From contig NC_086108.1 of the NCBI RefSeq assembly GCF_963921235.1, positions 38,008,001 through 38,072,000 on the forward strand: a stretch of DNA of 64,000 nucleotides, given 5' to 3'. Shown here one piece after another: positions 1 to 64,000 of the stretch. The notes under the pieces were generated by a model. It worked only from the letters and a program-made list of their open reading frames with translations, made no database searches and had not been told where the DNA came from. Source of the stretch: Mobula hypostoma. Taxonomy: Eukaryota. The translations under genes and the position numbers were made by a program. Within the stretch, counting starts at the first letter, position 1; each line of letters starts with the position of its first letter.

Positions 1-418
1 GTGTTACAGTAGCACTACAAGTGCACAGATATACAAATATTAGAAGAGAAGTAAGAAAGAGCATTTGGATATTCTAAGCCTGATCAGGAATAGACAGCAT
101 TGTTTTGTGCATAGGTCATCTGATAAATCTTTTAAAGTTTTTCGAAAGGGATAGAAGAATGTAGGGCAGTGGATACTATCTGCATGGATGTTAATAAGGT
201 TTTTTACAATTCTGTATGGCAGGCTGATCTGGAAGGTTAGGTCACATGGAATTCAGTGGAAGCTACGAAGGTGGATTCAGAATTGGCTTGATGAAAGGAA
301 GTAGAGGGTGTAGTTGAATGCAAACAACAGGAATTCTGCAGACGCTTGAAATTCAAGTCACACACATCAAAGTTGCTGGTGAATGCAGCAGGCCAGGCAG
401 CATCTCTAGGAAGAGGTA

Positions 419-456
419 CAGTCGATGGTTCAGGCCGAGACCCTTCGTCACGACTA
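419..456 (-). ncRNA. Degenerate hammerhead copy
   Basis: Same position in PLE tail; core mutated (GTGACGA; GAAC). Confidence 0.6.
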
Positions 457-2200
457 ACTGAAGGAAGAGTTAGTAAGAGATTTGAAAGTGGGAGGGGGAG
501 GGGGAGATAAAAAATGATAGGAGAAGACGGGGGGGGGATGGATAAGAGCTGGACAGGTGATTGGCAAAGGGGATATAAGAGGATCATGGGACAGGAGGTC
601 CGGGGAGAAAGACAAGGGTGGGGGAACCCAGAGGATGGGCAAGGCGTATAGTCGGAGGGACAGAGGGAGAAAAAGGAGAGTGAGAGAAAGATTGTGTGTA
701 TAAAAATAAATAACAGATGGGGTACGAGGGGGAGGTGGGGCATTAGCGGAAGTTAGAGAAGTCGAGGTTCATGCCATCAGGTTGGAGGCTACCCAGACAG
801 AATATAAGGTGTTGTTCCTCCAGCCTGAGTGTGGCTTCATCTTTACAGTAGAGGAGGCCGTGGATAGACATGTCAGAATGGGAATGGGATGTGGAATCAA
901 AATATGTGGCCACTGGAAGATCCTGCTTTCTCTGGCGGACAGAGCATAGGTGTTCAGCAAAGCGGTCTCCCAGTCTGCGTCGGGTCTCGCCAATATATAG
1001 AAAGCCACATCGGGAGCACCGGACGCAGTATATCACCCCAGTCGACTCACAGGTGAAGTGTCGCCTCACCTAGAAGTATACTTGCAAAAATGCCATCCCC
1101 TTCTCGCAATTCCTCCGTCTCCGCCGCATCTGCTTTCAGGATGAGGCTTTTCATTCCAGGACGAGGGAGATGTCCTCCTTTTTTAAAGAAAGGGGCTTCC
1201 CTTCCTCCATTATCAACTCTGCTCTCAAACACATCTCCCCCATTTTACGTACATCTGCTCTCACTCCATCCTCCCACCACCCCACTAGGAATAGGGCTCC
1301 CCTGGTCCTCACCTACCACCCCATAAGCCTCCATCCAACATATTATTCTCCATAACTTCCGCCACCTCCAACGGGATCCCACCACTAAGCACAGCTTTCC
1401 CTCCCCCCCCTCTCTGCTTTCCGCAGGGATCACTCCCTACGCGACTCCCTTGTCCATTCTTCCCCCCCCCCATCCCTCCCCACTGATCTCCCTCCTGGCA
1501 CTTATCCTTGTAAGCGGAACAAGTGCTACACATGCCCTTACACTTCCTCCCTTACCACCATTCAGGGCGCCAAACAGTCCTTCCAGGTGAGGTGACACTT
1601 CACCTGTGAGTCGGCTGGGGTGATATACTGCGTCTGGTGCTCCCGATGTGGACTTCTATATATTGGCGAGACCCAACGCAGACTGGGAGACCGCTTTGCT
1701 GAACACCTATGCTCTGTCCGCCAGAGAAAACAGGATCTCCCAGTGGCCACACATTTCCGCATTCCACATCCCATTCCCATTCTGACATGTCTATCCACGG
1801 CCTCCTCTACTGTAAAGATGAAACCACACTCAGGTTGAGGAACACCTTATATTCCGTCTGGGTAGCCTCCAACCTGATGGCATGAACATCGACTTCTCTA
1901 ACTTCCGCTAATGCCCCACCTCTCCCTCGTACCCCATCTGTTATTTATTTTTATACACACATTCTTTTCTCACTCTCCTTTTTCTCCCTCTGTCCCTCTG
2001 ACTATACCCCTTGCCCATCCTCTGGTTCCCCCCCTTGTTTTTCTCCCCGGACCTCCTGTCCCATGATCCTCTCGTATCCCCTTTTGCCTATCACCTGTCC
2101 AGCTCTTGGCTCCATCCCTCCCCCTCCTGTCTTCTCCTATCATTTTGTATCTCCCCCTCCGCCTCCCACTTTCAAATCTCTTACTAACTCTTCCTTCAGT

Positions 2201-2238
2201 TAGTCCTGACGAAGGGTCTCGGCCTGAAACGTCGACTG
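2201..2238 (+). ncRNA. Minimal type I hammerhead ribozyme in PLE 3' region (intact core)
   Basis: TAGTC-CTGACGA-AGGGTCTCGGCCT-GAAA-CG-TC^GACTG; stem I AGTC/GACT, stem II AGG/CCT, minimal palindromic stem III. Confidence 0.85.
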
Positions 2239-3779
2239 TACCTCTTCCTAGAGATGCTACCTGGCCTGCTGCGTTCACCAGCAACTTTGATGGGTGTAGT
2301 TGAATGTCAATTCTCCTACTGGAGACCCATGATAAGAGGATGCCCCAGGGGTCAGTGTTATGTAAATAATTTGGATATGAATGTACATGACATGATTATC
2401 AAGTTTGCTGATGATAGCAAATTAGGAGGTCTTACTGATAGTAAAGCACATTACAATGCAGCCTAAGGAAATTTTGATCTGTTAGGGAGATGGACTGAAA
2501 AATGGCAAATGGATTTCAAGTTAGATACAAGTGAGGCGATGCATTTTGGTCAGTGAACGGAACTGGAATTAGAACTGCTTATTACTGTCATATTTACTGA
2601 GATACAGTGAAAAGTTTTTGTTGCATATTGCTCCTACAGATCAAATCATTACACAGTGCTAAACCCCATCCAACAACACAATAGCCTAATTAATGGTCAT
2701 GCCATTGTATTGCTTTTTTGTTGTCATGTTTACCAAGATAAAATAAAAAGCTTGTCTTGCATACTGTTCATACAAACGAAATTATTACACAATGAAATAG
2801 GGTAGAATAAGGTAAAACAAAAAAGTGTATCGGGTACAGAGAAAGTGCAATGCAGATACAATAAACATTAAGCTACAAAATAGATTGATGTCAAGAACCT
2901 AATTTATCACACTGGGGAACCATTTTTATTCTGGAATCTGATGGTATGTACTTTCAGGCTTTTGTATCTTCTGCGCAATGGAACCAGGGTAGGACTTATG
3001 CAGTGAATGGCATGACCTTGTGGAAGAGAGGGAGTACACAGGGTGAACAGTTCAGTGAAAGCAGCTATGCAACTAGACAGTGATGAAAGAAGACATTTAG
3101 CATTCTAGCCTTCATCAGTCATAGTATCAGGTTTAGGAGTGGAGACATTATGTTTCAGTTATAGAAGTCATTAGTGAGGACACCCTTGGAGTATTTTATA
3201 CAGTATTCATGACCTTCTTATAAAAAATACATTGTCAAGCTGGGGAAGGTGCAGAAGAGATTTATGAAAATACTACGCGTGTTGTGCAAAGAGGTTGGCC
3301 ATGATGAGCCAGGAGAATCAGGAGTGGCCTCTAAGAAATTCATAACATCATGAGGGTTATGGATAAGGTGAACAGTCATGGGCTTCTCCCCAGGGATGGT
3401 GAATTTGAAACTCAAGGACACAGATACCAGAGTGAAAGATTTAAAACTGACATGACAGGTAACTTCTTTAAACAGCAAGCAGTGATTACCGGAATGAACT
3501 GCCAGAGGAAGTGGTCAAGGTAGGTACGATTGCATTTGGATAGGCACATTAGAGGGTTAAGGGCCAGGTCCAGGCATCTAGAACTAGCAGAGAGGGTACT
3601 GTGGTTGGCGTGTTCCAAATGGGCTGAAAGACCTGTTTCCATGCTATAATACATTATGACTCCATCATTAAATAACTGATTATTTGACTGTTACACAATC
3701 TGTAAAAGTTTGCTCATCTCAAACCAATTTCTACCTTATAACATTGACTACAGTTCTAAAGTACCTACGTATTTACAAA

Positions 3780-4230
3780 TGAGTTACAGAAAGTAGTGGA
3801 CTCTACCCACTATATCACAGGCATATGCCAACCCACCACTGGTAATATCTACAGGAGGTGTTGTGTCAGGAAGGCATAATCCATCATGAAAGATCCCCAC
3901 CATCCAGGCCATTCCATCTTTTCACAGAAACCATGAAGCAGGAAGTAGAAAAGCCTGAATTCCCACGCCACCAAGTTCAAAAAATTACTTCTGTTCAACT
4001 GTTCAATTCTTGAACCAACAAGCAAAACCCTGATCACTACAGTTTAGCAACACTATAAGCTAAGATTGACATTTTTTTGTTCTAATTGTTTTCTCTTGTT
4101 GATTATGTATACAATTTATGCTTTTCATGTGAAATCTGCTTATATGTGATTGTAATACAGCTGCAAGATTCTCATTACACCTGTTTATATACATACTTGT
4201 GCACATGACAATAAACTCAACTTTGACCTA
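3780..4230 (+). mobile_element. Old Rex1-like LINE 3' fragment
   Basis: Similar to the RCLRKAASIIKDPHHPGH-type C-terminus of the Rex1 copies in this window, followed by AATAAA. Confidence 0.55.
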
Positions 4231-5050
4231 TCTTTAAGAACTGCTTCTGTTTTTCTTAAACTGAACTGCCACTCAATTGTAATTCATGCTAAAAGACATC
4301 ACTGTCGAAGGTTGAAGGTGCTGCAAAAGATGTCGAAACAACAACACCAATAGATGACATTCCCCAAGAACAAACAATAGGAAGCATGCACCCATATCAA
4401 ACTTCTTCACTTTATCCCATCCACAAGAGCTTGTCTGATTGGATGTCTACTGTACTGAGGAAATGAATCTTGCAATTAGGAGATTTGTATGGGAGTTAAA
4501 TCACACAATTGGTCACTACAATAGCTGACCAGATCCCTAATAAAAATAGACATACAGCTGCACCTCAAACTCTGGGCTACCTGGAGATAGTACGATCAAC
4601 AATCAGGAAGAGTAATCCCTTGACTGATGAGAATTCAGTCTACATGTTCCCAGTGTACAATCATTATCTTTAAATGGTACAAATTGTTCTTAACATTGTC
4701 AAATAATCCATGTATTTCCATGCATGGTGAAAAATGCCACCAGTTTTCAGATTTTTAATTAGCAAAATGTTTTCCAAGGAATATTATAAATGAGAAAATC
4801 CAGTAGAAAGAAGAAAATGTTGATGAGTTTTCTGGATGATGAATAGTAAGACCATAAGACTATAAGATATAGGAGCAGAATTAGACAATTTGGTCCATTG
4901 AGTCTGTTCTACCCTTTCATCGTGTCAGATTCATTTTCTCTCTCAGGCCTAACTTTTTCCCAGGGCTGCTAGATCAATGTAAAGAGATTTTATGTTTCCT
5001 TTGGAGTATTTCTATGCCCTAGTCAGTTGGAAAGCAAAAAGCACTGAGGT

Positions 5051-5532
5051 AACACACACAAAATGCTGGTGGAACGCAGCAGGCCAAGCAGCATCTATAG
5101 GAAGAAGTATAGTCGACGTTTCGGGCCAAGACCCTTCGAAAGGGCTAACTGAAAGAAGAGATATTAAGAGGTTTGAAAGTGGGAGGGGGAGGAGAAGATC
5201 TGAAATGTTTGGAGAAGACAGGAGGGGGAGGGACAGGGCTAAGAGCTGGAAAGTTGATCGGCAAAGGGGATACAGAGCTGGAGAAGGGAGAGGATCACAG
5301 GACGGGAGGCCTGGGGAGAAAGTAAGGGAGAGGGGAGCACCAGAAGAAGATGGAGAGCGGGCAAGGAGTTATTGTGAGAGGGACAGAGAGAGAGAGAAAA
5401 AAAAGGGGAAAATAATTAATAAATAAATAGATAGATAGATAAATAAATAAATGAGGGATGGGGTAAGAAGGGGAGGAGGGGCATTAACGGAAGTTAGAGA
5501 AATCAGTGTTCATGCCATCAGGCTGGAGGCTA
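5051..5532 (-). mobile_element. PLE 3' fragment with degenerate hammerhead
   Basis: Homologous to the PLE tail; 9-bp direct repeat cactgaggt at 5042-5050 and 5533-5541. Confidence 0.8.
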
Positions 5533-5902
5533 CACTGAGGTTCTTGATTTGTCCTTTGAGTTACTTTGCAAATTCGAAGAAAAAGGTTTCTTCTGAGCTC
5601 GGGGAAACACCTCATCATGTCAAGAAAGTAGTGGAATTAATGATGACATTGAAGTGACATGTTCAGAAAAGGTCAATTCAGCTTCTTCCTCCACAGTTGA
5701 TGGCTGACATGCTGAGTACTTATCGCATCTGTTGTAAATTTCACATTTCTAGTGTTCACAGTATTTTCCTGTGAATTAAAACAGCCATAAGGTGGAGACA
5801 AAGTGTTAAATACGTGGGAGACAGGAACAAAAAGTCTGTCTCGGATTTCATTTTGAAGGCACTTGAAGCCTACTTAATTTGGAAAATGCAATTTTATAAT
5901 AC

Positions 5903-7400
5903 ATACAATGGCCACTCCACTAGGTAAACCTTTGCATCTGCTCATTAATGCAAATATCTAATCAGCCACTCATATGACAGCAACGCAATGCACAAATCAT
6001 GCAAGTATGATCAACACTGGTACACCTCAGGGGTGTGCGCTTAACCCACTGCTCTACTCTCTCTATACCCATGACTGCTAGGCATAGCTCAAACATCATC
6101 TATAAATTTGCTGATGATACAACCAATGTTGGTAGAATCTCAGGTGGTGACGAGAGGGCGTACAGGAGTGAGATATGCCAACTGGTGGAGTGGTGCCGCA
6201 GCAACAACCTGACACTCAACGTCAGTAAAATGAAAGAGTTGATTGTAGACTTCAGGAAGAGTGAAATGAAAGAACACACAGCAATCCTCATAGAAGGATC
6301 AGAAGTGGAGAGAGTAAGCAGTTTCAAGTTCCCGGGTGTCAAGATCCCTGAGGATCTAACCTGGTCCCAACATATCAATGCAGCTATAAAGAAGGTAAGA
6401 CAGCAGCTATACTTCATTAGGAGTTTGAAGAGATTTGGTATGTCAACAAATACACTCACAAACGGTAACTTCTGTACCGTAGAGAGCATTCTGACAGGCT
6501 GCATCACTGTCTGGTATGGGGGGGAGGGGGGAAGTGGGGAAGCTACTGCACAGGACCGAAAGAAACTGCAGAGGGTTGTAAATCTAGTCGGCTCCATTTT
6601 GGGTACTAACCTACAAAGTACCGAGGACATCTTTAGGGAGCGGTGTCTCAGAAAGGCAGCGTCTATTATTAAGGGCCTCCAGCACCCAGGGCATGCCCTT
6701 TTCTCACTGTTACCATCAGGTAGGATGTACAGAAGCCTGAAGGCGCACACTCAAGAGATTCAGGGACAGCTTCTTCTCTCTCTGCAATCTGTTTCCTAAA
6801 TGGATATTGAACCCATGAACACTACCTCACTTTTTTAATATACATTATCTGTTTTTTTGCATGATTTTAACCTATTGGATATGTATACTGTAAATTGAAT
6901 TACTTATTTATTGTTATTTTATTTATTTTTTAATTTTGTTTTCTTCTTCTATATATGTTTTGCATTGAACTGCTGCTGCTAAGTTAACAAATTTCACAAC
7001 ACGTACTGGTGATAATAAACCTGATTCTGATCAAAAGGTTCAGTTGTTATTCAGATCAAACTTCAGAATGGAGAAGAAATGCAATCTAAGTGACTTTGAC
7101 TGTAGGATGATTAGTGGTACCTGAAGGGGAGTTTGAGTATCTCAGAAACTGCTGATCTCCTGAGATTTTCATGCACAACATTCTCCAGAGTTTACAGAGA
7201 ACGGTGCGAGAAACAAAATAACATCCGGTGAGTTGCAAATCTGTGTGAAAAACACTGTTAATGACAGAGGTCAGAGGAGAATGGCCAGACTCATTCAAGC
7301 TAACAGGAAGATGACAGCAACTCATGCATTACGACACTGGTGTGCAGACGTACATCTCTGATGTGGGCAGAGATGTGATGGGACTCAACAGCGACTTCGT
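5903..7400 (+). mobile_element. Degenerate Tc1-like element split by a Rex1 insertion
   Basis: Starts tacaatggccactccactaggta (Tc1-like end); sequence resumes after the tgatcaa repeat at 7028-7034. Confidence 0.5.
6015..7030 (+). mobile_element. Rex1/Babar LINE, 5'-truncated
   Basis: ORF 6035-6799 with KFADDT..WCRSNNLTLNVSK RT C-terminus; tail aataaacctgattctga; tgatcaa repeat at 6008-6014 and 7028-7034. Confidence 0.85.
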
Positions 7401-7421
7401 CATTTGCAGAAACACATAATT

Positions 7422-7524
7422 TGCGCCTCTTCCTATAAATGCTGCTTGGCCTGCTGCGTTCACCAGCAACTTTGATGTGTGTTGCTTGAATTTCCAGCAT
7501 CTGCAGAATTCCTGTTGTTTGCGT
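7422..7524 (+). mobile_element. Solo PLE 3' tail starting just downstream of the hammerhead cleavage site
   Basis: Matches the PLE tail from (gac)tgcgcctcttcc to cctgttgtttgcg; no TSD seen. Confidence 0.8.
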
Positions 7525-7684
7525 TAAAATTACTACCTTTAATGTCTAAATTTTCCATTTTCAATGTGGATGGGATTCGACCTGACCTAGAGCTACCCTC
7601 AAACTTCAATCCTTTGTGACCATTTTTCAATATCCCATGCACCTGGCCTAGGAGAAGAACATGCCTTTGGAGTGCCAAGGCTTT

Positions 7685-8280
7685 GTGGCCGTAGGGACGA
7701 GACTGTGCCGCTAACTGAAGCGTCGCAGGAGAAAGTGGAACATTGGGAACAGTGGACTGGCTGTCAGGGGCTCTGTACTTGGTGAATCGTGCGTTCCCTC
7801 TTTCTCTCATTGGCGGGGGAGAGTTTCTTGCTGATTCTTGAATTGGGGAACTCGGTAAAAAAGTGATGCAGCAGATGTCATGATTGTATATCAGTGAGTT
7901 GTTTTGTTTCTCTCCCCTCTCACTGTAAAAGAGTATCAACTCTCTGACCCTTTATTAGGGAGGGAGAGAGCCTGTGGTATGTCGAATTGTCAGGTGAACA
8001 ATTACTTTATCTTGTTTTGCAGATCATGGTCTTTCTTGAGGGCTTTGCTATTGCTTACTTGGTGGGTGGAGGGTGCTGATGCTTTTTTTTTGCTGAAGTA
8101 CGTGCGGGAGGGGATTGTCATTACTTTGCTGCTGCCTTTGTGTCGGGAAGTAGCAGGGGGTTGGGGTTCTATCACTTTAACTGTCACTCAATTTTTGGGG
8201 TACTCTTTGGTGTTCATGGACATCTGTGAAGAACAAGAAATTCAGGTTGTATATTGTATACATTCTCTGATATTAAATGA
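7685..8280 (+). repeat. Probable unclassified interspersed repeat
   Basis: GC-rich start, T-rich body; 3' end caggttgtata..tacattct.tgata resembles 60690-60722. Confidence 0.35.
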
Positions 8281-10215
8281 GAGAAAAATCACCAAGCAAG
8301 TACCTTCAACAGATAACTTGCAATACCAGAGGAAACAACACACTGGACCATTTCTACACCACCATCAAGAATGCCTACTGTGCTATTCCACGCACTCACT
8401 TCGGGAAGTCTGATCTCCTGGCTGTACTTCTACTCCCTGAGTATAGGCAGAGACTGAAGACTGCAACGCTGGTAGTGAGGAGCAAGAAAGTTTGGACAAG
8501 GGAAGCACAGGAGCGCCTACAGGACTGTTTTGAATCGGTGGACTGGACTGTATTCAGGGATTCATCTTTGAATCTGGATGAGTATGCTGCAGTTGTTACC
8601 AACTTCATTAAAACCTGTGTGGATGAGTGTGTGCCCACAAAGACTTACTGTACATTCCCAAACCAAAAGCCGTGGGTGAACCAGCAGGTACGTTGTCTGC
8701 TGAAGGCTAGATCTGTGGCATTCAAGTCTGGCAAAACAGGCCTGTACCAGAAAACCAGGTATGATCTGCAGAGGGCTATTTCAAGGGGGAAGGGACAATT
8801 TTGAATGAGATTGGAGTCGATATCAGATGCATGGTAACTCTGGCAGGGACTGCAAGACATTACTTCCGACAAAGTGAAACCTAATATTATGAATGGCAGC
8901 GATGCTTCACTACCAGATGAACTCAATGCCTTCTATGCACGCTTTGAAAGGGAGAACTCAACTACAGCTGTGAAGATCCCTGCTGCACCTGATGACCCTG
9001 TGGTCTCTGTATCAAAGGCCAATGTCAGACTGTCTTTAAAGAGAGTGAACCCTCACAAGGCAGAAGGTCCCGATGGAGTACCTGGTAAGGCTCTGAAAAC
9101 CTGGCCAACCAACTGGTGGGAGTATTCAAGAACATTTTCAACCTCTCACTGCCACAGGCAGAAGTTCCCACTTGCTTCAAAAAGGCAACAATTATACCAG
9201 TGCCAAAGAAGAATAATGTGGGCAGCCTTAATGACTATCGCCCGGTAGCACTCACATCGACAGTGATGAAATGCTTTGAGAGGTTGGTTATGACTAGTCT
9301 GAATTCCTGCCTCAGCAAGGACCTGGACGCATTGCAATTTGCCTATCGTCACAATAGGTCAACAGCAGGCACAACCTCCATGGCTCTTCACACGGCTTTA
9401 GACCACTTAGACACTCAAACACCTGTAGTACGTCAGGATGCTGTTCATTGACTATAGCTCAGCATTTAATAACATCATTCCCACAATCCTGATTGAGAAG
9501 TTGCAGAACCTGGGCCTCTGTACCTCCTTCTGTAATTGGATCCTTGACTCCTTAACTGGAAGACCACAGTCTGTGCGGATTGGTGATAACATTTCCTCTT
9601 CGCTGATGATCAACACTGGCGCACCTCAGGGGTGTGTGCTTAGTCCATTGCTCTTTCTGTACACACATGTCTGTGGCTTGGCATAGCTCAGACACCATCT
9701 ACAAATTTGACGATACAACCATTGTTGGTAAAATCTCAGGTGGTGACAAGAGTGCGTACAAGAGTGAGATATGCCAACTAGTGGAATGATATCGCAGCAA
9801 CAACCTGGCACTCAACATCAGTAACACGAAGGTGCTGACTATAGACTTAAGGAAGGGTAAGATGAAGGAGCACATACTAATCCTCATAGAGGAATCAGAA
9901 GTGGAGAGAGTGAGCAACTTCAAATTCCTGGGTGTCAAGATCTCTGAGGATCTAACCTGGTCCCAACACATTGATGTAGTCATAAAGAAGGCAAGACAGT
10001 GGCTATACTTTATTAGGAGTTTGAAGTGATTTGGTATGTCAACAAATACACTCAAAAACTTCTATAGTTATACCGTGGAGAGCATTCTGACAGGCTGCAT
10101 CACTGTCTGGTATGGAGGGGCTACTGCACAGGACCGAAAGAAGCTGTAGAAGATTGTAAATCTAGTCAGCTCCATTTGGGCATTAGCCTACAAAGTACTC
10201 AGGACATCTTTAGGG

Positions 10216-10556
10216 CAGTGGTTCCCAACCTCCAGGCCGCGGACCGATACATTGCCGCGAAGAATGCAGCGGAGCAGCAGTAGTCGGAACGCACCCGTGC
10301 AGCGGTAGTCGGAACGCACCCGTGCAGCAGTAGTCGGAACGCACCCAGCACATCTTTAAGAAAAAAGCCAAAATAAACAAGCTAATTAATTAGGTGCCTC
10401 CCAGCACGTAAATGTCAGCCCAGATCATCTAATTAATTAGCTTGTTTATTTTGGCTTTTTTCTTAAAGATGTGCTGGGTGCGTTCCGACTACCGCTGCAC
10501 CATTGCATTCTTCATGGCAATGTCTCGGTCCATGGCCTGGAGGTTAGGGACCACTG
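10216..10556. mobile_element. hAT-type MITE, internally palindromic
   Basis: TIRs cagtggttcccaacctccaggcc / ggcctggaggttagggaccactg; 8-bp TSD ctttaggg/ctttaagg; ~60-bp internal inverted repeat and ~3x 25-bp tandem. Confidence 0.88.
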
Positions 10557-10883
10557 CTTTAAGGAGCAGTGTCTCAGAAAGACGGCGTCCATTACTAAAG
10601 ACCTCCAGCACCCAGGGCATGCCCTTTTCTCACTGTTACCATCAGGTAGGAGGTACAGAAGCCTGAAGGCACACACTCAGTGATTCAGGAACAGCTTCTT
10701 CTCTTCTGCCATCCGATTCTTGAATGGACTTTGAAGCTTTGGACACTACCTCACTTTTTTAATATACAGTATTTCTGTTTTTGCACATTTTTAAATAATT
10801 TATTAAATATGTGTAATTGATTTACTTGTTTATTTATTATGTTTTATTTTATTTATTATTTTTTTTCCCTGTCTGCTAGATTA

Positions 10884-13557
10884 CTTTACTTGATACTTTA
10901 TTGTCACCAAACAATTAGTACTAGAACGTACAATCATCACAGCAATATTTGATTCTGCGCTTCCCACTCCCTGAATTACATATTAAATATTAAAAATATT
11001 AAAAATAGTTAAAATTAATAAATATTTAAAAATTAAATTATAAATCATAAATAGAAATTAGAAAAATGGAAAGTAAGGTAGTGCAAAAAAACCGAGAGGC
11101 AGGTCCAGATATTTGGAGGGTACGGCCTAGATCCAGGTCAGGATCCATTCAGCAGTCTGATCACAGTTGGAAAGAAGCTGTTCCCAAATCTGGCCGTACG
11201 AGTCTTCAAGCTCCTGAGCCTTCTCCCAGAGGGAAGAGGGATGAAAAGTGTGTTGGCTGGGTGGGTCATGTCCTTGATTATCCTGGCAGCACTGCTCCGA
11301 CAGCATGCGGTGTAAAGTGAGTCCAAGGATGGAAGATTGGTTTGTGTGATGTGCTGCGCTGTGTTCACGATCTTCTGCAGCTTCTTTCGGTCTTGGACAG
11401 GACAGCTTCTATACCAAGTTGTGATGCACCCTAGAAGAATGCTTTCTACGGTGCATCTATAAAAATTAGTGGGGGTTTTAGGGGACAAGCCAAATTTCTT
11501 TAGTTTTGTCAGGAAGTAAAGGCGCTGGTGGGCCTTCTTGGCAGTGAACTCTGCTTGGTTGGACCAAGTTAGGTCATTTCTGATATTGACCCCGAGAAAT
11601 TTAAAGCTTTTGACCTGTTTCACTTGTGCACCACCGATGTAAATTGGGTCATGTGGTCCACTACTCCTTCTGAAGTCAACAACCAATTCCTTCGTCTTGC
11701 TGACGTTGAGGGATAGGTTATTGTCTTCGCACCATGCCACCAGGTTCTTAATTTCCTCTCTGTACTCGAACTCATCATTACCCGAGATACGGCCTACAAT
11801 TGTTGTGTCATCAGCAAACTTATACATTGAGTTTGATGGAAACTTGGCTACACAATCATGGGTGTACAGTGAGTACAGCAGGGGGCTGAGTACACAGCCT
11901 TGTGGGGCACCGGTGCTCAGAGTGGTTGTAGAGGAGAGCTTGTCCCCTATTTATAGAGCCTGGGTCCTGTCTGTGAGGAAGTTGGAGATCCAGCTGCAGA
12001 TTTGAGTGCTGAGGCCCAGGTTCCGGAGCTTAGGAATCAGTTTATTTGGAATGATGGTATTAAAGGCAGAGCTGTAGTCAATGAAAAGGAGCCTATCTAT
12101 GCATCTTTATTCTCCAGGTGTTCTAAGGAGGAATGTAGGGCCAGAGAGATGGCATCTGCCATTGACCTGTTGCTCCGGTAGGCGAATTGCAAAGCGTCGA
12201 GGTTGACCAGTAGGCTGTGGTTGATGTGTGCCACAACCAATCTCTCGAAGCACTTCATAGCAATTGATGTCAGAGCCACAGGTCGATAGTCATTCAGGCA
12301 TGCCACCTTGCTCTTCTTAGGCACTGAGATTATCGTTGCCTTCTTAAAACACGAGGGGATCTTAGACTGAAGCAAGGAGCAGTTGAAGATGTCAGCAAAC
12401 ACTCCAGCTAGCTCGCTTGCACAGGCCCGGAAAACCCGTCCTGGGACGCCATCTGGGCCCGTCGCCTTCCTTGGATTTATCTTCATGAAGGCCCTTCTAA
12501 GGTCCTCCTCGGTGACGATGAATCTCGATGCCACCAGGTCCGGTTCATCCAGAGGGAGCAGGACGCTCCTCTTCTGTTCGAATCTTGCGTAGAATACGTT
12601 AAGTTTGTCAGGAAGAGAAGTGCCACAGTTATTGATTTTCCAGCCTTTTCTTTGTGCCCAGTGACCTCATTTAGACCCTGCCATAGTCTACTGGCATCCC
12701 TTTGGTTAGCCTAGGCTTCCAACTTGGCTCGATATTGCCTTTTGGCGCCCTTAATGGTTTTCCGGAGTTCACACCTGGATTCCATGTAGCGACTGGTATC
12801 CCCAGACCTAAAAGCCGCAGCTCTAGCCTTTAAAAGGGACTTGACCTCATAATTCATCCAAGGTTTCCAGTTAGGGAATACCCGGATCATCTTGTGAGAC
12901 ACACAGTCCTCTGTGCATTTCCAAATAAAGTCCATGACAGCTGAGGCATACTCATTGAGGTTAGCTGCCGAGTCCTTGAATACTAACCAGTCCACCGATT
13001 CAAAGCAGTCACGGAGGACCTCATCCGTTTCCTCCGTCCAACGCGACACTACTTTTGACACCGTGACCTCCCGCTTCAGTTTCTGTTTGTAAGCCGGGAG
13101 GAGTACGGCCTGATGGTCCGATTTTCCGAAGTGAGGTCGTGAGACGGAACGGTAGGTATCCTTGACTACTGTGTAGCAGTGGTCAAGTATATTCGGGCCT
13201 CTAGTGGGGCAGGAGACATGTTGGTATAACTTTGGCAGCGCCTTTCTGAGGTTGGCCTGGTTAAAGCCCCTGGCTGCAATGAGCAAAACCTCTGGATACC
13301 TGGTCTCAAGTTCACTGATGTTGGCATACAGTATGTTCCGAGCACACTCCACGTCCGCCTGGGGGGAATGTAGACCGCTTCAGTATGACCGAGGTGAATT
13401 CCCGTGGCAGATAGTAGGGACGACACTTCACCGACAGGTGTTCCAGCTCCGGGCTGCAGGAGCTTGTCAGTGCCACTGTGTCCGAGCACCACGCAGTGTT
13501 GATCAGTAGGCAGACACCACCTCCCCTCGTCTTGCCCAAAGACGCCATGCAGTCCGT
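10884..13557 (-). mobile_element. Rex1/Babar LINE B nested in the 3' UTR of LINE A
   Basis: ORFs 12711-13352 (HFGKSDH), 12097-12534, 11138-11827 (YKFADDT); gatta repeat at both junctions. Confidence 0.88.
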
Positions 13558-14004
13558 GATTATGTATTGCATTGAACAACTGCTGCTGAATTTAACAAAT
13601 CTCACGTCACATGTCGGTGATAATAAACCTGATTCTGATTCTGATTATTGAATGCACAGCACTTTGCACCTTGAAGTTGATGTGTTACAGCAGCAGAAGA
13701 CCATGAACGTACACTCAGTGGCCACCTTCTTCCTCTTAAAGTGAGCGTACAGGAGATGTATATCCAATTGTACTGACAGAAAGTAGAATTGCAAGTAATT
13801 TCATTGCAGATTAAGTCACTTAAGCTACCTTTTAATTCAAGTGGAGAAATGGAAAGGAAGAATAATATGATGGAGTGGAAACTGCCAGAAATAGAGGCGG
13901 AGCCTCTAAAATTTGCTAGCCTACTGTTTGCCGATAACCTGCTCACCACAGTTGAGATTGATTTTGGCCAAACAACATGGATCCAACTCACTACAACCAA
14001 TAAC

Positions 14005-14085
14005 CAGGGGATCCCAACTTGGGGTCCACAGACCCTTCAGTTAATGGTAAGGGTACATGACATAAAACAGGGTTGGGAACCCCTG
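14005..14085. mobile_element. Tiny hAT-like MITE
   Basis: TIRs caggggatcccaac / gttgggaacccctg; no clear TSD. Confidence 0.6.
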
Positions 14086-14339
14086 CAAACAGGGGCAAAA
14101 TGAATGAACTCCATGGCAACTTTGGCATCAATTTAGCATTTGACTAATTGATTCTCCAAGGAGCCCTTGTAAAACTACTTATAATTATTAGATACTTAAA
14201 AATCTTGAAGTGGGAGATCCAGATACCTTCGCTCTGTCCAGCATAAGAGGCAGGATCTCCAGATTGAAGGTATTTGGATCCACAGGTGGCCACATATTTC
14301 AATTCAACCTAAAAGGTCCCAAAGGATCACTGGGGACCC

Positions 14340-14605
14340 GAGTCACCCCAGCCACAGACTGCTCTAGCTGCTACCATCTGAGAAACTGTAACGCAGCTCC
14401 AACAGGCTCCGGGACAGCTTCTTCCACCAGGCCATGAGACTGATTAGTTCACGCTGACATAATTGTATTTCTATGTTATATTGACTGTCCTGTTGTACAT
14501 GCTAATTATTACAAATTACTATAAATTTCACATTTAGACAATGAAGAAACAATGATGTTTACTCCTTATGTATGTGAAGGATGCAAGAAATAAAGTAAAT
14601 TCAAA
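14340..14605 (+). mobile_element. LINE (Rex1-like) 3' end fragment
   Basis: ggacagcttcttccaccaggcc-type C-terminus then aataaa and short repeat tail. Confidence 0.45.
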
Positions 14606-15346
14606 TTCATTCCCATTCTGACACATCTATCCATGGCCTCCTATACAGCCATGATGAAGCCAAACTGAGGTTGGAGGAGCAATGCTTCATATTCCATCTG
14701 GGTCACCTCCAACCTGGTGACATTCTCCAACTTCTATTAATCTCTCCTTCTTTCTCTTTTTTACTTTTTCCTATTCTGGTTACCTTCTCACCATTTCTCT
14801 TTTTCTCACCTGCACATCACCTGCCTCTGGTTCCCCCCCCCCCACCCTCCTTTTCTCCCATGGTCTGTAGTCATCTCTCATCAGATTCCTTCTTTTTCAG
14901 CTCTTTATCTCTTCCACATAATTCCCTCTCAGCTAGTTACTTCCAGAAACTGCCAACCCACCCCACCCCCCCATCCACCTTCCTCCTTATCTGGTCTCAC
15001 CAAACACCCGCCGATTTGTACTCATTCCCCTACGCCTACCTTCACATTCCTCCCCTCTTCCCACCTTCTTATTCTGACTTCTCCCCTTCCTTTCCAGTCC
15101 AGATGAAGTGTCTCAGCCCGAAAGTGTAAAAAGACTGTTTACTCTTTTCCATAGATGCTTCAGTACTTTGTGTGTGTATTGCTTCATATTCTGGTGTCTG
15201 CCTTCTTCCTTTCCAGCCCTGATGAGTGGTTTCTGCCTGAACCATTCACTGTTTATTCACCTTCACAGATGCTGCCTGACTTGATGAGTTCCTCCAGCAT
15301 TTTCTGTCTCTTGCTCAATATTTCCAGCATCTGCAGAATCTCGTAT
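14606..15346 (+). mobile_element. Old PLE 3' fragment with two degenerate tail/hammerhead copies
   Basis: LEEQCFIFHLGHLQP; hammerhead remnants near 15095-15137 and 15213-15252. Confidence 0.7.
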
Positions 15347-16093
15347 TAAGAATCTGAAATGGGTACTCTAATCCAGCTTCCTAGATTCAGGTTACAGCCC
15401 TAGTGCTGCAACTCCAGGAGGACTGTAGTTAAAGCCATGTTGAAAGTGACGGGGAGGAACGGGTGGAGTGGGAGACAGGGGTATTGTCCAGTGTCCCAGA
15501 GCAGCCATAGCCTCAATGCTACACACTCTCACCATCTCACCTACCCTCTTTTCCATTAAGGTCATCCATAAAACGCAGTTTGACCAAGCTACTAGTTACA
15601 ATTGCAAAATTAGTTTCCTAGTGAAGAGTCCTGCACTCTCTGGCTCATAAACATACATGGCAGTCCATTGCCAGTAAAATTGTCAAGAAGCAACACAATT
15701 GAATGTCACCAATTTGAAGGTATCTGTCAGTTCGGTTGCCAGCTCTAGTTGAAAAGGTTATTGAAAAATTTTGCGTAATCTCCTATTGCCAGTATATTTC
15801 AGTTTTCTAATGTCCATAGATTTTTTGCCAAGAGCCAAAAGGTCATTTTGTCTCTCTGCTAATCATAACTACACAGCTGTTGAAGTAAATAAGAGGGAAA
15901 ATATCACTCAAAACTTTCCTCCAATGTTGACAGACCAGAGTTCCAGCTATTCACGTTTATTCCCTCAAGCGTCTGGTACAATTAACCCCTGTGTACTATA
16001 TCACAGTAATGTTCATTATGCACATATCAGTATTTTTTCTGGTTCCACTGTTGATGACTGGAAGAGAATAAAGGAATACAGAAGTCTAATCTT

Positions 16094-17130
16094 ATAGAAA
16101 CATAGAAACATAGAAAATAGGTGCAGGAGTAGGCCATTCGGCCCTTCGAGCCTGCACCGCCATTTATTATGATCATGGTTGATCATCCAACTCAGAACCC
16201 CGCCCCAGCCTTCCCTCCATACCCCCTGACCCCCGTAGCCACAAGGGCCATATCTAACTCCCTCTTATATATAGCCAATGAACTGGCCTCAACTGTTTCC
16301 TGTGGCAGAGAATTCCACAGATTCACCACTCTCTGTGTGAAGAAGTTTTTCCTAATCTCGGTCCTAAAAGGCTTCCCCTCTATCCTCAAACTATGACCCC
16401 TCGTTCTGGACTTCCCCAACATTGGGAACAATCTTCCTGCATCTAGCCTGTCCAATCCCTTTAGGATCTTATACGTTTCAATCAGATCCCCCCTCAATCT
16501 TCTAAATTCCAACGAGTACAAGCCCAATTCATCCAGTCTTTCTTCATATGAAAGTCCTGCCATCCCAGGAATCAATCTGGTGAACCTTCTTTGTACTCCC
16601 TCTGTGGCAAAGATGTCTTTCCTCAGATTAGGGGACCAAAACTGCACACTATACTCCAGGTGTGGTCTCACCAAGGCCTTGTACAACTGCAGTAGTACCT
16701 CCCTGCTCCTGTACTCGAATCCTCTCGCTATAAATGCCGGCATACCATTCGCCTTTTTCACCGCCTGCTGTACCTGCATGCCCACTTTCAATGACTGGTG
16801 TATAATGACACCCAGGTCTCGTTGCACCTCCCCTTTTCCTAATCGGCCACCATTCAGATAATAATCTGTTTTCCTATTTTTGCCACCAAAGTGGATAACT
16901 TCACATTTATCCACATTAAATTGCATCTGCCATGAATTTGCCCACTCACCCAACCTATCCAAGTCACCCTACATCCTCTTAGCATCCTCCTCACTGCTAA
17001 CACTGCCACCCAGCTTCGTGTCATCCGCAAACTTGGAGATGCTGCATCTAATTCCCTCATCCAAGTCATTCATATATATTGTAAACAACTGGGGTCCCAG
17101 CACTGAGCCTTGTGGTACCCCACTAGTCAC
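16094..17130 (-). mobile_element. Young CR1 LINE, 5'-truncated
   Basis: ORF 16192-16962 (LYKALVRPHLEY..FWSP); (TTTCTATG)n tail; cttataga repeat at 16091-16098 and 17131-17138. Confidence 0.92.
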
Positions 17131-20100
17131 CTTATAGAGGGATTCAGGAACCTATATTGACAACTGAAATCTATTTTTTAAAGTGTTCCAGGCATAGCAG
17201 TTTCTATTGATAAATTCAACTCTGAAAGTCAACAAGACGAACATCACTTAAATTGGAAAAATAATTAATTTTCTTCAATCACCTCTTTAAGAAAATAGGT
17301 AACCATTTACTCCAGGGTCTTTAAATTCGGAATGGAGCAATGCACAAAACGTGCAAACATGAACACAGAGATACAGTTAGTCAGCTGTAGTTAGCGTTCA
17401 AGGAGAGCATGGAGAGTGCAGCTTACCACCACTACCTGTGTCACTTAGCCTCTTTCCCCAGCACTCAGCTGCAAATTTTCTCTTCTGTACTCATCAACCC
17501 CCTCCCCTTTCTCTGCAATTTGCAACTTATATCATTTATAACTTAGTTCCGATGAGAGCCATTTATCTGATCAAAACTCTGTTCTCTCCAATAAGATGAT
17601 TCATCAGATTCTTCAGTCTGACTTGACTATCCTAAATATTCAGAGTCTGTTGTGATACATTAACTACTTTTTATTGATTGCACAAGATAACCATTTTCAT
17701 CATTACAAAGCTTCTGAAAATAAGGAGGCCTAAGAACATTAAGTAATAATATGCACTGGTTTGCTTGTTGCTGGTTTTAAAAGACTTGCTTTCTGCTGGA
17801 TTTTATCAAAAAAATTGGAGGATTGCGTTACACTTTCAGTTTTAAAAGCCTCTCCTGAGGGTTTTCTGATTACAGTTATAATCAGAATTTGTCATGCTGA
17901 GGAAAATCAATGCATGAGAGTCAGAAATGGTCTTGTTTATATTATAAATATTAAACCAAAGTAAGTTTCTCATTCAATATCCAACACTCTTAGTGATTGA
18001 TATTCTGAGACTGTTTGAAACGGCAATTCATGTCTGAGGTGAAAGCATGCATCATGGCTCTGGGAAGGTCACTGACTCTGATGGAAACCTCTGTGGCCAA
18101 GAGCCTCCAATTATGTCCTCATAGAGACCCATATGGGCTTAGCTTAACAACCCAACTGTAGCCGGCAGAAAGAAATTTAAAGAAATGAATTTTATTCTAA
18201 GAAGTAACAAAGTCGATTTTGTTTTTACAAGAATAGTAAGGACTTCAATCTGCATAAGTGCACAAAAGAAAACAAGCACAGCCTTTTGCATGAGCAATAG
18301 TGTGATGTGGTAAAACTTGTACATCCACTTTGAAATGCTGAAACTCCCATGCCAAATACTAGAGATATTGACGCCAATACCCATATTTATAATGGCAGGA
18401 GTACAGGAGAGACAGCGACCTCAATTTTCAGAATAAACCCCTGCCATGCAGGAGGTATGGGTACGCAGGTGAGGAGGTTGATTGAAGTCCAGACTGGGCT
18501 GGAACAGAAGGCAAAAATCTGGGTTGTTCGCTTTATGGACATTTCAGCAAGCCTAGAAATGGGTATACATATGTGTACTAGTTATACTCATATTCAGAAT
18601 ATGTACATAAAAGAATGGCATTAAATTCAACCAACCTATAAAACTACTTCTACTCTACTCAAGCCTGCTCCAGTAATTCCTTATTTAAAACTATCCTTTT
18701 CTCCTTCTTCTGTTTCCCTTAAATATATTAACTTCAGCCACTCCCTGGGGTAGTAATTCCACATTCTCATATTTATCAAAAAAGTTTTCTTCATTATTCC
18801 ACATTAAGAAATAAGCATTTGTCTGTATGCTTCCTTCAAGTTTCAAATGGTTCTTCTTGAGATATGACTGACACTTAAATCCTATATATCATTCAATGTA
18901 CAAGCATGAATTTAAACACCTGAATGTAAATCGTTTTTATGGCATATTGATAATTGCAGATTCATTTTTGATTTATTATCTAGCTGTCACCTAGATGTAC
19001 AATCATGCATAGAAGGGAAGAAGCCTCAAAGGATTAAATATAAAGTATTCAGTAAAGTTGGTCTCTGAAGCATAAAAGAAAACAGATGTTATCATTTACT
19101 GCGAAAACAACTCAAGTTCATGAAAAACAAACTCACGGCTGGAGAGTTACTACTGATATTTGAATGGGAAAATGTTAAGAAATAAAATTAAAGACAGGCA
19201 GGGGATAAGGTATTATAAAATAAATAAGGTAATATAATAGAAAATATACCTAGAATAACCAAACAGGAGCAGGGAATAAGGTAATATAAAAGGAAGTGGT
19301 GGTGGTAGGCAATAAGGAAGAAATAATGAGAGAATCAAGGACAGAATAGGAAAGTAAGGAAAAACAGGGAAGACAACTAAATGGAATGATTGGAGCAAAT
19401 AAAATGCAGTTAAAACATGAGCATAATCTAAATCTACTTATCAAATTTCAAAAACAGTTAAATTTTGATACATAATCTGTGGTTAAGTATCAGCCATAAA
19501 TATCTGACAGATTCCTATCCTGATTTATTACCACCTTGTTCACAAAATAATCACAGCAATATTCTTTATGCATCAGTTGAATAATTGAAAACATCACATC
19601 TATTTTTAAAAGTTCTGGTTTAGGAGTAATCAAAATACCCCCAAGCCAAGATTATATTTTACTATCAATCCTTGTAAAATTCAAAATATTTATGTATATC
19701 AATAATGTATTTCCACATTCTTACTACTGGAACTGTAATTTAAGTATCATGACAACCAACAACCTATACACAAGTTCTATGCATTAAAATATACACCTGT
19801 GAAGCTATTGGAATATTGACTGACTTCACAGAAAATATTAATACGGTGACTCAAAGGGCAGAGGGTAGCCAGAAACTACATGGGGAATGTGGAAGAAATT
19901 CTACATTCTGTATCATCTCTTTTAATGCTGATACAACTTAAGGCTCAGTGTTGATTTTTGTTGTGGAAGGGCTTTTATGTGCTCAGCAGTTATAGTTGGA
20001 ACCTGTAAATATCATTAGGAGAGTTGATTTCTCTTCAGTCAAGTTAGGGTTTGGTTTGAACTTGATGACTCTCACTTTTAAGAGGAATAAGCTTTTGAAG

Positions 20101-20659
20101 GTCATGAGTCAGTGGAGTGTGTAGCTCCAAGTTCAAAGCAACTGATTAGAAATGCAATCTCCTAGCCTACCTGATGTACATGCCTGGAATATGGATGGCT
20201 CCAGTGATTTAAAAGCAACCTGCCTAATACATAACTGATTTATGGACAATTCATAACTCCTCCAATGAAAAGGCTGACTGTTTCCACTCTCAGATTTGGT
20301 CTACCCAATTCATAAATTTACGACTCAATTACAGATTCTTTGGAAATCCTTTGTAGTCTCTTCATCCACCAATATGAAATTGCTAGCAGCTTAAATATCT
20401 TGTATACGAGATCACCATGATCTGTTCATAAGATATTCTCACGCAAGCATCAAGTGGTTATGTACCATAATCTTTACTGTTATGATAGTGGATGGGTAGC
20501 ACACTTTGTTCATGTTAGTTCCATGATATTATTGTGGGAGTAGCTGACTAATCTAAAAATGGTCAAGAGCTTATGATCCATTGCTAATATAAAGGCAACT
20601 CTGAGAGGAATTGTGTGAAGATGAGCCACATCAAAGTTGATGATCAATGACTTCAATGC

Positions 20660-21935
20660 AACTGACACAAAATGCTGGAGGAACTGAGCAGGTCAGGGAG
20701 CAACAATGTTAATGTATAAACAGTTACTGTTTTGGGCTGAGATCCTCCTTCAGGATGGGAAAAGAAGGAGGAAGATGCCAGAATAAAAAAAAGTGGGAGA
20801 AGCAGGAGGAGGATGTCTAGAAGATGGTAAGTAAAGCCAGGTAGGCGGGAAAGGTGAAGGACTGGAGAGGAAGGAAGCTGAATAGAAGAGGAGAGTGGAC
20901 CATAAAGAAATGTTCCTAGGGGGATGTAATAGGCAGGTGGGAAGAGATAAGAGGCTAGAGGAGGCACAGAAGAGGGACAGGAGAGAGATTTTTTTTACCG
21001 AAAGGACAAATCGATATTCATGCTGTCAGGTTGGAGTCTACCCAAACAGAATATATTGTGTTTCTGCTCCATCCTGAGGGTGGTCTGATCATGTCACGAG
21101 AGGAGGCCATGGATATGTTGGGATGGGAATGGGAATCAGAATTAAGATGTTTGGCCACTAGGAGGTTCTGCTTTTGGTGGATGGAGCAAACGTGTTCGAC
21201 GAAATGATCCATCAAATTACAATGGGTCTCACTGATGTAAAAAAGGCCACATCAGGAACACTGGACACAATAGACAACCCCAGCAGATTTGCAGGTGAAG
21301 TGTTGCCTTACCTGGAAGGACTATTTAGGGCCCTGAACAGAGTTGAAGAAGGTGGTGAATGGGCAGGATTAGCACTTCGGTTCAGTTGCAGGGATATTTG
21401 CTGGGAGGGAGATTAATAGGGAGGGATGAATGGGCAATGGAATCATGGAGGAGGCAATCCCTGCAGAAAATGGAGTGGGGGGGAGGTAAAGATATGTTTG
21501 GTAGTAGGATCCCTTTGGAGATGGCGGAGGTTGCAGAGGATGCTTGGATGCGGAGGCTCATGGGGTGGCAGGTAAAGACAAGAGAAACCTTATCACTGAT
21601 AAGGCAGCAGGAAGATGGGGTGAGTGCGGATGTTCTGGAATTGGAGGAGATGGGGGTGAGGGCAGCATCAATAGTGGAGGAAGGGAAGTCCTGTTCTTTG
21701 AAGAAGAAGAATATCTCTGATGTCCTGGAAGGGAAAGCTGCATCCTAAGAACAGATGCAGTGGAAACGAAGGAACTGAGAAAAAGGTATAGCAATTTTAC
21801 AGGAGACAGGGTGGGAATAGGTATAGTCAGGATAACTGTAGGAATTGGTAGGTTCATCAAAGTTATCAATTGACAGTTTGTCTCCAGAGACAGAGAGATT
21901 GAGAAATGGGAGGGAGGTGTCAGAAATGAACCAAG
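20660..21935 (-). mobile_element. Old PLE fragment
   Basis: SDTSLPFLNLSV..AIPFSQFLR; DHFVEHVCSI; PLE-type tail. Confidence 0.8.
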
Positions 21936-22800
21936 ACTCCAATGATTCCAATGCTTCTGATTGTTCAACAGGACAATATTCTACTCACAATTTGACAGTG
22001 GATGAGAAACTTCACATTCACCCTTTCCTGACTTGCATCTTTTATATGCAATGACCATTCCTCTGCTACAGTTTGAATTACTGCTGGCACTCATTTTAAA
22101 TTTGTCACGTCCTTATCCTCATACCAATGTTAGCATTCATCCTCCATTAGCAATTTTAAAGGAGGTATTGGCAGTGGGAACAACTGCGGTAAAATCCCAG
22201 CAAGCTATTGTAGCACACCCAGCAATGATCTTAGCTCTGCAATGATTTTTGTTAAGTACAAATGCTATTGCCTTTAATACTGGGTACAGACCTTTTTATT
22301 TCATCTTTAGGCCAAGGTAGAGTTTCCTTCTGCGAAGTACACTTGCTTTGCTTCAGCTTGAGGTTATGATTGAGGAGTCTCTGCAAGAATGTTTTCATCG
22401 CTGTCCTCAGTTTGTATAGTAACCAAAATAACATCCTGATTCCAAAACTGGCATGGGATGCCCTGAGACAGCAGGCCCATAATGGCTTGGAGCATATTCA
22501 AAGTCAATTATATGCTTCAGAGCAACTTCAGATATGCATATTATACCTTGATCCCATTGACTTTGAGATATTGTTGACTTTACTGATCTACATTGAGCTG
22601 GGCACAGACATGCAGTAAATTGAGTTTGCATAAGATTTTAAAAGGGAGAACATCAAAATCTGTTTGCTTGTTTGAATTTTATTGTGTACAATTTTTTCCA
22701 TATGAATTATTGTAGACCATTAATTAGAATCGCACATTAATTTGTTTTTAATCCCCATATCTATGAAACCCCAACTAGATATTTCTCATGAAAGCCACAT

Positions 22801-22990
22801 GAAGAAGAAGAAGAGCCCTTAACTCGGCAGTGGAGTTATCGGGGCACCGTCATGACGGTGTTTCCGCAGCAATCTATTCTTGTTTTTACGAGGCCGAGTT
22901 GATAGTTCAATGCTCAATCCGACTTGGATTTCAACTCGGGAACCTTCGCTCCAGAATCCGGCGCAGATATTATTGCGCCAACAAGCCGGA
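22801..22990 (-). mobile_element. tRNA-derived SINE
   Basis: Minus strand: A-box-like TGGCGCAATAA, B-box-like GAGTTGAAATCC, (TTC)n tail; cacat repeat on both sides. Confidence 0.7.
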
Positions 22991-23001
22991 CACATCAAAT
23001 A

Positions 23002-24577
23002 CGGGTTTCTCCCGCCATCCGAAGGTAGAGCGTTCCTATGAAACGGTTCGTAAGCCGAAATGTCGTAAAGTGAAGAAGCAATTACCATTTATTTATATGG
23101 GAAAATATTGTGAGCGTTCGCAGACCCAAAAATATCCTACCAAATCATGCCAAATAACACATAAAACCTAAAATAACAGTAACATATAGTAAAAGCAGGA
23201 ATGATATGATAAATACACAGCCTATATAAGGTAGAAATACTTTTCCACAATCATTACTGAACTGTTCTCTGGAGCGAAAGTCTCACGCAAGCGCCATCGG
23301 CAGAAAATCTCACGCAAGCGCTGTTGGCAAAAACACGCGCAAGCGTTCTCCAGTAACCTGTAAGCTATGAAGCTGCCAAATCATACCAAATAACGCATAA
23401 AAATACACAGCCGATATAAAGTAGAAATAATGTATGTACAGTGTAGTATCACTTACTGGAATCGGGACAGCGCCGAGCACACTGATGATGGTGTGTTAGA
23501 CTGAGTCGTTGTAGGTTGGGTGGTGCAGTGGCCCCCACCCTCCAGGCCGCTGAGCGATACATTGTCGCGAAGAACACAGGGGTCCAGCGGTAGCCGGGAG
23601 GTACACAGCACATCTTTAAGAAAAAAGCCGAAACAAACATGCTAATTAATTAGGTGCCGCCCATAATATTCGGCCCAGATCAGTGCCGATTTCCGATTGC
23701 ATTGTCTCTGCTCTGGGCCGACAATTACGTGTCGGCGGCACCTAATTAACTAGCATGTTTATTTCGGCTTTTTTCTTAAAGATGTTCTGTGTGCCTCCCG
23801 GCTACCTTTGCATTCTCCGCAAATCGCTATCTGTCCGTGGCCTGGGGGTTGGGGTGATGGGACACTGGGGTGTCATCTCGTCACCTGTTTCCACTAGAGC
23901 AGGCAGCTCATCTTCTCCTATGACTGCCCGCCTCGATGTCAAAGGTCGAGGTTCGTCGTCTGCTGTGGCTGATATGGCTCCTTCCTTGACTCCTGAGCCT
24001 CCCATATTTTTCTATCACACAGTTCTTTAATAAGGACTCAAACCATCCTGCAAATATCCCCTAAACAAATGTACCCTTTCAAAATTAAAGTCGTATTTTA
24101 TCATTACTCATTCGGTTTCAATTGTTATCCTTTTTTTCTTCCAATTGCATCAGCTCTTCATTTGTCAGTTCTTGGTGATGGGATGCCAAAACCTCTTCAA
24201 CATCATCTTCGTCAACGTCCACAACCCAAACTCACGTTGTCCTTACATCGTTCACCATGATCAAAACGCTTAATTATGTCTAGTTTTACTGTAAGTGTAA
24301 CACCCTTACGAGCTCTTTCAGGCTTTTCCGATACCATAGAACTCATCTTGCAAACGACTGCTCACAGGCTCATGTTTAAGCGATGCCGGCAAGAATCTGG
24401 GGGAGAGCAGCTGCTCGGGGCGCGCTGCCTTTTATCGCGCGGTGATTTTTTCGCGCCCTGAATTTTTTTTTCGTAACAGTGAAAACACCTTCTGAAAGCA
24501 AAAATAGGGTACTAATGTAGGTCTTTCGTAACAGTGAGGTTTTGTAAAGCGAACCTTCGGGAAGCGGGGGACACCTT
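23002..24577. mobile_element. Tigger/pogo-like non-autonomous DNA transposon with an embedded hAT-MITE derivative (~23526-23858)
   Basis: TA-flanked imperfect TIRs (cgggtttctcccgccatccgaagg / ccttcgggaagcgggggacacctt); internal part homologous to 10216-10556. Confidence 0.7.
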
Positions 24578-27577
24578 TATAACAAATATTCAATTTAAGT
24601 TGTGCTCAGCCAGAAGTCTCATCATGCACATAACAAGCTTGCTTTGTTAGAAATGTATATGTTCGCTTTAAAAATTCCCCAATCATTCTGCAGGTATCTT
24701 GTAATAACTTTGTCATGCTTTGATTATTACTATCTTCTATCATTGAGCAGTTATTTTTAATTACCTAATAAAAGCCTCCAATTCTTTTTTTTAAATATCC
24801 TGGACTAAAATTATTATATGGTATATTTTTCCCCAATTCTATTGATGATTCAGTTGATTTTTTTTTTATTGCTGTTCACATTGCTATGTTGATTTCCAGT
24901 TCTCACAATAAGATCTAATGATCTGAACAAGAATAATTCAGTTGTGTAGGAACAAGAGCTGAGAATAATCCTCTTAATTTCATGGTTTTTAACAACTTCC
25001 TTAGCGAGTTGTGGCACACATTCTGTTAATTAATATTCTTCTCTGTACCCAAGACCAAATTTGATTGTAGGTATGTATATCAGCTATTTCTCCTAGATCT
25101 TTATCTAAGGTATTTGGCCTTTCTTGCCATAATTTTCGTTGCGATTCAAATTTTTCCAACCATCTTCCATTTGACTACAAATCAATTTTAGAGTTTGGTC
25201 TTGGACTCATGTGTTTTGAGAAGTTTTCAAAAGTGGATACAAAGGAAATTAGCTATTCTTTTCATTTTCACTTTCAGGTTTGGGATGCTCTTAGAGAGAA
25301 AAAAATGCTGTTCTAAATACTTTCTATTCAGGCAGAAGCCATTAAAGTATAAGCTACTAGAGTGAGCAATGGGAGAAATGATTTAAAAAAACCCAGCTTT
25401 TCAGAACATAACTAGAAAGCTGTAACTTTCCAGCATCATTTCTAGGACATTAAATATTTGTAATTGGCAGAAGTTTCTAAATATTTTCTGAAAATTACAA
25501 ATAACTATTTTCCATTTAATCACCCAGTAGCTTATCTTACATGACTGTGGGATCAGGAATAGGTCATTATCCTTTGAAAACTCCATATAATCCTCAATCT
25601 TTCTTATTACCTCACCGTATATAGCACTCTTAAATATATACATATATTATTGCACTATAGAGGGTATCCTGTATTTTACTTTTGAGATTTTTATCAAGCT
25701 ATTTAATCAAAATTTTCATTGGCTTTAGACTTCCATCAGATGTTTCCATCAATAATGTGAATTATTTCCTCTATTTTAATCTCTCTTGCAGTTTAATGCT
25801 AATCATATTCAGCTTCAAGAAAATAACACTGATAACCAATTCCTTCATTCCAGATCCTATCCTGGATTTCATTACTAGACTTTCTCAAAGACCATTACTT
25901 CCTTCTATAATGGGATTAAAAATTATATTGTGAAAAAATAAAATTAAACAATGTCTAACTAGGATTCCATATGCTTGCAGTAATACTTATCACGTTCAAA
26001 TTTTGTATCTCTGATAGAAAACCAGACAATGTGTTTTACTTCTTTCAACCCAACCTAAATGAATTTTGTAATGGGTCTACCATTATTTTGCTTAGTTATA
26101 TTTTCCTTTCCAATTTTCCTGCCATGTTTTTTTTAAGGTTTAATATAATAGGTGCATCTGAAATCATGGCTAATCTCCCTTAAAGTGAACGGCACAGTGC
26201 AGCCGCCAATCCTATTCCAAGGAATAGGTTGGTTGAGACACAGCTAGACTGTGAAATTTTATCATTTACTTCATTCCAGATTTTTATTCCCTGTTTTCAA
26301 CTAAATTCCTACTTTTGCCAAAAATGTGTCTGTTTACCAATTTCCTACATTTTAAAGTAATCTTCCATGAAGCCTTATCAGTTGCTCTCTATGCATCAAT
26401 GGACATAGAATTCAGGGATTCTCTTCAACTACTTTGCCAAAAACATTTGCAGTTCATTTAAACATTTGCTCCATTCCAAGAGAAAATGTTTTCTTTTTCT
26501 TTGGAATTACTCATTACCTAATCCACATAATGCAGTTTGCAATCTCCATAATTCTAACATTATCGTTCCATGAACTGAAAATTTTCTCTTCCTGTTCTAT
26601 TTAATAAGCTGGACTTGGTTAAGTATTAAATCATTATGGATCCCATTGTGCATTTTCAAAACTCGTATGAAATTGATTCATCTCTGTTCAAAATTCAGAA
26701 CACATTCAATTTTTACACCTGATTGATTTTATATTGTATCTTAGTAAATGATTTTAGAAAATTTTTGACTAATATACATTTAATTTGGTCTTCCGTGAAC
26801 TTTGATCTAATTTTGTAAATATGTCAATTTATTGCAGTCGAAAAGCAAATCAAGGTATTGACAAAATGCCCTGGTCTACATACATGAAAAGTTTAAGAGG
26901 TGGGAATTCAATTGTTGTTTGCCTGCAATACGTATGCATATACAACAACAATTGCAAATGTGCTCTATTTCAATCAGGGTACAAAGTGCAACCATGACCT
27001 TTTATTCATAATCGGTGCACAAAGTCAAACATATGTTTCTGTCTCTATTAAAATGAACAAAGATTGCTCCAAGCATGGATAAAGATTCAGGAAAGTTGAG
27101 ACTAAGCAACACACATCAGGTTAATACATTTTGAATTAATGATAATGAGAGTTAGAAACTAAACAAGCAGGAACTGACTTGAAAACTAAGACACATCTTT
27201 GATGACGTAGAAGGGATTTGTATTCAAATACAGCATGTAAGTTAATTCTTGAAGCTTTACATTTTCAAAATCCAAGCTCATAAAATCCAAAGCTACTAAA
27301 GCAGCATTGCAAAATAGTGTCACTATTCCTATAAACTATGGCATTCTTGTTCCACTGTTAAGACAATTAATTGCAGAAAGTGTAGTCATAAGTAGAAACA
27401 GTATTCATAATATAGACTAAGAAAAATTATATCACACACATTATTGAAAGAGAATTATTTATCAAGTTCAAGTAGGTGAATTGAATATTTTTGGCTTTAA
27501 TTATGTTTTTTTAAAATGTAGAAAAACATGTTTAAATCACATAACAATCTCTTTCTGGACCAATTCAGAATTGCTTA

Positions 27578-27673
<96 letters not shown>

Positions 27674-27746
27674 CTAAATGAATACAAACATTTAAGAACA
27701 ATCAAAATAAAAGCCAATAATCTATTTTAATCTGAATATGCAAAAA

Positions 27747-27822
27747 ACACACAACTTATCTTTCAAAAATGAAAAGGATGTTTTGTTTCATTCTTTTTAT
27801 TTTTGAAAGACAACTTGTGTGT
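27747..27822. repeat. Inverted repeat: ~34-bp stem, 8-nt loop, in the 449-bp KCNT2 intron
   Basis: acacacaacttatctttcaaaaatgaaaaggatg / cattctttttatttttgaaagacaacttgtgtgt. Confidence 0.8.
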
Positions 27823-28092
27823 GTTGATGACATATTGAGGCTTACTACTTGCAATAACTTTCCAAAAACAAGATGAGGTACGAACAACATGGGTGTATTT
27901 ATCAACAGATTTCATGAGTTACTTACAATTACTTACTGAAATAGCCAAAGTTTTCTTAAATTAGAAAATTCTTCAATTGTGAGATACTTATTGTTAGTAA
28001 CCTACAGATTTCTGAATTCTTGTGATTGGATTAAATTAAGATGTTTCATGCAATTTTTGTGTTTCAAGACTCACTGAGGAACTTAAAAGCTA

Positions 28093-28221
<129 letters not shown>

Positions 28222-28279
28222 TTATTTGAATGTAATTTCAGAGAAATTTGAAATAAAATATTTTAAAAATATCATAATA

Positions 28280-28318
28280 TAAACACAAAAGATTAAGAAG
28301 ATGGTGGAAATCCAAAGC

Positions 28319-28355
<37 letters not shown>

Positions 28356-30060
28356 CTGGAAATCTGTAGATCCATCAGCATCAATGGAGAGGAATAAACA
28401 GTTGACATTTCAGACCAGAGTCCTTGCATCAGGACTGGAAAGGAAGGGGTAAGAAGCCAGAATAAGAAGATGGAGGCAGGATAAGGAGTACAAGCTGGCA
28501 GATGATGGTTGAAGCCAAGTGAGTGCATTGGTGGGGGAAAGGGAATGAAGTGAGAAGCTAGGAAGTGATAGATGGAAAAGTAAAGGGCTGACGAAGGAAT
28601 CTGGTAGGAGAGGAGAGTGGACAGTGGGAGAAAGGGAAGGAGGAGGGGCACCAGAGGGAGGTGATAGCCAGGTAATGTTAAGGGAAAGCGTTAGAGAGAA
28701 GCCAGAATAGAGAATGGAAAAAGTGAGAAAGGGGGTGGGGGAGGAATTACCAGAAGTTAGAGAAATCGGTTTGCATGCCATCAGGTTGAAGGATGCCCAG
28801 ATGGAATATGAGGTGTTGCTCCTTGAACCTGAAAGGGACCTCATCATGGTAGAGAGGCGGCCATGGACTGAAATATTGGAATGGAAATTAGCAAAAGAAT
28901 TAAAATGTGGGGCCATTGGGAAATCCTATCTGTAGCTGTGGACAAAGTGAAGGTCCTTGATAAAGATGTCCCAACCCAATCTACGTCAGGTTTCACTGAG
29001 ACCACTCCAGGAGCAGTGGATATAGTAGCTGATCCAAACAGACTTGCTGGTGAATTGTTGCCTCACCTGGGAAGACTGTTCGAGGCCCTGAGTAATGGTG
29101 ATGGACTAAATGAAGAGATAAATGCCAGGAGGAAGATCAGTGGGGAGGGATGAATGGATAAAGGAGCAATGGATAGATTGAAATCTGTGGAAAGCAGAGA
29201 GCAGGAGAGGGAAAGATGTGTTTAGTGGTAGGATCCGTTGAAGATGGGATTAGCTACGGAGAATGATGTGCTAGATGCAGAGACTCGTGCGGTGGTATGC
29301 AAGGACAAGGGGAACCCCATCCCTGTCATGGCCGTGGGGAGGTGGGGGTGAGGGTGAATATGCAGGAAACCCCATTTTTTGAAGAAGGAGGGACTAGAAG
29401 TCTCAAGCTGAAAACAAATGCACTGAAGACTGGGAACTGAAAAAAAGGAAATTGCATTTTTACAAGTGACAGGGTACGTAGAGGTATAGTCAAGATAGCT
29501 GTGAGAGTCAGTAGGCGTATAAAAGGTATTAGGAGACAGAGAGAGATCGAGGAACAGGAGAGAGGTGTCAGAGTTGGACCAAGTAAATCTGAGGACGGGG
29601 TGGAAATTGGCGGCAAAGTTAATGAAATGGACAAACTCAGCATGGGTTCAGGAAGCAGCACCATTGCAGTCAGTCATCAATGTAGCACAGAAAGAGTTAG
29701 GGAGCATTACCAGAGTAGATTTGGAACATAGAATGTTCCACATAATCAACGAAAAGGCACGGATAGTTGGGGCCTATGGCTACCTCTCAAGTCTGGAGAA
29801 AGGGGAGGAGACAAAAGAGAAATTGTTGAGAGTGAGGACCAGTTCTGCCAGACAGAGGAGGTGGTGGAGAAAAGGAACTGGTTAGGTCTGTTGTTTAGAA
29901 AGAAGTAAAGAACTTTAGGGCCTTCCTGATGTGGGAATAGAAGTGTCTTGGGACTGGAGATCAATAGTGAAAATGAGGCGAACAGGACCAGTGAACTGAA
30001 AATAGTTGAAGAGATACAGAGCACATGACATGTCATGGATGTAAATAGGAAGAGTCTGAA
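28280..30060 (-). mobile_element. Old PLE fragment with (CA)n expansion at 28321-28350 and degenerate hammerhead at 28399-28437
   Basis: Homology to RT, GIY-YIG and tail of the younger PLE copies in this window. Confidence 0.8.
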
Positions 30061-30679
30061 GCTAGTGGAATAGATAATGTAATTACTTACACTCAAGTAA
30101 TTTCAATACATTGTTACTGTGGGATATTGCTACACAAAAATTCTCACAAATGTAAGGCTTCACTTCAAATGTAAAATGTATTTGGACATTCCAAAGATCA
30201 GACAAATAAATCTGTTTTCATTTTCATATTTCCAGAGAAGCAGATACATAAAGTGCTGAAAATAAAGGATATAAATCTTTTTGACTTTAATGTTAATTAA
30301 AATAGATGTTTTTCTCCTCATCTGAAGATTGTTATATTCGAGTACAATATCAGTTTAGGTTTGCAAAATACCAGATTATTTTTGAAATAACTATCTGTTT
30401 TTATTAATAGGGAAATCTCCTCCATCTTTCTCATCTGTACCCTACTCTAGAAGGGTAGCACGTTAGCAGATGACTGGTGCAGCCTTGGTGGATCTGAATT
30501 TAGACTATGACATGGTCAGGCCCACAGAAATGACAAAAGATTATTCTGTTTCTAAAGATTACATCTATTATGAAAAATAAACTATGAGTGACTGCATGAC
30601 CACTTTGCAACTAAATTGGACTGACACCCGTTCAGTACTTTACAACCTAGATGAAAGATCTGCCATGGAAAGGGTCAGG

Positions 30680-32430
30680 CAGTTTTGCATGTATAGAATA
30701 GTGTGCACTTTGGAAGGTGAACTTGAAGGCAGAATACAAGGTTAATGACAGGATTCTTACAATGTGTGTTCCAAGTCCAGTTATCCCTCAAAGTTGTTGC
30801 ACAAGTTGATGGGGAGGGCTGAGGGTTAAGAAGGCATATGGTAGTTCAAGGTCTGCAAGATAATGTTACTGCTCTATAAAATTCTGCTTAGACCACACTT
30901 GGAATATTGTGTTCATTTCTAATCACCTCATTAAAATGAAGGATTTGGAAGCTTTAGAGAAGGTGCAGAGGAGTATTACCAGAATTCTACCTAGAAGAGT
31001 GAAAATGTCTTATATGGAAAGGTTGAGCAAGATAGTGTTTTTCTCCTTGAGGTGAAGGAGGATATGTTTTTAACACCAAAATAAATGTGATTCCTAATAT
31101 TTAAAAAAAATTACAAGAATAAACCATGCAATACCTTTTCATTCTTACAATCATAGTTAATGCATTAAATAGTGCTCTATTATATTCTAATATAATATAG
31201 GATACTTGCCACTCTTGTGATACACAACTACAATAATTGAGGGGTTTCTTTACCCAACCTGGCACCTCTTGGAGTGAAGGAGTTGACTTGATAGAGATGT
31301 ATACCATAAGATGATAAGAGCATAGAGTGGACAGTCAGCATCTTTTTTTTCAAGGGTCAATGGTTAATTGAATGGAAGCAAGTTCAGGGGAGATCGTTCT
31401 TTTTTAAATAGAGAATGATAAATGCCTGGAATGCACTGCCAGTTGCAGTGGTTTAGGCTAATACATTTAAGGATCCTACGACCATTGGGATCCTACCAGC
31501 AAATACGTCTTTATTCCTCACCTCCAATGAGAACCCCAAACAGTCCTCCCAGCCTGAATCTGTCAGGGTTGTCTACTGTACCTGGTGTTCCCGATGCGGC
31601 CTCCTCTACGTTGATGAAACCAGCCGTAGATTGGGGACCACTTTGTCGAGCACCTATGGTCCATTCACAAAAAGCAGGATTTCCTGGTGACCAACCATTT
31701 CAATTCCAAACCCTATTCCCATTTTGACATGTTAATCCATGGCCTCCTCTACTGCACGATGAGGCAACACTCAGGTAGGAGGAGCAACACCTCACTCCAT
31801 CTGGATAGCCTCCTACCTTATGGCATGAACGTCGATTTCTCTAACTTCTGGTGACTTTTCCTCTTCACCTTCCTCCTTCTTGAATCCCCTACTCTGGCCC
31901 CACCTCTGACCTCTTCTTGTCACTTGATGCCCCTCCTCCTTCCCTTTGTCCCATGGTTGGCTCTCCTCTATCAAATTCCTTCTTATCCAACATTTTAACA
32001 TTTCTACCCATTACTTCTCAGCTTCTTACTTCATCCCCCTACCCTACCCACCTATTTTCATCTATCATCTTCTGGCTTGTATTCCTTGCCCTTCCCCCAC
32101 CTTCTTATTCTGGCTTCTTCCCCTTTCCAGTCCTGATGAAGGTTCTGGGCACAAAACATTGACTGTTTATTCATTTCCCTAGATGCTGCCTGACCTGCTG
32201 ACTTCTTCAACCATTTTGTGCGTGTTGCTCTGGATTTCCTGCATCTGAAGAATCTCTTGTGTTTATGATATATTTAAGAGACTCTTAGATAAGCACATGG
32301 ATGAAAGAAAAATGTAGGGTTATGGCCCATGTAGGAGGAAGGGGCTAAATTAATCATGGAGTAGGTTTATGTAGGTCGGCACAACTTCTGGGTCAAAAGG
32401 TCCATACTGTGCTGTACTGTTCTATGCTCT
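30680..32430 (+). mobile_element. Old CR1 3' fragments interrupted by an old PLE fragment (~31480-32270; degenerate hammerhead 32128-32165)
   Basis: RPHLEYCV-like stretch near 30890; PLE GIY-YIG and tail homology. Confidence 0.65.
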
Positions 32431-33603
32431 ATTTTCATTCTAGTTTGTACATTGACTTGCAAAGATCACTTAAGAGTAGCCAGTAAGATGAAGCCAAAAG
32501 ATTCTACTGATCTGGAGAATAATAAACATAAATTGGAGAACACTTATATTAATGCTGTAGATGTCAGTAATATCTCTTGAATACCAAGTACAATCCTCTG
32601 ACTACATCATTCAGTATGGTCCCCCCATAAAAACTGCACAAGGTACTCATGAGACCTAATATATTGAATATGTTTGATTCCCTTATTTTAGGAAAGATAT
32701 ATCAACAGAAGCAATTCAAAGAAGGGTTTATAGGATGCACAAGTATGGAGAGGTAGCCTTACGAGGAAAGGCTGAATAGAGTTCATCTCTCCTAACTAGA
32801 GTTCAGAAGAATGAGTGCCAATCTTATTTAAGGTACAATTGATATCAAGAGGCTTGATGGGGGTAAATGCTGGGAGGTTGATTTTTCTCATAGAAGAATT
32901 TCAGATCAGAAGGCATAATTGCAGAATAAAGGGGTGCTTATTTAAGACTGAGACGAGAAATATTTTTTCTCCCAAAGGTGAGTCTTACCCCTTTTATTTT
33001 ACATTACTTCTTTACTAAACTAATATAATTAAAGTATGGTGTAAGTACCAGTTGAGCTTAATAAGGTACAGAAAGCTGTAGTATAATTTTGTTGTCACAT
33101 TTAAGTGCATTGATAATATCAATATTTTAATTAAATTTATTGACAGTTTTATGCAGCTGAAAGTAAATCTGAATTCTGCTTAGCAAACACAGGACATATA
33201 TTTCATAATGAAAACAAAAAGAACACTTGTCACCTTATTTTGCATTGACTTACAATCATTGTGTGCAAATTCAATGGATATTTGAAGCCTACCCAGTACT
33301 AACTTGCTTAATTCTTGAATTAGAGGGAGAACACAACAAGACATGCAATGCAGGTTTAATTAAATCTCTGTGAAATGCTGTAAAATACATCTTTGAGCAG
33401 TCAAATGTGACCTTTATACAATTTTTCAGTAATAAGCAGCAAAGCTTTTATATAAAACTATCAAAATGCATATTGTTGAAAAACAGCCCCATTGAAAGTC
33501 ATAAGCAATCTGTTCAATACGTTCCTCACACCTGAATGATTTTGTTTCAATAATTCCTGCCAGCTAGGCCCAACTTAATATTTGATGTCAGAGATATACT
33601 TAC

Positions 33604-33678
33604 TGTGATGATAAAGGGCACAGTGTTGATCATCTCCAGGATGAAGGGTATTCGTAGAATTTGTTCCCAAATGTTCCC
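33604..33678 (-). CDS. KCNT2: KCNT2 (Slick/Slo2.1) coding exon, 75 bp, equivalent to human exon ~6 (S3 region)
   Basis: Minus strand ttttcttctgaaag|GGGAAC...ATCACA|gtaagt; translates [25 protein letters not shown], matching KCNT2 as I recall it ([15 protein letters not shown]..); phase 0/0. Confidence 0.95.
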
Positions 33679-33990
33679 CTTTCAGAAGAAAACAACCACA
33701 GATCAAAGGTCAGTGACTTCAATTTCTCCAGTACAAAAATCAAAAAACTACAAAATATAAATATGCATTAATATCCAAAGCCGCTCAATATGAAAGAGCA
33801 GTTGACCTGCTTAAGTCTATAACCCTGTTATGAAGTTGCTGACAGAAGTCCATGTTTACCTTCATTCCTGATGTGTTTAGCACATTGGAATGAGACAGCA
33901 TAGAAGAACCCCATTTGTTATAATGTGTCCCAGAACACTTTCTTTTCAGGCCTGTAATGATGCTTTCTTTAAAGCGTTTACCAGGTAATT

Positions 33991-34023
33991 GCATTTCAAT
34001 CTGCATTTCAATCTGCATTTCAA
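33991..34023 (+). repeat. 12-bp tandem (gcatttcaatct) x~2.7
   Basis: Read directly. Confidence 0.8.
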
Positions 34024-34919
34024 GAAGTGTTTTTCAACTCATCACTTGTACGTAATAAAAGTTGTATATTTTGCAGATTATCTCAAATCTGCAACTACAG
34101 CATAACACTACTGGTAAAAAAGATTTCCATTACATCTATTCACGATTGACACACACATTTATAAAATCTCAGGTTTCTGAAGGGAGGGATTTTTCTTCGG
34201 GTCCATTCTTATAAATCTCTTTTGCATCTTTTCTTAGGTGACATTAATTAAATATTTGCTCTTCACATCTGGCCTCAAGTAATGCCCAGCCCAGCTGCGT
34301 AATAGAATTCAACAGACTGCAAATCAAACATTAACAGTTATTAGTCACACCAGGTCAAAGACTAAAAGAAGTTTTGATGAAAGGTTTTTGACTTGAAGAG
34401 TTCACCATTGTTCTTTCCACAAAGGCTGCCTGACCTACCAAGTTCTTCCAGCACCATCTGCTTTTATTTTTAAACAGAAAATGTATCTTGTCTTCTCATC
34501 TTGTCCACAGGTGTGAAATCTTCACAGTGATGAAATGGTCTCACACTTCATCCACTAAATCCAAACTGGCACTGGATTGGAGAGTTCAAAAAGTAGTCTC
34601 CCCAATTTGTGGGAAGGAGGTATAGAAGACTGAAGTCCCACAGCACTAGTTTCGAGGCAAGCTACTTCTTTTCAACCATTTGGTTCTTGAACCAACCAGC
34701 AATACCAGAACCACTAAAGTTAAGCAACACAATGACCAGTTTACACTAAAATGGACCTTAATTTTATTTTAATTGCGTCCATCATTCTGCTCCACTCTCA
34801 TAAGAATCATTACAGAAAATCTTTCTGACCAAATGCAATAAGCATATACAACAGTTCATCTTTGTGTGACAGGAGAACACACATCATGGCACACTAGTCT
34901 CTGTTTTATTAGTTCACAC

Positions 34920-35040
34920 ATTATTATTGCACCGTATTACACATTATTGCACATTCGTAAATTATTATTGTGTACATTATTTTGCACTTTATTATTAGTT
35001 AATATTATTATTATTATACTTATTATTATTTATTATTATT
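34920..35040 (+). repeat. (TTA)n-rich low-complexity tract within LINE debris
   Basis: Read directly. Confidence 0.7.
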
Positions 35041-35852
35041 GCTAAGTGTGCTTTTAAATGTTGCTGCTGGAACGAAATAATTTCCCCACTCAGGATCAAT
35101 AAAGTACTTATTATTATGATTATTGCAAAAGTTGTATACAACGTTTGTAATGTTTTCTTTCTGAATGCTGCTTAAATGGTACTATGTGCCTATGAAGCTG
35201 CCATGGGTATGCACAAGTAAATACATGTACTTGTGCATACAGCAATAAACACGTGTTTGACTTTGACTTTAAAATCCAGGGTGGTGCAGCTCAGCCAGCA
35301 GGTTCAAGGCTTCTACATTCCCATACAAGTCTCAAAATTGCCAGCCCTTACAAGGGTAAATACCAGCAGTTCCCTGCAAGACTCCCAGCAAAACCCATTA
35401 AATTCAATCTACTACATCTTAATAACAGGAAATTCCCATGATGGAATTGGGAATTGCTTCACAGTTCTGTTGACTTAAGCAGCTGGTTAGGTCAAGTATT
35501 TCAAGAAAAGTCTGTTCAATTCAGTAAGGACATTATTCTAGAAATTACTGGGGTTATCAACAATGTGCCATTATGAATGTTCTTGAAACACTAATCCATA
35601 TTAAAACAATTGCATATATCTAAATTGATTACCTTGCTAATTATTACAAACAACTTCATTTTATAACATTTCTAAAAGCTAACTTACAGCATCAGCTTTA
35701 GACACAGAGCAACAATATCTGAATGCAACATTTCTTCATACTCTGTTCATACACTGACACCAATGACTGTACCTCATAAATGTATCCCAGACAGCAGCCT
35801 TAATCAGGTTTTATCAATGCACAATAAACTATCCCATCCAGGTGTGTCGCAG

Positions 35853-35985
35853 ACAACAGGAATTCTGCAGATGCTGGAAATTCAAGCAACATACATCAAA
35901 GTTGCTGGTGAACGCAGCAGGCCAGGCAGCATCTATAGGAAGAGGCGCAGTCGACGTTTCAGGCCGAGACCCTTCGTCAGGACGT
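35853..35985 (-). mobile_element. 133-bp PLE insertion consisting of hammerhead plus tail
   Basis: 14-bp TSD caggtgtgtcgcag at 35839-35852 and 35986-35999. Confidence 0.92.
35948..35983 (-). ncRNA. Hammerhead ribozyme core (stem I shortened to 3 bp by truncation)
   Basis: GTC-CTGACGA-AGGGTCTCGGCCT-GAAA-CG-TC^GACTG. Confidence 0.75.
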
Positions 35986-37043
35986 CAGGTGTGTCGCAGC
36001 TTGGTATGATAACTGCTGTGTGTAATGAACCAGATTTGATCAGAGAGCTTGAGGTAAAGGAACCCTGAGGAGTCAGTGATTATGATGTGATAGAATTCAT
36101 CCCTCCAGTTTGAGAGGGAGCAGCTGAAATCAGATGCACTAGTGGAGTAAAGGGTTCTACAGAGGCATGAGAGAGAAGCTGGCCAAAGTTGATGCTACGG
36201 GGACACTAGCAGGGATGACAGCAGAATAGTAATGGCTAGAGCTTCTGGGAGCAATTCAGAAGGTGTAGATCAATTCATCACAAAAAAAGAGGTACTCTAA
36301 AGGGAGGGTGATGAAACTGTGAAAGCTGACAATAGAAGTCAAAGGCAGCATTAAAGCAAAAGAGAGGACATACAATATAGCAAAACATAGTGGGAAGTTA
36401 GAGAAATGGGAAGCTTCTAAAAACCAAGAGAAGGCAAGTATGAGAGAAAAGATGAAATATGAAGTTAAGCTAGCCAATAATATAAAAGAAGATACCAATA
36501 TGTTTTCAGATATACAGTATAAAGAATAAAAGAGAAGCAAGAGTAGATATCAGATCACTGGAAATGACACTGGAGAGGTAGCAATGGGGGACAAAGAAAT
36601 TGCTCACAAACTCAATATGTATTTTGCATCAGTCTTTCCGATGGAAAACACCAACAATGACAGAAATTCAAGTGTGTCAGGGGGCTGATGTGAGTGTAGG
36701 TACTATAATTAAGGAGAAGGTGCTTGGGAATCTGAAAGGTCTGAAGGCAGATAATTCTTCTGGACCAGATGTACTACACCCCAGGGTTCTGATAGATGTC
36801 GCTTCAGATATTCTGGAGGCATTAGTAGAGATCTTTCAAAAATCGCTAGATTCTAGAATGGTTTTAGAGGACTGGAACTTTGCAAATGTCACTGCACTCT
36901 TTAAGAAGGGAGGCCAGTTAGTCTGACTCAGTGATTGGCAAGGAGTTAGAGCCCATTATTAAGTAAGAAGATTCAGGTTAAGCAACACACATCAAAGTTG
37001 CTGGTGAACGCAGCAGGCCAGGCAGCATCTCTAGGAAGAGGTA

Positions 37044-37081
37044 CAGTTGACATTTCAGGCTGAGACCCTTCGTCAGGACTA
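37044..37081 (-). ncRNA. Hammerhead copy with two substitutions around the cleavage site
   Basis: TAGTC-CTGACGA-AGGGTCTCAGCCT-GAAA-TG-TC^AACTG. Confidence 0.65.
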
Positions 37082-39283
37082 ACTGAAGGAAGAGTTAGTA
37101 AGAGATTTGAAAGTGGGAGGGGGAGGGGGAGATCCAAAATGATAGGAGAAGACAGGAGGGGGAGGGATAGAGCCAAGAGCTGGACAGGTGATTGGCAAAG
37201 GGGATATGAGAGGATCATGGGACAGGAGGCCCAGGGAGAAAGACAAGGGGGGGTGGGGAACCAGAGGATGGGCAAGGGGTATAGTCAGAGGGACAGAGGG
37301 AGAAAACGGAGAGTGAGGGAAAGAATGTGTGTATAAAAGTAAATAACAGATGGGGTACGAGGGGGAGATGGGGCATTAGCGGAAGTTAGAGAAGTCGATG
37401 TTCATGCCATCAGGTTGGAGGCTACCCAGATGGAATATAAGGTGTTGTTCCTCCAACCTGAGTGTGGCTTCATCTTTACAGTAGAGGAGGCCGTGGATAG
37501 ACATGTCAGAATGGGAATGGGATGTGGAATTAAAATGTGTGGCCACTGGGAGATCCTGCTTTCTCTGGCGGACAGAGCGTAGGTGTTCAGCAAAGCGGTC
37601 TCCCAGTCTGCGTCGGGTCTCGCCAATATATAGAAGGCCACATCGAGAGCACCGGACGCAGTATATCACCCCAGTCGACTCACAGGTGAAGTGTCGCCTC
37701 ACCTGGAAGGACTGTCTGGGGCCCTGAATGGTGGTAAGGGAGGAAGTGTAAGGGCATGTGTAGCACTTGCTCTGTTTACAAGGATAAGTGCCAGGAGGGA
37801 GATCAATGGGGAGGGATGGGGGGGAGACGAATGGACAAGGGAGTCGCGTAGGGAGTGATCCCTGCGGAAAGCAGAGAGAGGGGGGAGGGAAAGATGTGCT
37901 TAGTGGTGGGATACCGTTGGAGGTGGCGGAAGTTACTGAGAATAATATGTTGGACTCGGAGGCTGGTGGGGTGGTAGGTGAGGACCAGGGGAACCCTATT
38001 CTTAGTGGGGTGGCGGGAGGATGGAGTGAGAGCAGATGTACGTGAAATGGCGGAGATGCGTTTGAGAGCAGAGTTGATAGTGGAGGAAGGGAAGCCCTTT
38101 CTTTAAAAAAAGAGGACATCTCCCTTGACCTGGAATGAAAAGCCTCATCCTGAGAGCAGATGCGGCGGAGACGGAGGAATTGCGAGAAGGGGATGGCATT
38201 TTTGCAAGAAACAGGGTGAGAAAAGGAATAGTCCAGATACCTGTGAGAGTCAGTAGGCTTATAGTAGACATCAGTGGATAAGCTGTCTCCAGAGACAGAG
38301 ACAGAAAGATCAAGAAAGGGGAGGGAGGTGTCGGAAATGGACCAGGTAAACTTGAGGGCAGGGTGAAAGTTGGAGGCAAAGTCAACGAGCTCAGCATGCG
38401 TGCAGGAAGCAGCGCCAATGCAGTCGTCGATGTAAATGCCGCCACCTCCAACGGGATCCCACCACTAAGCTCCTCTTTCCCTCACCCTCCCTCTGCTTTC
38501 TGCAGTGATCGCTCCCTACGCGACTCTCTTGTCCATTCGTCCCCCCCATCCCTCCCCACTGATCTCCCTCCTGGCACTTATCCTTGTAAGCGGAACAAGT
38601 GCTACACATGCCCTTACACTTCCTCCCTTACCACCATTCAGAGCCCCAGACAGTCCTTCCAGGTGAGGTGACACTTCACCTGTGAGTCGACTGGGGTGAT
38701 TTACTGCGTCCGGTGCTCTCGATGTGGCCTTCTATATATTAGCGAGACCTGACGCAGACTGGGAGACCGCTTTGCTGAACACCTACGCTCTGTCCGCTAG
38801 AGAAAGCAGGATCTTCCAGTGGCCACTCATTTTAATTCCACATCCCATTCCCCATTCTGACATGTCTATCCACGGCCTCCTCTACTGTAAAGATGAAGCC
38901 ACACTCAGGTTGAGGAACAACACCTTATATTCCGTCTGGGTAGCCTCCAATCTGATGGCATGATCATCGACTTCTCTAACTTCCGCTAATGCCCCACCTC
39001 CCCCTCGTACCCCATCCATTATTTATTTATATACACACATTCTTTCTCTCACTCTCCTTTTTCTCCCTCTGTCCCTCTGACTATACCCTTTGCCCATCCT
39101 CTGGGTTCCCCCCCCCCTTTGTCTTTCTCCCTAGGCCTCCTGTCCCATGATCCTCTCATATCCCTTTTGCCAATCACCTGTCCAGCTCTTGGCTCCATCC
39201 CTCCCCCTCCTGTCTTCTCCTATCATTTTGGATCTCCCCCTCCCCCTCCCACTTTCAAATCTCTTACTAACTCTTCCTTCAGT

Positions 39284-39321
39284 TAGTCCTGACGAAGGAT
39301 CTCGGCCTGAAACGTCGTCTG
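39284..39321 (+). ncRNA. Hammerhead copy, intact core, one stem I mismatch
   Basis: TAGTC-CTGACGA-AGGATCTCGGCCT-GAAA-CG-TC^GTCTG. Confidence 0.7.
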
Positions 39322-40304
39322 TACCTCTTCCTAGAGATGCTGCCTGGCCTGCTGCGTTCACCAGCAACTTTGATGTGTGTTGCTTGAATTTCCAGCATCT
39401 GCAGAATTCCAGTTGTTTGCGAGATTCAGGTTAAGGTTACTTGGAGGTATGTGACAAAGTAGGCCAAAGTCAGTATGGCTTCCTTCAGGGAAAATATTGC
39501 CAGACAAATCTGTTGGAATTCTTTGAGGAAATAACAGGATGGCTAAGTAAAGGAGAGTCAGTGAATGTTATGTAGTTGGATTTTCATAAGTCATTTGACA
39601 AGGTGTTGCACATGAGGCCGCAAAACAAGACAAGGATCCATGGTATTAGAGGAACTATACTACCATGGATAGGAGATTGGCTGAGAGGCAGGGACCTCCT
39701 CCCTCCCTCACTACCATTCAGGACAAACAGTCCTTCCAGGTGTGGCAACACTTCACCTTTGAGTCTGATGGGGTCATATACTATATCTAGTGCTCCCGGT
39801 GTGCCCTCCTATATATAGATGGGTCCCGGGTAGAAAGGGAGAACGCTTCGCCGAGCACCTATGCTCCATCCGCCTGAAAAAGCGGTATCACCTAGTGGCC
39901 ATTCATTTTAATTCCACTTCCCATTCACAATCCAATATGTCCATCCATGGTCTTCTCTACTGTCACAATGAGGCCACACTCAGGTTGGGGGGACAACACC
40001 TTACATTGTCATAAGCAGGTGGCTGGGAACGGACCCAAGTGCAAGACACAGACACCGAAGTACTAGGGACAGGACTAGGATACAGGGTGAGGGCAAGGAC
40101 ATGGACACGAAAACCAGGAACCTGGAACAGGACTGGACAACAGAGCTAGGAGCCCGGGCTTGAACTCTGAGCCAGAGACTGGGCAAGGACCAAGTACCTG
40201 GGTCTTGCCTCTGGCTTGGACCCCAGAACTAGGCAAGGACGGGGCTTGGCTGGCAGGCTGGACGAGGCTGGAGTCTTAGAGACTTGAGGCGAGGCTTGGC
40301 AGGA

Positions 40305-40416
40305 GGCAGGAGGCTGGAGTCTTCAGGCTTGAGGCTAGGCAGGAGGCTGGAGTCTTCAGGCTTGAGGCTAGGCAGGAGGCTGGAGTCTTCAGGATTGAGG
40401 CTAGGCAGGAGGCTGG
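40305..40416 (+). repeat. 33-bp minisatellite in LTR (~3.4 copies)
   Basis: Unit ggcaggaggctggagtcttcaggcttgaggcta. Confidence 0.9.
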
Positions 40417-41554
40417 TTTCCATGGGCATGGTGCAGTTCCCCTGGGCAGAGCATAGTTCTCCATCTGACGGAGGCAAGGGACAGGAAGGGACCAAACCAA
40501 CCGCAGGTAACGGCAAGACGGCCTGACTTACTCGATGGAGGCTAGGGACAGGAAGGGACAGAAACAACCACAGGGTAATGGCAAGACGGCCTGACTTACC
40601 CGGCGGAGGCAAGGGACAGGAAGGAAGCTCGGTACGAGGCGGCTCCAGGACAAGACAGCAAGACAAGGCAAGGCTTCAGGCAATGCAAGGCAAGACAGAA
40701 CTACAGGCGAGGCAAGAATTACCGGCAAGACAAGGCAGGGCTTCAGGCCAGGAAACAGAAGGCAGGGGAAGGGGTAGAAGGAGTAAGGACAAGAAAAATC
40801 CAGCCCCACGCCCCAGTCTCTGAAGGTATTTATGCAGCCAGCCCCAACGAGCATCAGCTGCCTCAATTAGAGCTCAACAAGAACAGAAACAGGGTAGACA
40901 GGAAACCCTGGAGCAAGGGTCGATGGACCGGACCGTGAACTGGAATATGGACCTCACGGACCGGACCATAACAGTACCCCAATACCCCACCTCCCCCCAC
41001 CCCCCCCACGGGAGCCTCCTGGTGACCAAACAGGGTATCCAGACTATGGACAACCCGGGCGGGTGGGAGGGTATTTAAACAGAAAGGAACCCCAGGTGGC
41101 AAGAGGAAAATGACAGTGCCTGTGTTGCTGGGTCCATGGTTGGCTGGATTGTTATTTTATAAGGAGGTGGCTGGGAATGGACCCATGCAAGACACAGACA
41201 CTGAAGTACCAGGGACAGGACTGGGATACAGGGTGAGGGCAAGGACATGGACACAAAAACTGGGAACCCGGGACAGGACTGGACAAGAGAGCTAGGAGCC
41301 CGGGATTGGACTCCGAGCCAGAGACTGGACAAGGACCCAATACCTGGGTCTTGCCTCTGGCTCAGACCCCAGAACAAGGCAAGGATGAGGCTTGGTTGGC
41401 AGGCAGGACGAGGCTGGAGTCTTAGAGATTTGAGGCGAGGCTTGGCAGGAGGCGGGAGACTTGAGGCAAGAATTGGCAGGAGGCAGGGGATGAGGCGAGG
41501 CTTCAGGCTTAGGGCTAGAGATTCAAGGTGAGGCTTGGCAGGAGGCAGGACAGA

Positions 41555-41750
41555 GCTGGAGTCTTCAGGCTTGAGGCTAGGCAGGAGGCACGAGTCTTCA
41601 GGCTTGAGGCTAGGCAGGAGGCACGAGTCTTCAGGCTTGAGGCTAGGCAGGAGGCACGAGTCTTCAGGCTTGAGGCTAGGCAGGAGGCTGGATTCTTCAG
41701 GCTTTAGACTAGGCAGGAGGCTGGAATCTTCAGGCTGGAGGCTAGGCAGG
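41555..41750 (+). repeat. 33-bp minisatellite in second LTR (~6 copies)
   Basis: Same unit, with a cac variant in three consecutive copies. Confidence 0.9.
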
Positions 41751-43384
41751 ATGCCACCCCTTCACCATTTCCATCCCCCTTTCGTCTCCCTCTGGTGCTC
41801 CTCCCACCTTTTCCTTCTTCAATGGCCTTCTGTCTCCTCTTATTAGGTTCCCCCTTCTCCAGCCCTATATCTCTTTCATCAATCAACTTCGCAGCACTTT
41901 ACCTCACCCCTCCCCTTCCCGGTTTCACCTGTCACATTGTGCTTCTCCTCTCCTCGCCCAACTGTTTAATTCTACTCCTCATCTTTTTCCTCCAGTCCTA
42001 CCAAAGGGTCTCAGCCCAAAATGTCCGTCCACTGTACTCTTTTCCATAGATGCTGCCTGACCTGCTGAGTTCCTCCATCATTTTCTATGTGTTACCAACA
42101 GTCATATGCAGCTTAAGAAATATTAGCATATAAGATAACATTAAGCATACTCACAAAACAATATATATAACATAGCCCAAGTCCCTGAGCCCATGGATGT
42201 TGACGGCATGAATAAGCCTGCAGCAGTCTGCAGAAGAATGTAATCCAGTTTGTCTTCCACAGAGTGCCACACCGTCTCCAGTATCACCTCTCCTGGGTGG
42301 CTGCAACAGGCAACACCACGGTACGAGGCCCAGCCCATGCTGTGACGAGGTCACGCAGCTCCCCCACCATCAATCCCACCATTAACTCAGTGAACTGGAC
42401 TTGCTGCATAACACATTATAAATGTCCAACAGGGTCCTGCATCACAAGAAAAATGACTAAGACTACCATTTGTTGTTAGACTGCATATCACCCTCATGCA
42501 TCCAGCTCCAACGCCTCTATGTTGCAGGCAGCAATGTGGTCCGCACCAAGTCCAGCTCCTCTGCCAATGGACAACTCGCTGATGGGATAGACCTACAGTG
42601 CTTGAAGTTGTTAATATCTGTCAATGTCTTGCAATTGTAAAAAAGACAATTACAAAAGACAATAACACCTTTGGGTGTCCTCATATAGGCCAGTGCATTC
42701 GAGCACAAGATTTGGATGATGGAATTGATGGCTTTGTAGCCAAGTTTGAAGGTGATACAAAGATAGGTGGAGGGGCAGATAGTATTGAGGAAGCAGGGAG
42801 TCTGCAGAAGGATTTCAATAGACTAGAAGAATGAGCAAAAAAGTGGTAGATGTTATGCAGTGTAGGGAAGTGCCTGACCATGCACTTTGGTAGATGGAAA
42901 AAGGTGTAAAATATGCAAGTCCTTGTGCAGGATTCCCTAAAGTTAACTTGCAGGGAAAGTCAATCTTAAGAAAGGTAAATGGAATATTAGCATTCATTTC
43001 AAGAGGTCTATAATATAAAAGCAAGAATGTAATTTAGAGGCTTTATAAGGAATTAGTCAGAACATATTTCGAGTATTATAAAGCAATTTTGGCCCCCTTA
43101 TCTAAGAAAGGATGTGCTGGCACTGGAGGTTGTCCAGAGGAGATTCAGGAGCATGTACAATGAGTTCATGTATAAGGAGTGTTTGATGGTTCTGGGCCTG
43201 GAGTTTAGAAGAATTAGGGTGATCTCATTGAAACCTATCGAATATTGAAAGGCCTATCTAGAGAGGTAGAGAGGACATAGATAATGCAAACACGAGGAAT
43301 TCTGCAGATGCTGGAAATTTAAGCAACATGCATCAAAGTTGCCGGTGAACGTAGCAGGCCAGGCAGTATCTCTAGGAAGAGGTA

Positions 43385-43422
43385 CAGTCGACGTTTCAGG
43401 CCGAAACCCTTCGTCAGGACTA
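43385..43422 (-). ncRNA. Minimal type I hammerhead ribozyme (intact), sense to KCNT2 pre-mRNA
   Basis: TAGTC-CTGACGA-AGGGTTTCGGCCT-GAAA-CG-TC^GACTG. Confidence 0.85.
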
Positions 43423-43473
43423 ACTGAAGGAAGAGCTAGTAAGAGATTTGAAAGTGGGAGGGGGAGGGGGAGA

Positions 43474-44788
43474 AGCTCTCCACTTCTTTTTGGATTCCAG
43501 ACTTAATCAGTTCCCCTCTACCACCACTCTGCTCCATCTAGCGGAATTAGTCCTTACTCTTAATAATTTCTCCCTTGGCTCCTCCCACTTCCTCCAAACT
43601 AAAGGTGTAGCAATGGGCACCCATATGGGTCCTAGCTATGCCTGCCTTTTTGTTGGCTTGTGGAACAACCTATATTCCAAACCTATTCTGGTATCTGTCT
43701 CCCACTTTTCCTTTGCTACATTGATGACTGCATTGGAGCTGCTTCCTGCATGCATGCTGAGCTCGTTGACTTCATTATCTTTGCCTCCAACTTTCACCCT
43801 GCCCTCAAGTTTACCTGGTCCATTTCCGACACCTCCCTCCCCTTTCTAGATCTTTCTCTCTCTATCTCTGGAGACAGCTTATCTACTGATGTCTACTATA
43901 AGCCTACTGACTCTCACAGCTATCTGGACTATTCCTCGTCCCACCCTGTCTCTTGCAAAAATGCCATCCCCTTCTCGCAATTCCTCTGTCTCCGCCGCAT
44001 CTGCTCTCAGGACGAGGCTTTTCATTCCAGGATGAGGGAGATGCCCTCCTTTTTTAAAGAAAGGGGCCTCCCTTCCTCCACCATCAACTCTGCTCTCAAA
44101 CGCATCTCCCCCATTTTACGCATATCTGCTCTCACTCCATCCTCCCGTCACCCCACTAGGAATAGGGTTCCCCCGGTCCTCACCTACCACCCCACCAGCC
44201 TCCGGGTCCAACATATTATTCTCCGTAACTTCCGCCACCTCCAACTGGATCCCACCACTAAGCACATCTTTCCCTCCCCACTCTCTCTGCTTTCTGCAGG
44301 GATGGCTCCCTACACGACTCCCTTGTCCATTCGCTCCCCCCCCCCATCCCTCCCCACTGATCTCCCTCCTGGCACTTATCCTTGTAAGCGGAACAAGTGC
44401 TACACATGCCCTTACACTTCCTCCTTTACCACCATTCAGGGCCCCAGACAGTCCTTCCAGGTGAGGCGACACTTCACCTGTGAGTCGGCTGGGGTGATAT
44501 ACTGCGTCCGGTGCTCTCGATGTGGCCTTCTATATATTGGCGAGACCCGACGCAGACTGGGGAGACCGCTTTGCTGAACACCTACGCTCTGTCCGCCAGA
44601 GAAAGCAGGATCTCCCAGTGGCCACACATTTTAATTCCACATCCCATTCCCATTCTGACATGTCTATCCACGGCCTCCTCTACTGTAAAGATGAAGCCAC
44701 ACTCAGGTTGGAGGAACAACACCTTATATTCCGTCTGGGTAGCCTCCAACCTGATGGCATGAACATCGACTTCTCTAACTTCCACTAA
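43474..44788 (+). pseudogene. Frameshifted PLE polyprotein: RT, Cys-rich linker, GIY-YIG endonuclease (Neptune-like)
   Basis: QTKGVAMGTHMGPSYA, YIDDC, CKRNKCYTC, GVIYCVRCSRCGLLYIGET, RFAEH, ATHF; frame changes near 43660 and 44560. Confidence 0.88.
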
Positions 44789-45086
44789 TGCCCCACCTCC
44801 CCTTCATACCCCATCCATTATTTATTTATATACACACATTCTTTCTCTCTCTCTTCTTTTTCTCCCTCTGTCCCTCTGACTATACCCCTTGCCCATCCTC
44901 TGGATTTCCCCCCCCTCCCCCTTTTCCTTCTCCCTGGGCCTCCTGTCCCATGATCCTCTCATATCCCTTTTCCCAATCACCTGTCCAGCTCTTGGCTCCA
45001 TCCCTCCCCCTCCTGTCTTCTCCTATCATTTTGGATCTCCCCCTCCCCCTCCCACTTTCAAATCTCTTACTAGCTCTTCCTTCAGT

Positions 45087-45124
45087 TAGTCCCGATGAAG
45101 GGTCTCGGCCCCAAATGTCGACTG
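45087..45124 (+). ncRNA. Degenerate hammerhead copy
   Basis: Core mutated (CCGATGA; CAAA). Confidence 0.55.
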
Positions 45125-45683
45125 TACCTCTTCCTAGAGATGCTGCCTGGCCTGCTGCGTTCACCAGCAACTTTGATGTGTGTTGCGTGAGGACATAGAT
45201 AAGATGTTTCTTATAGTGAGGGTGTCGAGGATGAGAGGAAACAACCTCAGCATAGAAGTACGTTCCGTTAAAAAGAGGCGAGCAAGAATGTCTTTAACAA
45301 GATGGTGATGATTCTGTGAAATTCATTGTCACAGATTGATGCAAAGGCCAAATGATTGTGTATATTTAAAGCAGAAGCTGAAAGGCTCTTGGTTGGTAAG
45401 GGTGTCAAAAGTTATGAAAAGAAGGCAAGAGAATAGTTTTGCAAGGGATAATAAATCAGCATGTTGGAATGGCAGAGCAGACCCAATGGGCCTAATGGCC
45501 TGATTCTACTCCTATATCTTATGATCACATAAGAAGGCACTCTTGACCTCACAATCCACCTTGTTATCACCTTGCACCATACTGTCCGTCTGCACTCTCT
45601 CTATAACTGTAACATCTTATTCTGCATTCTTTTATTGTTTTTCCTTGTATGATATCAAAACATGGAAACAATGATTTGATCTA

Positions 45684-47329
45684 CAGTGGTGCCAGAAAGT
45701 TGGTGAACCCTGTAGAATCTTCTTTATTTCTGCATAAATATGACCTAAAATGTGATCAGATCCCCACACAAGTCCTAAAAATAGATAAAGAGAACCCAAT
45801 TAAAAAAACAACACAAAAACATTATATTTGTTCAATTATTTATTGAGAACATTTAGCCAATATTACATGTATTTGTTGGAAAAAGTACATGAACATTGGG
45901 GGTAATGCCTTCTACAAAAGCTATTTGGAGTTGGGTATTCCAATCAATGAGGTGAGATTGAAGATGTGGGTTTAGAGGTGCCCTGCCCTATAAAAATACA
46001 AAGTCAGGCGACTGACAGATGACAGAGCCTGCTCTTCTCAAGGAAGATCTGTTTACGTGCACTGTGCCTCAATCAAAACCACTTTCAGAGGAGCTTAGAA
46101 GAAAAATTATAGAGATGCATCGAACTGGAAAAGGCTACAGAAGCATTTGTAAATACCTGAGTGTTCAACAGTCCACAGTGAAAGAAATTGTCCACAAATG
46201 GAGGAAACTCAGTACTGTTGCTACTCTCCCTGGGAGTGGGCATCCTGCAAAGATCACACCAAGAGCACAAGCGCAATGCTAAAAGAGACAAAGAACCCAA
46301 GGCGATCAGCAAAAGACCTACAGAAATTGCTAGAACTTACTAAAGTCTCTGTTCATGTGTCCACTAGGAGAAAAACACTGAACAAGCATGGTGCTCATCG
46401 AAGGGCACCACAGAGGAAACCACTGCTCTCCAAAAAAACATTGGGGCACATCTCAAGTTTCTAAAAGAAAACCTGGATGTTCTACAATGCTTCTGGAACA
46501 ACGTTCTGTGGATAGATGAGCCAAAAGTTGAACCTTTTGGCAGAAATGCACACTGCTGAGTTTGGAGGGAAAAGGGCACTGCACACCAACACCAAAACCT
46601 CATCCCAACTGTGATAAGTGGTGGAAGGAGAATCATGGTTTGGGACTGCTTTGCTGCCTCAGGGCCTGGACAGCTTGCAGGAACAGTGAATTCAAAATTG
46701 TATCAAGACGTTTTATAAGAGAATTTTAGGGTAGCAGTCCATCACCTAAAGCTTAATAGAAATTGGATAATGCAACAAGAGAATGATCAAGTGGACAAGA
46801 GTAAATCAACAACAGAATGGTTTAGAAAGAAGAAAATTGGTATTTTTGAATGGCTGAGTCAAAGTCCTGACCTTAATCCTTTAGAAATGTTGTGGAAGGA
46901 ATTGAAGCAAGCAGTTCGTGCAAGGAAGCCCACCAACATCCCAGTGTTGAAGCAGTTTCATAAGGAGGAATGGCCTTAAGTTCGCCCAAGCTGATGTGCA
47001 GGACTGATAACAGTTACGAGAAACATTTGGTTGAAGTTATCATTGTACAAGAGGGTCATACCAGCTCCTGAAAGCAAAGGTTCACATACTTTATCCAACA
47101 AATACATGTAATATTGGATCATTTTTCTTACTAAGTACATGAACAAGTAAAATGCTTTTTGTGTTATTTATTTAGTTGGGTTCTGTTCACCTAGTTTTAG
47201 GACTTATGTGAAGATTTGATCATATTTTCGGTCACATTTATGCAGAAACAGATAAAATTCTACGGAGTTCAGAATCAGAATCAGGTTTATTATCACCGGC
47301 ACGTGACGTGAAACTTCCCAGCACCACTG
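45684..47329 (+). mobile_element. Tc1 DNA transposon, full length, dead transposase
   Basis: TA-flanked ~200-bp TIRs (cagtggtgccagaaag / aaacttcccagcaccactg); LSEELRRKII..GKGY..GSGHPAK; WLSQSPDLNPLEMLW. Confidence 0.92.
47271..47313 (-). mobile_element. Rex1 tail-only micro-insertion in the right Tc1 TIR
   Basis: agaatcagaatcaggtttattatcaccggcacgtgacgtg is the reverse complement of the tail seen at ~13603-13645. Confidence 0.8.
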
Positions 47330-47640
47330 TATGTAGATGGCATGCAAAACCAAGTTTTAACTCTGTACTTTAGTATGTGTGACAATAATAAATCTATGTA
47401 CTAACTTAAGTAGAGTCCCATAATGTCCTTCAAATTGAATATGGCCATAATTGTAATCAACTATATTGTCTGCCAATCTTACAAATGGATTTCAAGCATA
47501 AAAATCATTCATGCGCTCCCTTGGCAACTTGCATCTTATATCCAGTTGCATTCAAAATAACGCCAACCTTACTTGGCGAATAACCATGATTCATTAGCAC
47601 ACAGATATTGTGTATTTAATATTTGAGTAATCTCATGCAT

Positions 47641-47672
47641 GCGTGTGTGTATGTGTGTGTGTGTGTGTGTGT
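47641..47672 (+). repeat. (TG)n microsatellite
   Basis: Read directly. Confidence 0.9.
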
Positions 47673-47879
47673 ATAAACATATATTGATTAAACATTCTTA
47701 TTCATTTAAATAATTCATTACAAGTTATATGCAATAAATGCATGAATTACATACATCATCACGCTACCTTGTGATAAGTGCGCTCCTTGCTTAAAGTCTA
47801 CATGAAGTTAGTATCACATTTTGGACTCCCATGGCTTTCTTTGAACTAATTTACTGTTTTGAAGTTACAAAACATAAGA

Positions 47880-50800
47880 AGAATAATACAGCACAGTACA
47901 AGCCCTTTAATCTAACCCCACCCTCCCACAAAGCCCAGCATTTGTCTTTCATTCATGTGCTTAAGAGATGGTTAAGTGCCCCTAATGAATCACAATCTAC
48001 TACCATCACCCCTGGAGTGCATTCCATGCACTTACCACTCCATGTGTAAGAAAACCAACAGCTGACATCCCCGCAAACTTTCCACCAACATCTTAAAATT
48101 ATGCCTCCTCGTATTAGCCATATCTGCCCTGCGAAGAAGTCTCCAGCTGTCTGCTCTATCTATGTTTCTTATCATCTTGTATGCTTCTATCAATCACCTC
48201 TCATCCTCCTTCTCTCAAAAGAGAAGAGTGCTAGCTTGCTCAACATATCCCCATAATACATGCTCTCTAATCCCAGCCTTATCCCCATGACATGCTCTCT
48301 AATTCATGTCCCCCTCTGGCTCTCCTAAATTCATTCTTAATCTCCTTCCTTGCCACTTTGTAACTCTCGAGAGCTCTGAGTGATCCTTGCTTTCTAAACC
48401 TTTTGCAAGCTTTTATCGTGCTCTGGACTGGATGTTCCACATCTCTTGTCAACCATGGTTCCTTAACCCTACTATCCTTCCCCTGCCTCAATGGGACAAT
48501 CCTATCCAGAAAATCATGCACGTTCCCTAAACACCATCCACATTTCTGTTGTACATTTCCTTGAGTATATCCGTTCCCAATTTATGCTCCCCAGTTCCAG
48601 CCCAAGAGCGTCATAATTCACCCTCCCCTCAATAAATGCTTTCCCATACCAACTCCTCCTATACCGTTTCAAGGCTATGGTAAAGATTAGGGAATTGTGG
48701 TCACTGTCTTGGAAATGTCCGCCTACCAAGAGATCTGTCATCTGACCATGTTCATTGTCTAGTACCAGATCTAGTTTGGTATCTCCTCCAGTTGGTCTGT
48801 CTACATATTGCATCAGGAATTTTTCCCGGTCACACCTAATAAACTCTACCCCATGCAAACTCTTTGCACTGAGGATGTGCCAATCAATATTAGGGAAGCT
48901 GAAGTCAACTCTGTTATTTTTTGCATCTTTCCAAAATCTGCCTCTGGATCTGCACTTCTTTGTCTCTGTTTCTATTGAGGAGTCTATAAAATACTCACAA
49001 TAGAGTAATTGATCCCTTCTTATTTCTGACTTCCTCCCACACTGACTCAGCAGATGGTCCATTCATGATATCCTCACTTCCTGCAGTTATGAAACTCTCC
49101 CTGTTCATCAATGCCACTATTTTACGTCCCTCCCTGTCCCTTTTGAACAAATTAGCCAGAAAAAGTGGCTCACCTGAGGACTGGGAGAAATTCAGAGTTC
49201 AGCAGAGGAGGACAAAGGGCTTAATTAGGAAGGGGATAAAAGATTATGAGAGAAAACTGGCAGGGAACATAAAAACTGACTGTAAAAGCTTTTATAGATA
49301 TGTAAAAAGGAAAAAACTGGTAAAGACAAATGTAGGTCCCCTACAGACAAAAACAGGTGAATTGATTATGGGGAGCAAGGACATGGCAGACCAATTGAAT
49401 AATTACTTTGGTTCTGTCTTCACTAAGGAGGACATAAATAATCTACCAGAATTAGTAGGGGACAGAGGGTCCAGTGAGATGGAGGAACTGAGCGAAATAC
49501 ATGTTAGTAGGGAAGTGGTGTTAGGTAAATTGAAGGGATTAAAGGAAGATAAATCCCCAGGGCCAGATGGTCTGCATCCCAGAGTGCTTAAGAAAGTAGC
49601 CCAAGAAATAGTGGATGCATTAGTGATAATTTTTCAAAACTTGTTAGATTCTGGACTAGTTCCTGAGGATTGGAGGGTGGCTAATGTAACCCCACTTTTT
49701 AAAAAAGGAGGGAGAGAGAAACCGGGGAATTACAGACCGGTTAGCCTGACGTCAGTGGTGGGGAAACTGCTGGAGTCAGTTATCAAAGATGTGATAACAG
49801 CACATTTGGAAAGCGGAGAAATCATCGGACAAAGTCAGTATGGATTTGTGAAAGGAAAATCATGTCCAACGAATCTCATAGAATTTTTTGAGGATGTAAC
49901 TAGTAGAGTGGATAGGGGAGAACCAGTGGATGTGGTATATTTGGATTTTCAAAAGGCGTTTGACAAGGTCTCACACAGGAGATTAGTGTGCAAACTTAAT
50001 GCACACGCTATTGGGGGTAAGGTATTGATGTGGACAGAGAATTGGTTAGCAGACAGGAAGCAAAGAGTGGGAAAAAACAGGACCTTTTCAGAATGGCAGG
50101 CAGTGACTAGTGGGGTACCGCAAGGCTCAGTGCTGGGACCCCAGTTGTTTACAATATATATTAACGACTTGGATGAGGGAATTAAATGCAGCATCTCCAA
50201 GTTTGCGGATGACACGAAGCTGGGTGGCAGTGTTAGCTGTGAGGAGGATGCTAAGAGGATGCAGAGTGACTTGGATAGGTTGGGTGAGTGGGCAAATTCA
50301 TGGCAGATGCAATTTAATATGGATAAATGTGAAGTTATCCACTTTGGTGGCAAAAATAGGAAAATAGATTATTATCTGAATGGTGGCTGATTAGGGAAAG
50401 GGGAGGTGCAATGAGACCTGGGTGTCATTATACACCAGTCATTGAAAGTGGGCATGCAGGTACAGCAAGCGGTGAAAAAAAGCGAATGGTATGCTGGCAT
50501 TTATAGCGAGAGGATTCGAGTACAGGAGCAGGGAGGTACTACTGCAGCTGTACAAGGCCTTGGTGAGACCACACCTGGAGTATTGTGTGCAGTTTTGGTC
50601 CCCTAATCTGAGGAAAGACAACCTTGCCATAGAGGGAGTACAAAGAAGGTTCACCAGATTGATTCCTGGGATGGCAGGACTTTCATATGAAGAAAGACTG
50701 GATGAACTGGGCTTGTACTCGTTGGAATTTAGAAGATTGAGGGGGGATCTGATTGAAACGTATAAAATCCTAAAGGGATTGGACAGGCTAGATGCAGGAA

Positions 50801-52065
50801 GATTGTTCCCGATGTTGGGGAAGTCCAGAACAAGGGGTCACAGTTTGAGGATAAAGGGGAAGCCTTTTAGGACTCAGATTAGGAAAAACTTCTTCACACA
50901 GAGAGTGGTGAATCTGTGGAATTCTCTGCCACAGGAAACAGTTGAGGCCAGTTCATTGGCTATATTTAAGAGGGAGTTAGATATGGCCCTTGTTGCTACG
51001 GGGATCAGGGGGTATGGAGGGAAGGCCGGGGCAGGGTTCTGAGTTGGATGATCCGCCATGATCATAATAAATGGCGGTGCAGGCTCGAAGGGCTGAATGG
51101 CCTACTCCTGCACCTATTTTCTATGTTTCTATGTTTCTATGTATCTAAACCCCAGAACTTCCAGCAGCCTTTCCTGCCGTCTTGACAGCCGTATCTCTGT
51201 AATGGTCACAACGTCATAGTTTCATGTACTGAGCCATGCTCTAAATCCATCGACTTTGCTCCTGATACCTCTAGCATTAAAAACAGACACATTTCAATCC
51301 ATCCAACTGACTGCAATTGTGCCCTTTCTATTGTCTATCCTTCCTCACAATCTCCTTACACACTACATCTACCTTTACACAAACTGCACTTTCCCGAGTC
51401 TCTGAGCTATCACTCTGGTTCCTAAATTAATTTAAACCCTCACAAAGAGCTCTAGCAAACCTGCCCACAAGGATATTGCCCTCCCCCTGAAAATCAGGTG
51501 TAACCCATCCCTTCTGTACAGGTCATACACTCCCAAGAAGAGATCCCAATGATCAACAAATCTGAAATCCTGCCCCCTACATCAATTCTTCAGTCACACA
51601 TCCATCTGTCAAATTATCCTATTCTTACCCTCACTGGCACAATGCAGAGGCAGTAAGCAAGAGATTGCCACCCTTGAGATTCTACTTTTCAGCTTCCTAC
51701 CTAACTCCTCATATTACTCTTCAAGACCTCATCCTTTTTCGTACCTATACCGTTGGTACCAATATGTTCCATGACTTCTGGCTGCTTACCTTCCCCCTTA
51801 AGAATGGTGTGGATCTGATCTGAGATGTCCCTGACCCCTGCACCTGGGAGGAAACATAGCTATCACAAATCAATTTCACATCTACAGAATCTCTTGTCTG
51901 TTCCTTTAATTATTGAATCCCCTCTCACCACTATTCTCCACTTCTCCCCATATCCCTTCTGAGCCTCGGAGCCAGACTCAAGTGTCAGAGGTCTGGTTGT
52001 TGTGGATTTCCCTGGCAGGTTGCTTCTTCTCCCCCCACCCCACCACCCCAACAGTTTCCAAAGTG
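47880..52065 (-). mobile_element. Old CR1 LINE with deletions, interrupted by a young CR1
   Basis: DFSFPNIDW..PTGGDTKLDLVL..DSDHN (APE endonuclease); ORF1-like IVVRGDSIIKGTDKRFC near 51870-51940. Confidence 0.8.
49146..51142 (+). mobile_element. Young CR1 LINE, 5'-truncated
   Basis: RT ORF to 50390 ([28 protein letters not shown]), ORF 50491-51042, (TTTCTATG)n tail. Confidence 0.93.
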
Positions 52066-52774
52066 GTCTGCGTGTTCTAGGGCTATGTTCTAACACTTTG
52101 AAGCCAAGATTACAGGATGGGTCAAGCATCCAACTGAGGCATGATGAAACACATATTTTGCATTTCAGTACCATTGATCCTAATGCTTTGTAGTGCTCTA
52201 CAGGACTATTTAATCAAAATATAAATAGCTCTACATCTTCCACAGTTTCATTTTGAAATGTGGTCCAACATGAACCTATGCAGAGAAAAATATCTGAAGA
52301 TAACAAGCACAAAAGAGAAAGATTGTCAATACTCCTGAAGTCAATGGAACAAATCTAACAGCACACACATTTTATCAGAAGCTTTTCTGTTTATTGCCAA
52401 CAGAGTCCAGCAATGCATCAAGATTCATATATAGGAAGCATTCCAGAATATGCCAATATTACTTACATTAACTGTGTGTATGCCATTCAATGTGTTTTTT
52501 AACTTACTCATTTTTTACCATGTGGCAGTAATGGTAAGGCTAACATCTATTCCTCAATTACCAGGTCATGCATGGGCTTCGGGTACACGTTGCCCAGACA
52601 AGGCAGAGATGGTATGCTTCCTCCCCCAAGGAAATTAGTGAACAATCTAGTAGTTTATAACAATCTACTAGTTTTGTGGTTGGCATTAATAATAATAACT
52701 TTATTTTAAATCCTGATTATTAACTGTCCTTTGATGCTTTGGTTACCATGGTGGAAGATGAAGTCAGATCTCAG

Positions 52775-52955
52775 ACTGCAGATACTGGAAATCTTAAGGA
52801 ATCATGCAAAATGCTGGAGGAACACAGTAAGTCTGGCAGCATCTATGAAGGGGAATAAATGGTTGATACTTCAGGATGAGACAGGACTAGAAAGGCAGAA
52901 GAACGAGCCCCTTTCTGGCCTCTCCCCTCTTCCTTTCCAGTCTTGATGAAAGGTC
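52775..52955. mobile_element. Old miniature PLE tail remnant, apparently head-to-head
   Basis: Minus-strand tail followed by plus-strand ctttccagtcttgatgaaagg hammerhead remnant. Confidence 0.5.
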
Positions 52956-54988
52956 AGGTCTCTGATCATTAGTCCATGTATCCGGGCTATTAGTCTGGTA
53001 ACCATCACCGTAATACCATTATAAACTATTGCCTCTGTGTTGACCACTGACTAATTCATACAAAATATAACTTTTTGCTATTGTTCTCTCTCTACAACTA
53101 ACCGAAGAGGTTATCTTAAGGGTTCTATCTGCTGCCATATAGGACAGAAGGTACAACCCACTCTTCCTACTCAATCAGAAACTGGGTCTAAGATAAAGAA
53201 GTACAGTTATTTCAAAATGTCTGCTTGAAAAAAAGGTAACAGGGAGTTACGTATACGTTATTAACCTGCAATATCGGCTAATTAGCTATTGCTCTTCATT
53301 TGCTGCTGGGCATTCTGTCAGAATGAGCTGGGAGTCAGTAGACAAAAGACCTCTGTACATGCATGAAGGGGTTAAAAATAACACATTATCAGTGTAATTC
53401 CAAGTCAAATTAATTTAGACGACAGACCTCCTTTTTTTGGACTTAAACTCAGATCACTATGGCAGCTGTCCGTCCACTTCTGAGATAATCTCGGAACCTC
53501 AGCTACAAATGTGGCACACTTCATAGTCTACTGCAGATTCACGCAGAGAATTAAGCAGCACTATGCCAGTGCAGACTGCACACATGCCCTAGGATGCTCC
53601 ATTGTGTAATATTCTGGATGACACCACATCAAAGAGCTTCTTGTTGTGCTTACAAAGTTCATTTGTAAGCTCTGAATCTTAAGGCACAGCTTGTGGCTGC
53701 CTCAGTACTTTCTCTACCTTAGTAATGCTCATAGTTTAGTGAACTGCTGGGGCCAGCAATGACATGTACCTTAGGAGCACTAGGTACCACAGTTCCTCCA
53801 GTCCCAGCACTTTATGCTACATGCAGCAGGAACACTGAAATGGTGTTAGTTTGTTAATCTTGCATGATCAGACAAAATCCGTTGTTGTGTACATGGCAGT
53901 ACAGAGCATGGAACAGAGTTGTGGCTCTATCACCTACATTCAGTGCATGGATAATGAAATTCTTTATCTCTGGGGAAAATAATACATCATCTTATGGCAG
54001 TCAGCAAAGCCAACAGTCTTTTGATTGTGGGGAAAAAAACATATAGGAAATAAAGTTTGACAACTTCACTATGCTCCAAAAAATGTAGGTGCTGAAGGGG
54101 TAAGAACCAATTGTAAATCCTGGGACAGGCATCATGCCATATGTCAAAACTTAACCCTCACTAACAGCTGTTCATTGTCAAACTGATCATGTCCAAGCAC
54201 AATTTTACTTTGATATTCCTGTCTGCAAATAATGTATAATTGAGTAACTGAATTCAGAGCAGGGCCCTATTTATTGGATTTGTTCCTTTACAGAGGAGTA
54301 AGATAATTGTGTGACATGCCAGAATTGAATTTAGCTTTAATTTTTCATCATATCATTTCCCATTATGCCTGAGTGATTCCTCTCTTTTCCAATAAAGCAT
54401 TATTGCAATCTCACTAAATTAATGCATTTGACAAATGCATTACAGTTCAATTATATTATGACTTTATATAGTATTTCTGCAGAGGGATGACCTCTAAAAA
54501 AGACAGTTCAGTGATGATGAGTTTCTGACTAATCATTATTAAACTATGCTTCCTATCTGTGTAAAAAAGAAAATTCTTCCTTTTATCAGAAAGAAAAGAA
54601 GTTCTATAATCACTATTTTGGTGAGTACTATTGGACTAGGTGACTAAATTAAATCCCACTCTAATTTTACCTGCCGTAAAATTCCTATTTTGCCATTTAT
54701 TGAAATATTCAGCACACTATGAAATGGCCTTACAAAACAGATGAGTGTAAGACAGCAGGCAGTGGTAATTCAATGAAAAAATGTTGTTTGCTTTGTATGG
54801 ACTCCATGTATGAGAATAAGGGGCGCAGAGATATATTTGCTAGAATCTATAAAACACACTTTTCAGATAAAGATAAAGGTAGCTTCTGACAGATTCGGAA
54901 TTAATCAAGTTGTAGAGTCATTTCAACAGCATGGACATAGGCCCTTCAATCTACCACATCAGCAGCAAACGTATGCCCACCTATACTT

Positions 54989-55056
54989 TGATGTGTGTTC
55001 GTTTACCAGCAACTTTGATGTGTGTTCATTTACCAGCAACTTTGATGTGTGTTACT
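54989..55056 (+). repeat. TSD-flanked tandem of a 27-nt PLE-tail segment (~2.5 copies)
   Basis: Units 55000-55026 and 55027-55053, c(g/a)tttaccagcaactttgatgtgtgtt; flanking repeat cccacctatactt at 54976-54988 and 55057-55069. Confidence 0.88.
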
Positions 55057-56464
55057 CCCACCTATACTTGCCTGAATTAATTTCCTGTCCCTCAACACCG
55101 TGCTCATTCAAGTACTTGCCTTGATGCCTTTGGAATACTGTTACTGTTTGGGCCTCCTCTACCAGCTCTGGCAGCTCATTAAAGATACCACCTACTTTAT
55201 GAAAAATTGACCCCTCAGATCTCCATTAAACCGCCTCTCTCCCACCGAAGTGCACCTTATGAACTTTGCTGCTGGTAAATTATTTCTGCAGCTCCAAGGG
55301 ATTTTTTAAATATCAAGGCTGCCCAAAATCCATCCTCAGAATTTAATTCTCTGTCAGTAACATTCTATCATAGCATAGATTCTTTGTACACTGCATTAAA
55401 GTCAAAGGAATGAATTTCAGAGTTAGAGTAAAACATGCCAACTATAACTAAATGTTTTGTTAACATTACTAACTAGGGATGAATTTCCAGCACTTGACTG
55501 TATGAGACTACTAGAGTATAATTTATTCTGAATGTAAATTAAAGTTGAGACCACGATGTGACATCTTATATAATGATTAAGGTAAAATAAAGAAAATGAT
55601 CTGAAACTCCTTCATATGCTGCAGCTGATGGAGAAAAACACAACAGTTACAAGTCTGGCAACTGTCCAAACATGCACCACAATCTCATCACTCCAAGGAA
55701 AATTAAGTTCTCCATTCACTGGTACCTAAATACCGCCTCAATTGAGACAGGCATCGCTGTTCTAAAAATAAAAATGGAGCAAATTAAGTTAAAAGGCTTC
55801 CAGAGTTACTGTTGATATAATGAAACATTACTTTAAGTTCTGGATGTAACCAATGCAAAGATGGAGCTTGACATGATTTCACACTGTCTTCTCACTGCTT
55901 ATCCAATTCTGATTTCAATGACAAGTGACACCTCATATTTTTACTTAATGTGAAGATAAAACTACCATACATCAAAGCAAAATGTGTATTTTAACTGTCA
56001 TATATAATTCTAATTTGCTGAAAGAAAGTATTACCCAAAATTATTTGGCTATTGACTTAGTCCTGAGAATAATTCTCTCAACTTGTAAACAGGGCAATGT
56101 TATTCTCAAAAATAACAATATCTCAAATGTCAAATTTAAACAACTGCAAATGAACTGCTTTCAGAAATCCATAACATTTGAGACACAGATGGAATGATCT
56201 TGCCATAGCTCATTATTTAAAAACAATTTACATGAATTAAATCACCATACATGGATAATTTCCCATTCAATTGGAAATAATTCTTTTGTTTTTGCAATTA
56301 TCATGAACAAGACATGTCAATGTAAATCATCGTTTTGAAATATCAAGATATTATGAGTGCAGAATGAATAGGTAACTGATATTATTTCTGTAATTTACAG
56401 ATGTAGCATCATTATTCTATATTTTAGTAGAAGTATTGCTGAAAAACTAGCATTTATCATGCTG

Positions 56465-59400
56465 TGTCTTCCGGTTAAGATGGCTCTACCAAATATGTGC
56501 AACAAGTTTCTGGTTGTCAAAAGCTAAGAACTATGACTAAAAACATCACTAAAAATACCTTTTCTGAGGTAAATTGTGTTAAATTATCATCACAAACAAT
56601 GAAGGAGTGAGCGATGAAAGGCGAGTTTAGGGTTGAATCAATGCAGTTGGAGTTCCGATGCCCATAGAGCTTGCCTGGGAATGAGGCTGGATCGCTCTAG
56701 GTGCCACGAGGAGAAGTCGGGGCCCGGGCAGAGGAGATTTGATTGTGACGTGCATACAACTGGCCTAGGTGCGAGACTAGTTCACTCTGGGCACCGAGCT
56801 GATTTGAAGAGCTTGAGGGTGGCTTCTGGCTGGGTGACAAAATCTGGGCCTGAAGCCAGTCACTGAGCAGTGTGGTGTAGGCCTGGGGCCTTTCACAGCA
56901 GTGGTGCCTGGGTCCTAGTGCAATGTACAATTCGCTGTTTAGACAATTTAAACACTGGCCCATATTGGAAACGAGAGCTGATTTCGCTCGCTAACTGCAA
57001 TGTTCACTCCTCTCTCCAGGGGTGCGAAACCCTTCATTGTTCCACCGTTGAGTCAATATAAGCACCATCCCAGATAAACCGAAAAGACAGGGTTTCAGTC
57101 AGGACATGAGTCAACTGCACTCGTTCTCTGCGATGGCCATCTCCATGGGGCTGAGGCTATGAAGATTGTCCGGCTTGCTGTGCTCTATGCCCACTAATAT
57201 GAGGAGCTGATAAGCGAGGCTTTGGACTTACTACAGGCTGCACCAGGGTTTGGATCTGAGGACTCATTTCGGAATGTTGCTGATCACTTCAATTGTTTGT
57301 ATGACTTGTATTTTTTTTAGAAACATAGAAACATAGAAAATAGGTGCAGGAGTAGGCCATTCGGCCCTTCGAGCCTGCACCGCCATTCAGTATGATCATG
57401 GCTGATCATCCAACTCAGAACCCTGTACCAGCCTTCCCCCCCATACCCCCTGATCCCTTTAGCCACAAGGGCCATATCTAACTCCCTCTTAAGTATAGCC
57501 AATGAACTGGCCTCAACTGTTTCCTGTGGCAGAGAATTCCACAGATTCACCACTCTCTGTGTAAAGAAGTTTTTCCTCATCTTGGTCCTAAAAGGCTTCC
57601 CCTTTATCCTCAAACTGTGACCCCTCATTCTGGACTTCCCCAACATCGGGAACGATCTTCCTGCATCTAGCGTGTCCAATCCCTTTAGGATTTTATATGT
57701 TTCAATAAGATCCCCCCTCAACCTTCTAAATTCCAATGAGTATAAGCCTAGTCGATCCAGTCTTTCATCATATGAAAGTCCTGCCGTCCCAGTAATCAAT
57801 CTGGTGAACCTCCTTTGTAGTCCTTCTATGGCAAGGATGTCTTTCCTCAGATTAGGGGACCAAAACTGCACACAATACTCCAGGTGTGGTCTCACCAAGG
57901 CCTTGTACAACTGCACTCTAGTACCTCCCTACTCCTGTACTCGAATCCTCTTGCTATGAATGCCAGCATACCATTCGCCTTTTTTACCACCTGCTGTACC
58001 TGCATGCCCACTTTCAATGACTGGTGTATAATGACACCCAGGTCTCGTTGCACCTCCCCTTTTCCTAATCGGCCACCATTCAGATAATAATCTGTTTTCC
58101 TGTTTTTGCCACCAAAGTGGATAACCTCATATTTATCCAAATTAAATTGCATCTGCCGTGAATCTGCCCACTCACCTAATCTATCCAAGTTACCCTGCAT
58201 CCTCTTAGCATCCTCCTCACAACTAACAGTGCCGCCCAGCTTCGTGTCATCCGCAAACTTGGAGATGCTGCATTTAATTCGCTCATCTAAGTCATTAATA
58301 TATATTGTAAACAACTGGGGTCCCAGCACTGAGCCTTGCGGTACCCCACTAGTCACTGCCTGCCATTCTGAAAAGGTCCCGTTTATTCCCAATCTTTGCT
58401 TCCTGTCTGCCAACCAATTCTCTATCCATATCAATACCTTACCCCCAATATTGTGTGCTTTAAGTTTGCACACTAATCTCCTGTGTGAGACCTTGTCAAA
58501 AGCCTTTTGAAAATCCAAATATACCACATCCACTGGTTCTCCCCTATCCACTCTACTAGTTACATCCTCAAAAAATTCTATGAGATTCGTCAGACTTGAT
58601 TTTCCTTTCACAAATCCATACTGACTTTGTCCGATGATTTCACCGCTTTCCAAATGTGCTGTTATCACATCTTTGATAACTGACTCTAGCATTTTCCCCA
58701 CTACCGATGTCAGGCTAACCGGTCTATAATTCCCCGGTTTCTCTCTCCCTCCTTTTTTAAAAAGTGGGGTTACATTAGCCACCCTCCAATCCTCAGGAAC
58801 TAGTCTAGAATCTAAAGAGTTTTGAAAAATTATCGCGAATGCATCCACTATTTCTTGGGCTACTTCCTTAAGCACTCTGGGATGCAGACCATCTGGTCCT
58901 GGGGATTTATCTGCCTTTAATCCCTTCGATTTACCTAACACCACTTCCCTACTAACATGTATTTCCCTCAGTTCCTCCATCTCACTGGACCCTCTGTCCC
59001 TTACTATTTCCAGAAGATTATTTATGTCCTCCTTAGTGAAGACAGATCCAAAGTAGTTATTCAATTGGTCTGCCTTGTCCTTGCTCTCCATAATCAATTC
59101 ACTTGTTTCTGTCTGTAGGGGACCTACCTTTGTCTTAACCAATCTTTTTCTTTTCACGTATCTATAAAAGCTTTTACAGTCAGTTTTTATGTTCCCTGCC
59201 AGTTTTCTCTCATAATCTTTTTTCCCTTTCCTAACTAAGCCCTTTGTCCTCCTCTGCTGGACTCTGAATTTCTCCCCGTCCTCAGCTGAGCCACTTTTTC
59301 TGGCTAATTTGTATGCTTCTTCTTTGGAATTGATACTATCCCTAATTTCCCTTGTCAGCCACGGGTGCACTACCTTCCTTCATTTATTCTTTTGCCAAAC

Positions 59401-60740
59401 TGGGATGAACAATTGTTGTAGTTCATCCATGTGATCTTTAAATGCTTGCCATTGCATATCCACTATCAACCCTTTAAGTGTCATTTGCCAGTCTATCTCA
59501 GCTAATTCACGTCTCATACCTTCAAAGTTACCCTTCTTTAAGTTCAGAACCTTTGTTTCTGAATTAACTATGTCACTCTCCATACTAATGAAGAATTCCA
59601 CCATATTATGGTCACTCTTACCCAAGGGGCCTCTCACGACAAGATCGCTAATTAACCCTTCCTCATTGCTCAAAACCCAGTCCAGAATAGCCTGCTCTCT
59701 AGTTGGTTCCTCGACATGTTGGTTCAAAAAACCATCCTGCATACATTCCAAGAAATCCTCTTCCTCAGCACCTTTACCAATTTGGTTCACCCAATCTACA
59801 TGTAGATTGAAGTTACCCATTATAACTGCTGTTCCTTTATTGCACACATTTCTAATTTCCTGTTTAATACCATCTCCGACCTCACTACTACTGTTAGGTG
59901 GCCTGTACACAACTCCCACCAGCGTCTTCTGCCCCTTAGTGTTACGCAGCTCTACCCATATCGATTCCACATCTTCCCGGCTTCTGTCCTTCCTTTCTAT
60001 TGCGTTAATCTCTTCTTTAACCAGCAACGCCACCCCACCTCCCCTTCCTTCACGTCTATCCCTCCTGAATATTGAATATCCCTGAACGTTGAGCTCCCAT
60101 CCCTGGTCACCCTGGAGCCATGTCTCTGTGATCCCAACTATATCATATTCATTAATAACAATCTGCACTTTTAATTCATCCACCTTGTTACGAATGCTCC
60201 TTGCATTGACACACAAAGCCTTCAGGCTGGCTTTTACAACACTCTTAGCCCTTATACAATTATGTTGAAAAGTGGCTCTTTTTGATTTTTACCCTGGATT
60301 TGCTGGCCTGCCACTTTTACTTTTCACCTTTCTGCATTTTGCTTCTACCCACATTTTACACCCCTCTGTCTCTCTGTACTTGTTCCCATTCCCCTGTTGT
60401 GAACTAGCCTCCTCTCTCCTAGTCTCTTTAATTTGATTCCCACCCCCCAACCATTCTAGTTTAAAGTCACCTCAGTAGCCCTCGCTAATCTCCCCGCCAG
60501 GATATTGGTCCCCCTAGGATTCAAGTGTAACCCGTCCTTTTTGTACAGGTCATACCTGCGCCAAAAGAGCTTTTTCTTTCTCTTATGCATCATGTGTTGT
60601 CCTTTTATGTTTATTTGTATTCTTTTTTCTTTAAATTGGGTCCTCTGGGGTTTCTTGCTTTGTGGCTACCTGTGTGCAAGCAAATCTCAAGGTTGTATAA
60701 TTTATACATTCTTTGATAATAAAAGTATTCGGATCTTGAA
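56465..60740 (+). repeat. Unclassified interspersed repeat (~56465-57317 and ~60567-60740) split by a CR1
   Basis: ttccggttaagatggc start; T-rich sequence on both sides of the CR1; 3' end similar to 8220-8280. Confidence 0.4.
57318..60566 (-). mobile_element. Young CR1 LINE with near-complete ORF2 (APE endonuclease 59380-60216, RT 57892-59370) and end of ORF1
   Basis: NARSI, GITETW, YRPP, KSDH; RT motifs; frame breaks near 59378 and 57917; ORF1 end WRRYDLYKKDGLHLNPRG (SGNH esterase-like) at 60456-60566; (TTTCTATG)n tail. Confidence 0.94.
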
Positions 60741-61129
60741 TCTTGTGTACTTTCAGGAACAAAGATATAAATATTGCCATTTTAAAACATTTTCTTTATA
60801 AGCACCACAAAACTCAATCATTTGTATTTCTGGGAGTGCTGGTTATTTCCAATATTGTAGCCTAAATGCAGATTTGCCCCTTCAGAGTCGGCCTGCAATA
60901 GCATTCATACTCATGGGATTGTAGCGACTCAACAACCACTTAACCATCTAAGCCATGGGAAAAGTCATTCAGAAACTGTGCACAAGAAGTAAAGGGCATT
61001 GCAGAAAATCTGCCAGTAGTTTTCACTGTTGTATTTATTCTAAATGCACAGGACTTACAATTCTAATAATATTAGAATTAGTGGGTCATCTTCATCCTAC
61101 CTACTCAACAGATACACAATGGGTAGTGA

Positions 61130-62720
61130 ATAATAAAGAAGATGAAAATCGAAAATCCTGCAGATCCAACACAATTAGTGGAGAGAGAAATTCAGTGCTA
61201 ACTTTTCAGGTTGATGACTTTTCATCAGGACAAGTAAAAAGAGAAAAAACGAACATCTTTTCAGTTCCAATGAAGAAAGAGTAGGAGAGAAAACAAAGAA
61301 AACTTTGATAGAGACCATAAGAAACCCAATAACACAAATTACACTGGTGCCAGCTCAAGTGGAGGTGATAATACTTCACTAAATGTAGCCTATCTGTCTA
61401 GTGAAGAAGTAAGAACATTGTGGTTGTTGGAAATTTGAAATAAAAGTGAACACCAGATCCAAGAACATCTGTGGAGAGAAAATACTAAGTTAAAACTAAT
61501 GTTCATGACCTTTAATCAGTGCTGGCTGGTTCTAACACAAGTCTGGTAATCTGAAATATTTCAATTTAATGTTGAGTTCTGTGGTATGTAATGTGTTAGT
61601 AGGTGGACAAGCTTTTGTTGGGCTCTGCTGGAAGAGTGGTTTTGACTGTGGCATCACTTTAAAGGTGGTGGAAATTATGGAAAATAACCCACAAACTTTG
61701 AAGCTGTTGCGGTAGAAGGTGATAGCAAACAGAACATTAAGGTAAACAGGACCTCTTAGAAGTACTCATGTGGAAATGAAAGACATGACAGAGGTAGAGG
61801 TATGGGAGGCCTCACAGGAAATAAGACAGCAGAAAGTTTAATCAGAAAAGGAATCACCTGAGTCCAGATAAACAGTCTCAAAGAGAAACGTTGACAGTCC
61901 ATTTCCCTCCAATGATGATACCTGATGTACTAAGTTCCTCCAAAATCTTGCTCATTGTTTGAAAATCTGTTTTAATTACTAATTTATTGCCCAAGTTGGA
62001 GAAAGACAAATCTAGAAAGGGAAAATCAGATGACCCATGTAAAACTAGAAACAGACAACACCCATGCAAGCCTAAGAAGCAGCACTAATATAGTGATCAA
62101 TGTGCTAGAAAAGAAACAAGAAAGGAAAAACAAGATTAATGATACAGGGGCTTGTCCACATATCCCACATAGAACCAAGCAAAGCTTCATCCAAGTCAAC
62201 CTCCTTTAATTACATCTTTGACTCAGAGAAAATGAGTGCAGTTAAAAAAGAAGTTATTCAATGCAAGAACTAGGTGAAGGAGAGTGGCAATGGAAGAAGC
62301 GTGATTGGACATCTGTTCAGGCAAGAAGCGTGGAGTGCTCAAGTGATTTTGTGGTGGATGGAGGTGCAAAGAAAATTGTACTTGGGACCAAGAAACTGAA
62401 ACGTCCCAAAGTGCCAATGGATCAGAGTGCCATCAAAAAACTGTGACAAGACTAGAAAGTGGAGAAGAAATAGATTCAAGATAGAAATTGTTTGGGGAAA
62501 GAACAAATTGGAACAAAGAACCTGTGGGTGCAGGCATGCTTGTGGAAACTGGAGAGGTAGATGTAGGCTTTTTAAGGAGGACGGAATGAGGCTGGAAGCC
62601 ATGGAAGGAAGGTGCCAGGAGAAAACAAAGTTATTGACTGGTATTCAGTGCAGGGTCTTATGATCTAGGGTAGATGCTTCTACTTTGTATTCCTTGAAAA
62701 ATAACAACTATTTATTTCCC
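61130..62720. mobile_element. Very old PLE remnants
   Basis: SSDFPFLDLSFS and LLHLVLALNNFFFN resemble the RT of the younger PLE copies; tail remnants. Confidence 0.55.
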
Positions 62721-63019
62721 TCTATAGATGCTTTTAGACTTAAGTCTTTTTCTTATTAATAACAGAGTCATAAGCAAGGGAATATAGCTACAAAATAAGA
62801 AGCCGATCATTTAAAACTAAAATGCACAGCAATATTTTATCTCAGTGAGTAGTGAATCTCTGGAATTCTCTTTCCCTGAGGATGGTTCTTGGACAGAGAT
62901 AGAAAAAATATTTAAAAGTTAAGGAATTGCAGGGATATAGGGAACTAACAGAGGAGTTGAGATCAGCTATGAGTTTATTGAATGACAGAACAAGTTTGAA
63001 TGACCTAGTAGACTAATAT

Positions 63020-64000
63020 TGATAAAACATGGAGGAGAGACAGTGATAGACATCCTCACCAATATCTGCAACAAAATCTGGCAGACTAAGGAATGGACAA
63101 CATCTTGGACAAAAAACACTCATCATCACTCTCTCCAAGAAAGGTAACTTACAGCAGTGCTAGAATTATAGACCCAATAAGTCTTATCAGCCATGCAAGC
63201 CAAATGATGTTAAAAGTCATCTTGAACAGACTGAAACCACAGGCAGAAGAAATAATCACCGAAGAGCAGGCTGGATTCAGAAGAGGAATTACAGCAGGAC
63301 AGGTATTCAGCCTCTGACTACTGTGACAGAAATACACCATCATCAACAGGACATCCTCCACGTGTTCATAGACTTCAAGAAGGCATTCGATGCACACTGG
63401 CCACAATGAAGAGAGACAACATGGGCTAGAAGTTGATCCAAACCAACAAGTAGCTATATACCGAAGCTAGCATTGTGGGACTTGCTCAAGGCACAGTTGG
63501 AGAGTTGTTCCACACATCTGTTGGAGTCCGACAAAGCTGCCTCCTTTCACCCATGCTATTCAATACTTTCCTGGAGTAAATAATGACCTGGAAGTCTATA
63601 TTGGCAAAGTCAGCATCGGAGGACAGATCATAACCAACCTCAGGTTCACCAATGACATTGATGGGCTGGCAGGAAATGAGAATGAATTGGCCTGCCTTGT
63701 GAACCATCTGGCCAACATGCTAGATATGGCATGGGAGATCAGCACAGAGAAAACCAACCTGAATTTGCCGGCTAAACTAAAACCAATCTGGAGAGATAAT
63801 AACATTGCACTCAGATCCAAGTTGAAATCCCTGCATGCACTTGTGCTCTCCATCTTCTTGAATGTATGTGAATCATGGACTCTGACAACAGAACTTCAAA
63901 AAAGATCTAGGCAGTAGAAATGAGATGCTTCAGAAGGCTCCTCAGCATCTCCTATACAGACCATGTCTCAAACGACAAAGTACAAAGACCCATCACCCAA
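63020..64000 (+). mobile_element. Degenerate RTE-clade LINE (runs off the window)
   Basis: ISLISHASQMMLKVILNRL..EEQAGFRRG, FIDFKKAFD, GVRQSC, CESWTLT. Confidence 0.8.

What the first reader, a model, noticed from the sequence alone, without database searches (positions are those of the whole stretch)
43271..45202. Head-to-head PLE insertion 3 and a shared asymmetry: one full tail, one tail ending in the ctttgatgtgtgttgctt motif
Seen: in all three inverted insertions one arm reaches the terminus (..gtttgc) and the other ends roughly 35-50 nt earlier inside the same ~15-nt motif (at 2291, 36983, 45186). TSDs are 14-15 bp in these three and in the 35853 insert. Inference: two preferred priming sites on the RNA, one used at each side of a ~14-nt staggered GIY-YIG cut, which would be a defined double-priming integration pathway. 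Three cases is a small sample.
Basis: partly seen in the sequence, partly recalled or inferred. Interest (0 to 1): 0.7.

Follow-up and report, generated by a model that had tools for sequence, protein, structure and literature searches.

The report
Two-armed Penelope insertions, one tail
This is a dead, back-to-back pair of truncated copies of a known jumping gene (Penelope-like) inside one 14-base target duplication, with the already described short 'tail' on one arm only; each arm holds sequence the other lacks, which suggests that both cut DNA strands likely started copying the element's RNA at two different points.

Summary
Observation confirmed. Three head-to-head insertions of a Neptune/Nematis-type Penelope-like element (closest named proteins from rays) each lie in an exact 14-15-nt target duplication. 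One arm ends at the long end, the other 36-47 nt earlier. In sequencing contigs of three organisms, all 15 listed 3' loose-end rows fall in these two zones (24 of 1077 rows shown).

The layout is in print: an inverted copy, a 30-40-bp tail 'often only at one end' (PMC8557442, PMC3846280), and two RT start sites bounding the tail with both strands extended in vitro (PMC11167929). The scan has noted the same signature many times on other DNA of this genome.

Added here: the arms are non-nested in 3 of 3, so neither is a fold-back copy of the other on a target-primed cDNA. This favours double priming from a 14-nt 3'-overhang cut. Strict long-with-short pairing is not shown: 3 of 3 has chance 1/8 and no genome was available. 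Insertion 2's arms may come from two source variants (weak). Known kind; modest interest.

The parts
43271..43284 (+). Insertion 3, left TSD copy (14 nt), within a degenerate CR1-type LINE remnant
   Evidence: the left flank 43199-43238 matches three LINE copies of the window at 80-83% over 41 nt; CR1 label recalled
43285..43473 (-). Insertion 3, short arm with the full tail (long 3' end); carries a minimal hammerhead-like motif near 43385-43420
   Evidence: motif read by eye, no Rfam match
43469..43481 (.). Head-to-head junction of insertion 3: 5-bp hairpin with a 3-nt loop
   Evidence: 6.3% of random joins give 5 bp or more
43474..45188 (+). Insertion 3, long arm: 5'-truncated, frameshifted RT + linker + GIY-YIG coding region (stop 44786-44788), 3' repeat, tail-less end at 45186-45188
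45189..45202 (+). Insertion 3, right TSD copy
306..320 (+). Insertion 1, left TSD copy (15 nt with one shared base)
320..1076 (-). Insertion 1, shorter arm (757 nt) with full tail
1074..1083 (.). Insertion 1 junction: 10-nt perfect palindrome whose central 4 nt (1077-1080) match neither arm
1081..2291 (+). Insertion 1, longer arm (1211 nt), tail-less, 46-47 nt short
2292..2306 (+). Insertion 1, right TSD copy
36969..36982 (+). Insertion 2, left TSD copy (last 3 nt also fit the element)
36983..38434 (-). Insertion 2, longer arm (1452 nt), tail-less; open frame from the RT YIDD motif through the GIY-YIG domain
38432..39421 (+). Insertion 2, shorter arm (990 nt) with full tail; 3-nt overlap with the other arm at 38432-38434
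39422..39435 (+). Insertion 2, right TSD copy
35839..35999 (-). Single-arm insert (35848-35983) with the long end, in a 14-nt TSD whose last 4 nt also fit the element end
54976..55069 (+). Comparison case: 13-nt TSD around about 2.5 tandem copies of a 27-nt element segment, each ending in the short-end zone
5042..5541 (-). Comparison case: older single-arm copy (5051-5533) with a short end and a 9-nt direct repeat at its borders
   Evidence: 9 nt or more occurs in 1.1% of random window pairs

Best explanation
Three head-to-head pairs of 5'-truncated Penelope-like copies each sit inside one 14-15-nt target duplication with the 36-47-nt tail on one arm only, and they likely arose because both ends of a staggered cut primed reverse transcription on the element's RNA, one at the long and one at the short internal start site. 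Steps: (1) inferred from TSD geometry: the GIY-YIG endonuclease nicks both strands about 14 nt apart, leaving two 3' overhangs. (2) Inferred here, shown in vitro for the anole Poseidon element: each 3'-OH primes cDNA at an internal RNA site; the tail is the stretch between the two sites. (3) Inferred: 1-4 nt of pairing with the overhang sets the exact base within an 11-nt short-end zone. (4) Inferred: both cDNAs stop early, their 3' ends join by microhomology or end joining, and fill-in gives the head-to-head pair and the TSD. (5) Least certain: a protein dimer holds the two sites at once, which would force one long and one short end.
For: Exact TSDs of 15, 14, 14 nt; none of 5000 random window pairs exceeded 11 nt. 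Non-nested arms in 3 of 3: the tail-less arm reaches further 5' (1211, 1452, 1715 nt) and the shorter arm (757, 990, 189 nt) alone has the tail, so each arm needed its own template. The three inversion junctions lie at different element positions, so they formed at each insertion. Two end zones family-wide: of 24 loose-end rows shown (of 1077), 15 are 3' rows; 9 lie at 39381-39388 and 6 at 39405-39421, the 39405/39410 rows reading on as a long-end variant; three organisms. Each site also works alone: long end only at 35849, short ends only at 54986 and 5051. Overlap with the target at 7 scored 3' junctions sums to 13 nt against 4.8 expected (P 0.006 lenient; 9 nt, P 0.08 strict). PMC11167929: purified PAc cleaves and extends both strands, starts at two internal sites bounding the tail, and is predicted to be a dimer. 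Arms of insertion 1 share 5 minority alleles.
Against: Pairing is 3 of 3 only (chance 0.125); no genome was held and two metagenome scans and one viral scan gave no loci. The tail lies on the shorter arm in 3 of 3, and 2 of 3 junctions have a 5-bp hairpin (6.3% each at random); both also fit a self-primed, endonuclease-resolved intermediate. Insertion 2's arms differ at 6 of 24 family-polymorphic places against 3.2% elsewhere, which is awkward for a single shared RNA, though the AU test does not reject one source (p 0.14 and 0.09). PAc starts at RNA sites not homologous to the cut DNA and shows no strand difference in start site, and it belongs to another clade. The tail hairpin folds no better than shuffles (z -0.9 to +1.4 in 6 of 6 folds). 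One search shows only the top 6 rows per run, not a histogram.
Confidence: 0.62

Rival explanations
1. One cDNA folds back or is self-primed off the chromosome, giving a hairpin; the GIY-YIG endonuclease then cuts its end unevenly, removing the tail from one arm, and integrates it (endonuclease resolution as proposed in PMC8557442; self-priming as in PMC3846280).
For: Tail on the shorter arm in 3 of 3, as this predicts. 5-bp hairpins at 2 of 3 junctions (about 1% by my arithmetic, but the null has no untemplated bases). Junction palindromes are reported in PMC3846280. Insertion 1's arms share 5 alleles.
Against: Short ends vary over 11 nt and overlap the target, unlike a fixed cut. Short-ended units repeat in tandem at 54986 and occur in single-arm inserts. 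In vitro the two ends are RT start sites. Insertion 2's arms differ at 3 non-CpG polymorphic places. PMC8557442 says the tail is found at either end.
Confidence: 0.17
2. Both strands prime on RNA, but each picks the long or the short site independently, perhaps on separate RNAs; the pairing seen here is luck.
For: 3 of 3 has chance 0.125. PAc shows no strand difference in start site. Insertion 2's arms group apart in the best tree (UFBoot 90, 76 without CpG columns).
Against: PMC8557442 describes the tail as often present at only one end. Earlier scan notes report near-universal pairing in this genome (AI notes, unchecked, not counted as support).
Confidence: 0.14
3. Each pair is two separate insertions, or a later fusion of neighbouring copies by deletion or recombination, and records no single reaction.
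For: The family is very abundant (47,721 contigs of one run laid on 271 nt). Possible mixed source of insertion 2's arms.
Against: One exact TSD frames both arms in 3 of 3. The flanks of insertion 2 are collinear on two other LINE copies (gap 116 nt there, about 96 nt here). All arms are 90-95% alike, so of similar age.
Confidence: 0.05

Closest known systems
Canonical EN+ PLE insertion unit with inverted 5'-truncated copy, tail and TSD (Craig et al. 2021, PMC8557442; Pen2a_Av/Pen2_Av of Adineta vaga, PMC3846280; passages read)
   Same: Head-to-head inverted copy, 30-40-bp tail often at one end only, TSD around the unit, palindromes at some junctions.
   Different: TSD 14-15 nt here against 8-10 nt in A. 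vaga. Those papers ascribe the tail to endonuclease resolution and the inversion to self-priming; the passages read give no paired statistics.
PAc, Poseidon element of Anolis carolinensis (Frangieh et al. 2024, PMC11167929; parts 1-3 of 4 read; text of supplements 1-2 only, figures not visible)
   Same: Two internal RT start sites bounding the tail; both strands cut and extended; predicted dimer. The long site lies 111-118 nt into the ORF, which begins in the hammerhead; here the long end is 132 nt past the hammerhead-like core.
   Different: Other clade (no CX2-5CxxC linker). PAc sites are AC-rich and not homologous to the target; here the sense-strand ends are GT-rich and often overlap the target by 1-4 nt. 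The text read does not treat inverted pairs, TSD length or pairing.
L1 twin priming (Ostertag and Kazazian; recalled, no paper read)
   Same: Both target strands prime cDNA and give an inversion inside one TSD.
   Different: In L1 the second priming is at a variable upstream site and the two pieces do not overlap on the RNA; here both start within 47 nt of each other, overlap almost fully, and there is no poly(A).

Membership tests
EN+ Penelope-like elements | RT followed by a C-terminal GIY-YIG endonuclease in one ORF | tested here: met
   Frame 37376-38464 (-) runs from YIDD to the GIY-YIG domain. Pfam PF01541 E 2.3e-4, 21.8 bits, just under the 22.6 cut-off; the second protein given had no hit. 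Many of the 120 listed homologs carry PF00078 or PF01541.
EN+ Penelope-like elements | CCHH motif with two cysteines between GIY and YIG | tested here: met
   GVIYCVRCSRCGLLYIG followed by histidines in the translation; definition
EN+ Penelope-like elements | Inverted 5'-truncated copy, optional 30-40-bp tail, TSD | tested here: met
   tail difference 36-47 nt
EN+ Penelope-like elements | Hammerhead ribozyme motif in the terminal repeat | tested here: inconclusive
   A core-like motif with a palindromic hexamer is visible at 39289-39320, but Rfam gives no hammerhead match at either threshold. Minimal forms are described in PMC4209133 (passages).
EN+ Penelope-like elements | Full-length partial-tandem copy in which the tail runs on into the ORF | not testable with these tools
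   No such copy in the window; no genome held
Neptune/Nematis clades | CX2-5CxxC linker between RT and endonuclease | tested here: met
   CKRNKCYTC / CKQSKCYTC in the translations; definition
Neptune (as against Nematis) | RT phylogeny with named references | not tested
   No clade-labelled reference among the hits; no such tree built
L1-type twin priming | Two non-overlapping RNA segments, first one primed at poly(A) (definition recalled) | tested here: not met
   Arms overlap by 143-938 aligned nt and have no poly(A); it may work like twin priming without being that case

The most novel reading that the evidence does not exclude
PLE integration is an obligatorily asymmetric double-priming reaction: a dimer cuts a 14-nt stagger and its two RTs are locked onto the long and short start sites, sometimes on two different RNAs, so that every two-armed insertion carries exactly one tail.
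Probability: 0.4. Interest if true: 0.6.

Novelty: new member of a known kind. Interest (0 to 1): 0.3.

Why it matters
How Penelope-like elements make their second junction is open: PMC11167929 leaves the steps after first priming unvalidated, and PMC8557442 ascribes the tail to endonuclease resolution. If double priming with paired sites holds, one reaction explains the inverted copy, the one-sided tail and the TSD, and it can be tested in the existing PAc assay. The structure itself is not new, and this window adds three cases and one logical constraint (non-nested arms).

Tried and rejected
No whole genome, so no genome-wide pair count. Exact tail motifs found 0 loci in metagenome contigs and viral contigs; the protein scan of metagenome contigs gave 139 pattern matches, none confirmed. 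Rfam: 0 matches at gathering score, 9 weak matches at E up to 5, none a hammerhead. Folding: a hairpin places the short-end zone at a loop-stem edge in 4 of 6 minimum-energy folds, but no fold beats shuffles; not used as support. No RNA holder on record was listed; run X11 is RNA by guess only, so nothing is said on expression. The two read-laying runs went on end positions and allele shares, so the empty site of insertion 3 was not tested. Flank collinearity: both flanks matched for insertion 2, only the left for insertion 3, neither for insertion 1. A two-RNA origin of insertion 2 was considered and left open: best tree splits its arms, AU p 0.14/0.09; 3 of about 17 non-CpG polymorphic places differ, P 0.016-0.06 by background rate; but arms of different insertions also share minority alleles (38690 in I1R and I3R, not I1L), the polymorphic list was ascertained against I2R, and gene conversion fits too. 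The allele shared by both arms of insertion 3 is common (41% of depth), so weak. No TSD was found for the copies at 7426, 15267, 32129, 41867 and 52776 (5 of 11 tested). Literature: searches listed no paper stating paired long/short priming for PLEs (search 47, 'Penelope-like elements' + 'inverted repeat' + 'twin priming': 0 papers); Arkhipova 2006 was not looked up and Pyatkov 2004 is not held, and either may bear on it. PMC2377424, PMC9977147 and bioRxiv 10.64898/2026.07.22.740005 (passages) added nothing on pairing. No complex was predicted: no full-length protein was at hand.

Full report
What is there. The stretch 43271-45202 is one insertion framed by an exact 14-nt duplication (43271-43284, 45189-45202). 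Inside lie two 5'-truncated copies of one element with their truncated ends together and their 3' ends outward: 189 nt on the minus strand and 1715 nt on the plus strand. Insertions at 306-2306 and 36969-39435 have the same build, with TSDs of 15 and 14 nt. In 5000 random pairs of 49-nt windows no shared word exceeded 11 nt, so the TSDs are real.

The element. The coding frames show the RT YIDD motif, a CX4CxxC linker and a GIY-YIG domain with the internal cysteine pair. Pfam scores the GIY-YIG domain just under its cut-off. The best named homologs are from Mobula (73%) and Hypanus (61-66%), then sharks, so the host is probably a ray (inference). By the criteria in PMC8557442 this is an EN+ Penelope-like element of Neptune/Nematis type. 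The copy in insertion 3 is frameshifted and dead. A minimal hammerhead-like motif lies 132 nt before the long end, read by eye; Rfam does not detect it.

The two ends. In each pair one arm reaches the long end and the other stops 46-47, 36-39 or 36-38 nt earlier. Laying contigs of four public runs on the tail gave 1077 loose-end rows, of which 24 were shown. All 15 shown rows on the 3' side fall in two zones, 9 at 39381-39388 and 6 at 39405-39421, in organisms A, B and D; the other 9 rows are on the 5' side. Run X1 may be the window's own sample, and only the top rows are visible, so this shows two dominant zones, not a histogram. Single-arm inserts use either site: long at 35849, short at 5051, and short three times over in the micro-insert at 54986.

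What the anatomy excludes. In all three pairs the tail-less arm reaches further 5' and only the shorter arm has the tail. A fold-back copy of a target-primed cDNA must lie wholly within that cDNA, so neither arm can be such a copy of the other. The junctions differ between insertions, so they were not inherited from one inverted source. Each arm therefore had its own priming event, unless the intermediate was made off the chromosome and trimmed. The TSD geometry puts both priming 3' ends on 14-nt overhangs (inference from established TPRT logic). At 7 scored 3' junctions the overlap with the target sums to 13 nt against 4.8 expected (P 0.006), or 9 nt when two conditional cases are set to zero (P 0.08). 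Two long ends (I2R, I3L) were left out because the RNA beyond them is not in the window. In insertion 1 the whole TSD resembles the RNA just past the short site (12 of 15 by my alignment), which may explain why that end is the most displaced.

What is not shown. The pairing rule rests on 3 of 3, chance 0.125. No genome was held and three collection scans were empty. Two features fit the published alternative of self-priming plus endonuclease resolution: the tail on the shorter arm in 3 of 3, and 5-bp hairpins at 2 of 3 junctions (6.3% each at random). On one RNA or two: insertion 1's arms share 5 minority alleles, and none of its alleles at 39132, 39135, 39231 reached the 14% listing threshold family-wide, which points to one source. 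Insertion 2's arms differ at 6 of 24 family-polymorphic places (2 of 23 and 1 of 11 for the others) and split in the best tree, but one source is not rejected (AU p 0.14 and 0.09). I leave this open.

Comparison with print. [quoted passage not shown] PMC3846280 describes the same unit with 8-10-bp TSDs and junction palindromes (passages). PMC11167929 shows in vitro that the tail is the stretch between two RT start sites, that both strands are cut and extended, and predicts a dimer (parts 1-3 of 4; supplementary figures S1-S2 gave only scraps of text, and S2 on genomic ends may bear on pairing). So the two preferred sites are known. The explicit double-priming, paired-site model was not found in six searches but is a short step from that paper. 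Earlier notes of this scan describe the same signature on other DNA of this genome, one with 89 of 91 pairs, and others discuss mixed-source arms; these are unchecked AI notes and I do not count them as evidence.

Verdict. A real, ordinary member of a known kind. Double priming is the best reading (0.62); a locked long/short pair is plausible but unproven here (0.4). Interest 0.3.

Noticed in passing
window 54976-55069: 13-nt TSD around about 2.5 tandem copies of a 27-nt element segment, each ending in the short-end zone; needs at least one non-contiguous join, so likely repeated re-initiation. Already a separate finding of the scan (e1-7942514).
   Followed up: partly
window 2292-2306 against 39375-39389: The TSD of insertion 1 resembles the element sequence just past the short site (12 of 15 by eye); the whole overhang may have paired with the RNA.
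   Followed up: partly
window 39375-39383 and 39412-39421: Both end zones finish in a similar GT-rich word; the two PAc sites also lie in similar AC-rich words (template printed). A repeated word may mark each start site.
   Followed up: no
window 39017-39196 against the left arm of insertion 2: Patch in which the two arms of insertion 2 carry different family-wide alleles; two templates or later gene conversion.
   Followed up: partly
window 1074-1083: Perfect 10-nt palindrome at the junction of insertion 1 with four central bases that match neither arm.
   Followed up: partly
window 7426-7523: 97-nt young copy with full tail and no clear TSD (only a 6-nt repeat), starting just past the hammerhead-like motif.
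   Followed up: partly
window 5051-5533, 14608-15347, 21005-21933, 28732-29915, 31566-32264, 39699-40007, 41867-42092, 52776-52844: Older, 67-85% alike fragments of related Penelope-like subfamilies.
   Followed up: no
window 49147-50479 and 57980-59312; 16094-17130: Young LINE copies (CR1-type by recall) in inverted orientation, 94-97% alike.
   Followed up: no
window 10351-10471 and 23622-23779: Long AT-rich inverted repeats that give weak, sub-threshold Rfam microRNA matches; possibly miniature inverted-repeat elements.
   Followed up: no
window 40229-41761: Tandem repeat visible as an 11-residue unit in two open frames.
   Followed up: no

Follow-up and report, generated by a model that had tools for sequence, protein, structure and literature searches.

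The array locus at 54976..55069 of the window (the whole stretch of 64,000 nucleotides that was analysed) consists of a 68-bp insert between 13-bp direct repeats. The insert (54989-55056) derives from the tail of a Penelope-like element (PLE) and comprises an 11-nt partial unit, two full 27-nt units and the letters act, and the flanking target site duplication (TSD) reads cccacctatactt (Table 1). The initial annotation had described this arrangement correctly. PLE positions are counted from the last T of gtgtgtt (-1) and the next G (+1), one unit being -27..-1, and synthesis is read from right to left on the + strand, as target-primed reverse transcription would imply. TRF assigned the array a period of 27 and 2.6 copies. 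The 27-mer had 10 matches within the window and 0 across 100 shuffles, which excludes chance as their source. The two junctions between units (-1/-27) are identical and blunt, with 0 nt of microhomology, and 15 nt of direct repeat are present that slippage or unequal exchange could use. At the 5' junction, the last four letters of the left TSD, actt (54985-54988), equal PLE -15..-12; given this overlap, the partial unit measures 11-15 nt. The target is an old interspersed repeat that by eye extends to the left of the insertion too. The locus has no evident function, and its value is that of one clean and dated member of a class of stuttered insertions.

Table 1. Features of the array locus and of the PLE reference copy in the window
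Feature	Position	Strand	Remarks
Left TSD copy, 13 bp	54976..54988	+	Present once in organism F, whose orthologue is empty
Partial unit, PLE -11..-1	54989..54999	+	Probably the cDNA piece made last
Full 27-nt unit, PLE -27..-1, subfamily T at 55004	55000..55026	+	
Full 27-nt unit, PLE -27..-1	55027..55053	+	T at 55031, CpG-type G>A at 55028; probably made first
act, PLE +1..+3 (family: gct)	55054..55056	+	3' end of the insertion, within the first of two 3'-end clusters
Right TSD copy	55057..55069	+	Direct repeat of the left copy; empty orthologue in organism F
Old interspersed repeat, right flank of the target	55066..55252	.	69-79% identity to 39 other places
Longer copy with tail, used as reference	38432..39421	+	Non-coding end: hammerhead-like core and predicted stem-loop
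Decayed frame, same family	37376..38464	-	Presumably RT-like YIDD motif; C-terminal GIY-YIG match

The decayed frame of the same family carries a YIDD motif, which we take to be that of a reverse transcriptase (RT), and its match to GIY-YIG (Pfam PF01541) had an E value of 2.5e-4 and 21.7 bits, under the cut-off of 22.6. In Atlas clusters, GIY-YIG and RVT_1 were present in a minority of members. The hammerhead-like core, with its predicted stems, lies at -98..-61; an Rfam search gave no match at the gathering score, and a PDB sequence search returned nothing meaningful. The 3' ends of the family fall into two clusters, -2..+7 and +36..+40, corresponding to the optional tail of EN+ PLEs, and some tails are shortened to +24..+29 by a subfamily difference. 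These clusters support two earlier proposals, that the insertion is of PLE origin and that it was primed at an internal start site. Three inverted insertions of the family are found in the window (314-2320, 36962-39421 and 43282-45190), each with the tail on a single arm, and the genome holds many more, with TSDs of 11-16 bp, which is a feature of EN+ PLEs. The short arms of the three had been said to stop at the very motif where the insert ends; they stop near it, at +4, +2 and -7 to -2, rather than exactly on it.

Other repeats were also observed in the window. Short tandem arrays with periods of 25, 27, 33, 68 and 33 occur at 10274-10346, 23276-23345, 40304-40416, 40467-40624 and 41559-41751, respectively; the ones near 10322-10500 and 23589-23806 are within or next to inverted repeats that belong to another family. 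Three copies of another retroelement, 93-96% identical and ending in 8-nt repeats, are located at 16092-17130, 49147-51140 and 57315-59312.

Both full units share a C>T variant, as first noted, whereas a G>A change at a CpG is present in the right unit alone. Among 48,314 exact 31-mer copies genome-wide, 47,836 carried C and 478 carried T. A linked set of four variants was found in 12 of 21 T arms and in none of 68 C arms, and the T copies listed (first 100) included at least seven inverted pairs with T on both arms, several of which differ at CpGs. The shared T is therefore largely an allele of the source subfamily. As proof of mechanism the shared variant was rejected; it fits reiteration by the RT and later DNA duplication equally and does not discriminate between them. 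No source copy that was already tandem was seen among the seven fetched T/T pairs.

To date the insertion, contigs from public runs of organisms B, C and F were aligned to the locus. In organism F, 54975 is joined to 55057 with 81 bases skipped and 13 letters that fit either side, which represents an exact empty site and confirms the TSD (52 differences in 1,025 aligned bases). Organism C is also empty, with 136 bases skipped, 57 letters between and 79 differences in 958 bases. In the closer relative, organism B, the array is present: a gap-free contig runs across 54925-55045 and reaches 55053, with 14 differences over 1,121 bases of flank and array; two other runs, X13 and X17, gave no coverage here. 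Two of these are inside the array, at positions obscured by other copies of the family, and three unaligned letters at the contig end hint at a difference at 55054-55056. Since organism B carries the array without a gap, at least 2.6 units predate the split of organisms A and B. Neither a single-unit nor a 1.6-unit allele within the same TSD was seen in one sample each of A and B, with F and C being empty. Missing depth of the family tail in F and C does not prove absence. A paralogous empty site in the genome was sought as well, and none was present among the 40 scored of 142 candidates. It should be noted that run X6 of organism B also contains a 51-nt contig (depth 16, placed on window positions 54985-55024) with the same -1/-27 junction and a consensus-C unit on its left; it represents a further locus or another allele of organism B, and its exact match is absent from the organism A assembly.

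The initial annotation had placed the insertion at an internal chromosomal break; a pre-existing break is not supported. The flanks are intact, and the 13-bp TSD has the modal length of the family: in a hand count over the called TSDs measuring at least 11 bp (46 in total), 20 were of 13 bp and 38 of 13-15 bp. On this ground, cleavage by the endonuclease of the element itself is the most likely origin of the break.

We then asked whether similar arrays exist elsewhere, using eight exact-match junction patterns over the genome; the reversed-pattern controls all gave 0. After repeated matches and one duplicated locus had been merged, 49 distinct loci with 79 backward junctions in the PLE tail were obtained. 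Most of them are short, with two units in 31 loci, three in 10, four in 6 and the maximum of six in 2. Periods ranged from 14 to 136 nt. Restarts clustered at -1..+6, +13..+16, +20..+24, +35..+40 and -24, and those at +14..+16, +21..+23 and -24 are not primary start sites. Stops ranged from -97 to +9, the commonest being -27 (14 of 79, a count partly forced by the search patterns), with further clusters at -13, -22..-24, -38..-44 and +8, and they often recur within a single array. Because such patterns force the windows of restart and stop, only contrasts inside one window count. Among junctions that stop near -27, +8..+13 was accessible yet empty, whereas seven loci restart at +14..+16 (post hoc p 5e-4). 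An upstream control pattern of the same geometry yielded 2 loci versus 7 at the start site, which indicates that the first site is favoured but not special.

The junction of the present locus was found at no other place in the assembly by exact-match search and accounts for one of the seven loci in its pattern class. A candidate second copy (G000:C2:207215665) was rejected, being an inversion seam. Eighteen of the 49 loci have several junctions, and by eye 11 of these clearly differ between cycles (for example, restarts at +15 and +6 and stops at -24, -24 and -26 in L008), another 2 vary by one or two T's, and the remaining 5 are uniform (L004, which is the present locus, L080, L086, L092 and L111). 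L080 contains a 33-nt tail unit (+8..+40) three times. A small RNA circle was considered as template and rejected, as junctions vary both from locus to locus and inside a locus, and the beginning of several arrays lies outside the unit. Of 70 distinct junctions, 44 were blunt or had extra letters, most often a T where a single letter was added, 15 had 1-2 nt of microhomology and 11 had at least 3 nt, compared with about 9% expected at random. Some of the 44 are point mutations beside the junction; the predominance of this group fits priming without homology.

To estimate how frequent such arrays are, unselected copies cut at -22..-29 were collected. There were 562 matches, of which the first 100 were listed; 16 of these were left out by eye as intact copies with a small insertion, and 15 of the 84 fetched were intact too. 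Among the matches listed, 7 of 69 truncated rows (6 loci) had a downstream restart, and the truncations were spread over -22..-29 with a mild peak. These figures suggest that arrays of this truncation class number on the order of 100, a fraction of a percent of the family.

The position of the arrays within their insertions bears on when they arose. The left-most piece ended short of -60, at the TSD or an inversion seam, in 43 of 49 loci, compared with 4 of 30 unselected copies (Fisher p 3e-11), a sample that required a match to -32 and missed the shortest copies. It follows that arrays form at insertion rather than within copies that are already old. A late duplication in DNA would be expected mostly in long copies, which make up 26 of the 30 unselected ones, and thus it is not the origin of the class. 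The stutter class is therefore rare and formed at insertion, and the present locus is one member of it; the timing applies to the class and not to the second unit of this particular array.

With regard to the template, seven loci were informative (L094, L106, L108, L110, L112, L115 and L117). In each of them, a later piece holds at least 11 nt of tail that lies 3' of the first start and has no other copy in the same insertion; a TSD was found in five, and none was found for L094 and L115. L106 has a 13-bp TSD and lacks an inverted arm; its pieces start at +1 for the first and at +22 for the second. L117 contains the pieces -29..+2 and +13..+40 in permuted order with nothing repeated, and L110 has a forward piece (+8..+23) that takes up from the end point of the inverted arm, permuted and with no second copy. 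Slippage of DNA in cis cannot make the last two, since they are permuted without repetition. Letters absent from the insertion itself point to an RNA template acting in trans. The RNA held by the RT would be the simplest source, the alternatives being a second RNA or an ectopic DNA copy. Two further loci (L074 and L076) flagged as reaching beyond the first start were rejected by eye, and L101 and L105 are ambiguous as template evidence, their inverted arm holding the tail.

What does this imply for the array at 54976..55069? The start and both restarts fall in the first 3'-end cluster of the family (-2..+7). In the explanation that we narrowly favour, the array represents one PLE retrotransposition in which the RT made two restarts from one site of a single RNA. 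The RT would have primed at the internal start site (+3), reverse-transcribed some 30 nt of its RNA and let go, then restarted twice at the +3 site of that RNA, after which the cDNA end would have joined the target through 4 nt of microhomology. The right-to-left order of synthesis, RNA as the template and one RNA for all cycles are the presumptive parts of this scheme. That the RT re-primed at least once here appears likely. The proposal that the RT copied its RNA again, as made in the initial annotation, holds as a behaviour of the family at insertion, whereas this locus taken alone is not decisive: the cDNA made first already spans both restarts and the junctions are identical, so that by itself the locus is also compatible with copying of DNA.

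The best-surviving alternative takes up this point. A single RT restart would have produced 1.6 units, and later slippage of the DNA, or unequal exchange, across the 15-nt repeat would have added a unit before the split of A and B. The locus does offer two identical junctions and the necessary direct repeat, and five of the 18 multi-junction arrays are uniform in period by eye. Remodelling at the DNA level does occur in such arrays, as indicated by L083, where a private variant is shared by two adjacent units of six and junctions alternate; no other signature of this kind was present among the 18 multi-junction loci. However, the time available was limited, the array being already gap-free in organism B, junctions that differ between cycles are common in the family (11 of 18), and the 1.6-unit intermediate was not seen in the one sample each of A and B. 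We consider such a later addition possible but rather unlikely.

Host repair was also considered. Iterative templated insertions are a known product of polymerase theta, and a theta-like activity might have re-copied the nascent cDNA end or the second strand during 5' joining. In its favour, arrays are located at 5' and inversion junctions, and the final join at this locus uses 4 nt of microhomology. On the other hand, its internal junctions have none, no more than 11 of the 70 distinct family junctions show at least 3 nt, about 9% being expected at random, seven loci need sequence that their own insertion DNA lacks, and an RT start site coincides with both restarts here. We consider this explanation unlikely, and less probable than a later addition in DNA.

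The initial annotation had drawn a parallel with telomerase. In its strict form, a defined 27-nt template with an alignment region and a boundary would be copied processively at a chromosomal break. Kinship of the PLE RT with that of telomerase is indeed described (PMC8557442), stops are most frequent at -27, where a predicted helix has its base, and they often recur within one array. A defined template is nevertheless difficult to reconcile with periods of 14-136 nt, six units at most and a junction occurring at one locus versus 48,314 exact 31-mer copies. The junction shows neither A-B-A' redundancy nor any microhomology for re-alignment, unselected truncations are spread over -22..-29 with only a mild peak among the matches listed, the count at -27 is in part a product of the patterns, and the TSD is of the family type. 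An A-B-A' alignment region, a fixed 5' boundary, a constant unit and a pre-existing break are all absent here. Telomerase-type addition is thus already contradicted at the family level, and we regard it as very improbable for this locus. Finally, short tandem duplications arise in any DNA, but that a single short insertion was doubled twice long afterwards, without any restart, is hardly credible, since it needs two microhomology-free events in a 30-nt insert and would place arrays mostly in long copies, yet 43 of 49 are terminal.

Restart of the RT on its own RNA has several parallels in known systems. According to the reports cited, EN+ PLEs form partial tandems, have an inverted 5'-truncated copy and carry an optional 30-40-bp tail (PMC8557442, PMC3846280). 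The arrays described here resemble them in the tail, inverted arms, TSDs, head-to-tail re-copying and truncation of the upstream piece (PMC8557442, PMC3846280), and differ from the tandems as described there in the tail pieces of 14-136 nt, the up to six cycles and some restarts off the primary sites. How PLEs build tandem and inverted insertions is named as unresolved in one of these reports (PMC8557442). For PAc (Poseidon of Anolis carolinensis), the in vitro work describes a PLE protein that nicks both strands and an RT that starts at two internal RNA sites without primer homology (PMC11167929). The two 3'-end clusters observed here match these two starts (PMC11167929), and the likeness extends to starts that bound the tail, homology-free priming and extension of both strands (PMC11167929). 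The main text of that report describes no repeated re-priming or product ladder, and its sequencing supplements may bear on this point (PMC11167929). No report of multi-cycle re-priming by a PLE was found in the literature searched, a scope mostly without subscription titles and the PAc supplements.

Among other retroelements, the RT of the eel LINE UnaL2 re-copies the start region of its RNA beside a stem-loop by template slippage (PMC1636434), which its authors called reminiscent of telomerase (PMC1636434). UnaL2, as described, slips on a 5-nt repeat in its RNA, whereas the PLE re-copies a non-repetitive template without an alignment repeat. In L1 'twin priming and 3' switching', the cDNA end moves downstream on the same RNA at an inversion junction (bioRxiv 10.1101/2024.08.27.596794), and L110 and L112 resemble this outcome. 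The L1 report presents three single events, in contrast to the repeated cycles found here, which also occur without an inverted arm. Telomerase and DRT10 share a related RT and the sequence of copying, release and re-engagement on RNA (PMC12632851); as described, they need A-B-A' alignment and a 5' boundary and add a constant unit processively (PMC12632851), none of which applies here. The PLE partial tandems, UnaL2 slippage and L1 3' switching are accordingly closer kin than telomerase and DRT10. In our best reading, which draws on sequence comparisons, restart would be imprecise, would use no alignment region and would usually be over after one or two cycles, and the stutter would be a by-product, ranking among the smallest of the PLE partial tandems.

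A fold of the tail might contribute to where synthesis stops and resumes. The predicted stem-loop pairs -19..-14 with -3..+3, -26..-22 with +4..+8 and -32..-28 with +12..+16, with pair probabilities of 0.73-0.99; the last helix has 0.73-0.98, and the -27 stop lies at its base. A weaker pairing is predicted between -42..-39 and +20..+23. One copy from the window gives the same fold (z -0.33), and the T allele keeps its pair as U-G. No unusual folding stability was detected (z -0.33 for the RNA and z -1.78 for a 31-nt cDNA hairpin), and thus the argument from these helices is one from pair probabilities only. Several stop and restart clusters lie at predicted helix edges, a match made post hoc, and +8 has no restarts. 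We would tentatively suggest, while thinking it on balance doubtful, that the PLE RT carries out genuine repeat synthesis in several cycles on a single RNA, guided by the tail stem-loop and with no alignment region. The enzyme would stall at the helix bases (-13, -22, -27 and -42) and re-engage at the helix 3' ends (+3, +16 and +23) or at the tail end. If true, a loose eukaryotic form of repeat-addition processivity would exist in the retroelement closest to telomerase, and restart steered by a stem-loop would also build the partial tandems of PLEs.

Apart from any fold, the stutter scars make a countable prediction for the in vitro system, namely backward jumps on one RNA, at named sites and without homology. 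If confirmed, the eukaryotic retroelement closest to telomerase would be able to release its template and re-engage with it, and some minisatellites would have their seeds laid down at insertion.

Several individual loci deserve mention. L083 (G000:C12:144052227-144055256) is a micro-insertion with a 14-bp TSD in which the 33-nt tail unit (+8..+40) is present about 5.6 times; it is the most telomere-like array found and also the one with signs of DNA-level remodelling. Source variants are common to the units of the same array. This is also seen at L085 (G000:C1:60706168-60709201), an inverted insertion with a 16-bp TSD and four units of period 42, in which every unit and the inverted arm carry the T allele and the stop is at -27 as in the array described here. 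L076 (G000:C76:29477804-29480827) consists of two pieces from visibly different PLE subfamilies within one 11-bp direct repeat, possibly a jump between two RNAs. L078 and L079 (G000:C99, about 1.796 and 2.067 Mb), separated by 270 kb and oppositely oriented, carry one and the same four-unit insertion between identical flanks, and this pair is a segmental duplication or an assembly duplicate. L064 (G000:C18:139392011-139395042) has a fixed restart at -24 and shrinking pieces, with stops at -97, -71, -54 and -45, and L065 also restarts at -24. The 136-nt jump is found in L113 (G000:C18:141230415-141233440), from -97 to the tail end, and many unselected copies end at -87..-99 too, near the front of the hammerhead motif.
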